Assembly: GCA_032718475.1 (NCBI GenBank) | Contig: JAUCBJ010003088.1 | Coordinates: 1 to 64,000, forward strand | DNA length: 64,000 nucleotides | Direction: 5' to 3' | From: Nemertoderma westbladi | Lineage: Eukaryota; Animalia; Xenacoelomorpha | Part shown: positions 1 to 64,000 of the stretch, piece after piece | Position numbering within the stretch: position 1 is the first letter of the stretch | Layout of the letters: each line of letters starts with the position of its first letter | The notes under the pieces: generated by a model | What the model was told of the DNA's origin: nothing | The model's database searches: none | Seen by the model: the letters and a program-made list of their open reading frames with translations, nothing else | Position numbers and translations under genes: made by a program

Positions 1-2
1 GA

Positions 3-3000
3 GAAGAGCAGCGTCGAAGTTTGCAATGTAAAATAGAAGAGCTACAAAAGGATGAACAAGATGATAGAAACCACTTTAAAACTCTTGAAAATGTAACCAA
101 ATTCAAGGCACTTGCAGAAATACATGACCAAGCAACTAAATGTGATGCACAGTTGAAAGAAATATCTGATAGAGCGAGTCAACCAAGTAAGGTAGACAAA
201 TTAATCCACAGACATCACATTGAATCAGCTGCAGCTTCGAAAGCTATCCAAAGTAAATTATCCACACACTCCCATGATCAGCCTCATAACATAGTTTACC
301 ACCAACAAAGTTATCTTGTACCACCTCAACAATCATCACATATCCAACATGCAGGTATTCCTTTGTTTTCATCCTCCCCAGCACCAATCGAGATACAAAA
401 CCCTGAAAATATGAGGATGGTTAGTAGTATTGATAAGGTCTCTAATTATGTAAATGAAACTCATGCTACCATAAATAAAGGTGAGGTTAACTTTGATGAA
501 CCATTCTTACAAGAACATCAGCCAATGGGAAAACATATAAAACAACCAATTTCATTATCTCCAGATGTTAATATGATACAATTCAGTCAGCCAGAGTTTG
601 AGACATATATTAAAGGTTTAAGCCAACGCATTGAAAGTATAGTCACAGAAAATTGTGTTAAGAAATTTGATGACTATATGAATATGAATAATAATCCATT
701 ATCTAGGGAATCTACAAAACTGGATAGGAATCAATATAAGCAGCAGGTAGAACCAATGGAAACCCAAGTTAAATATGAATGTACTGATCTTCCATTTTCT
801 AAAGTAACAGATAGCGAAGATTACTTTCATTCTCCTCATACTAGAATATATGTTCCTTCGAAATCTAGTAGCCAGAGTCAGAAGCAGTTAAATGAAATGG
901 ATGCTCAGGAAAACCAAGCAGCAATAATCAAAGATATGTCAGCTGCTGCAATGCGACAATCAGAAATGGAGAGACTCAGTATATCAAATGGCAAAGGTAA
1001 TAAATGCGACTTAAATAACACTAAAAATGTAACCTTTGAAGATGAACTTGCACATTTACAGGTTGTAAAAGATACAGTTAATACTATAACACCTGGTTCT
1101 AATTACAATCATAATGTAAATCATAATGGAGTGAATTCCAACCCAAGAAAATCTTTTGAGTTGCCAGATCCAGCACTCGCTTATAATACCAAAATTCCTG
1201 GAATATTAGACAGAACACCTCATCTTATTGTAGAAGAACTAACAAAATGGTCAGCACGCAATACTCTACCAAGCCTTGCACTCCTCAAGTTTAATGGGGA
1301 TCCAAAAGGGTGGTTGGGATTTTCTAACAGCTTTAAGGAAAGAGTCCTATCTAAACCATTTTCCGAACAAGAAAGATTTGATTACTTGTATTCCATGCTA
1401 GGTCCTGAACCACGTGAACTCCTACAGAACTACGATGGAGTTTCAAATGCCTTTAATCAATCTTGGAAAGCGTTAGAGCGTGTTTATGGTGATAGTGATG
1501 TCTTTGCTTCTCAGATCATTAATGGTCTAACTGATGGTGGTATTATTGGGCGACCACGTGGTATATTATTATTTTATCACCAATTAGTTTCAGCTAAACA
1601 ACGCCTAACTGAGATTAACCAACTACCTATCCTTGATACTCATTATACCCTTGAGAAAATAGTAAGACGATTCTATGATCAGTTACGTAGAAAGTGGACT
1701 TACAAAGCAAGGAAGACAAAGCGATTAACAGGGAGATTCCCTAACCTGGATGATATGATAGAACTGTTAGATGATGAAGCGATGACGGAAAATTGTCCTT
1801 TATACAGTAGCAGCACAGTCCGAAACAGTAGAGTTGTAGGCAGAAGTAATATATCTTTTGCTGAACCAGGTATGTCTGAAGAATATACCACTACTAATAA
1901 ATACTCTGATGGATATACTCTAGCAGTGATTAACAACACGAAATGTATAAAGTGTAACTCTGACCACTTATTATATAAATGTAGTGATTTCATACAGATG
2001 TCTCTTAGAGAAAGGCGAGAATTTGCAAGAGCAAAGAAAATATGCTATCTTTGCCTTCGCGATGGTCATACACGACGATATTGCACATCTAAACGTACAT
2101 GTGACTTGTGCAATAGACGTCATAATACCTTACTTCATAGTGATGCTGCTGTTGTTAATAAAGCAAAATCTGTAGCAAATAGATATGATAAAACTACAGG
2201 TACTACATATACAGGTCATCCTATTGACCTCACAGTAGCCGAAGATGATGATAAAGCATCAATGGATGAGATTGACAGTATTGACTGCGAATCAATAGTT
2301 GAAGACAATAATGTGATTGGTTTTACTGGTGTTACTCGGACCATGGCATCAAGATCGTCTGTAGCTCACATGAGATCATTTAATGTCGTACCTATCACAC
2401 TTATTGGTGATCGAGGTAAAGTTAGAGTTTATGCTGTGATAGACTCAGCCAGTTCAATTTCATTTATGGACAAAAATATTGCATCTTTGATATGTCATGA
2501 TATTGGTGAAACTAGTGGTCTAAATGTGAAAACAATTGGGGATATAGCACCATTAACTACAAATACTATTACATGTGATATAGCTGCAGCGCACGAGCCA
2601 TTAAATTATCATACAAATCTACCATTACGCAATTGCAAATTTTCTGCTATTGAAGGTTTTATGACCTCATTTGAAAAACCATACATATGGAGCCACGAAG
2701 AATGTCAGCGATTTGAGTCTATGGGCATTCCATCTGTAGTAGTTGATTTCCCTGATGTTGCAGCACTAATTGGTCAAGACATATATGAAGCACATTTTGT
2801 ATATGAGACTCGTCCTTTACATCCTGGTGTTAGAGAACCATATGCATCAAGAACTATCCTTGGCTGGTATTGTCGAGGACCTAAGGAGAAAATTGATACT
2901 AAGTTATATAATAACCCAAGTGTTCTCTTTACAATAGAAACAGCATCTTATGAACAAGATGATTGCTATGATGACTATCTCTCTATCTGCAAACCAGATA

Positions 3001-6000
3001 TATCTCTATCCATGGCTCACAATATTATAATGTCAGATAATGATCTTGCTTTACTTACTCCTTTTCAGACGCTCTTAAAGGACCCCAGAGTTGCAACAGA
3101 TATTGACTTAGTTAATGAAATTTATCATAGAATAAGTCTAGACCATCAACTTGATGAAGCTGTTAGAATATACTTTGAAAGAGATGCTCCTGAGAAGGGA
3201 TCTCATGATCGTGTGGCCTCCATCGAAGAGAAGAGATCTTTTAAGATAATGGAGACAACAATTAAATTGCTGGAAAATGGACATTACTGTGTGGGAATGT
3301 TATGGAAACGTGATGATCCCATTCTCATTAATAATATTAACCTTGCTAAGCGACAATTGAGCCAATTGGCTCAGAGGCTACGGAAAAATCCTGAGGCTTA
3401 CAGCATGTATAAAACTCAAATCAATGACTATATTGCTTCTGGTTATTTACAAAAGGTCAAAAATCCAGAGTCAACCAGTAGACGTACATGGTATATTCCA
3501 CATCACTATGTGATTAACCCAAAGAAACCATGGAAGGTTCGAGTTGTGGGAAATTGTGCATCGACTTATAAAGGATGTTCATTGAATAATGAGCTAATGG
3601 AAGGTCCAAATCTTACAAACTATATAATGGGTATCCAATTACGATTTAGACAAAGACAAGTAGCATTTACCTGTGACATAGATGCTATGTTTCACCAAGT
3701 GCATTGCTACCCATGTGATTCAGATTCTCTTCGATTTTTATGGTGGCCTGATGGAGATGTTGATGCTGAACCTGAGGTGTATCAGTTTAAGGTTCATTGT
3801 TTTGGTAAACGCGATAGCCCTGCAACCACTTCATTCGCCTTACGACAAACAGCTACAGACAATCGTGATAAGTTCCCTGCCTTGGTACATGATACTATCA
3901 TGAAAGAATTCTACGTTGACGATGGAGAGAAGTCGTTAGACGACTGCAAGCAGGCTGTTCAACTGGCGCTTGGACTTATAGATTGTTTGAAACTTGGATC
4001 ATTTAATCTCGCAAAGTTTATCTCCAATTCTAAAGATTTCTTACATTCAATTCCCATTGAACACCGTGTTGATAAAATCGAAGATTTTTCTTCAATACCT
4101 ATTCCTGTCACACAATTTCTAGGAGTGGGATGGGACCCCAATACTGATGAGCTTTCTGTGTCTTTCCGTGGAATGGATAAACCACCTGTTTGGACCAAGC
4201 GAACTTGTCTAAGTTTCGCCAGCAAACTTTATGACCCTTTAAATATTATTAGCCCCATTATACTTGTAGCAAGAAACTTAGTAAAACAAATGTGGTTAAT
4301 GGACCTTGATTGGGACCAGCCATTAGACGATAAATCAGTATTTCAGTGGGAGAACTGGTCAAGACAAATACCAATCATCGATCAAATTCATATACCTCGA
4401 ATGTATTTTCCAGGGAGACCGCCAAATAGCACGTATCATCTGCATGTTTTCTGTGATGGTAGTCAGGAGGGCATGGGGGCTGTACTTTACTTAAGAGACA
4501 CTCAATGCATCTCTGATGGATCTCATCCAATTAGTTTTGTTACAAGCAAAGCCAAAACTCTGTCCCTCACTCATTTAACTATACCACGAGCGGAGCTCCA
4601 GGCAGCAGTTGTAGCTGTTAATATAACTTCCACTGTATTACAGGAAATAGAGATGGATATTATATCAGTTCACTATTGGACGGATTCAACCTTGGTTATT
4701 GCTTACCTTAGAACCAATGTGTCATTAAAGAAGTATGTCGCTAATAGACGTGAGCAAGTATTGGATAAATCTACAGCTAGCCAATGGCGACACATCCCTG
4801 GTCAAATTAACCTTGCAGATGTGGCATCAAGGGGCGCCCTACCAGACAAATTTATTCTAACACAGAGTTGGTTTGACGGCCCACAGTTTTTGAAATCCAG
4901 CGAAGATCAGTGGCCAAAAGACCCCGAGATAATCACTAGTAGATTACCAATCGAAGCAGAAATAGTTAAACCAAAATCAAAAGGTGTTAACCATTGTAAG
5001 AACAATGATAGTTATAAACACAGCGAAGTTGCTTTGTATGCAAAATTTTTAGATAGTTACAAGTCATCCTATACTGGTATTGAAACAAGTAATTTGGATT
5101 TATTGGTAAAAGCCAATATTCAAACTAACAGCCAGACATATAGCCCTGATATTGACGATTTTAACTTATTTGGCACAATTGTTAATGATAAGTCAACTGA
5201 ACAACAAACATATATAAATGTATTGGACCTCCCTATGTTATTTGAAGATCCTGTAGAAATGTATATAGAGGAAGATGCCAATCTTAACCTGAAGTTATCT
5301 TTAGGCAGCAAAATAATATCTAACAACTATTGTGATGGTAAATTTGATTATATTCCAAAACCTCCTACGGGATGTATAATATTACCATCACTCAAACATG
5401 CTCTTGATGTCCAGTCATCATGGCGAGTCTCAGTACGAGCAATAACCTGGTTGCGCAGGCTATTCCACTATCACTTATATGAGCATTCTTTAGACTCCAA
5501 CAAACCGTTAGACAAACCTAATGTACTTAGGCACCTAACTGCCGACGAATTAAATGAGACAGAAAAACAAATACTCCGGGTAGAGCAGTATGAACATTTC
5601 AATAAAGAGTATCATGCTCTATCTAATTTTAAACCAGTAGCACAAAGTTCACCCATAGGTAAGTATTCTCCTGTTATGCGGGATGGACTTATTCTTTTAG
5701 GTTCTAGATTTCCGAAAGGTTCCTATAGTGACCAATTTCGGTTTCCTATACTAATTCCCTCATCTGGTAATACACAGCACCAGTTGATATGGGACACTCA
5801 TGTTTCAAACAAACATGCTGGTCGTTCCCACGTATTGTCGATTTTACGCATCAAGTACTACCTGGTTAAACAGAGGGCAGCTGTAGATAAAGTTCTAGGT
5901 TTATGCACTATGTGTAAACGTTTTAATGCTCCATTACTACAACAAGTCATGGGTGAACTACCCCCTGAACGTCTCGCTACAAATGAACCCCCCTTTACTT

Positions 6001-6956
6001 ATACAGCTGTGGACATGTATGGGCCCATTGAGGTTAAACGAGCTCGTACAATGGTCAAGAGGTGGGGTATTATTTACACTTGTGCCACTACACGAGCTGT
6101 TTACCTCGATAGGGTGACCGGCATGTCAACAGACGAATTTATACTTTGTCTCAGACGATTCCTGTCACGTCATATTTCTATTAAGAAAATAATAGCAGAC
6201 AATGGTACTAACTTCACAGGAGCCGAAACAGAAATAAATAAATCCATGAAAAGGTGGGATATGAATAAAATATACTCAGAATTGTCAGACCCAAAATATC
6301 CAAACAGGATAGAGTTTAAATTTAACACACCTGCTGCTCCATGGCGCACTGGAATTGTCGAACGTCTCATTCGTGGCATAAAGAATGCCATATATAAAGT
6401 AGTACCTCTGAAAGTTACACTAACGGACGATCAGTTTGTTACACTTTTAGTTGAAATAGAAGGTATGACAAACTCTAGACCTCTATGCCCATTGTCAGCA
6501 ACGGATCCTAACTCAACACCATTGACTCCCGCTCACCTACTTAACGGAGGGTTACCAGGTGTTGTTCCGGTAGCAATATCCGAAGAGGCTGATCTTCATT
6601 CTCGAAAGATGTGGAGAGCAAATCAGTACCTTGCTGACCAGTGGTGGGACGAATTCCAGAGGGTCTATATTCCCTCATTGTCAGTACGACTCCGATGGTA
6701 CAACACCAAACGGTCATTGCGGGTTGGTGATCATGTACTAATGACTGAGGAAAATATTCCTCGTCGTCAGTGGCTAACAGCAGTTGTCACAAAAACATTC
6801 AAGTCCGCAGACGGACACGTACGATCAGTTGAAATTCGTACTTCAAAATGTGTCCAAACGAAGGATGGTAAATACAAACATAGTAGCTATCAACGCCCAG
6901 TCCAGCGCCTCTGTTTGTTGGAGGAAACGCGGAATGTGACTGGCGATTATAAATAA
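3..6956 (+). CDS. BEL/Pao gag-pol polyprotein (>2317 aa, N-terminus outside window)
   Basis: Frame is open from base 3 (EEQRRSLQ...), so the TTG at 21 is not the true start. Gag motif LLKFNGDPKGWLGFSNSF at ~1281. Knuckles CIKCNSDHLLYKC (~1944), CYLCLRDGHTRRYC (~2043) and CDLCNRRHNTLLH (~2100). Aspartic protease AVIDSASSISF (D at 2442). RT motifs DIDAMFHQV (~3675) and FYVDD (YVDD 3912-3923). RNase H motifs VFCDGS (D at 4455), TIPRAELQAA, WTDST and NLADVASRG. Integrase HHCC (THVSNKH...CTMC) and D-D-E (AVDMYGP 6012, ADNGTNF 6198, GIVERL 6360). BEL-type C-terminus WWDEFQRVY...GHVRSVEIRT. No stops or frameshifts. Confidence 0.97.
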   Translation, partial: EEQRRSLQCKIEELQKDEQDDRNHFKTLENVTKFKALAEIHDQATKCDAQLKEISDRASQPSKVDKLIHRHHIESAAASKAIQSKLSTHSHDQPHNIVYHQQSYLVPPQQSSHIQHAGIPLFSSSPAPIEIQNPENMRMVSSIDKVSNYVNETHATINKGEVNFDEPFLQEHQPMGKHIKQPISLSPDVNMIQFSQPEFETYIKGLSQRIESIVTENCVKKFDDYMNMNNNPLSRESTKLDRNQYKQQVEPMETQVKYECTDLPFSKVTDSEDYFHSPHTRIYVPSKSSSQSQKQLNEMDAQENQAAIIKDMSAAAMRQSEMERLSISNGKGNKCDLNNTKNVTFEDELAHLQVVKDTVNTITPGSNYNHNVNHNGVNSNPRKSFELPDPALAYNTKIPGILDRTPHLIVEELTKWSARNTLPSLALLKFNGDPKGWLGFSNSFKERVLSKPFSEQERFDYLYSMLGPEPRELLQNYDGVSNAFNQSWKALERVYGDSDVFASQIINGLTDGGIIGRPRGILLFYHQLVSAKQRLTEINQLPILDTHYTLEKIVRRFYDQLRRKWTYKARKTKRLTGRFPNLDDMIELLDDEAMTENCPLYSSSTVRNSRVVGRSNISFAEPGMSEEYTTTNKYSDGYTLAVINNTKCIKCNSDHLLYKCSDFIQMSLRERREFARAKKICYLCLRDGHTRRYCTSKRTCDLCNRRHNTLLHSDAAVVNKAKSVANRYDKTTGTTYTGHPIDLTVAEDDDKASMDEIDSIDCESIVEDNNVIGFTGVTRTMASRSSVAHMRSFNVVPITLIGDRGKVRVYAVIDSASSISFMDKNIASLICHDIGETSGLNVKTIGDIAPLTTNTITCDIAAAHEPLNYHTNLPLRNCKFSAIEGFMTSFEKPYIWSHEECQRFESMGIPSVVVDFPDVAALIGQDIYEAHFVYETRPLHPGVREPYASRTILGWYCRGPKEKIDTKLYNNPSVLFTIETASYEQDDCYDDYLSICKPDISLSMAHNIIMSDNDLALLTPFQTLLKDPRVATDIDLVNEIYHRISLDHQLDEAVRIYFERDAPEKGSHDRVASIEEKRSFKIMETTIKLLENGHYCVGMLWKRDDPILINNINLAKRQLSQLAQRLRKNPEAYSMYKTQINDYIASGYLQKVKNPESTSRRTWYIPHHYVINPKKPWKVRVVGNCASTYKGCSLNNELMEGPNLTNYIMGIQLRFRQRQVAFTCDIDAMFHQVHCYPCDSDSLRFLWWPDGDVDAEPEVYQFKVHCFGKRDSPATTSFALRQTATDNRDKFPALVHDTIMKEFYVDDGEKSLDDCKQAVQLALGLIDCLKLGSFNLAKFISNSKDFLHSIPIEHRVDKIEDFSSIPIPVTQFLGVGWDPNTDELSVSFRGMDKPPVWTKRTCLSFASKLYDPLNIISPIILVARNLVKQMWLMDLDWDQPLDDKSVFQWENWSRQIPIIDQIHIPRMYFPGRPPNSTYHLHVFCDGSQEGMGAVLYLRDTQCISDGSHPISFVTSKAKTLSLTHLTIPRAELQAAVVAVNITSTVLQEIEMDIISVHYWTDSTLVIAYLRTNVSLKKYVANRREQVLDKSTASQWRHIPGQINLADVASRGALPDKFILTQSWFDGPQFLKSSEDQWPKDPEIITSRLPIEAEIVKPKSKGVNHCKNNDSYKHSEVALYAKFLDSYKSSYTGIETSNLDLLVKANIQTNSQTYSPDIDDFNLFGTIVNDKSTEQQTYINVLDLPMLFEDPVEMYIEEDANLNLKLSLGSKIISNNYCDGKFDYIPKPPTGCIILPSLKHALDVQSSWRVSVRAITWLRRLFHYHLYEHSLDSNKPLDKPNVLRHLTADELNETEKQILRVEQYEHFNKEYHALSNFKPVAQSSPIGKYSPVMRDGLILLGSRFPKGSYSDQFRFPILIPSSGNTQHQLIWDTHVSNKHAGRSHVLSILRIKYYLVKQRAAVDKVLGLCTMCKRFNAPLLQQVMGELPPERLATNEPPFTYTAVDMYGPIEVKRARTMVKRWGIIYTCATTRAVYLDRVTGMSTDEFILCLRRFLSRHISIKKIIADNGTNFTGAETEINKSMKRWDMNKIYSELSDPKYPNRIEFKFNTPAAPWRTGIVERLIRGIKNAIYKVVPLKVTLTDDQFVTLLVEIEGMTNSRPLCPLSATDPNSTPLTPAHLLNGGLPGVVPVAISEEADLHSRKMWRANQYLADQWWDEFQRVYIPSLSVRLRWYNTKRSLRVGDHVLMTEENIPRRQWLTAVVTKTFKSADGHVRSVEIRTSKCVQTKDGKYKHSSYQRPVQRLCLLEETRNVTGDYK

Positions 6957-7024
6957 ATAGAGGTAAAGTCACATATATTAGTTCACGTCTCCTTTAAGGC
7001 GTACTTAAAGCTTATAAGCTTTAA

Positions 7025-7033
7025 TGTGGGGTG
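7025..7033 (+). promoter_or_regulatory. Putative (degenerate) polypurine tract of the BEL element
   Basis: TGTGGGGTG lies ~70 nt after the ORF stop and directly before TGTTGG, the usual PPT-to-LTR geometry of BEL/Pao elements. The tract is short and interrupted by T. Confidence 0.5.
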
Positions 7034-7751
7034 TGTTGGATGGGAGACGTGTGTAAAATATATAATAATATATCTAAGTTCGTAGTGAGTAATGTAGGGT
7101 AGGGGCAACTAATATCTTTCATTACCTTTTCAGGATGTGGACCTGTGGCGCAACAGGGAGCTGATTTGTCAATATACTTTGTGTGTATGCTTACTTAGTA
7201 TATATGTCGCGTATAGGTGTCTGTGTAGGTGTACCTGTACGTATATATGGTCCGCATTACGTAATGACTGTATCGCTATTTAATTAAATACATTACTATT
7301 TAATTAAATCAACGTCATGTATGTGTCTTGCACGATTTTCATAGCTAAGTTAGTGTTGTTGGCTTTATGCTCCATCTAAATAATTTAACTAAAAATTGGG
7401 ATCGTTAAATAAAATTTAAGTTTTGGCATAGAAGTTATGTATCACGATATTTTTCGCGGTCCATTCTGCAAAATTAGTATTTTATCTACTTGAAACTTAT
7501 GGTGTGTTGTGGAATGACTTCAGCCAGTTCCAATCAACATAGCATAAGTAAGTCTTCGCTTTTGGCTAAACCAATTATAATAACTTACGTATGATCAACT
7601 TTTAATTGATCAAACAAATGATTACTTCTAGCGCTTACTATTGATCCCAGGAACTGTAAGTCCGATAGCTGTTTTAGACTGGCATACAACTGACTAAGAA
7701 ACTCTATAGGAAACATATTGGTGGAACGCAGACGGAATGAACCGCTCATAA

Positions 7752-7973
7752 ATGGATGAACGGATCGAGTTCCCCGAGTATCCTCGACATGTGTGGAACG
7801 ACATGGCGGATATCATAGGCCCTAGTTGGAGGGACGAAATGCACAGAGAGAGGTTCAATTACCTTTACCCGGCGCCGTTATGGACTCTTGAAGCTCTAAC
7901 CATACCAAGCGTTCATATTATTCGCCCATTACGACTACAAACTCGAATTCGACGTCAGGTAGTCTGGCTATGA
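7752..7973 (+). CDS. Short 73-aa ORF of unknown function in the BEL 3' region
   Basis: From the ORF track. It lies in a locally GC-richer segment downstream of two intron-like stretches. No recognisable domain. Confidence 0.15.
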   Translation: MDERIEFPEYPRHVWNDMADIIGPSWRDEMHRERFNYLYPAPLWTLEALTIPSVHIIRPLRLQTRIRRQVVWL

Positions 7974-8162
7974 GCCACTCGCGTTCCTCAACGAACTCTA
8001 CGGGCTGGAGCTGATACTTATTAGAATGTAAATCATTTATTAATTTCCCAGTAGCATGGTATTCGTCCTGCAGTCGCAGTTCCCTAGTGACATCGCAATC
8101 GGGACGCTCGAGACCCCGCCATTGGTATATGGCACGCTACCCCGATCACTGACACCTTAAAG

Positions 8163-8624
8163 TAAAGGAAGTCTATTTTGTATTATATCGCACTAAAGGA
8201 AGTCTATTTTGTATTATATCGCACTAAAGGAAGTCTATTTTGTATTATATCGCACTAAAGAAAGACTATTTTGTATTGTATTGCACTAAAGAAAAACTAT
8301 TTTGTATTGTATTGCACTAAAGAAAGACTATTTTGTATTGTATTGCACTAAAGAAAGACTATTTTGTATTGTATTGCACTAAAGAAAGACTATTTTGTAT
8401 TATATTGCACTAAAGAAAGACTATTTTGTATTGTATTGCACTAAAGAAAGACTATTTTGTATTGTATTGCACTAAAGAAAGACTATTTTGTATTATATTG
8501 CACTAAAGAAAGACTATTTTGTATTGTATTGCACTAAAGAAAGACTATTTTGTATTGTATTGCACTAAAGAAAGACTATTTTGTATTATATTGTACTAAA
8601 GAAAGTCTATCTCTGTTATATTTG
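8163..8624 (+). repeat. 31-bp minisatellite, 14 full copies plus a degenerate 15th
   Basis: Unit TAAAGAAAGACTATTTTGTATTGTATTGCAC starts at 8163, 8194, 8225 ... 8566, 8597. The first three units are the variant TAAAGGAAGTCTATTTTGTATTATATCGCAC. Confidence 0.97.
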
Positions 8625-9773
8625 AATTCCACGTAAATGTATGGTATGTTTATTTACTACATTTATTTTCTCAATACATTTTATTGATAAGATACAAACA
8701 TCTAAAAATTATATTAAGTAGAGAATTTTGATTCAGATAAAGTTTAATCTTACTTAATCAGTCTTAATTTTATATTATAACTCGAAGTATCCGTTGTAGT
8801 ATGTCTTACCTATATCCTAATTATAAATATATTACTTGTGCAATATGTAAAAATAATTACGCCGTGTATATTTGTTGTCAGTCGTGAATTTGAGAAAATT
8901 CACTGGTGGTGGGTGTAAGCGCGTATTATTTACGTTATACTGTTTCGGGATAACATTATTGATGGCAGTTTAATCTAATTAGTATATTTACGTAAGTTAT
9001 CAAAATAGTTAATGTTATTAACCAAGTTTACAGTCTAACTTACTTTGTGGCTCGCCCCATAGGCAGGATCGTTATCTGCTTGCATTATTATACTGTATGT
9101 AGCCCATTGTATTATTGCAAATAGAACATATCATGTTCATTTACTAGACGTAAGATGGCGTATTGCTAGCTGATATATATAGGCATGACACAGCAGTGTT
9201 AGAACCATTATTACTACTATTATTATCATTGTTATCTGATATCTGACTTCCGGTGGCAGTGTGACATTCAGTATTTTGATGGTACCGGTAGCGGTAATAT
9301 GAATCCGTCAATGTATATGGAGTAGCCGGGCCTATTTCGGGCTGTTGGCCGGTTCAGTCTGGGATGTGATAGGGCTAGTTTGCGCTAGGGTTTCACGGGA
9401 TTATTTATATTGTGGGGGGCTTATTTTATATGGTACGGTATCAAAATTAAAAATACTATAATGTTCAATGTATTGTGGTAATTATTGTGATACGTAACAA
9501 AGCCCCACAGTTTTATTTAGTGCTATTGCAAATGATATTGCTAATGTTATTGCTATTGCTATAAATTACTATAAATTGCTGTACATCGTTTTATATTCGA
9601 GTAATAATTTCGTAATTGCATTTCAGTATTTGATTGACATGACATATTAAACGTAAAATAAATAAGAAAGTTTTGTATGAAACTTGAGCATTTCAAAAGC
9701 ATCTAACTCTCAATTAAAAGAGGGGAAAAACAAGGGGTTTTTATTCGATGTCCATGTGACGCCTTAACGCGCT

Positions 9774-12700
9774 CACACAGCAGTTAGAACCAGTACTCCT
9801 ATATGGAGTCCATCATACAGCAGTTAGAACCAGTACTCCTATATGGAGTCCCATCATACAGCAGTTAGAACCAGTACTCCTATATGGAGCATCAATCAGC
9901 AGATAGAACCAGGAACCAGTACTCCTATATGGATTCCATCATACAGCAGTTAGAACCAGTACTCCTATATGGAGTCCATCAATCAGAAGTTAGAACCAGT
10001 ACTCCTATATGGATTCCATCAATCAGCAGTTAGAACCAGTACTCCTATATGGAGTCCATCATACAGCAGTTAGAACCAGTACACCTATATGGAGTCCATC
10101 ATACAGCAGTTAGAACCAGTACTCCTATATGGAGTCCATCATACAGCAGATAGACCCAGTACTCCTATATGGAGTCCATCAATCATAAGTTAGAACCAGT
10201 ACTCCTATATGGAGTCCATCATACAGCAGTTAGAATCAGTACTCCTCAATCAGCAGTTAGAACCAGTACTCCTTTATGGAGTCCATCAATCAGAAGTTAG
10301 AACCAGTACTCCTATATGGAGTCCATCAATCAGAAGTTAGAATCAGTACTCCTCAATCAGCAGTTAGAACCAGTACTCCTTTATGGAGTCCATCAATCAG
10401 AAGTTAGAACCAGTACTCCTATATGGAGTCCATCATACAGCAGTTAGAATCAGTACTCCTCAATCAGCAGTTAGAACCAGTACTCCTTTATGGAGTCCAT
10501 CAATCAGAAGTTAGAACCAGTACTCCTATATGGAGTCCATCATACAGCAGTTAGAACCAGTACTCCTATATGGAGTCCATCATACAGCAGTTAGAACCAG
10601 TACTCCTATATGGAGTCCATCATACAGCAGTTAGACCCAGTACTCCTATATGGAGTCCATCAATCATAAGTTAGAACCAGTACTCCTATATGGAGTCCAT
10701 CATACAGCAGTTAGAACCAGTACTCCTATATGGAGTCCATCATACAGCTGTTAGAACCAGTACTCCTATATGGAGTCCATCATACAGCAGTTAGAACCAG
10801 TACTCCTATATGGAGTCCATCATACAGCAGTTAGAACCAGTACTCCTATATGGAGTCCATCATACAGAAGTTAGAACTAGTACTCCTATATGGAGTCCAT
10901 CATACAGCAGTTAGAACCAGTACTCCTATATGGAGTCTATCATACAGCAGTTAGAACCAGTACTCCTATATGGAGTCCATCAATCATAAGTTAGAACCAG
11001 TACTCCTATATGGAGTCCATCATACAGCAGTTAGAACCAGTACTCCTATATGGAGTCCATCATACAGCTGTTAGAACCAGTACTCCTATATGGAGTCCAT
11101 CATACAGCAGTTAGAACCAGTACTCCTATATGGAGTCCATCATACAGCCTATATGGAGTCCATCAATCAGAAGTTAGAACCAGTACTCCTATATGGAGTC
11201 CATCAATCAGAATCAGAAGTTAGAACCAGTACTCCTATATGGAGTCCATCATACAGCAGTTAGAACCAGTACTCCTATATGGAGTCCATCAATCATAAGT
11301 TAGAACCAGTACTCCTATATGGAGTCCATCATACAGCAGTTAGAACCAGTACTCATATATGGAGTCCATCATACAGAAGTTAGAACCAGTACTCCTATAT
11401 GGAGTCCATCATACAAAAGTTAGAACCAGTACTCCTATATGGAGTCCATCATACAGCAGTTAGAATCAGTACTCCTATATGGAGTCCATCATACAAAAGT
11501 TAGAACCAGTACTCCTATATGGAGTCCATCAATCATAAGTTAGAACCAGTACTCCTATATGGAGTCCATCAATCATAAGTTAGAACCAGTACTCCTATAT
11601 GGAGTCCATCATACAGCAGTTAGAACCAGTACTCCTATATGGAGTCCATCATACAGAAGTTAGAACCAGTACTCCTATATGGAGTCCATCATACAGCAGT
11701 TAGAACCAGTACTCCTATATGGAGTCCATCAATCAGAAGTTAGAACCAGTACTCCTATATGGAGTCCATCATACAGCAGTTAGAACCAGTACTCCTATAT
11801 GGAGTCCATCATACAGCTGTTAGAACCAGTACTCCTATATGGAGTCCATCATACAGCAGTTAGAACCAGTACTCCTATATGGAGTCCATCATACAGCAGT
11901 TAGAACCAGTACTCCTATATGGAGTCCATCATACAGAAGTTAGAACTAGTACTCCTATATGGAGTCCATCATACAGCAGTTAGAACCAGTACTCCTATAT
12001 GGAGTCTATCATACAGCAGTTAGAACCAGTACTCCTATATGGAGTCCATCATACAGCTGTTAGAACCAGTACTCCTATATGGAGTCCATCATACAGCTGT
12101 TAGAACCAGTACTCCTATATGGAGTCCATCATACAGCAGTTAGAATCAGTACTCCTATATGGAGTCCATCATACAACTCCTATATGGAGTCCATCATACA
12201 GCAGTTAGAATCAGTACTCCTATATGGAGTCCATCATACAGCAGTTAGAACCAGTACTCCTATATGGAGTCCATCATGCAGCAGTTAGAACCAGTACTCC
12301 TATATGGAGTCCATCATACAGCAGTTAGAACCAGTACTCCTATATGGAGTCCATCATGCAGCAGTTAGAACCAGTACTCCTATATGGAGTCCATCATACA
12401 GCAGTTAGAACCAGTACTCCTATATGGAGTCCATCATACAGCAGTTTGAATCAGTACTCCTATATGGAGTTCATCAATCAGCAGTTAGAACCAGTACTCC
12501 TATATGGAGTCTATCAATCAGAAGTTAGAACCAGTACTCCTTTATGGAGTCCATCATACAGTAATTAGAACCAGTACTCCTCAATCAGCAGTTAGAACCA
12601 GTACTCCTTTATGGAGTCCATCAATCAGAAGTTAGAACCAGTACTCCTATATGGAGTCCATCATACAGCAGTTAGAACCAGTACTCCTATATGGAGTCCA

Positions 12701-15700
12701 TCATACAGCAGTTAGAATCAGTACTCCTATATGGAGTTCATCAATCAGCAGTTAGAACCAGTACTCCTATATGGAGTCTATCAATCAGAAGTTAGAACCA
12801 GTACTCCTTTATGGAGTCCATCATACAGTAATTAGAACCAGTACTCCTCAATCAGCAGTTAGAACCAGTACTCCTTTATGGAGTCCATCAATCAGAAGTT
12901 AGAACCAGTACTCCTATATGGAGTCCATCAATCAGAAGTTAGAACCAGTACTCCTATATGGAGTCCATCAATCAGAAGTTAGAACCAGTACTCCTATATG
13001 GAGTCCATCATACAGCAGTTAGAACCAGTACTCCTATATGGAGTCCATCAATCAGAATCAGAAGTTAGAACCAGTACTCCTATATGGAGTCCATCATACA
13101 GCAGTTAGAACAAGTACTCCTATATGGAGTCCATCATACAGCAGTTAGAACCAGTACTCCTATATGGAGTCCATCATACAGCAGTTAGAACCAGTACTCC
13201 TATATGGAGTCCCATCATACAGCAGTTAGAACCAGTACTCCTATATGGAGCATTAATCAGCAGATAGAACCAGGAACCAGTACTCCTATATGGATTCCAT
13301 CATACAGAAGTTAGAACCAGTACTCCTATATGGAGTCCATCAATCAGAAGTTAGAACCAGTACTCCTATATGGATTCCATCAATCAGCAGTTAGAACCAG
13401 TACTCCTATATGGAGTCCATCATACAGCAGTTAGAACCAGTACTCCTATATGGAGTCCATCATACAGCAGTTAGAACCAGTACTCCTGTATGGAGTCCAT
13501 CATACAGCAGTTAGACCCAGTACTCCTATATGGAGTCCATCAATCATAAGTTAGAACCAGTACTCCTATATGGAGTCCATCATACAGCAGTTAGAACCAG
13601 TACTCCTATATGGAGTCCATCATACAGCAGTTAGAACCAGTACTCCTATATGGAGTCCATCATACAGCAGTTAGACCCAGTACTCCTATATGGAGTCCAT
13701 CAATCATAAGTTAGAACCAGTACTCCTATATGGAGTCCATCATACAGCTGTTAGAACCAGTACTCCTATATGGAGTCCATCATACAGCAGTTAGAACCAG
13801 TACTCCTATATGGAGTCCATCATACAGCAGTTAGAACCAGTACTCCTATATGGAGTCCATCATACAGAAGTTAGAACTAGTACTCCTATATGGAGTCCAT
13901 CATACAGCAGTTAGAACCAGTACTCCTATATGGAGTCTATCATACAGCAGTTAGAACCAGTACTCCTATATGGAGTCCATCAATCATAAGTTAGAACCAG
14001 TACTCCTATATGGAGTCCATCATACAGCAGTTAGAACCAGTACTCCTATATGGAGTCCATCATACAGCTGTTAGAACCAGTACTCCTATATGGAGTCCAT
14101 CATACAGCTGTTAGAACCAGTACTCCTATATGGAGTCCATCATACAGCAGTTAGAACCAGTACTCCTTTATGGAGTCCATCATACAGTAATTAGAACCAG
14201 TACTCCTCAATCAGCAGTTAGAACCAGTACTCCTTTATGGAGTCCATCAATCAGAAGTTAGAACCAGTACTCCTATATGGAGTCCATCAATCAGAAGTTA
14301 GAACCAGTACTCCTATATGGAGTCCATCAATCAGAAGTTAGAACCAGTACTCCTATATGGAGTCCATCATACAGCAGTTAGAACCAGTACTCCTATATGG
14401 AGTCCATCAATCAGCAGATAGAACCAGGAACCAGTATTCCTATATGGATTCCATCATACACCAGTTAGAATCAGTACTCCTATATGGAGTCCATCATACA
14501 ACTCCTATATGGAGTCCATCATACAGCAGTTAGAATCAGTACTCCTATATGGAGTCCATCATACAGCAGTTAGAACCAGTACTCCTATATGGAGTCCATC
14601 ATGCAGCAGTTAGAACCAGTACTCCTATATGGAGTCCATCATACAGCAGTTAGAACCAGTACTCCTATATGGAGTCCATCATACAGCAGTTAGAATCAGT
14701 ACTCCTATATGGAGTTCATCAATCAGCAGTTAGAACCAGTACTCCTATATGGAGTCTATCAATCAGAAGTTAGAACCAGTACTCCTTTATGGAGTCCATC
14801 ATACAGTAATTAGAACCAGTACTCCTCAATCAGCAGTTAGAACCAGTACTCCTCAATCAGCAGTTAGAACCAGTACTCCTTTATGGAGTCCATCAATCAG
14901 AAGTTAGAACCAGTACTCCTATATGGAGTCCATCATACAGCAGTTAGAACCAGTACTCCTATATGGAGTCCATCATACAGCAGTTAGAATCAGTACTCCT
15001 ATATGGAGTTCATCAATCAGCAGTTAGAACCAGTACTCCTATATGGAGTCTATCAATCAGAAGTTAGAACCAGTACTCCTTTATGGAGTCCATCATACAG
15101 TAATTAGAACCAGTACTCCTCAATCAGCAGTTAGAACCAGTACTCCTTTATGGAGTCCATCAATCAGAAGTTAGAACCAGTACTCCTATATGGAGTCCAT
15201 CAATCAGAAGTTAGAACCAGTACTCCTATATGGAGTCCATCAATCAGAAGTTAGAACCAGTACTCCTATATGGAGTCCATCATACAGCAGTTAGAACCAG
15301 TACTCCTATATGGAGTCCATCATACAGCAGTTAGAATCAGTACTCCTATATGGAGTTCATCAATCAGCAGTTAGAACCAGTACTCCTATATGGAGTCTAT
15401 CAATCAGAAGTTAGAACCAGTACTCCTTTATGGAGTCCATCATACAGTAATTAGAACCAGTACTCCTCAATCAGCAGTTAGAACCAGTACTCCTTTATGG
15501 AGTCCATCAATCAGAAGTTAGAACCAGTACTCCTATATGGAGTCCATCAATCAGAAGTTAGAACCAGTACTCCTATATGGAGTCCATCAATCAGAAGTTA
15601 GAACCAGTACTCCTATATGGAGTCCATCATACAGCAGTTAGAACCAGTACTCCTATATGGAGTCCATCAATCAGAATCAGAAGTTAGAACCAGTACTCCT

Positions 15701-18700
15701 ATATGGAGTCCATCATACAGCAGTTAGAACAAGTACTCCTATATGGAGTCCATCATACAGCAGTTAGAACCAGTACTCCTATATGGAGTCCATCATACAG
15801 CAGTTAGAACCAGTACTCCTATATGGAGTCCCATCATACAGCAGTTAGAACCAGTACTCCTATATGGAGCATTAATCAGCAGATAGAACCAGGAACCAGT
15901 ACTCCTATATGGATTCCATCATACAGAAGTTAGAACCAGTACTCCTATATGGAGTCCATCAATCAGAAGTTAGAACCAGTACTCCTATATGGATTCCATC
16001 AATCAGCAGTTAGAACCAGTACTCCTATATGGAGTCCATCATACAGCAGTTAGAACCAGTACTCCTATATGGAGTCCATCATACAGCAGTTAGAACCAGT
16101 ACTCCTGTATGGAGTCCATCATACAGCAGTTAGACCCAGTACTCCTATATGGAGTCCATCAATCATAAGTTAGAACCAGTACTCCTATATGGAGTCCATC
16201 ATACAGCAGTTAGAACCAGTACTCCTATATGGAGTCCATCATACAGCAGTTAGAACCAGTACTCCTATATGGAGTCCATCATACAGCAGTTAGACCCAGT
16301 ACTCCTATATGGAGTCCATCAATCATAAGTTAGAACCAGTACTCCTATATGGAGTCCATCATACAGCTGTTAGAACCAGTACTCCTATATGGAGTCCATC
16401 ATACAGCAGTTAGAACCAGTACTCCTATATGGAGTCCATCATACAGCAGTTAGAACCAGTACTCCTATATGGAGTCCATCATACAGAAGTTAGAACTAGT
16501 ACTCCTATATGGAGTCCATCATACAGCAGTTAGAACCAGTACTCCTATATGGAGTCTATCATACAGCAGTTAGAACCAGTACTCCTATATGGAGTCCATC
16601 AATCATAAGTTAGAACCAGTACTCCTATATGGAGTCCATCATACAGCAGTTAGAACCAGTACTCCTATATGGAGTCCATCATACAGCTGTTAGAACCAGT
16701 ACTCCTATATGGAGTCCATCATACAGCTGTTAGAACCAGTACTCCTATATGGAGTCCATCATACAGCAGTTAGAACCAGTACTCCTTTATGGAGTCCATC
16801 ATACAGTAATTAGAACCAGTACTCCTCAATCAGCAGTTAGAACCAGTACTCCTTTATGGAGTCCATCAATCAGAAGTTAGAACCAGTACTCCTATATGGA
16901 GTCCATCAATCAGAAGTTAGAACCAGTACTCCTATATGGAGTCCATCAATCAGAAGTTAGAACCAGTACTCCTATATGGAGTCCATCATACAGCAGTTAG
17001 AACCAGTACTCCTATATGGAGTCCATCAATCAGCAGATAGAACCAGGAACCAGTATTCCTATATGGATTCCATCATACACCAGTTAGAATCAGTACTCCT
17101 ATATGGAGTCCATCATACAACTCCTATATGGAGTCCATCATACAGCAGTTAGAATCAGTACTCCTATATGGAGTCCATCATACAGCAGTTAGAACCAGTA
17201 CTCCTATATGGAGTCCATCATGCAGCAGTTAGAACCAGTACTCCTATATGGAGTCCATCATACAGCAGTTAGAACCAGTACTCCTATATGGAGTCCATCA
17301 TACAGCAGTTAGAATCAGTACTCCTATATGGAGTTCATCAATCAGCAGTTAGAACCAGTACTCCTATATGGAGTCTATCAATCAGAAGTTAGAACCAGTA
17401 CTCCTTTATGGAGTCCATCATACAGTAATTAGAACCAGTACTCCTCAATCAGCAGTTAGAACCAGTACTCCTCAATCAGCAGTTAGAACCAGTACTCCTT
17501 TATGGAGTCCATCAATCAGAAGTTAGAACCAGTACTCCTATATGGAGTCCATCATACAGCAGTTAGAACCAGTACTCCTATATGGAGTCCATCATACAGC
17601 AGTTAGAATCAGTACTCCTATATGGAGTTCATCAATCATCAGTTAGAACCAGTACTCCTATATGGAGTCTATCAATCAGAAGTTAGAACCAGTACTCCTT
17701 TATGGAGTCCATCATACAGTAATTAGAACCAGTACTCCTCAATCAGCAGTTAGAACCAGTACTCCTTTATGGAGTCCATCAATCAGAAGTTAGAACCAGT
17801 ACTCCTATATGGAGTCCATCAATCAGAAGTTAGAACCAGTACTCCTATATGGAGTCCATCAATCAGAAGTTAGAACCAGTACTCCTATATGGAGTCCATC
17901 ATACAGCAGTTAGAACCAGTACTCCTATATGGAGTCCATCAATCAGAATCAGAAGTTAGAACCAGTACTCCTATATGGAGTCCATCATACAGCAGTTAGA
18001 ACAAGTACTCCTATATGGAGTCCATCATACAGCAGTTAGAACCAGTACTCCTATATGGAGTCCATCATACAGCAGTTAGAACCAGTACTCCTATATGGAG
18101 TCCCATCATACAGCAGTTAGAACCAGTACTCCTATATGGAGCATCAATCAGCAGATAGAACCAGGAACCAGTACTCCTATATGGATTCCATCATACAGCA
18201 GTTAGAACCAGTACTCCTATATGGAGTCCATCAATCAGAAGTTAGAACCAGTACTCCTATATGGATTCCATCAATCAGCAGTTAGAACCAGTACTCCTAT
18301 ATGGAGTCCATCATACAGCAGTTAGAACCAGTACTCCTATATGGAGTCCATCATACAGCAGTTAGAACCAGTACTCCTATATGGAGTCCATCATACAGCA
18401 GTTAGACCCAGTACTCCTATATGGAGTCCATCAATCATAAGTTAGAACCAGTACTCCTATATGGAGTCCATCATACAGCAGTTAGAACCAGTACTCCTAT
18501 ATGGAGTCCATCATACAGCAGTTAGAACCAGTACTCCTATATGGAGTCCATCATACAGCAGTTAGACCCAGTACTCCTATATGGAGTCCATCAATCATAA
18601 GTTAGAACCAGTACTCCTATATGGAGTCCATCATACAGCTGTTAGAACCAGTACTCCTATATGGAGTCCATCATACAGCAGTTAGAACCAGTACTCCTAT

Positions 18701-21700
18701 ATGGAGTCCATCATACAGCAGTTAGAACCAGTACTCCTATATGGAGTCCATCATACAGAAGTTAGAACTAGTACTCCTATATGGAGTCCATCATACAGCA
18801 GTTAGAACCAGTACTCCTATATGGAGTCTATCATACAGCAGTTAGAACCAGTACTCCTATATGGAGTCCATCAATCATAAGTTAGAACCAGTACTCCTAT
18901 ATGGAGTCCATCATACAGCAGTTAGAACCAGTACTCCTATATGGAGTCCATCATACAGCTGTTAGAACCAGTACTCCTATATGGAGTCCATCATACAGCT
19001 GTTAGAACCAGTACTCCTATATGGAGTCCATCATACAGCAGTTAGAACCAGTACTCCTATATGGAGCATCAATCAGCAGATAGAACCAGGAACCAGTATT
19101 CCTATATGGATTCCATCATACAGCAGTTAGAATCAGTACTCCTATATGGAGTCCATCATACAACTCCTATATGGAGTCCATCATACAGCAGTTAGAATCA
19201 GTACTCCTATATGGAGTCCATCATACAGCAGTTAGAACCAGTACTCCTATATGGAGTCCACCATGCAGCAGTTAGAACCAGTACTCCTATATGGAGTCCA
19301 TCATACAGCAGTTAGAACCAGTACTCCTATATGGAGTCCATCATACAGCAGTTAGAATCAGTACTCCTATATGGAGTTCATCAATCAGCAGTTAGAACCA
19401 GTACTCCTATATGGAGTCTATCAATCAGAAGTTAGAACCAGTACTCCTTTATGGAGTCCATCATACAGTAATTAGAACCAGTACTCCTCAATCAGCAGTT
19501 AGAACCAGTACTCCTTTATGGAGTCCATCAATCAGAAGTTAGAACCAGTACTCCTATATGGAGTCCATCATACAGCAGTTAGAACCAGTACTCCTATATG
19601 GAGTCCATCATACAGCAGTTAGAATCAGTACTCCTATATGGAGTTCATCAATCAGCAGTTAGAACCAGTACTCCTATATGGAGTCTATCAATCAGAAGTT
19701 AGAACCAGTACTCCTTTATGGAGTCCATCATACAGTAATTAGAACCAGTACTCCTCAATCAGCAGTTAGAACCAGTACTCCTTTATGGAGTCCATCAATC
19801 AGAAGTTAGAACCAGTACTCCTATATGGAGTCCATCAATCAGAAGTTAGAACCAGTACTCCTATATGGAGTCCATCAATCAGAAGTTAGAACCAGTACTC
19901 CTATATGGAGTCCATCATACAGCAGTTAGAACCAGTACTCCTATATGGAGTCCATCAATCAGAATCAGAAGTTAGAACCAGTACTCCTCAATCAGCAGTT
20001 AGAACCAGTACTCCTTTATGGAGTCCATCAATCAGAAGTTAGAACCAGTACTCCTATATGGAGTCCATCATACAGCAGTTAGAACCAGTACTCCTATATG
20101 GAGTCCATCATACAGCAGTTAGAACCAGTACTCCTATATGGAGTCCATCATACAGCAGTTAGAACCAGTACTCCTATATGGAGTCCATCATACAGAAGTT
20201 AGAACCAGTACTCCTATATGGAGTCCATCATACAGCAGTTAGAACCAGTACTCCTATATGGAGTCCATCATACAGCAGTTAGAACCAGTACTCCTATATG
20301 GAGTCCATCAATCAGAAGTTAGAACCAGTACTCCTATATGGAGTCCATCATACAGCAGTTAGAACCAGTACTCCTATATGGAGTCCATCATACAGCTGTT
20401 AGAACCAGTACTCCTATATGGAGTCCATCATACAGCTGTTAGAACCAGTACTCCTATATGGAGTCCATCATACAGCAGTTAGAACCAGTACTCCTATATG
20501 GAGCATCAATCAGCAGATAGAACCAGGAACCAGTATTCCTATATGGATTCCATCATACAGCAGTTAGAATCAGTACTCCTATATGGAGTCCATCATACAA
20601 CTCCTATATGGAGTCCATCATACAGCAGTTAGAATCAGTACTCCTATATGGAGTCCATCATACAGCAGTTAGAACCAGTACTCCTATATGGAGTCCATCA
20701 TGCAGCAGTTAGAACCAGTACTCCTATATGGAGTCCATCATACAGCAGTTAGAATCAGTACTCCTATATGGAGTTCATCAATCAGCAGTTAGAACCAGTA
20801 CTCCTATATGGAGTCTATCAATCAGAAGTTAGAACCAGTACTCCTTTATGGAGTCCATCATACAGTAATTAGAACCAGTACTCCTCAATCAGCAGTTAGA
20901 ACCAGTACTCCTTTATGGAGTCCATCAATCAGAAGTTAGAACCAGTACTCCTATATGGAGTCCATCATACAGCAGTTAGAACCAGTACTCCTATATGGAG
21001 TCCATCATACAGCAGTTAGAATCAGTACTCCTATATGGAGTTCATCAATCAGCAGTTAGAACCAGTACTCCTATATGGAGTCTATCAATCAGAAGTTAGA
21101 ACCAGTACTCCTTTATGGAGTCCATCATACAGTAATTAGAACCAGTACTCCTCAATCAGCAGTTAGAACCAGTACTCCTTTATGGAGTCCATTAATCAGA
21201 AGTTAGAACCAGTACTCCTATATGGAGTCCATCAATCATAAGTTAGAACCAGTACTCCTATATGGAGTCCATCATACAGCAGTTAGAACCACTACTCATA
21301 TATGGAGTCCATCATACAGAAGTTAGAACCAGTACTCCTATATGGAGTCCATCATACAAAAGTTAGAACCAGTACTCCTATATGGAGTCCATCATACAGC
21401 AGTTAGAATCAGTACTCCTATATGGAGTCCATCATACAAAAGTTAGAACCAGTACTCCTATATGGAGTCCATCAATCATAAGTTAGAACCAGTACTCCTA
21501 TATGGAGTCCATCAATCATAAGTTAGAACCAGTACTCCTATATGGAGTCCATCATACAGCAGTTAGAACCAGTACTCCTATATGGAGTCCATCATACAGA
21601 AGTTAGAACCAGTACTCCTATATGGAGTCCATCATACAGCAGTTAGAACCAGTACTCCTATATGGAGTCCATCAATCAGAAGTTAGAACCAGTACTCCTA

Positions 21701-24700
21701 TATGGAGTCCATCATACAGCAGTTAGAACCAGTACTCCTATATGGAGTCCATCATACAGCTGTTAGAACCAGTACTCCTATATGGAGTCCATCATACAGC
21801 AGTTAGAACCAGTACTCCTATATGGAGTCCATCATACAGCAGTTAGAACCAGTACTCCTATATGGAGTCCATCATACAGAAGTTAGAACTAGTACTCCTA
21901 TATGGAGTCCATCATACAGCAGTTAGAACCAGTACTCCTATATGGAGTCTATCATACAGCAGTTAGAACCAGTACTCCTATATGGAGTCCATCAATCATA
22001 AGTTAGAACCAGTACTCCTATATGGAGTCCATCATACAGCAGTTAGAACCAGTACTCCTATATGGAGTCCATCATACAGCTGTTAGAACCAGTACTCCTA
22101 TATGGAGTCCATCATACAGCAGTTAGAACCAGTACTCCTATATGGAGTCCATCATACAGCAGTTAGAACCAGTACTCCTATATGGAGTCCATCATACAGA
22201 AGTTAGAACTAGTACTCCTATATGGAGTCCATCATACAGCAGTTAGAACCAGTACTCCTATATGGAGTCTATCATACAGCAGTTAGAACCAGTACTCCTA
22301 TATGGAGTCCATCAATCATAAGTTAGAACCAGTACTCCTATAAGAAGTTAGAACTAGTACTCCTATATGGAGTCCATCATACAGCAGTTAGAACCAGTAC
22401 TCCTATATGGAGTCCATCATACAGCCTATATGGAGTCCATCAATCAGAAGTTAGAACCAGTACTCCTATATGGAGTCCATCAATCAGAATCAGAAGTTAG
22501 AACCAGTACTCCTATATGGAGTCCATCATACAGCAGTTAGAACCAGTACTCCTATATGGAGTCCATCAATCATAAGTTAGAACCAGTACTCCTATATGGA
22601 GTCCATCATACAGCAGTTAGAACCAGTACTCATATATGGAGTCCATCATACAGAAGTTAGAACCAGTACTCCTATATGGAGTCCATCATACAAAAGTTAG
22701 AACCAGTACTCCTATATGGAGTCCATCATACAGCAGTTAGAATCAGTACTCCTATATGGAGTCCATCATACAAAAGTTAGAACCAGTACTCCTATATGGA
22801 GTCCATCAATCATAAGTTAGAACCAGTACTCCTATATGGAGTCCATCAATCATAAGTTAGAACCAGTACTCCTATATGGAGTCCATCATACAGCAGTTAG
22901 AACCAGTACTCCTATATGGAGTCCATCATACAGAAGTTAGAACCAGTACTCCTATATGGAGTCCATCATACAGCAGTTAGAACCAGTACTCCTATATGGA
23001 GTCCATCAATCAGAAGTTAGAACCAGTACTCCTATATGGAGTCCATCATACAGCAGTTAGAACCAGTACTCCTATATGGAGTCCATCATACAGCTGTTAG
23101 AACCAGTACTCCTATATGGAGTCCATCATACAGCAGTTAGAACCAGTACTCCTATATGGAGTCCATCATACAGCAGTTAGAACCAGTACTCCTATATGGA
23201 GTCCATCATACAGAAGTTAGAACTAGTACTCCTATATGGAGTCCATCATACAGCAGTTAGAACCAGTACTCCTATATGGAGTCTATCATACAGCAGTTAG
23301 AACCAGTACTCCTATATGGAGTCCATCATACAGCTGTTAGAACCAGTACTCCTATATGGAGTCCATCATACAGCTGTTAGAACCAGTACTCCTATATGGA
23401 GTCCATCATACAGCAGTTAGAATCAGTACTCCTATATGGAGTCCATCATACAACTCCTATATGGAGTCCATCATACAGCAGTTAGAATCAGTACTCCTAT
23501 ATGGAGTCCATCATACAGCAGTTAGAACCAGTACTCCTATATGGAGTCCATCATGCAGCAGTTAGAACCAGTACTCCTATATGGAGTCCATCATACAGCA
23601 GTTAGAACCAGTACTCCTATATGGAGTCCATCATGCAGCAGTTAGAACCAGTACTCCTATATGGAGTCCATCATACAGCAGTTAGAACCAGTACTCCTAT
23701 ATGGAGTCCATCATACAGCAGTTAGAATCAGTACTCCTATATGGAGTTCATCAATCAGCAGTTAGAACCAGTACTCCTATATGGAGTCTATCAATCAGAA
23801 GTTAGAACCAGTACTCCTTTATGGAGTCCATCATACAGTAATTAGAACCAGTACTCCTCAATCAGCAGTTAGAACCAGTACTCCTTTATGGAGTCCATCA
23901 ATCAGAAGTTAGAACCAGTACTCCTATATGGAGTCCATCATACAGCAGTTAGAACCAGTACTCCTATATGGAGTCCATCATACAGCAGTTAGAATCAGTA
24001 CTCCTATATGGAGTTCATCAATCAGCAGTTAGAACCAGTATTCCTATATGGAGTCTATCAATCAGAAGTTAGAACCAGTACTCCTTTATGGAGTCCATCA
24101 TACAGTAATTAGAACCAGTACTCCTCAATCAGCAGTTAGAACCAGTACTCATTTATGGAGTCCATCAATCAGAAGTTAGAACCAGTACTCCTATATGGAG
24201 TCCATCAATCAGAAGTTAGAACCAGTACTCCTATATGGAGTCCATCAATCAGAAGTTAGAACCAGTACTCCTATATGGAGTCCATCATACAGCAGTTAGA
24301 ACCAGTACTCCTATATGGAGTCCATCAATCAGAATCAGAAGTTAGAACCAGTACTCCTATATGGAGTCCATCATACAGCAGTTAGAACAAGTACTCCTAT
24401 ATGGAGTCCATCATACAGCAGTTAGAACCAGTACTCCTATATGGAGTCCATCATACAGCAGTTAGAACCAGTACTCCTATATGGAGTCCCATCATACAGC
24501 AGTTAGAACCAGTACTCCTATATGGAGCATTAATCAGCAGATAGAACCAGGAACCAGTACTCCTATATGGATTCCATCATACAGAAGTTAGAACCAGTAC
24601 TCCTATATGGAGTCCATCAATCAGAAGTTAGAACCAGTACTCCTATATGGATTCCATCAATCAGCAGTTAGAACCAGTACTCCTATATGGAGTCCATCAT

Positions 24701-27700
24701 ACAGCAGTTAGAACCAGTACTCCTATATGGAGTCCATCATACAGCAGTTAGAACCAGTACTCCTATATGGAGTCCATCATACAGCAGTTAGACCCAGTAC
24801 TCCTATATGGAGTCCATCAATCATAAGTTAGAACCAGTACTCCTATATGGAGTCCATCATACAGCAGTTAGAACCAGTACTCCTATATGGAGTCCATCAT
24901 ACAGCAGTTAGAACCAGTACTCCTATATGGAGTCCATCATACAGCAGTTAGACCCAGTACTCCTATATGGAGTCCATCAATCATAAGTTAGAACCAGTAC
25001 TCCTATATGGAGTCCATCATACAGCTGTTAGAACCAGTACTCCTATATGGAGTCCATCATACAGCAGTTAGAACCAGTACTCCTATATGGAGTCCATCAT
25101 ACAGCAGTTAGAACCAGTACTCCTATATGGAGTCCATCATACAGAAGTTAGAACTAGTACTCCTATATGGAGTCCATCATACAGCAGTTAGAACCAGTAC
25201 TCCTATATGGAGTCTATCATACAGCAGTTAGAACCAGTACTCCTATATGGAGTCCATCAATCATAAGTTAGAACCAGTACTCCTATATGGAGTCCATCAT
25301 ACAGCAGTTAGAACCAGTACTCCTATATGGAGTCCATCATACAGCTGTTAGAACCAGTACTCCTATATGGAGTCCATCATACAGCTGTTAGAACCAGTAC
25401 TCCTATATGGAGTCCATCATACAGCAGTTAGAACCAGTACTCCTATATGGAGCATCAATCAGCAGATAGAACCAGGAACCAGTATTCCTATATGGATTCC
25501 ATCATACAGCAGTTAGAATCAGTACTCATATATGGAGTCCATCATACAACTCCTATATGGAGTCCATCATACAGCAGTTAGAATCAGTACTCCTATATGG
25601 AGTCCATCATACAGCAGTTAGAACCAGTACTCCTATATGGAGTCCATCATGCAGCAGTTAGAACCAGTACTCCTATATGGAGTCCATCATACAGCAGTTA
25701 GAATCAGTACTCCTATATGGAGTTCATCAATCAGCAGTTAGAACCAGTACTCCTATATGGAGTCTATCAATCAGAAGTTAGAACCAGTACTCCTTTATGG
25801 AGTCCATCATACAGTAATTAGAACCAGTACTCCTCAATCAGCAGTTAGAACCAGTACTCCTTTATGGAGTCCATCAATCATAAGTTAGAACCAGTACTCC
25901 TATATGGAGTCCATCATACAGCAGTTAGAACCAGTACTCCTATATGGAGTCCATCATACAGCAGTTAGAATCAGTACTCCTATATGGAGTTCATCAATCA
26001 GCAGTTAGAACCAGTACTCCTATATGGAGTCTATCAATCAGAAGTTAGAACCAGTACTCCTTTATGGAGTCCATCATACAGTAATTAGAACCAGTACTCC
26101 TCAATCAGCAATTAGAACCAGTACTCCTTTATGGAGTCCATCAATCAGAAGTTAGAACCAGTACTCCTATATGGAGTCCATCAATCATAAGTTAGAACCA
26201 GTACTCCTATATGGAGTCCATCATACAGCAGTTAGAACCAGTACTCATATATGGAGTCCATCATACAGAAGTTAGAACCAGTACTCCTATATGGAGTCCA
26301 TCATACAAAAGTTATAACCAGTACTCCTATATGGAGTCCATCATACAGCAGTTAGAATCAGTACTCCTATATGGAGTCCATCATACAGCAGTTAGAATCA
26401 GTACTCCTATATGGAGTTCATCAATCAGCAGTTAGAACCAGTACTCCTATATGGAGTCTATCAATCAGAAGTTAGAACCAGTACTCCTTTATGGAGTCCA
26501 TCATACAGTAATTAGAACCAGTACTCCTCAATCAGCAGTTAGAACCAGTACTCCTTTATGGAGTCCATCAATCAGAAGTTAGAACCAGTACTCCTATATG
26601 GAGTCCATCATACAGCAGTTAGAACCAGTACTCCTATATGGAGTCCATCATACAGCAGTTAGAATCAGTACTCCTATATGGAGTTCATCAATCAGCAGTT
26701 AGAACCAGTACTCCTATATGGAGTCTATCAATCAGAAGTTAGAACCAGTACTCCTTTATGGAGTCCATCATACAGTAATTAGAACCAGTACTCCTCAATC
26801 AGCAATTAGAACCAGTACTCCTTTATGGAGTCCATCAATCAGAAGTTAGAACCAGTACTCCTATATGGAGTCCATCAATCATAAGTTAGAACCAGTACTC
26901 CTATATGGAGTCCATCATACAGCAGTTAGAACCAGTACTCATATATGGAGTCCATCATACAGAAGTTAGAACCAGTACTCCTATATGGAGTCCATCATAC
27001 AAAAGTTAGAACCAGTACTCCTATATGGAGTCCATCATACAGCAGTTAGAATCAGTACTCCTATATGGAGTCCATCATACAAAAGTTAGAACCAGTACTC
27101 CTATATGGAGTCCATCAATCATAAGTTAGAACCAGTACTCCTATATGGAGTCCATCAATCATAAGTTAGAACCAGTACTCCTATATGGAGTCCATCATAC
27201 AGCAGTTAGAACCAGTACTCCTATATGGAGTCCATCATACAGAAGTTAGAACTAGTACTCCTATATGGAGTCCATCATACAGCAGTTAGAACCAGTACTC
27301 CTATATGGAGTCCATCATACAGCTGTTAGAACCAGTACTCCTATATGGAGTCCATCATACAGCTGTTAGAACCAGTACTCCTATATGGAGTCCATCATAC
27401 AGCAGTTAGAACCAGTACTCCTATATGGAGCATCAATCAGCAGATAGAACCAGGAACCAGTATTCCTATATGGATTCCATCATACAGCAGTTAGAATCAG
27501 TACTCCTATATGGAGTCCATCATACAACTCCTATATGGAGTCCATCATACAGCAGTTAGAATCAGTACTCCTATATGGAGTCCATCATACAGCAGTTAGA
27601 ACCAGTACTCCTATATGGAGTCCATCATGCAGCAGTTAGAACCAGTACTCCTATATGGAGTCCATCATACAGCAGTTAGAATCAGTATTCCTATATGGAG

Positions 27701-30700
27701 TTCATCAATCAGCAGTTAGAACCAGTACTCCTATATGGAGTCTATCAATCAGAAGTTAGAACCAGTACTCCTTTATGGAGTCCATCATACAGTAATTAGA
27801 ACCAGTACTCCTCAATCAGCAGTTAGAACCAGTACTCCTTTATGGAGTCCATCAATCAGAAGTTAGAACCAGTACTCCTATATGGAGTCCATCATACAGC
27901 AGTTAGAACCAGTACTCCTATATGGAGTCCATCATACAGCAGTTAGAATCAGTACTCCTATATGGAGTTCATCAATCAGCAGTTAGAACCAGTACTCCTA
28001 TATGGAGTCTATCAATCAGAAGTTAGAACCAGTACTCCTTTATGGAGTCCATCATACAGTAATTAGAACCAGTACTCCTCAATCAGCAGTTAGAACCAGT
28101 ACTCCTTTATGGAGTCCATCAATCAGAAGTTAGAACCAGTACTCCTATATGGAGTCCATCAATCATAAGTTAGAACCAGTACTCCTATATGGAGTCCATC
28201 ATACAGCAGTTAGAACCAGTACTCATATATGGAGTCCATCATACAGAAGTTAGAACCAGTACTCCTATATTGAGTCCATCATACAAAAGTTAGAACCAGT
28301 ACTCCTATATGGAGTCCATCATACAGCAGTTAGAATCAGTACTCCTATATGGAGTCCATCATACAGCAGTTAGAATCAGTACTCCTATATGGAGTTCATC
28401 AATCAGCAGTTAGAACCAGTACTCCTATATGGAGTCTATCAATCAGAAGTTAGAACCAGTACTCCTTTATGGAGTCCATCATACAGTAATTAGAACCAGT
28501 ACTCCTCAATCAGCAGTTAGAACCAGTACTCCTTTATGGAGTCCATCAATCAGAAGTTAGAACCAGTACTCCTATATGGAGTCCATCATACAGCAGTTAG
28601 AACCAGTACTCCTATATGGAGTCCATCATACAGCAGTTAGAATCAGTACTCCTATATGGAGTTCATCAATCAGCAGTTAGAACCAGTACTCCTATATGGA
28701 GTCTATCAATCAGAAGTTAGAACCAGTACTCCTTTATGGAGTCCATCATACAGTAATTAGAACCAGTACTCCTCAATCAGCAGTTAGAACCAGTACTCCT
28801 TTATGGAGTCCATCAATCAGAAGTTAGAACCAGTACTCCTATATGGAGTCCATCAATCATAAGTTAGAACCAGTACTCCTATATGGAGTCCATCATACAG
28901 CAGTTAGAACCAGTACTCATATATGGAGTCCATCATACAGAAGTTAGAACCAGTACTCCTATATGGAGTCCATCATACAAAAGTTAGAACCAGTACTCCT
29001 ATATGGAGTCCATCATACAGCAGTTAGAATCAGTACTCCTATATGGAGTCCATCATACAAAAGTTAGAACCAGTACTCCTATATGGAGTCAATCAATCAT
29101 AAGTTAGAACCAGTACTCCTATATGGAGTCCATCAATCATAAGTTAGAACCAGTACTCCTATATGGAGTCCATCATACAGCAGTTAGAACCAGTACTCCT
29201 ATATGGAGTCCATCATACAGAAGTTAGAACCAGTACTCCTATATGGAGTCCATCATACAGCAGTTAGAACCAGTACTCCTATATGGAGTCCATCAATCAG
29301 AAGTTAGAACCAGTAATCCTATATGGAGTCCATCATACAGCAGTTAGAACCAGTACTCCTATATGGAGTCCATCATACAGCTGTTAGAACCAGTACTCCT
29401 ATATGGAGTCCATCATACAGCAGTTAGAACCAGTACTCCTATATGGAGTCCATCATACAGCAGTTAGAACCAGTACTCCTATATGGAGTCCATCATACAG
29501 AAGTTAGAACTAGTACTCCTATATGGAGTCCATCATACAGCAGTTAGAACCAGTACTCCTATATGGAGTCTATCATACAGCAGTTAGAACCAGTACTCCT
29601 ATATGGAGTCCATCAATCATAAGTTAGAACCAGTACTCCTATATGGAGTCCTTCATACAGCAGTTAGAACCAGTACTCCTATATGGATTCCATCATACAA
29701 CTCCTATATGGAGTCCATCATACAGCAGTTAGAATCAGTACTCCTATATGGAGTCCATCATACAGCAGTTAGAACCAGTACTCCTATATGGAGTCCATCA
29801 TGCAGCAGTTAGAACCAGTACTCCTATATGGAGTCCATCATACAGCAGTTAGAACCAGTACTCCTATATGGAGTCCATCATACAGCAGTTAGAATCAGTA
29901 CTCCTATATGGAGTTCATCAATCAGCAGTTAGAACCAGTACTCCTATATGGAGTCTATCAATCAGAAGTTAGAACCAGTACTACTTTATGGAGTCCATCA
30001 TACAGTAATTAGAACCAGTACTCCTCAATCAGCAGTTAGAACCAGTACTCCTTTATGGAGTCCATCAATCAGAAGTTAGAACCAGTACTCCTATATGGAG
30101 TCCATCATACAGCAGTTAGAACCAGTACTCCTATATGGAGTCCATCATACAGCAGTTAGAATCAGTACTCCTATATGGAGTTCATCAATCAGCAGTTAGA
30201 ACCAGGAACCAGTATTCCTATATGGATTCCATCATACAGCAGTTAGAATCAGTACTCCTATATGGAGTCCATCATACAACTCCTATATGGAGTCCATCAT
30301 ACAGCAGTTAGAATCAGTACTCCTATATGGAGTCCATCATACAGCAGTTAGAACCAGTACTCCTATATGGAGTCCATCATGCAGCAGTTAGAACCAGTAC
30401 TCCTATATGGAGTCCATCATACAGCAGTTAGAACCAGTACTCCTATATGGAGTCCATCATACAGCAGTTAGAATCAGTACTCCTATATGGAGTTCATCAA
30501 TCAGCAGTTAGAACCAGTACTCCTATATGGAGTCTATCAATCAGAAGTTAGAACCAGTACTCCTTTATGGAGTCCATCATACAGTAATTAGAACCAGTAC
30601 TCCTCAATCAGCAGTTAGAACCAGTACTCCTTTATGGAGTCCATCAATCAGAAGTTAGAACCAGTACTCCTATATGGAGTCCATCATACAGCAGTTAGAA

Positions 30701-33700
30701 CCAGTACTCCTATATGGAGTCCATCATACAGCAGTTAGAATCAGTACTCCTATATGGAGTTCATCAATCAGCAGTTAGAACCAGTACTCCTATATGGAGT
30801 CTATCAATCAGAAGTTAGAACCAGTACTCCTTTATGGAGTCCATCATACAGTAATTAGAACCAGTACTCCTCAATCAGCAGTTAGAACCAGTACTCCTTT
30901 ATGGAGTCCATCAATCAGAAGTTAGAACCAGTACTCCTATATGGAGTCCATCAATCAGAAGTTAGAACCAGTACTCCTATATGGAGTCCATCAATCAGAA
31001 GTTAGAACCAGTACTCCTATATGGAGTCCATCATACAGCAGTTAGAACCAGTACTCCTATATGGAGTCCATCAATCAGAATCAGAAGTTAGAACCAGTAC
31101 TCCTATATGGAGTCCATCATACAGCAGTTAGAACAAGTACTCCTATATGGAGTCCATCATACAGCAGTTAGAACCAGTACTCCTATATGGAGTCCATCAT
31201 ACAGCAGTTAGAACCAGTACTCCTATATGGAGTCCCATCATACAGCAGTTAGAACCAGTACTCCTATATGGAGTCCATCAATCAGCAGATAGAACCAGGA
31301 ACCAGTACTCCTATATGGAGTCCATCATACAGCAGTTAGAACCAGTACTCCTATATGGAGTCCATCATATCAGAAGTTAGAACCAGTACTCCTATATGGA
31401 GTCCATCAATCAGCAGTTAGAACCAGTACTCCTATATGGAGTCCATCATACAGCAGTTAGAACCAGTACTCCTATATGGAGTCCATCATACAGCAGTTAG
31501 AACCAGTACTCCTATATGGAGTCCATCATACAGCAGTTAGACCCAGTACTCCTATATGGAGTCCATCAATCATAAGTTAGAACCAGTACTCCTATATGGA
31601 GTCCATCATACAGCAGTTAGAACCAGTACTCCTATATGGAGTCCATCATACAGCAGTTAGAACCAGTACTCCTATATGGAGTCCATCATACAGCAGTTAG
31701 AACCAGTACTCCTATATGGAGTCCATCAATCATAAGTTAGAACCAGTACTCCTATATGGAGTCCATCATACAGCTGTTAGAACCAGTACTCCTATATGGA
31801 GTCCATCATACAGTAATTAGAACCAGTACTCCTCAATCAGCAGTTAGAACCAGTACTCCTTTATGGAGTCCATCAATCAGAAGTTAGAACCAGTACTCCT
31901 ATATGGAGTCCATCATACAGCAGTTAGAACCAGTACTCCTATATGGAGTCCATCATACAGCAGTTAGAACCAGTACTCCTATATGGAGTTCATCAATCAG
32001 CAGTTAGAACCAGGAACCAGTATTCCTATATGGATTCCATCATACAGCAGTTAGAATCAGTACTCCTATATGGAGTCCATCATACAACTCCTATATGGAG
32101 TCCATCATACAGCAGTTAGAATCAGTACTCCTATATGGAGTCCATCATACAGCAGTTAGAACCAGTACTCCTATATGGAGTCCATCATGCAGCAGTTAGA
32201 ACCAGTACTCCTATATGGAGTCCATCATACAGCAGTTAGAACCAGTACTCCTATATGGAGTCCATCATACAGCAGTTAGAATCAGTACTCCTATATGGAG
32301 TTCATCAATCAGCAGTTAGAACCAGTACTCCTATATGGAGTCTATCAATCAGAAGTTAGAACCAGTACTCCTTTATGGAGTCCATCATACAGTAATTAGA
32401 ACCAGTACTCCTCAATCAGCAGTTAGAACCAGTACTCCTTTATGGAGTCCATCAATCAGAAGTTAGAACCAGTACTCCTATATGGAGTCCATCATACAGC
32501 AGTTAGAACCAGTACTCCTATATGGAGTCCATCATACAGCAGTTAGAATCAGTACTCCTATATGGAGTTCATCAATCAGCAGTTAGAACCAGTACTCCTA
32601 TATGGAGTCTATCAATCAGAAGTTAGAACCAGTACTCCTTTATGGAGTCCATCATACAGTAATTAGAACCAGTACTCCTCAATCAGCAGTTAGAACCAGT
32701 ACTCCTTTATGGAGTCCATCAATCAGAAGTTAGAACCAGTACTCCTATATGGAGTCCATCAATCAGAAGTTAGAACCAGTACTCCTATATGGAGTCCATC
32801 AATCAGAAGTTAGAACCAGTACTCCTATATGGAGTCCATCATACAGCAGTTAGAACCAGTACTCCTATATGGAGTCCATCAATCAGAATCAGAAGTTAGA
32901 ACCAGTACTCCTATATGGAGTCCATCATACAGCAGTTAGAACAAGTACTCCTATATGGAGTCCATCATACAGCAGTTAGAACCAGTACTCCTATATGGAG
33001 TCCATCATACAGCAGTTAGAACCAGTACTCCTATATGGAGTCCCATCATACAGCAGTTAGAACCAGTACTCCTATATGGAGCATCAATCAGCAGATAGAA
33101 CCAGGAACCAGTACTCCTATATGGATTCCATCATACAGCAGTTAGAACCAGTACTCCTATATGGAGTCCATCAATCAGAAGTTAGAACCAGTACTCCTAT
33201 ATGGATTCCATCAATCAGCAGTTAGAACCAGTACTCCTATATGGAGTCCATCATACAGCAGTTAGAACCAGTACTCCTATATGGAGTCCATCATACAGCA
33301 GTTAGAACCAGTACTCCTATATGGAGTCCATCATACAGCAGTTAGACCCAGTACTCCTATATGGAGTCCATCAATCATAAGTTAGAACCAGTACTCCTAT
33401 ATGGAGTCCATCATACAGCAGTTAGAACCAGTACTCCTATATGGAGTCCATCATACAGCAGTTAGAACCAGTACTCCTATATGGAGTCCATCATACAGCA
33501 GTTAGACCCAGTACTCCTATATGGAGTCCATCAATCATAAGTTAGAACCAGTACTCCTATATGGAGTCCATCATACAGCTGTTAGAACCAGTACTCCTAT
33601 ATGGAGTCCATCATACAGCAGTTAGAACCAGTACTCCTATATGGAGTCCATCATACAGCAGTTAGAACCAGTACTCCTATATGGAGTCCATCATACAGAA

Positions 33701-36700
33701 GTTAGAACTAGTACTCCTATATGGAGTCCATCATACAGCAGTTAGAACCAGTACTCCTATATGGAGTCTATCATACAGCAGTTAGAACCAGTACTCCTAT
33801 ATGGAGTCCATCAATCATAAGTTAGAACCAGTACTCCTATATGGAGTCCATCATACAGCAGTTAGAACCAGTACTCCTATATGGAGTCCATCATACAGCT
33901 GTTAGAACCAGTACTCCTATATGGAGTCCATCATACAGCTGTTAGAACCAGTACTCCTATATGGAGTCCATCATACAGCAGTTAGAACCAGTACTCCTAT
34001 ATGGAGCATCAATCAGCAGATAGAACCAGGAACCAGTATTCCTATATGGATTCCATCATACAGCAGTTAGAATCAGTACTCCTATATGGAGTCCATCATA
34101 CAACTCCTATATGGAGTCCATCATACAGCAGTTAGAATCAGTACTCCTATATGGAGTCCATCATACAGCAGTTAGAACCAGTACTCCTATATGGAGTCCA
34201 TCATGCAGCAGTTAGAACCAGTACTCCTATATGGAGTCCATCATACAGCAGTTAGAACCAGTACTCCTATATGGAGTCCATCATACAGCAGTTAGAATCA
34301 GTACTCCTATATGGAGTTCATCAATCAGCAGTTAGAACCAGTACTCCTATATGGAGTCTATCAATCAGAAGTTAGAACCAGTACTCCTTTATGGAGTCCA
34401 TCATACAGTAATTAGAACCAGTACTCCTCAATCAGCAGTTAGAACCAGTACTCCTTTATGGAGTCCATCAATCAGAAGTTAGAACCAGTACTCCTATATG
34501 GAGTCCATCATACAGCAGTTAGAACCAGTACTCCTATATGGAGTCCATCATACAGCAGTTAGAATCAGTACTCCTATATGGAGTTCATCAATCAGCAGTT
34601 AGAACCAGTACTCCTATATGGAGTCTATCAATCAGAAGTTAGAACCAGTACTCCTTTATGGAGTCCATCATACAGTAATTAGAACCAGTACTCCTCAATC
34701 AGCAGTTAGAACCAGTACTCCTTTATGGAGTCCATCAATCAGAAGTTAGAACCAGTACTCCTATATGGAGTCCATCAATCAGAAGTTAGAACCAGTACTC
34801 CTATATGGAGTCCATCAATCAGAAGTTAGAACCAGTACTCCTATATGGAGTCCATCATACAGCAGTTAGAACCAGTACTCCTATATGGAGTCCATCAATC
34901 AGAATCAGAAGTTAGAACCAGTACTCCTATATGGAGTCCATCATACAGCAGTTAGAACAAGTACTCCTATATGGAGTCCATCATACAGCAGTTAGAACCA
35001 GTACTCCTATATGGAGTCCATCATACAGCAGTTAGAACCAGTACTCCTATATGGAGTCCCATCATACAGCAGTTAGAACCAGTACTCCTATATGGAGCAT
35101 CAATCAGCAGATAGAACCAGGAACCAGTACTCCTATATGGATTCCATCATACAGCAGTTAGAACCAGTACTCCTATATGGAGTCCATCAATCAGAAGTTA
35201 GAACCAGTACTCCTATATGGATTCCATCAATCAGCAGTTAGAACCAGTACTCCTATATGGAGTCCATCATACAGCAGTTAGAACCAGTACTCCTATATGG
35301 AGTCCATCATACAGCAGTTAGAACCAGTACTCCTATATGGAGTCCATCATACAGCAGTTAGACCCAGTACTCCTATATGGAGTCCATCAATCATAAGTTA
35401 GAACCAGTACTCCTATATGGAGTCCATCATACAGCAGTTAGAACCAGTACTCCTATATGGAGTCCATCATACAGCAGTTAGAACCAGTACTCCTATATGG
35501 AGTCCATCATACAGCAGTTAGACCCAGTACTCCTATATGGAGTCCATCAATCATAAGTTAGAACCAGTACTCCTATATGGAGTCCATCATACAGCTGTTA
35601 GAACCAGTACTCCTATATGGAGTCCATCATACAGCAGTTAGAACCAGTACTCCTATATGGAGTCCATCATACAGCAGTTAGAACCAGTACTCCTATATGG
35701 AGTCCATCATACAGAAGTTAGAACTAGTACTCCTATATGGAGTCCATCATACAGCAGTTAGAACCAGTACTCCTATATGGAGTCTATCATACAGCAGTTA
35801 GAACCAGTACTCCTATATGGAGTCCATCAATCATAAGTTAGAACCAGTACTCCTATATGGAGTCCATCATACAGCAGTTAGAACCAGTACTCCTATATGG
35901 AGTCCATCATACAGCTGTTAGAACCAGTACTCCTATATGGAGTCCATCATACAGCTGTTAGAACCAGTACTCCTATATGGAGTCCATCATACAGCAGTTA
36001 GAACCAGTACTCCTATATGGAGCATCAATCAGTAGATAGAACCAGGAACCAGTATTCCTATATGGATTCCATCATACAGCAGTTAGAATCAGTACTCCTA
36101 TATGGAGTCCATCATACAACTCCTATATGGAGTCCATCATACAGCAGTTAGAATCAGTACTCCTATATGGAGTCCATCATACAGCAGTTAGAACCAGTAC
36201 TCCTATATGGAGTCCACCATGCAGCAGTTAGAACCAGTACTCCTATATGGAGTCCATCATACAGCAGTTAGAACCAGTACTCCTATATGGAGTCCATCAT
36301 ACAGCAGTTAGAATCAGTACTCCTATATGGAATTCATCAATCAGCAGTTAGAACCAGTACTCCTATATGGAGTCTATCAATCAGAAGTTAGAACCAGTAC
36401 TCCTTTATGGAGTCCATCATACAGTAATTAGAACCAGTACTCCTCAATCAGCAGTTAGAACCAGTACTCCTTTATGGAGTCCATCAATCAGAAGTTAGAA
36501 CCAGTACTCCTATATGGAGTCCATCATACAGCAGTTAGAACCAGTACTCCTATATGGAGTCCATCATACAGCAGTTAGAATCAGTACTCCTATATGGAGT
36601 TCATCAATCAGCAGTTAGAACCAGTACTCCTATATGGAGTCTATCAATCAGAAGTTAGAACCAGTACTCCTTTATGGAGTCCATCATACAGTAATTAGAA

Positions 36701-39700
36701 CCAGTACTCCTCAATCAGCAGTTAGAACCAGTACTCCTTTATGGAGTCCATCAATCAGAAGTTAGAACCAGTACTCCTATATGGAGTCCATCAATCAGAA
36801 GTTAGAACCAGTACTCCTATATGGAGTCCATCAATCAGAAGTTAGAACCAGTACTCCTATATGGAGTCCATCATACAGCAGTTAGAACCAGTACTCCTAT
36901 ATGGAGTCCATCAATCAGAATCAGAAGTTAGAACCAGTACTCCTCAATCAGCAGTTAGAACCAGTACTCCTTTATGGAGTCCATCAATCAGAAGTTAGAA
37001 CCAGTACTCCTATATGGAGTCCATCAATCAGAAGTTAGAACCAGTACTCCTATATGGAGTCCATCAATCAGAAGTTAGAACCAGTACTCCTATATGGAGT
37101 CCATCATACAGCAGTTAGAACCAGTACTCCTATATGGAGTCCATCAATCAGAATCAGAAGTTAGAACCAGTACTCCTATATGGAGTCCATCATACAGCAG
37201 TTAGAACAAGTACTCCTATATGGAGTCCATCATACAGCAGTTAGAACCAGTACTCCTATATGGAGTCCATCATACAGCAGTTAGAACCAGTACTCCTATA
37301 TGGAGTCCCATCATACAGCAGTTAGAACCAGTACTCCTATATGGAGCATCAATCAGCAGATAGAACCAGGAACCAGTACTCCTATATGGATTCCATCATA
37401 CAGCAGTTAGAACCAGTACTCCTATATGGAGTCCATCAATCAGAAGTTAGAACCAGTACTCCTATATGGATTCCATCAATCAGCAGTTAGAACCAGTACT
37501 CCTATATGGAGTCCATCATACAGCAGTTAGAACCAGTACTCCTATATGGAGTCCATCATACAGCAGTTAGAACCAGTACTCCTATATGGAGTCCATCATA
37601 CAGCAGTTAGACCCAGTACTCCTATATGGAGTCCATCAATCATAAGTTAGAACCAGTACTCCTATATGGAGTCCATCATACAGCAGTTAGAACCAGTACT
37701 CCTATATGGAGTCCATCATACAGCAGTTAGAACCAGTACTCCTATATGGAGTCAATCATACAGCAGTTAGACCCAGTACTCCTATATGGAGTCCATCAAT
37801 CATAAGTTAGAACCAGTACTCCTATATGGAGTCCATCATACAGCTGTTAGAACCAGTACTCCTATATGGAGTCCATCATACAGCAGTTAGAACCAGTACT
37901 CCTATATGGAGTCCATCATACAGCAGTTAGAACCAGTACTCCTATATGGAGTCCATCATACAGAAGTTAGAACTAGTACTCCTATATGGAGTCCATCATA
38001 CAGCAGTTAGAACCAGTACTCCTATATGGAGTCTATCATACAGCAGTTAGAACCAGTACTCCTATATGGAGTCCATCAATCATAAGTTAGAACCAGTACT
38101 CCTATATGGAGTCCATCATACAGCAGTTAGAACCAGTAATCCTATATGGAGTCCATCATACAGCTGTTAGAACCAGTACTCCTATATGGAGTCCATCATA
38201 CAGCTGTTAGAACCAGTACTCCTATATGGAGTCCATCATACAGCAGTTAGAACCAGTACTCCTATATGGAGCATCAATCAGCAGATAGAACCAGGAACCA
38301 GTATTCCTATATGGATTCCATCATACAGCAGTTAGAATCAGTACTCCTATATGGAGTCCATCATACAACTCCTATATGGAGTCCATCATACAGCAGTTAG
38401 AATCAGTACTCCTATATGGAGTCCATCATACAGCAGTTAGAACCAGTACTCCTATATGGAGTCCACCATGCAGCAGTTAGAACCAGTACTCCTATATGGA
38501 GTCCATCATACAGCAGTTAGAACCAGTACTCCTATATGGAGTCCATCATACAGAAGTTAGAACTAGTACTCCTATATGGAGTCCATCATACAGCAGTTAG
38601 AACCAGTACTCCTATATGGAGTCTATCATACAGCAGTTAGAACCAGTACTCCTATATGGAGTCCATCAATCATAAGTTAGAACCAGTACTCCTATATGGA
38701 GTCCATCATACAGCAGTTAGAACCAGTACTCCTATATGGAGTCCATCATACAGCTGTTAGAACCAGTACTCCTATATGGAGTCCATCATACAGCTGTTAG
38801 AACCAGTACTCCTATATGGAGTCCATCATACAGCAGTTAGAACCAGTACTCCTATATGGAGCATCAATCAGCAGATAGAACCAGGAACCAGTATTCCTAT
38901 ATGGATTCCATCATACAGCAGTTAGAATCAGTACTCCTATATGGAGTCCATCATACAACTCCTATATGGAGTCCATCATACAGCAGTTAGAATCAGTACT
39001 CCTATATGGAGTCCATCATACAGCAGTTAGAACCAGTACTCCTATATGGAGTCCACCATGCAGCAGTTAGAACCAGTACTCCTATATGGAGTCCATCATA
39101 CAGCAGTTAGAACCAGTACTCCTATATGGAGTCCATCATACAGCAGTTAGAATCAGTACTCCTATATGGAGTTCATCAATCAGCAGTTAGAACCAGTACT
39201 CCTATATGGAGTCTATCAATCAGAAGTTAGAACCAGTACTCCTTTATGGAGTCCATCATACAGTAATTAGAACCAGTACTCCTCAATCAGCAGTTAGAAC
39301 CAGTACTCCTTTATGGAGTCCATCAATCAGAAGTTAGAACCAGTACTCCTATATGGAGTCCATCATACAGCAGTTAGAACCAGTACTCCTATATGGAGTC
39401 CATCATACAGCAGTTAGAATCAGTACTCCTATATGGAGTTCATCAATCAGCAGTTAGAACCAGTACTCCTATATGGAGTCTATCAATCAGAAGTTAGAAC
39501 CAGTACTCCTTTATGGAGTCCATCATACAGTAATTAGAACCAGTACTCCTCAATCAGCAGTTAGAACCAGTACTCCTTTATGGAGTCCATCAATCAGAAG
39601 TTAGAACCAGTACTCCTATATGGAGTCCATCAATCAGAAGTTAGAACCAGTACTCCTATATGGAGTCCATCAATCAGAAGTTAGAACCAGTACTCCTATA

Positions 39701-42461
39701 TGGAGTCCATCATACAGCAGTTAGAACCAGTACTCCTATATGGAGTCCATCAATCAGAATCAGAAGTTAGAACCAGTACTCCTCAATCAGCAGTTAGAAC
39801 CAGTACTCCTTTATGGAGTCCATCAATCAGAAGTTAGAACCAGTACTCCTATATGGAGTCCATCAATCAGAAGTTAGAACCAGTACTCCTATATGGAGTC
39901 CATCAATCAGAAGTTAGAACCAGTACTCCTATATGGAGTCCATCATACAGCAGTTAGAACCAGTACTCCTATATGGAGTCCATCAATCAGAATCAGAAGT
40001 TAGAACCAGTACTCCTATATGGAGTCCATCATACAGCAGTTAGAACAAGTACTCCTATATGGAGTCCATCATACAGCAGTTAGAACCAGTACTCCTATAT
40101 GGAGTCCATCATACAGCAGTTAGAACCAGTACTCCTATATGGAGTCCCATCATACAGCAGTTAGAACCAGTACTCCTATATGGAGCATCAATCAGCAGAT
40201 AGAACCAGGAACCAGTACTCCTATATGGATTCCATCATACAGCAGTTAGAACCAGTACTCCTATATGGAGTCCATCAATCAGAAGTTAGAACCAGTACTC
40301 CTATATGGATTCCATCAATCAGCAGTTAGAACCAGTACTCCTATATGGAGTCCATCATACAGCAGTTAGAACCAGTACTCCTATATGGAGTCCATCATAC
40401 AGCAGTTAGAACCAGTACTCCTATATGGAGTCCATCATACAGCAGTTAGACCCAGTACTCCTATATGGAGTCCATCAATCATAAGTTAGAACCAGTACTC
40501 CTATATGGAGTCCATCATACAGCAGTTAGAACCAGTACTCCTATATGGAGTCCATCATACAGCAGTTAGAACCAGTACTCCTATATGGAGTCAATCATAC
40601 AGCAGTTAGACCCAGTACTCCTATATGGAGTCCATCAATCATAAGTTAGAACCAGTACTCCTATATGGAGTCCATCATACAGCTGTTAGAACCAGTACTC
40701 CTATATGGAGTCCATCATACAGCAGTTAGAACCAGTACTCCTATATGGAGTCCATCATACAGCAGTTAGAACCAGTACTCCTATATGGAGTCCATCATAC
40801 AGAAGTTAGAACTAGTACTCCTATATGGAGTCCATCATACAGCAGTTAGAACCAGTACTCCTATATGGAGTCTATCATACAGCAGTTAGAACCAGTACTC
40901 CTATATGGAGTCCATCAATCATAAGTTAGAACCAGTACTCCTATATGGAGTCCATCATACAGCAGTTAGAACCAGTACTCCTATATGGAGTCCATCATAC
41001 AGCTGTTAGAACCAGTACTCCTATATGGAGTCCATCATACAGCTGTTAGAACCAGTACTCCTATATGGAGTCCATCATACAGCAGTTAGAACCAGTACTC
41101 CTATATGGAGCATCAATCAGCAGATAGAACCAGGAACCAGTATTCCTATATGGATTCCATCATACAGCAGTTAGAATCAGTACTCCTATATGGAGTCCAT
41201 CATACAACTCCTATATGGAGTCCATCATACAGCAGTTAGAATCAGTACTCCTATATGGAGTCCATCATACAGCAGTTAGAACCAGTACTCCTATATGGAG
41301 TCCACCATGCAGCAGTTAGAACCAGTACTCCTATATGGAGTCCATCATACAGCAGTTAGAACCAGTACTCCTATATGGAGTCCATCATACAGCAGTTAGA
41401 ATCAGTACTCCTATATGGAGTTCATCAATCAGCAGTTAGAACCAGTACTCCTATATGGAGTCTATCAATCAGAAGTTAGAACCAGTACTCCTTTATGGAG
41501 TCCATCATACAGTAATTAGAACCAGTACTCCTCAATCAGCAGTTAGAACCAGTACTCCTTTATGGAGTCCATCAATCAGAAGTTAGAACCAGTACTCCTA
41601 TATGGAGTCCATCATACAGCAGTTAGAACCAGTACTCCTATATGGAGTCCATCATACAGCAGTTAGAATCAGTACTCCTATATGGAGTTCATCAATCAGC
41701 AGTTAGAACCAGTACTCCTATATGGAGTCTATCAATCAGAAGTTAGAACCAGTACTCCTTTATGGAGTCCATCATACAGTAATTAGAACCAGTACTCCTC
41801 AATCAGCAGTTAGAACCAGTACTCCTTTATGGAGTCCATCAATCAGAAGTTAGAACCAGTACTCCTATATGGAGTCCATCAATCAGAAGTTAGAACCAGT
41901 ACTCCTATATGGAGTCCATCAATCAGAAGTTAGAACCAGTACTCCTATATGGAGTCCATCATACAGCAGTTAGAACCAGTACTCCTATATGGAGTCCATC
42001 AATCAGAATCAGAAGTTAGAACCAGTACTCCTATATGGAGTCCATCATACAGCAGTTAGAACAAGTACTCCTATATGGAGTCCATCATACAGCAGTTAGA
42101 ACCAGTACTCCTATATGGAATCCATCATACAGCAGTTAGAACCAGTACTCCTATATGGAGTCCCATCATACAGCAGTTAGAACCAGTACTCCTATATGGA
42201 GCATCAATCAGCAGATAGAACCAGGAACCAGTACTCCTATATGGATTCCATCATACAGCAGTTAGAACCAGTACTCCTATATGGAGTCCATCAATCAGAA
42301 GTTAGAACCAGTACTCCTATATGGATTCCATCAATCAGCAGTTAGAACCAGTACTCCTATATGGAGTCCATCATACAGCAGTTAGAACCAGTACTCCTAT
42401 ATGGAGTCCATCATACAGCAGTTAGAACCAGTACTCCTATATGGAGTCCATCATACAGCAG
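9774..42461 (+). repeat. 40-bp satellite array, left arm, with higher-order repeat structure
   Basis: Head-to-tail copies of CAGCAGTTAGAACCAGTACTCCTATATGGAGTCCATCATA, all in one orientation, roughly 800 monomers. Recurrent variants include AATCAGAAG, AATCATAAG, GAATCAG, GAACTAG, GACCCAG, GAACAAG, GTAATTAG and shortened 27-bp units. Confidence 0.99.
42383..42461 (+). repeat. Inferred left copy of ~79-bp target-site duplication of the RTE insertion
   Basis: Identical to 44301-44379. Inferred from a 79-bp excess between two higher-order-repeat markers flanking the insertion. Confidence 0.6.
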
Positions 42462-44261
42462 AATCAGATGGGCGGAAAAGCCAACCAACCACCAAGGTTA
42501 AGGCTGAATCACCAGCCGATCGCCTTAATGGTTGGAAAGCCCACTTTGAAAAGCTCCTTAATAATGGCAGGGTATTGCCTGATAACTTTATAGAAGTAAA
42601 AGTGTCTGAGTCTGTACTCCCAGATATTCCCATTGAATAATGGCAGGGTATTGCCTGATAACTTTATAGAAGTAAAAGTGTCTGAGTCTGTACTCCCAGA
42701 TATTCCCATTGGCGATATCTCCTTTGCAGAAGTGAAGGCTGCTGCAAAGAGCATTAAGACCAATCGTGCCAGTGGAGTAGATGGTGTTCCCCCTGAGGTC
42801 TTTAAAATACCTGAGTGTTTAAAGCTCATCTATCCCATCATAGTAGACATGTACCGTACAACAAGAGTCCCACAAGAAATGAAAACAAATAAGTTGGTGC
42901 CAGTTCCCAAGAAGGGCAACCTAACACTCTATGGTTCTTTTCGGGGAATCTCATTGATCTCGATTGCTGCAAAACTATAAAATAGAATTCTATTAAATCG
43001 CATCAGGGATCCCATTGAGAGACTGCTACGTGGAAATCAGAATGGGTTCCGTAAAGGTCGTGGGACCATGGAGCCCATTTTGGCACTTAGAAGGATAATT
43101 GAAGAGTTATCAAAAAAGAAAGACAGGCATCTGGCTGTTATCTTTGTTGACTTCTTCAAGGCCTTTGATTCAGTCTCTCGCTCACGTATGTTCAGCATAC
43201 TTTCATTATATGGGATTCCTGATGAAATTATTGCAGCAATCAGATCAGTATACGATGGTTCGACAACATTTGTGTCTACTGTTGACGGTGACACAGAACC
43301 ATTTGAAGTGTTATGGGGCGTCCTCCAAGGAGACACACTTGCACCATTCTTCTTCATTATTGTGGTTGACTATGTTCTACGCATGTCCTTAGATCATCAT
43401 AATGATGATGGGGTGATGATAACTCCACCTACTGGCTCCAGAAGTCGAGGAAATCCTGCCAAGTACCTAACTGATCTAGACTTTGCTGATGACTTAGGAG
43501 TACTCTCAGAATCATTAGAGGGAGCCCAGCGGCTCCTCAGCTCATTAGAACATGCTGCTTCTAGTGTTGGTCTTTTTATTAACTCCAGAAAGACCAAAAT
43601 TCTGACAGTTAACTTTGAAAGTCCTCAGCAAGTCTCTGATCGGATGAGCATAAGCTCAAAGGATGGTATGCTTGAGCATGTGGATGACTTCTGTTACCTG
43701 GGATCATGGATCCGGAAGTCAGGTGAGGACCTTCGAATACGTAAGGGAAAGGCATGGGCAGCCTTGAATAGGCTTTCCAGGATTTGGAAGTCACCTAGAA
43801 TTAATCGGAAACTTAAAGTCCGATTATTTAGAGCAGCAGTAGTTCCAGTACTCCTCTATGGGAGTCCATGCTGGGCTCTAACTGCTGAGGACACCAAATC
43901 TCTGGATGGCACATTCACAAGAATGCTACGCCGGGTACATTGTGTCAAGTACAATGCACACATCTCCAACCAGACACTATATAACATTGGAGGTGTCTCA
44001 TTGGTTCCCCCAAGCTTGACACTAGAACAAAATCGCCTCCGCTTTGCAGGACATTGCTTTCGCCGTGAGGACCAGCCAGTGCATAATCTTGTACTTTGGC
44101 AGCCTCATGGAGTGAATAAGCATGGTGGACAGCCCATGACTTTCTTGAGACGCATCTTAAAGGACACTGGCCTTAAAGATGCGGATGATCTAGCAAATGT
44201 CATGGGTGATAGGGAGTTGTGGCGGTGCAATTTTGTTGACAAGCCGGCACAGCATTCTTAA
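42462..44261 (+). pseudogene. RTE-type reverse transcriptase ORF, disrupted
   Basis: Motifs WKAHFEKLL, RASGVDGVPPEVFK, VPVPKKGNL, FRGISLISIAAKL*NRILLNR, QNGFRKGR, FVDFFKAFDSV, GVLQGDTLAPFFF, LDFADD, FCYLGS, VLLYGS and RLRFAGHC. Disrupted by a 76-bp tandem duplication (frameshift) and an in-frame TAA at 42978-42980, where Tyr is expected (K-x-Y-N-R). Confidence 0.93.
42560..42711 (+). repeat. Perfect 76-bp tandem duplication inside the RTE ORF
   Basis: 42560-42635 equals 42636-42711 (AATAATGGCAGGG...GATATTCCCATTG). 76 is not a multiple of 3, so the frame shifts. Confidence 0.97.
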
Positions 44262-44291
44262 AAATGCAGCTGCAATGCAGCATGCCGATCC

Positions 44292-44303
44292 TAGTAGTAG
44301 TAG
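44292..44303 (+). repeat. (TAG)n 3' tail of the RTE element
   Basis: TAGTAGTAGTAG starts 30 nt after the ORF stop. The last TAG is shared with the satellite TAGAACC. Confidence 0.85.
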
Positions 44304-44379
44304 AACCAGTACTCCTATATGGAGTCCATCATACAGCAGTTAGAACCAGTACTCCTATATGGAGTCCATCATACAGCAG
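44301..44379 (+). repeat. Inferred right copy of ~79-bp target-site duplication
   Basis: Identical to 42383-42461 and followed by the T-TAGACCC variant expected after the left junction. Confidence 0.6.
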
Positions 44380-47300
44380 TTAGACCCAGTACTCCTATAT
44401 GGAGTCCATCAATCATAAGTTAGAACCAGTACTCCTATATGGAGTCCATCATACAGCAGTTAGAACCAGTACTCCTATATGGAGTCCATCATACAGCAGT
44501 TAGAACCAGTACTCCTATATGGAGTCCATCATACAGCAGTTAGAACCAGTACTCCTATATGGAGTCCATCAATCATAAGTTAGAACCAGTACTCCTATAT
44601 GGAGTCTATCATACAGCAGTTAGAACCAGTACTTCTATATGGAGTCCCATCATACAGCAGTTAGAACCAGTACTCCTATATGGAGCATCAATCAGCAGAT
44701 AGAACCAGGAACCAGTACTCCTATATGGATTCCATCATACAGCAGTTAGAACCAGTACTCCTATATGGAGTCCATCAATCAGAAGTTAGAACCAGTACTC
44801 CTATATGGATTCCATCAATCAGCAGTTAGAACCAGTACTCCTATATGGAGTCCATCATACAGCAGTTAGAACCAGTACTCCTATATGGAGTCCATCATAC
44901 AGCAGTTAGAACCAGTACTCCTATATGGAGTCAATCATACAGCAGTTAGACCCAGTACTCCTATATGGAGTCCATCAATCATAAGTTAGAACCAGTACTC
45001 CTATATGGAGTCCATCATACAGCAGTTAGAACCAGTACTCCTATATGGAGTCCATCATACAGCAGTTAGAACCAGTACTCCTATATGGAGTCCATCATAC
45101 AGCAGTTAGAACCAGTACTCCTATATGGAGTCCATCATACAGCAGTTAGAATCAGTACTCCTATATGGAGTCCATCATACAGCAGTTAGAACCAGTACTC
45201 CTATATGGAGTCCATCATACAGCAGTTAGAACCAGTACTCCTATATGGAGTCCATCATACAGCAGTTAGAACCAGTACTCTTATATGGAGTCAATCATAC
45301 AGCCTATATGGAGTCCATCAATCAGAAGTTAGAACCAGTACTCCTATATGGAGTCCATCAATCAGAATCAGAAGTTAGAACCAGTACTCCTATATGGAGT
45401 CCATCATACAGCAGTTAGAACCAGTACTCCTATATGGAGTCCATCAATCATAAGTTAGAACCAGTACTCCTATATGGAGTCCATCATACAGCAGTTAGAA
45501 CCAGTACTCCTATATGGAGTCCATCATACAGAAGTTAGAACCAGTACTCCTATATGGAGTCCATCATACAAAAGTTAGAACCAGTACTCCTATATGGAGT
45601 CCATCAATCAGAAGTTAGAACCAGTACTCCTATATGGAGTCCATCAATCAGAAGTTAGAACCAGTACTCCTATATGGAGTCCATCATACAGCAGTTAGAA
45701 TCAGTACTCCTATATGAAGTCCATCATACAAAAGTTAGAACCAGTACTCCTATATGGAGACCATCATACAGCAGTTAGAACCAGTACTCCTATATGGAGT
45801 CCATCAATCAGAAGTTAGAACCAGTACTCCTTTATGGAGTCCTTCAATCATAAGTTAGAACCAGTACTCCTATATGGAGTCCATCATACAGCAGTTAGAA
45901 CCAGTACTCCTTCCTATATGGATTCCATCATACAGCAGTTAGAACCAGTACTCCTATATGGAGTCCATCAATCAGAAGTTAGAACCAGTACTCCTTTATG
46001 GAGTCCTTCAATCAGAAGTTAGAACCAGTACTCCTATATGGATTCCATCAATCAGAAGTTAGAACCAGTACTCCTATATGGAGTCCATCAATCAGAAGTT
46101 AGAACTAGTACTCCTTTATGGAGTCCATCAATCAGAAGTTAGAACCAGTACTCCTATATGGAGTCCATCATACAGCAGTTAGAATCAGTACTCCTATATG
46201 GAGTCCATCATACAAAAGTTAGAACCATACAGCAGTTAGAACCAGTACTCCTATATGGAGTCCATCATACAGCAGTTAGAACCAGTACTCCTATATGGAG
46301 CATCAATCAGCAGATAGAACCAGGAACCAGTACTCCCATATGGATTCCATCATACAGCAGTTAGAACCAGTACTCCTATATGGAGTCCATCATACAGCAG
46401 TTAGAACCAGTACTCCTATATGGAGTCCATCATACAGCAGTTAGAACCAGTACTCCTATATGGAGTCCATCAATCAGAAGTTAGAACCAGTACTCCTATA
46501 TGGAGTCCATCAATCAGAAGTTAGAACCAGTACTCCTATATGGAGTCCATCATACAGCAGTTAGAATCAGTACTCCTATATGGAGTCCATCATACAAAAG
46601 TTAGAACCAGTACTCCTATATGGAGTCCATCATACAGCAGTTAGAACTCCTATATGGAGTCCATCATACAGCAGTTAGAATCAGTACTCCTATATGGAGT
46701 CCATCATACAGCAGTTAGAACCAGTACTCCTATATGGAGTCCATCATGCAGCAGTTAGAACCAGTACTCCTATATGGAGTTCATCAATCAGCAGTTAGAA
46801 CCAGTACTCCTATATGGAGCATCAATCAGAAGTTAGAACCAGTACTCCTATATGGAGTCCATCAATCAGAAGTTAGAACCAGTACTCCTATATGGAGTCC
46901 ATCAATCAGAAGTTAGAACCAGTACTCCTATATGGAGTCCATCATACAGCAGTTAGAATCAGTACTCCTATATGGAGTCCATCATACAAAAGTTAGAACC
47001 AGTACTCCTATATGGAGTCCATCATACAGCAGTTAGAACTCCTATATGGAGTCCATCATACAGCAGTTAGAATCAGTACTCCTATATGGAGTCCATCATA
47101 CAGCAGTTAGAACCAGTACTCCTATATGGAGTCCATCAATCAGAAGTTAGAACCAGTACTCCTTTATGGAGTCCTTCAATCATAAGTTAGAACCAGTACT
47201 CCTATATGGAGTCCATCATACAGCAGTTAGAACCAGTACTCCTTCCTATATGGATTCCATCATACAGCAGTTAGAACCAGTACTCCTATATGGAGTCCAT

Positions 47301-50300
47301 CAATCAGAAGTTAGAACCAGTACTCCTTTATGGAGTCCTTCAATCAGAAGTTAGAACCAGTACTCCTATATGGATTCCATCAATCAGAAGTTAGAACCAG
47401 TACTCCTATATGGAGTCCATCAATCAGAAGTTAGAACTAGTACTCCTTTATGGAGTCCATCAATCAGAAGTTAGAACCAGTACTCCTATATGGAGTCCAT
47501 CATACAGCAGTTAGAATCAGTACTCCTATATGGAGTCCATCATACAAAAGTTAGAACCATACAGCAGTTAGAACCAGTACTCCTATATGGAGTCCATCAT
47601 ACAGCAGTTAGAACCAGTACTCCTATATGGAGCATCAATCAGCAGATAGAACCAGGAACCAGTACTCCCATATGGATTCCATCATACAGCAGTTAGAACC
47701 AGTACTCCTATATGGAGTCCATCATACAGCAGTTAGAACCAGTACTCCTATATGGAGTCCATCATACAGCAGTTAGAACCAGTACTCCTATATGGAGTCC
47801 ATCAATCAGAAGTTAGAACCAGTACTCCTATATGGAGTCCATCAATCAGAAGTTAGAACCAGTACTCCTATATGGAGTCCATCATACAGCAGTTAGAATC
47901 AGTACTCCTATATGGAGTCCATCATACAAAAGTTAGAACCAGTACTCCTATATGGAGTCCATCATACAGCAGTTAGAACTCCTATATGGAGTCCATCATA
48001 CAGCAGTTAGAATCAGTACTCCTATATGGAGTCCATCATACAGCAGTTAGAACCAGTACTCCTATATGGAGTCCATCATGCAGCAGTTAGAACCAGTACT
48101 CCTATATGGAGTTCATCAATCAGCAGTTAGAACCAGTACTCCTATATGGAGCATCAATCAGAAGTTAGAACCAGTACTCCTATATGGAGTCAGTCCATCA
48201 ATCATAAGTTAGAACCAGTACTCCTATATGGAGTCCATCATACAGCAGTTAGAACCAGTACTCCTTCCTATATGGAGTCCATCATTCAGCTGTTAGAACC
48301 AGTACTTCTATATGGAGACCATCATACAGCAGTTAGAACCAGTACTCCTATATGGAGCATCAATCAGAAGTTAGAACCAGTACTCCAGTAGCAGTTAGAA
48401 CCAGTACTCCTATATGGAGTCTATCAATCAGAAGTTAGAACCAGTACTCCTTTATGGAGTCCATCATACAGCAGTTAGAACCAGTACTCCTATATGGAGC
48501 ATCAATCAGCAGATAGAACCAGGAACCAGTACTCCTATATGGATTCCATCATACAGCAGTTAGAACCAGTACTCCTATATGGAGTCCATCATACAGCAGT
48601 TAGAACCAGTACTCCTATATGGAGTCCATCATACAGCAGTTAGAACCAGTACTCCTATATGGAGTCCATCAATCAGAAGTTAGAACCAGTACTCCTATAT
48701 GGAGTCCATCATACAGCAGTTAGAATCAGTACTCCTATATGAAGTCCATCATACAAAAGTTAGAACCAGTACTCCTATATGGAGACCATCATACAGCAGT
48801 TAGAACCAGTACTCCTATATGGAGTCCATCAATCAGAAGTTAGAACCAGTACTCCTTTATGGAGTCCTTCAATCATAAGTTAGAACCAGTACTCCTATAT
48901 GGAGTCCATCATGCAGCAGTTAGAACCAGTACTCCTTCCTATATGGATTCCATCATACAGCAGTTAGAACCAGTACTCCTATATGGAGTCCATCATACAG
49001 CAGTTAGAACCAGTACTCTTATATGGATACCATCATACAGCAGTTAGAACCAGTACTCCTATATGGAGCATCAATCAGAAGTTAGAACCAGTACTCCTTT
49101 ATGGAGTCAGTCCATCAATCATAAGTTAGAACCAGTACTCCTATATGGAGTCCATCATACAGCAGTTAGAACCAGTACTCCTTCCTATATGGATTCCATC
49201 ATACAGCAGTTAGAACCAGTACTCCTATATGGAGTCCATCATACAGCTGTTAGAACCAGTACTCCTATATGGAGTCCATCAATCAGAAGTTAGAACCAGT
49301 ACTCCTATATGGAGTCAGTCCATCAATCATAAGTTAGAATCAGTACTCCTATATGGAGTCCATCATACAGCAGTTAGAACCAGTACTCCTTCCTATATGG
49401 AGTCCATCATACAGCAGATAGAACCAGTACTCCTATATGGAGTCCATCATACAGCAGTCAGAACCAGTACTTCTATATGGAGACCATCATACAGCAGTTA
49501 GAACCAGTACTCCTATATAGGACCAGTACTCCTATATGGAGTCCATCAATCAGAAGTTAGAACCAGTACTCCTTTATGGAGTCCTTCAATCAGAAGTTAG
49601 AACCAGTACTCCTATATGGATTCCATCAATCAGAAGTTAGAACCAGTACTCCTATATGGAGTCCATCAATCAGAAGTTAGAACTAGTACTCCTTTATGGA
49701 GTCCATCAATCAGAAGTTAGAACCAGTACTCCTATATGGAGTCCATCATACAGCAGTTAGAATCAGTACTCCTATATGGAGTCCATCATACAAAAGTTAG
49801 AACCATACAGCAGTTAGAACCAGTACTCCTATATGGAGTCCATCATACAGCAGTTAGAACCAGTACTCCTATATGGAGCATCAATCAGCATATAGAACCA
49901 GGAACCAGTACTCCCATATGGATTCCATCATACAGCAGTTAGAACCAGTACTCCTATATGGAGTCCATCATACAGCAGTTAGAACCAGTACTCCTATATG
50001 GAGTCCATCATACAGCAGTTAGAACCAGTACTCCTATATGGAGTCCATCAATCAGAAGTTAGAACCAGTACTCCTATATGGAGTCCATCAATCAGAAGTT
50101 AGAACCAGTACTCCTATATGGAGTCCATCATACAGCAGTTAGAATCAGTACTCCTATATGGAGTCCATCATACAAAAGTTAGAACCAGTACTCCTATATG
50201 GAGTCCATCATACAGCAGTTAGAACTCCTATATGGAGTCCATCATACAGCAGTTAGAATCAGTACTCCTATATGGAGTCCATCATACAGCAGTTAGAACC

Positions 50301-52079
50301 AGTACTCCTATATGGAGTCCATCATGCAGCAGTTAGAACCAGTACTCCTATATGGAGTCCATCATACAGCAGTTAGAACCAGTACTCCTATATGGAGTCC
50401 ATCATACAGCAGTTAGAATCAGTACTCATATATGGAGTTCATCAATCAGCAGTTAGAACCAGTACTCCTATATGGAGTCTATCAATCAGAAGTTAGAACC
50501 AGTACTCCTTTATGGAGTCCATCATACAGTAATTAGAACCAGTACTCCTCAATCAGCAGTTAGAACCAGTACTCCTTTATGGAGTCCATCAATCAGAAGT
50601 TAGAACCAGTACTCCTATATGGAGTCCATCATACAGCAGTTAGAACCAGTACTCCTATATGGAGTCCATCATACAGCAGTTAGAATCAGTACTCCTATAT
50701 GGAGTTCATCAATCAGCAGTTAGAACCAGTACTCCTATATGGAGTCTATCAATCAGAAGTTGGAACCAGAACTCCTTTATGGAGTCCATCATACAGTAAT
50801 TAGAACCAGTACTCCTCAATCAGCAGTTAGAACCAGTACTCCTTTATGGAGTCCATCAATCAGAAGTTAGAACCAGTACTCCTATATGGAGTCCATCAAT
50901 CAGAAGTTAGAACCAGTACTCCTATATGGAGTCCATCAATCAGAATCAGAAGTTAGAACCAGTACTCCTATATGGAGTCCATCATACAGCAGTTAGAACA
51001 AGTACTCCTATATGGAGTCCATCATACAGCAGTTAGAACCAGTACTCCTATATGGAGTCCATCATACAGCAGTTAGAACCAGTACTCCTATATGGAGTCC
51101 ATCATACAGCAGTTAGAACCAGTACTCCTATATGGAGCATCAATCTGCAGATAGAACCAGGAACCAGTACTCCTATATGGATTCCATCATACAGCAGTTA
51201 GAACCAGTACTCCTATATGGAGTCCATCAATCAGAAGTTAGAACCAGTACTCCTATATGGATTCCATCAATCAGCAGTTAGAACCAGTACTCATATATGG
51301 AGTCCATCATACAGCAGTTAGAACCAGTACTCCTATATGGAGTCCATCATACAGCAGTTAGAACCAGTACTCCTATATGGAGTCCATCATACAGCAGTTA
51401 GACCCAGTACTCCTATATGGAGTCCATCAATCATAAGTTAGAACCAGTACTCCTATATGGAGTCCATCATACAGCAGTTAGAACCAGTACTCCTATATGG
51501 AGTCCATCATACAGCAGTTAGAACCAGTACTCTTATATGGAGTCCATCATACAGCAGTTAGAACCAGTACTCCTATATGGAGTCCATCATACAGCAGTTA
51601 GAACCAGTACTCCTATATGGAGTCCATCATACAGCAGTTAGAACCAGTACTCCTATACGGAGTCCATCATACAGCAGTTAGAATCAGTACTCCTATATGG
51701 AGTCCATCATACAGCAGTTAGAACCAGTACTCCTATATGGAGTCCCTCATACAGCAGTTAGAACCAGTACTCCCATATGGAGTCCATCATACAGCAGTTA
51801 GAACCAGTACTCCTATATGGAGTCCATCATACAGCCTATATGGAGTCCATCAATCAGAAGTTAGAACCAGTACTCCTATATGGAGTCCATCAATCAGAAT
51901 CAGAAGTTAGAACCAGTACTCCTATATGGAGTCCATCATACTGCAGTTAGAACCAGTACTCCTATATGGAGTCCATCAATCATAAGTTAGAACCAGTACT
52001 CCTATATGGAGTCCATCATACAGCAGTTAGAACCAGTACTCCTATATGGAGTCCTTCATACAGAAGATAGAACCAGTAC

Positions 52080-55000
52080 TATAAGGAGTCCTTCATACAG
52101 AAGATAGAACCAGTACTATATGGAGTCCATCATACAGCAGTTAGAACCAGTACCATATGGAGTCCATCATACAGCAGTTAGAACCAGTACTATATGGAGT
52201 CCATCATACAGCAGTTAGAACCAGTACTATATGGAGTCCATCAATCAGCAGTTAGAACCAGTACTATATGGAGTCCATCATACAGCAGTTAGAACCAGTA
52301 CTATATGGAGTCCATCATACAGCAGTTAGATCCAGTACTATATGGAGTCCTTCATACAGAAGATAGAACCAGTACCATATGGAGTCCATCATACAGCAGT
52401 TAGAACCAGTACTATATGGAGTCCATCACACAGCAGTTAGAACCAGTACTATATGGAGTCCATCATACAGCAGTTAGAACCAGTACTATATGGAGTCCTT
52501 CATATAGAAGATAGAACCAGTACTATATGGAGTCCATCATACAGCAGTTAGAACCAGTACTATATGGAGTCCTTCATACAGAAGATAGAACTAGTACTAT
52601 ATGGAGTCCTTCATACAGAAGATAGAACCAGTACCATATGGAGTCCATCATACAGCAGTTAGAACCAGTACTATATGGAGTCCATCACACAGCAGTTAGA
52701 ACCAGTACTATATGGAGTCCATCATACAGCAGTTAGAACCAGTACTATATGGAGTCCTTCATATAGAAGATAGAACCAGTACTATATGGAGTCCATCATA
52801 CAGCAGTTAGAACCAGTACTATATGGAGTCCATCATACAGCAGTTAGAACCAGTACTATATGGAGTCCATCATACAGCAGTTAGATCCAGTACTATATGG
52901 AGTCCTTCATACAGAAGATAGAACCAGTACCATATGGAGTCCATCATACAGCAGTTAGAACCAGTACTATATGGAGTCCATCACACAGCAGTTAGAACCA
53001 GTACTATATGGAGTCCATCATACAGCAGTTAGAACCAGTACTCCTATATGGAGTCCATCATACAGCAGTTAGAACCAGTACTATATGGAGTCCATCATAC
53101 AGCAGTTAGAACCAATACTCATATATGGAGTCCATCATACAACAGTTAGAACCAGTACTATATGGAGTCCATCATACAGCAGTTAGAACCAGTACCATAT
53201 GGAGTCCATCATACAGCAGTTAGAACCAGTACTATATGGAGTCCATCATACAGCAGTTAGAACCAGTACTCCTATATGGAGTCCATCATACAGCAGTTAG
53301 AACCAGTACTCCTATATGGAGTCCATCATACAGCAGTTAGAACCAGTACTCCTATATGGAGTCCATCATACAGCAGTTAGAATCAGTACTCCTATATGGA
53401 GTCCATCATACAGCAGTTAGAACCAGTACTCCTATATGGAGTCCATCATACAGCAGTTAGAACCAGTACTCCTATATGGAGTCCATCATACAGCAGTTAG
53501 AACCAGTACTCCTATATGGAGTCCATCATACAGCCTGGAGTCCATCAATCAGAAGTTAGAACCAGTACTCCTATATGGAGTCCATCAATCAGAATCAGAA
53601 GTTAGAACCAGTACTCCTATATGGAGTCCATCATACAGCAGTTAGAACCAGTACTCCTATATGGAGTCCATCAATCATAAGTTAGAACCAGTACTCCTAT
53701 ATGGAGTCCATCATACAGCAGTTAGAACCAGTACTCCTATATGGAGTCCTTCATACAGAAGATAGAACCAGTACTATAAGGAGTCCTTCATACAGAAGAT
53801 AGAACCAGTACTATATGGAGTCCATCATACAGCAGTTAGAACCAGTACCATATGGATTCCATCATACAGCAGTTAGAACCAGTACTATATGGAGTCCATC
53901 ATACAGCAGTTAGAACCAGTACTATATGGAGTCCATCAATCAGCAGTTAGAACCAGTACTATATGGAGTCCATCATACAGCAGTTAGAACCAGTACTCCT
54001 ATATGGAGTCCATCATACAGCAGTTAGAACCACTACTATATGGAGTCCATCATACAGCAGTTAGAACCAGTACTCCTATATGGAGTCCATCATACAGCAG
54101 TTAGAACCAGTACTATATGGAGTCCATCATACAGCAGTTAGAACCAGAACCATATGGAGTCCATCATACAGCAGTTAGAACCAGTACTATATAGAGTCCA
54201 TCATACAGCAGTTAGAACCAGTACTATATGGAGTCCATCATACAGCAGTTAGAACCAGTACTATATGGAGTCCATCATACAGCAGTAGAACCAGTACTAT
54301 ATGGAGTCCATCATACAGAAGATAGAACCAGTACTATATGGAGTCCTTCATACAGAAAATAGAACCAGTACTATATGGAGTCCTTCATACAGAAGTTAGA
54401 ACCAGTACTCCAATATGGAGTCCATCATACAGCAGTTAGAACCAGTACTATATGGAGTCCATCAATCAGCAGTTAGAATCAGTACTCCTATATGGAGTCC
54501 ATCATACAGCAGTTAGAACCAGTTCTATATGGAGTCCTCCATACAGAAGATAGAACCAGTACCATATGGAGTCCATCATACAGCAGTTAGAACCAGTACG
54601 ATAGAACCAGTACTATATGGAGTCCATCATACAGCAGTTAGAACCAGTACTATATGGAGTCCATCATACAGCAGTTAGAACCAGTACTATATGGAGTCCA
54701 TCATACAGCAGTTAGAACCAGTACTATATAGAGTCCTTCATATAGAAGATAGAACCAGTACTATATGGAGTCCGTCATACAGCAGTTAGAACCAGTACTA
54801 TATGGAGTCCATCATACAGCAGTTAGAACCAGTACTATATGGAGTCCTTCATACAGAAGATAGAACTAGTACTATATGGAGTCCATCATACAGCAGTAGA
54901 ACCAGTACTATATGGAGTCCTTCATATAGAAGATAGAACCAGTACTATATGGAGTCCATCATACAGCAGTTAGAACCAGTACTATATGGAGTCCATCATA

Positions 55001-58000
55001 CAGCAGTTAGAACCAGTACTCCAATATGGAGTCCATCATACAGCAGTTAGAACCAGTATTATATGGAGTCCTTCATATAGAAGATAGAACCAGTACTATA
55101 TGGAGTCCTTCATATAGAAGATAGAACCAGTACTATATGGAGTCCATCATACAGCAGTTAGAACCAGTACTATATGGAGTCCTTCATACAGAAGATAGAA
55201 CTAGTACTATATGGAGTCCTTCATACAGAAGATAGAACCAGTACCATATGGAGTCCATCATACAGCAGTTAGAACCAGTACTCCTATATGGAGTCCATCA
55301 TACAGCAGTTAGAACCAGTATTATATGGAGTCCTTCATATAGAAGATAGAACCAGTACTATATGGAGTCCATCATACAGCAGTTAGAACCAGTACTATAT
55401 GGAGTCCTTCATACAGAAGATAGAACTAGTACTATATGGAGTCCTTCATATAGAAGATAGAACCAGTACTATATGGAGTCCATCATACAGCAGTTAGAAC
55501 CAGTACTATATGGAGTCCTTCATACAGAAGATAGAACTAGTACTATATGGAGTCCTTCATACAGAAGATAGAACCAGTACTATATGGAGTCCATCATACA
55601 GCAGTTAGAACCAGTACTCCTATATGGAGTCCATCATACAGCAGTTAGAACCAGTACTCCTATATGGAGTCCATCATACAGCAGTTAGAACCAGTATTAT
55701 ATGGAGTCCTTCATATAGAAGATAGAACCAGTACTATATGGAGTCCATCATACAGCAGTTAGAACCAGTACTATATGGAGTCCTTCATACAGAAGATAGA
55801 ACTAGTACTATATGGAGTCCTTCATATAGAAGATAGAACCAGTACTATATGGAGTCCATCATACAGCAGTTAGAACCAGTACTATATGGAGTCCTTCATA
55901 CAGAAGATAGAACTAGTACTATATGGAGTCCTTCATACAGAAGATAGAACCAGTACTATATGGAGTCCATCATACAGCAGTTAGAACCAGTACTCCTATA
56001 TGGAGTCCATCATACAGCAGTTAGAACCAGTATTATATGGAGTCCTTCATATAGAAGATAGAACCAGTACTATATGGAGTCCATCATACAGCAGTTAGAA
56101 CCAGTACTCCTATATGGAGTCCATCATACAGCAGTTAGAACCAGTATTATATGGAGTCCTTCATATAGAAGATAGAACCAGTACTATATGGAGTCCTTCA
56201 TATAGAAGATAGAACCAGTACTATATGGAGTCCATCATACAGCAGTTAGAACCAGTACTATATGGAGTCCTTCATACAGAAGATAGAACTAGTACTATAT
56301 GGAGTCCTTCATACAGAAGATAGAACCAGTACCATATGGAGTCCATCATACAGCAGTTAGAACCAGTACTATATGGAGTCCATCACACAGCAGTTAGAAC
56401 CAGTACTATATGGAGTCCATCATACAGCAGTTAGAACCAGTACTATATGGAGTCCTTCATATAGAAGATAGAACCAGTACTATATGGAGTCCATCATACA
56501 GCAGTTAGAACCAGTACTATATGGAGTCCATCATACAGCAGTTAGAACCAGTACTATATGGAGTCCATCATACAGCAGTTAGATCCAGTACTATATGGAG
56601 TCCTTCATACAGAAGATAGAACCAGTACCATATGGAGTCCATCATACAGCAGTTAGAACCAGTACTATATGGAGTCCATCACACAGCAGTTAGAACCAGT
56701 ACTATATGGAGTCCATCATACAGCAGTTAGAACCAGTACTATATGGAGTCCATCATACAGCAGTTAGAACCAGTACTATATGGAGTCCTTCATACAGAAG
56801 ATAGAACCAGTACTATATGGAGTCCTTCATACAGAAGATAGAACCAGTACCATATGGAGTCCATCATACAGCAGTTAGAACCAGTACTATATGGAGTCCT
56901 TCATACAGCAGTTAGAACCAGTACTATATGGAGTCCTTCATATAGAAGATAGATCCAGTACCATATGGAGTCCATCATACAGCAGTTAGAACCAGTAATA
57001 TATGGAGTCCATCATACAGCAGTTAGAACCAGTACTATATGGAGTCCATCACACAGCAGTTAGAACCAGTACTATATGGAGTCCATAAATCAGCAGTTAG
57101 AACCAGTACTATATGGAGTCCATCATACAGCAGTTAGAACCAGTACTCCTATATGGAGTCCATCATACAGCAGTTAGAACCAGTACTATATGGAGTCCAT
57201 CATACAGCAGTTAGAACCAGTACTCATATATGGAGTCCATCATACAACAGTTAGAACCAGTACTATATGGAGTCCATCATACAGCAGTTAGAACCAGTAC
57301 CATATGGAGTCCATCATACAGCAGTTAGAACCAGTAATATATGGAGTCCATCATACAGCAGTTAGAACCAGTACTATATGGAGTCCATCACACAGCAGTT
57401 AGAACCAGTACTATATGGAGTCCATAAATCAGCAGTGAGAACCAGTACTATATGGAGTCCATCATACAACAGTTAGAACCAGTACTATATGGAGTCCATC
57501 ATACAGCAGTTAGAACCAGTACCATATGGAGTCCATCATACAGCAGTTAGAACCAGTACTCATATATGGAGTCCATCATACAGCAGTTAGAACCAGTACT
57601 CCTATATGGAGTCCATCATACATCAGTTAGAACCAGTACCATATGGAGTCCATCATACAGCAGTTAGAACCAGTACTATATGGAGTCCATCATATGGGTC
57701 CATCATACAGCAGTTAGAACCAGTACCATATGGAGTCCATCATACAGCAGTTAGAACCAGTACTATATGGAGTCCATCATACAGCAGTTAGAACCAGTAC
57801 TATATGGAGTCCATCATACAGCAGTTAGAACCAGTATTATATGGAGTCCATCATACAGCAGTTAGAACCAGTACTATATGGAGTCCTTCATACAGAAAAT
57901 AGAACCAGTACTATATGGAGTACCAGTACCATATGGAGTCCATCATACAGCAGTTAGAACCAGTACTATATGGTGTCCTTATGGAGTCCATCATACAGCA

Positions 58001-59520
58001 GTTAGAACCAGTACTATATGGAGTCCTTCATACAGAAGATAGAACCAGTACTATATGGAGTACCAGTACCATATGGAGTCCATCATACAGCAGTTAGAAC
58101 CAGTACTATATGGTGTCCTTATGGAGTCCATCATACAGCAGTTAGAACCAGTACTATATGGAGTCCATCATACAGCAGTTAGAACCAGTACTATATGGAG
58201 TCCATCATACAGCAGTTAGAACCAGTACTATATGGAGTCCATCATACAGCAGTTAGAACCAGTACTATATGGAGTCCATCATACAGCAGTTAGAACCAGT
58301 ACTATATGGAGTCCTTCATACAGAAGATAGAACCAGTACTATATGGAGTACCAGTACCATATGGAGTCCATCATACAGCAGTTAGAACCAGTACTATATG
58401 GTGTCCTTATGGAGTCCATCATACAGCAATTAGAACCAGTACTATATGGAGTCCTTCATACAGAAGATAGAACCAGTACTATATGGAGTCCTTCATACAG
58501 AAGATAGAACCAGTACTATATGGAGTCCTTCATACAGAAAATAGAACCAGTACTATATGGAGTACCAGTACCATATGGAGTCCATCATACAGCAGTTAGA
58601 ACCAGTACTATATGGTGTCCTTATGGAGTCCATCATACAGCAGTTAGAACCAGTACTATATGGAGTCCTTCATACAGAAGATAGAACCAGTACTATATGG
58701 AGTCCATCATACAGCAGTTAGAACCAGTACTATATGGAGTCCTTCATACAGAAAATAGAACCAGTACTATGGTGTCCTTATGGAGTCCATCATACAGCAG
58801 TTAGAACCAGTACTATATGGAGTCCTTCATACAGAAGTTAGAACCAGTACTATATGGTGTCCTTATGGAGTCCATCATACAGCAGTTAGAACCAGTACTA
58901 TATGGAGTCCTTCATACATAAGATAGAACCAGTACTATATGGAGTCCTTCATACAGAAGATAGAACCAGTACTATGGTGTCCTTATGGAGTCCATCATAC
59001 AGCAGTTAGAACCAGTACTATATGGAGTCCTTCATACAGAAGATAGAACCAGTACTATATGGAGTTCTTCATACAGAAGATAGAACCAGTACTATATGGA
59101 GTCCTTCATACAGAAGATAGAACCAGTACTATATGGAGTCCATCATACAGCAGTTAGAACCAGTACTATATGGAGTCCTTATGGAGTCCATCATACAGCA
59201 GTTAGAACCAGTACTATATGGAGTCCTTCATACAGAAGATAGAACCAGTACTATATGGAGTCCTTCATACAGAAGATAGAACCAGTACTATATGGAGTCC
59301 TTCATACAGAAGATAGAACCAGTACTATATGGAGTCCATCATACAGCAGTTAGAACCAGTACTATATGGAGTCCTTCATACAGAAGATAGAACCAGTACT
59401 ATATGGAGTCCATCATACAGCAGTTAGAACCAGTACTATATGGAGTCCATCATACAGAAGATAGAACCAGTACTATATGGAGTCCTTCATACAGAAGATA
59501 GAACCAGTACTATATGGAGT
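52080..59520 (+). repeat. 37-bp variant satellite domain
   Basis: Most monomers read AGTACTATATGG or AGTACCATATGG (3-bp deletion) and many carry CCTTCATACAGAAGATAG. Interrupted by a 40-bp block at ~53270-53745 and scattered single 40-mers. Confidence 0.95.
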
Positions 59521-62500
59521 CCTTCATACAGCAGTTAGAACCAGTACTCCTATATGGAGTCCATCATACAGCAGTTAGAACCAATACTCCTATATGGAGT
59601 CCATCAATCAGAAGTTAGAACCAGTACTCCTATATGGAGTCCATCAATCAGAAGTTAGAACCTGTACTCCTATATGGAGTCCATCATACAGCAGTTAGAA
59701 CCAGTACTCCTTCCTATATGGAGTCCACCATACAGCAGTTAGAACCAGTACTCCTATATGGAGCCCATCATACAGCAGTTAGAACCAGTACTCCTATATG
59801 GAGTCCATCATACAGCAGTTAGAACCAGTACTCCTGGAGTCCATCATACAGCAGTTAGAACCAGTACTCCTATATGGAGTCCATTAATCAGAAGTTAGAA
59901 CCAGTACTCCTATATGGAGTCAATCAATCAGAAGTAAGAACCAGTACTCCTATATGGAGTCCATCATTCAGAAGTAAGAACCAGTACTCCTTCCTATATG
60001 GAGTCCATCATATAGCAGTTAGAACCAGTACTCCTATATGGAGTCTATCAATCAGCAGTTAGAACCAGTACTCCTATATGGAGTCCATCATACAGCAGTT
60101 AGAACCAGTGCTCCTATATGGAGTCCATCATACAGCAGTTAGAACCAGTACTCCTATATGGAGTCCATCAATCAGAAGTAAGAACCAGTATTCCTATATG
60201 GAGTCTATCATACAGCAGTTAGAACCAGTGCTCCTATATGGAGTCCATCATACAGCAGTTAGAACCAGTACTCCTATATGGAGTCCATCATACAGCAGTT
60301 AGAACCAGTACTCCTATATGGAGTCCATCATACAGCAGTTAGAACCAGTACTCCTATATGGAGTCCATCAGACAGCAGTTAGAACCAGTACTCCTATATG
60401 GAGTCCATCATACAGCAGTTAGAACCAGTACTCCTATATGGAGTCCATCATACAGCAGTTAGAACCAGTACTCCTATATGGAGTCCATCAGACAGCAGTT
60501 AGAACCAGTACTCCTATATGGAGTCCATCATACAGCAGTTAGAACCAGTACTCCTATATGGAGTCCATCATACAGCAGTTAGAACCAGTACTCCTATATG
60601 GAGTCCATCATACAGCTGTTAGAACCAGTACTCCTATATGGAGACCATCATACAGCAGTTAGAACCAGTACTCCTATATGGAGCATCAATCAGAAGTTAG
60701 AACCAGTACTCCTATATGGAGTATCAATCAGAAGTTAGAACCAGTACTCCTATATGGAGTCCATCATACAGCAGTTAGAACAAGTACTCCTATATGGAGT
60801 CCATCATACAGCAGTTAGAACCAGTACTCCTTCCTATATGGAGTCAGTCCATCAATCATAAGTTAGAACCAGTACTCCTATATGGAGTCCATCATACAGC
60901 AGTTAGAACCAGTACTCCTTCCTATATGGATTCCATCATACAGCAGTTAGAACCAGTACTCCTATATGGAGTCCATCATACAGCAGTTAGAACCAGTACT
61001 CCTATATGGAGTCCATCAATCAGAAGTTAGAACCAGTACTCCTATATGGAATCAGTCCATCAATCATAAGTTAGAACCAGTACTCCTATATGGAGTCAAT
61101 CATACAGCAGTTAGAACCAGTACTCCTTCCTATATGGAGTCCATCATACAGCAGATAGAACCAGTACTCCTATATGGAGTCCATCATACAGCAGTCAGAA
61201 CCAGTACTTCTATATGGAGACCATCATACAGCAGTTAGAACCAGTACTCCTATATGGAGTCCATCAATCAGAAGTTAGAACCAGTACTCCTTTATGGAGG
61301 AGTCCATCAATCAGAAGTTAGAACCAGTACTCCTATATGGATTCCATCAATCAGAAGTTAGAACCAGTACTCCTATATGGAGTCCATCAATCAGAAGTTA
61401 GAACTAGTACTCCTTTATGGAGTCCATCAATTAGAAGTTAGAACCAGTACTCCTATATGGAGTCCATCATACAGCAGTTAGAATCAGTACTCCTATATGG
61501 AGTCCATCATACAAAAGTTAGAACCAGTACTCCTATATGGAGTCCATCATACAGCAGTTAGAACTCCTATATGGAGTCCATCATACAGCAGTTAGAATCA
61601 GTACTCCTATATGGAGTCTATCATACAGCAGTTAGAACCAGTACTCCTATATGGAGTCCATCATACAGCAGTTAGAACCAGTACTCCTATATGGAGTCCA
61701 TCATACAGCAGTTAGAATCAGTACTCCTATATGGAGTTCATCAATCAGCAGTTAGAACCAGTACTCCACCAATCAGAAGTTAGAACCAGTACTCCTTTAT
61801 GGAGTCTATCATACAGTAGTTAGAACCAGTACTCCTCAATCAGCAGTTAGAACCAGTACTCCTTTATGGAGTCCATCAATCAGAAGTTAGAACCAGTACT
61901 CCTATATGGAGTCCATCATGCAGCAGTTAGAACCAGTACTCCTATATGGAGTCCATCATACAGCAGTTAGAACCCGTACTCCTATATGGAGTCCATCATA
62001 CAGCAGTTAGAACCAGTACTCCTATATGGAGTCCATCATACAGAAGTTAGAACCAGTACTCCTATATGGAGTCCATCAATCATAAGTTAGAACCAGTACT
62101 CCTATATGGAGTCCATCAATCAGAATCAGAAGTTAGAACCAGTACTCCAATATGGAGTCCATCATACAGCAGTTAGAACCAGTACTCCTATATGGAGTCC
62201 ATCATACAGCAGTTAGAACCAGTACTCCTATATGGAGCATCAATCAGCAGATAGAACCAGGAACCAGTACTCCTATATGGATTCCATCATACAGCAGTTA
62301 GAACCAGTACTCCTATATGGAGTCCATCATACAGCAGTTAGAACCAGTACTCCTATATGGAGTCCATCATACAGCAGTTAGAACCAGTACTCCTATATGG
62401 AGTCCATCAATCAGAAGTTAGAACCAGTACTCCTATATGGAGTCCATCATACAGCAGTTAGAATCAGTACTCCTATATGGAGTCCATCATACAAAAGTTA

Positions 62501-64000
62501 GAACCAGTACTCCTATATGGAGTCCATCATACAGCAGTTAGAACTCCTATATGGAGTCCATCATACAGCAGTTAGAATCAGTACTCCTATATGGAGTCCA
62601 TCATACAGCAGTTAGAACCAGTACTCCTATATGGAGTCCATCATGCAGCAGTTAGAACCAGTACTCCTATATGGAGTCCATCATACAGCAGTTAGAACCA
62701 GTACTCCTATATGGAGTCCATCATACAGCAGTTAGAATCAGTACTCCTATATGGAGTTCATCAATCAGAAGTTAGAACCAGTACTCCTATATGGAGTCTA
62801 TCAATCAGAAGTTAGAACCAGTACTCCTTTATGAAGTCCATCATACAGTAATTAGAACCAGTACTCCTCAATCAGCAGTTAGAACCAGTACTCCTTTATG
62901 GAGTCCATCAATCAGAAGTTAGAACCAGTACTCCTATATGGAGTCCATCATACAGCAGTTAGAACTAGTACTCCTATATGGACTCCATTATACAGCAGTT
63001 AGAATCAGTACTCCTATATGGAGTTCATCAATCAGCAGTTAGAACCAGTACTCCTGTATGGAGTCTATCAATCAGAAGTTAGAACCAGTACTCCTTTATG
63101 GAGTCCATCATACAGTAATTAGAACCAGTACTCCTCAATCAGCAGTTAGAACCAGTACTCCTTTATGGAGTCCATCAATCAGAAGTTAGAACCAGTACTC
63201 CTATATGGAGTCCATCAATCAGAAGTTAGAACCAGTACTCCTATATGGAGTCCATCAATCAGAATCAGAAGTTAGAACCAGTACTCCTATATGGAGTCCA
63301 TCATACAGCAGTTAGAACAAGTACTCCTATATGGAGTCCATCATACAGCAGTTAGAACCAGTACTCCTATATGGAGTCCATCATACAGCAGTTAGAACCA
63401 GTACTCCTATATGGAGTCTATCAATCAGAAGTTAGAACCAGTACTCCTTTATGAAGTCCATCATACAGTAATTAGAACCAGTACTCCTCAATCAGCAGTT
63501 AGAACCAGTACTCCTTTATGGAGTCCATCAATCAGAAGTTAGAACCAGTACTCCTATATGGAGTCCATCATACAGCAGTTAGAACTAGTACTCCTATATG
63601 GACTCCATTATACAGCAGTTAGAATCAGTACTCCTATATGGAGTTCATCAATCAGCAGTTAGAACCAGTACTCCTGTATGGAGTCTATCAATCAGAAGTT
63701 AGAACCAGTACTCCTTTATGGAGTCCATCATACAGTAATTAGAACCAGTACTCCTCAATCAGCAGTTAGAACCAGTACTCCTTTATGGAGTCCATCAATC
63801 AGAAGTTAGAACCAGTACTCCTATATGGAGTCCATCAATCAGAAGTTAGAACCAGTACTCCTATATGGAGTCCATCAATCAGAATCAGAAGTTAGAACCA
63901 GTACTCCTATATGGAGTCCATCATACAGCAGTTAGAACAAGTACTCCTATATGGAGTCCATCATACAGCAGTTAGAACCAGTACTCCTATATGGAGTCCA

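What the first reader, a model, noticed from the sequence alone, without database searches (positions are those of the whole stretch)
43834..43869. The 40-bp satellite monomer is homologous to a coding segment of the RTE LINE inserted in it
Seen: the LINE reads CAGCAGT-AGTTCCAGTACTCCTCTATGGGAGTCCAT and the satellite reads CAGCAGTTAGAACCAGTACTCCTATAT-GGAGTCCAT. That is 32/37 identical columns (3 mismatches, 2 one-base gaps), same strand, covering 36 of the 40 monomer bases. The LINE segment is in frame and encodes AAVVPVLLYGSP; the satellite translates as LEPVLLYG, and its common GAATCAG variant as LESVLLYG. Known: (V)xxxLLYGxExW is a conserved motif downstream of the RT core in RTE-clade ORFs, so this segment is native to the LINE and not a captured satellite copy. 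One core difference is synonymous (CTC/CTA), and the match extends through the atypical Ser-Pro codons of this copy. Inference: a >52 kb satellite was amplified from ~40 bp of RT-coding sequence of this or a sister RTE lineage, and the lineage later re-inserted into its offspring. Satellite transcripts could also yield small RNAs against the LINE.
Basis: partly seen in the sequence, partly recalled or inferred. Interest (0 to 1): 0.85.

Follow-up and report, generated by a model that had tools for sequence, protein, structure and literature searches.

The report
Satellite born from LINE coding DNA
A 40-base repeat that runs for more than 52 kb matches a protein-coding piece of the jumping gene now sitting inside it, so it likely grew from an older copy of that same jumping-gene family, a neat new case of a route to satellite DNA that is already known.

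Summary
The match is real: 32 of 37 columns; 0 of 3,000 shuffled monomers reach it. It is not local gene conversion, because other copies of the family carry the same segment. The direction is LINE to satellite. The monomer translates to EPVLLYG, the best hit to a profile of 120 other relatives (0 of 600 shuffles). It keeps the ancestral Glu (110 of 120 relatives) where this LINE has Val, and it shares a Pro found in 0 of 120. The source was therefore likely an older stage of this family. This copy arrived late: it interrupts one higher-order repeat and has 79 extra bases beside it. The family is abundant and shows 37-68-bp tandem units at five places, so co-location needs no targeting. I found no birthplace array. 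Small-RNA control is untested. Satellites from transposon coding sequence are published (Chenopodium CficCl-61-40; LINE ORF2 cases). This scan noted RTE-derived satellites in two other genomes before.

The parts
43834..43869 (+). LINE coding segment (codons for A-A-V-V-P-V-L-L-Y-G-S-P) homologous to the monomer; the match extends to 43833 for a minority monomer variant
42462..44300 (+). 5'-truncated RTE-like non-LTR retrotransposon; dead copy of a young, abundant family; ends uncertain by a few bases because of microhomology
42981..44261 (+). Open 426-codon part of the LINE ORF (RVT_1 6.6e-22; DUF6451). The stop just upstream (42978-42980) is private to this copy
44292..44303 (+). (TAG)4 tail; the last TAG is shared with the satellite (3-base microhomology)
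9773..42461 (+). Satellite, left arm: 40-bp monomers arranged in kilobase-scale higher-order repeats
44301..64000 (+). Satellite, right arm; runs off the window
42383..42461 (+). Left copy of the 79 bases that are extra at this higher-order repeat (target-site-duplication-like)
44301..44379 (+). Right copy of the same 79 bases
42560..42711 (+). Exact 76-bp tandem duplication inside the LINE, which shifts the frame

Best explanation
The 40-bp monomer matches 36-37 bases of coding sequence behind the reverse-transcriptase core of this LINE family and was likely born as a tandem duplication inside an older, dead copy of that family, then likely amplified into a major satellite, into which a young copy of the family later inserted. 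Shown: the homology, its presence across the family, and insertion after the higher-order repeats had formed. Inferred: the source copy still had Glu where the family now has Val, and already had the family's Pro. Inferred: the seed was the 37-bp unit 43833-43869, whose ends share a GC microhomology; a duplicated CAT, one inserted base and one lost base made it 40 bp. Inferred from general knowledge: amplification by unequal exchange or rolling-circle-type turnover. Inferred: the LINE landed here because its family is very abundant and its TAG tail can pair with a TAG present in most monomers, not because of the old homology. The satellite no longer codes.
For: Statistics. Family-wide segment: of 90 variant sites at 3% or more, 40 were shown, and only one lies in the segment (43859 T>C, synonymous, away from the satellite; 41% of depth in X1, 35% in X3). 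Two contigs of 855 and 870 bases (X4, X7) span it, and all 6 and 7 of their differences lie outside it. Direction: monomer translation EPVLLYG scores 25.9 bits on a profile of 120 relatives, this LINE excluded; 0 of 600 shuffles reach that (max 21.3). Glu is in 110 of 120 relatives and in 6 of the 7 nearest (clade support 1.0); Pro is in 0 of 120. The satellite states are near-fixed: AA in 1,150 of 1,177 counted sites, the LINE's TT in none. Nineteen monomers with G at the junction align to a tandem of the 37-bp LINE unit with one 3-base gap at the junction. Six of the 12 joint rows shown (314 in all) are 37-68-bp tandem-like units from five places in this LINE. One, in X3 at depth 722, has a 48-bp period, starts at about 43833 and carries the Glu codon. 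Late insertion: 11 of 11 other higher-order copies have 123 bases between two markers, against 202 once the LINE is removed; the 1,161 bases left of the LINE match other copies at 99.5-99.8%.
Against: No birthplace was seen: the array's left edge adjoins non-LINE DNA (no blastn hit; best tblastn E 0.12) and the right edge is outside the window. Laying runs on the monomer at 88% showed no LINE-like loose end in the 12 of 27 rows displayed and no LINE-type one-base indel at 1% or more. The Glu-plus-Pro intermediate therefore rests on one contig joint, whose full sequence I could not see and which differs from both sequences at two further bases, and on a weak loose-end consensus (agreement 0.42). 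Fifty variant rows were hidden. X4 and X7 carry other organism labels and low depth. No relative above 58% identity turned up among the listed protein hits. The G-junction variant could be a reversion. Summed contig depth is not a copy number.
Confidence: 0.72

Rival explanations
1. Same ancestry, but the link is still functional: the family targets its daughter satellite, or satellite transcripts yield small RNAs that silence the LINE.
For: The insertion lies at a TAG that matches the tail. Predicted antisense 26-mers from the monomer pair at up to 23 of 26 positions with LINE RNA, about -38 against -48 kcal/mol for a perfect duplex. The satellite is abundant in runs X1 and X3.
Against: One insertion in 52 kb of array. 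No LINE-tail loose ends among the rows shown. Tail-target microhomology is described as general for RTE-clade LINEs (PMC6007223, passages). Exact matches are only 11 and 9 bases, and the family's common 43859 variant adds a difference. The family has expanded recently regardless.
Confidence: 0.1
2. The array is a 'mirage'-type repeat: it grew at a splice junction of a host gene that had exonised an old fragment of this LINE.
For: Unchecked notes of this scan describe several giant satellites with 36-67-bp units at exon-intron borders in this genome. The segment starts right after a T-rich stretch ending in AG and contains tandem AG triplets (sequence).
Against: No host exon was identified beside the array; the left flank holds a Bel/Pao-type ORF and unassigned DNA. 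The LINE also gives tandem units from four other places, so a splice site need not be invoked. The monomer has no polypyrimidine tract.
Confidence: 0.08
3. The flow ran the other way: an old satellite donated sequence to a LINE master copy, and the family inherited it.
For: The Pro codon is unusual (0 of 120 relatives) and lies inside the match.
Against: The monomer itself encodes a motif conserved in distant RTs, which a non-LINE satellite would not. The LINE keeps the relatives' frame, while the monomer has two frame-breaking indels. The LINE lacks the monomer's Glu. The five nearest relatives with Gln at that site are one base from Pro if the codon was CAA or CAG (inferred).
Confidence: 0.05
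4. Local gene conversion from the surrounding satellite into this one copy.
For: The copy is embedded in about 1,310 monomers on the same strand.
Against: The majority of family depth in X1 and X3 and two spanning contigs have the same segment. This copy's private differences among the rows shown (42980, 43352, 43817) lie outside it.
Confidence: 0.02
5. Chance similarity.
For: The match is short, was found after the fact, and the scan covers many windows. Re-codings reach the score in 3 of 3,000 when the protein is held fixed.
Against: P is about 1e-6 per LINE-monomer pair, and the profile test that leaves this LINE out points to the same codons.
Confidence: 0.01

Closest known systems
CficCl-61-40 satellite of Chenopodium (PMC7320549; read abstract, introduction and first results, parts 1-2 of 5)
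   Same: A major satellite with a ~40-bp monomer derived from a ~40-bp piece of transposon coding sequence; 82-95% identity to the parent piece (86% here).
   Different: The parent there is a CACTA DNA-transposon tnp2 domain in plants, and arrays are still attached to the parent fragment. Here the parent is a non-LTR RT region in an animal, no attached birthplace was found, and the neighbouring element is a later insertion.
LINE ORF2-related tandem repeats: PROsat (Phodopus, L1), Pvc 20 (seal, L1), HinfI (chicken, CR1), as listed in review PMC9659126 (passages and Table 1; primary papers not read)
   Same: Tandem repeats related to the ORF2 of non-LTR retrotransposons.
   Different: L1 and CR1 clades; in PROsat only a small region of the repeat matches. 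The review's table lists no RTE case and the word does not occur in its main text. Here essentially the whole monomer is LINE-derived.
SINE-derived satellites (sSats) of squamates (PMC10702118; abstract and outline only)
   Same: Tandem repeats arise repeatedly from internal parts of abundant retroposons.
   Different: Non-coding SINE sources, and per the abstract not amplified to the level of typical satellites.
Amphioxus 'mirage' minisatellites (PMC3087553; passages)
   Same: Short units copied from functional sequence into tandem arrays.
   Different: Mirages span exon-intron borders of host genes and have few copies; no host gene is shown here.

Membership tests
TE-derived satellite DNA | Long head-to-tail array of a homogenised monomer | tested here: met
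   About 1,310 monomers over 52 kb with higher-order repeats; abundant in X1 and X3
TE-derived satellite DNA | Monomer significantly similar to a defined part of a TE | tested here: met
TE-derived satellite DNA | The segment is native to the TE, not captured or converted | tested here: met
   Motif conserved in 120 relatives; family-wide; monomer hits the non-self profile
TE-derived satellite DNA | Transitional array still attached to the parent element | tested here: inconclusive
   None in the window or in the rows shown; one 48-bp tandem-like joint of the same segment in X3
RTE-clade non-LTR retrotransposon | One ORF of about 1,000-1,100 aa with AP endonuclease and RT (feature recalled) | tested here: inconclusive
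   This copy is 5'-truncated and has only RT. Three of 4 relatives scanned have 1,049-1,072-aa ORFs with Exo_endo_phos plus RVT_1; the fourth (915 aa) showed no endonuclease hit
RTE-clade non-LTR retrotransposon | Short 3' end with a microsatellite-like tail | tested here: met
   (TAG)4 about 30 bases after the stop; relatives end in short tri- to pentanucleotide repeats; feature from PMC6007223 passages
RTE-clade non-LTR retrotransposon | RT groups with named RTE elements in a tree | not testable with these tools
   No hit carried a clade label; the tree has unnamed relatives only. The RTE label is recalled from motifs
RTE-clade non-LTR retrotransposon | Target-site duplication | tested here: inconclusive
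   76-79 extra bases, longer than the usual 20 or fewer (PMC6007223 passage); inside a tandem array this could also be a short or absent duplication plus a local gain of monomers
Mirage (splice-junction) minisatellite | Unit spans a used exon-intron border of a host gene | not testable with these tools
   No genome held; no host exon identified in the window; no RNA run laid on the monomer

The most novel reading that the evidence does not exclude
This LINE family is the engine behind this genome's giant short-unit satellites. Its nicking and copying machinery routinely leaves 40-80-bp tandem duplications (the 76-79 extra bases at this insertion, the 76-bp duplication inside the copy, and 37-68-bp tandem units at five places in the family), in its own copies and in host genes alike. 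One such seed became a major satellite that preserves an extinct amino-acid state of the LINE and may now feed small RNAs back against it.
Probability: 0.1. Interest if true: 0.7.

Novelty: new member of a known kind. Interest (0 to 1): 0.35.

Why it matters
How satellite monomers originate is usually unknown. Here nearly every base can be traced to a LINE coding segment, and the birth can be ordered on the LINE's own history: after the Pro change and before the Glu-to-Val change. That makes it a clean, datable test case, and it adds an RTE-like source to a published list of L1, CR1, LTR and DNA-transposon cases. It does not change the concept. It would matter much more if the LINE machinery proved to be the general seed-maker for this genome's many giant short-unit arrays, or if the satellite regulates its parent.

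Tried and rejected
No whole genome is held, so no family catalogue or subfamily tree could be built. A degenerate pattern covering both forms found 0 matches in metagenome contigs. Protein searches found no member of this family: best 58% among the 120 listed of 1,628 hits; 2 short hits at 45-46%. Among the 80 loci, none aligned to the LINE at the DNA level over more than 475 bases, and the longer alignments were 64-68% identical. Run X5 gave only 5 satellite contigs, too few to use. No LINE sequence at the array's left flank. A target-site-duplication origin at the exact point where this LINE inserted does not fit, because the homology begins 6-7 bases upstream of that point. The LES variant was rejected as evidence. 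P0029 was dropped from the tree because it covers 46% of the query and misaligns at the motif; it is still counted among the 120. Sequence look-ups in earlier findings returned nothing. Eight literature searches listed no title or abstract opening that reports an RTE-ORF-derived satellite or a LINE re-inserted in its own daughter satellite; I read only six papers in part, and most subscription journals are not in the library.

Full report
Anatomy. The window holds a 40-bp satellite from 9773 to the right end, about 1,310 monomers. One non-satellite insert longer than 12 bases interrupts it, at 42462-44300. The insert is a 5'-truncated non-LTR retrotransposon with an open 426-codon RVT_1 frame, an exact internal 76-bp duplication and a (TAG)4 tail whose last TAG is shared with the satellite. 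Left of the array lie a Bel/Pao-type ORF and unassigned DNA, with no LINE similarity.

The observation. No shuffled monomer reached it in 3,000 and 8,000 trials; extrapolation gives about 1e-6 to 4e-6 per pair. Holding the protein fixed and re-drawing codons reached it in 3 of 3,000 and 1 of 3,000, so the match is at DNA level and not only through the peptide. Of 80 related loci, 52 covered the motif, and the best scored 30. The match is therefore specific to this family.

Not local conversion. Seven public runs hold half or more of the LINE's words. In X1 and X3, 96,350 and 25,405 contigs were laid, mostly 95% or more alike, which indicates a young and abundant family; the tool warns that summed depth is not a copy number. 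Of 90 variant sites at 3% or more, 40 were displayed. Only 43859 T>C falls in the segment, and it moves away from the satellite. Two long contigs from X4 and X7 span the segment, and all their differences lie outside it. The hidden 50 rows and the different organism labels of X4 and X7 limit this, but the majority state clearly equals this copy.

Direction. In 120 protein relatives the motif is conserved (L 117, L 116, Y 119, G 116, W 118). The monomer's translation EPVLLYG is the best hit to a profile built without this LINE, at the same codons; 0 of 600 shuffles match it. At the codon where the LINE has Val, relatives have Glu in 110 of 120 and in 6 of the 7 nearest, and the satellite has Glu. 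At the codon where the LINE has Pro, no relative does, and the satellite has the same bases. The simplest order is Pro change, then satellite birth, then Glu-to-Val (inference). The array is near-fixed for its own states: AA in 1,150 of 1,177 sites, two G's in 1,272 of 1,276, and the LINE's letters at these sites in none.

How the unit may have formed. LINE positions 43833 and 43870 both begin GC, a microhomology that would give a 37-bp tandem unit. Nineteen monomers have G at the junction and align to such a tandem with one 3-base gap there, a duplicated CAT. All 40 bases can thus be derived from the LINE, although that variant might be a reversion. One search lists 314 joints with intervening letters and shows 12. 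Six of these are tandem-like units of 37, 37, 41, 47, 48 and 68 bp from five places in the LINE; for the 37-bp ones the strand cannot be confirmed from the table. The 48-bp unit (X3, depth 722) starts at about 43833 and carries the Glu codon without the satellite's inserted base, which is the predicted intermediate, but it is a single contig seen only through its joint. Against this, laying runs on the monomer at 88% showed only satellite-type loose ends in the 12 of 27 rows displayed and no LINE-type indel at 1% or more. No birthplace is established.

The insertion is late. Two markers lie 123 bases apart in 11 of 11 other higher-order copies. At the LINE they are 202 apart once the LINE is removed, 79 more, and these 79 bases stand on both sides of it. 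The 1,161 bases to its left match other copies at 99.5-99.8%. The copy differs from spanning contigs by under 1%, against 14% of columns between segment and monomer. Birth and insertion are thus separate events. An abundant family is both the likeliest source of a satellite and the likeliest later intruder, and tail-target microhomology is described as general in RTE-clade LINEs (PMC6007223, passages), so no targeting is needed. With 36 of 40 bases homologous, landing inside the homologous part is uninformative.

Small RNAs. Predicted duplexes reach 23 of 26 pairs with a mismatch and a bulge. I have no small-RNA data, so this stays a possibility.

What is known. Satellites from transposon coding sequence are published. 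CficCl-61-40 is a ~40-bp major satellite 82-95% like a tnp2 fragment (PMC7320549, parts 1-2 of 5). The review PMC9659126 lists ORF2-related repeats from L1 and CR1 and no RTE case (passages and Table 1). PMC12628747 (passages) treats TE-derived satellites and nested insertion as common. PMC10702118 (abstract and outline) and PMC3087553 (passages) describe SINE-derived and splice-junction repeats. I read no supplements. Unchecked notes of this scan report RTE-derived satellites in two other genomes and many giant splice-junction satellites in this one; I used them as leads only. The RTE label rests on the tail, on relatives' single endonuclease-RT ORFs (3 of 4 scanned) and on recalled motifs, not on a tree with named elements.

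Verdict. The feature is real, the direction is well supported and the seeding mechanism is inferred. It is a new member of a known kind; interest 0.35.

Noticed in passing
window 3-6956 (+): An uninterrupted ORF of at least 2,317 codons, open at the 5' end, with DUF1759, Peptidase_A17, Integrase_H2C2 and DUF5641 hits: a young-looking Bel/Pao-type LTR retrotransposon beside the array.
   Followed up: partly
window 9184-9216: A degenerate monomer-like stretch about 560 bases left of the array edge (score 28; 18 of 8,000 shuffles reach 28 on a 1.8-kb target), possibly an old stray monomer.
   Followed up: partly
window 8163-8610: A separate 31-bp tandem repeat, 14.5 copies, 96% matches.
   Followed up: no
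window 42560-42711: Exact 76-bp duplication near the LINE's 5' end, close in length to the 76-79 extra bases at the insertion; template jump or assembly artefact.
   Followed up: no
window 43982-44016 (runs X1, X3): A joint with a 37-bp period from another part of the LINE in both runs, depth 5,204 in X3: possibly a second LINE-derived minisatellite.
   Followed up: no
window about 43941 (runs X1, X3): Contigs join a TAG-repeat tail to this internal position, which suggests nested insertion of the family into itself.
   Followed up: no
window 43833 (run X1): One of the best-supported loose ends (4 contigs, agreement 0.91) lies where the satellite homology and the 48-bp unit begin; perhaps a recurrent breakpoint.
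   Followed up: no
window about 47558-64000: A 37-bp monomer variant lacking three bases is common in the right arm (34 copies of its commonest form); it is also seen at about 1-2% of depth in X1 and X3.
   Followed up: no
monomer, e.g. window 44334-44373: The monomer contains overlapping short dyads (a 6-base palindrome and two 5-bp stems), read from the sequence; folding significance not tested.
   Followed up: no
L017 after 3230; L012 after 3242: Related RT elements in other samples also end directly against short tandem repeats.
   Followed up: no
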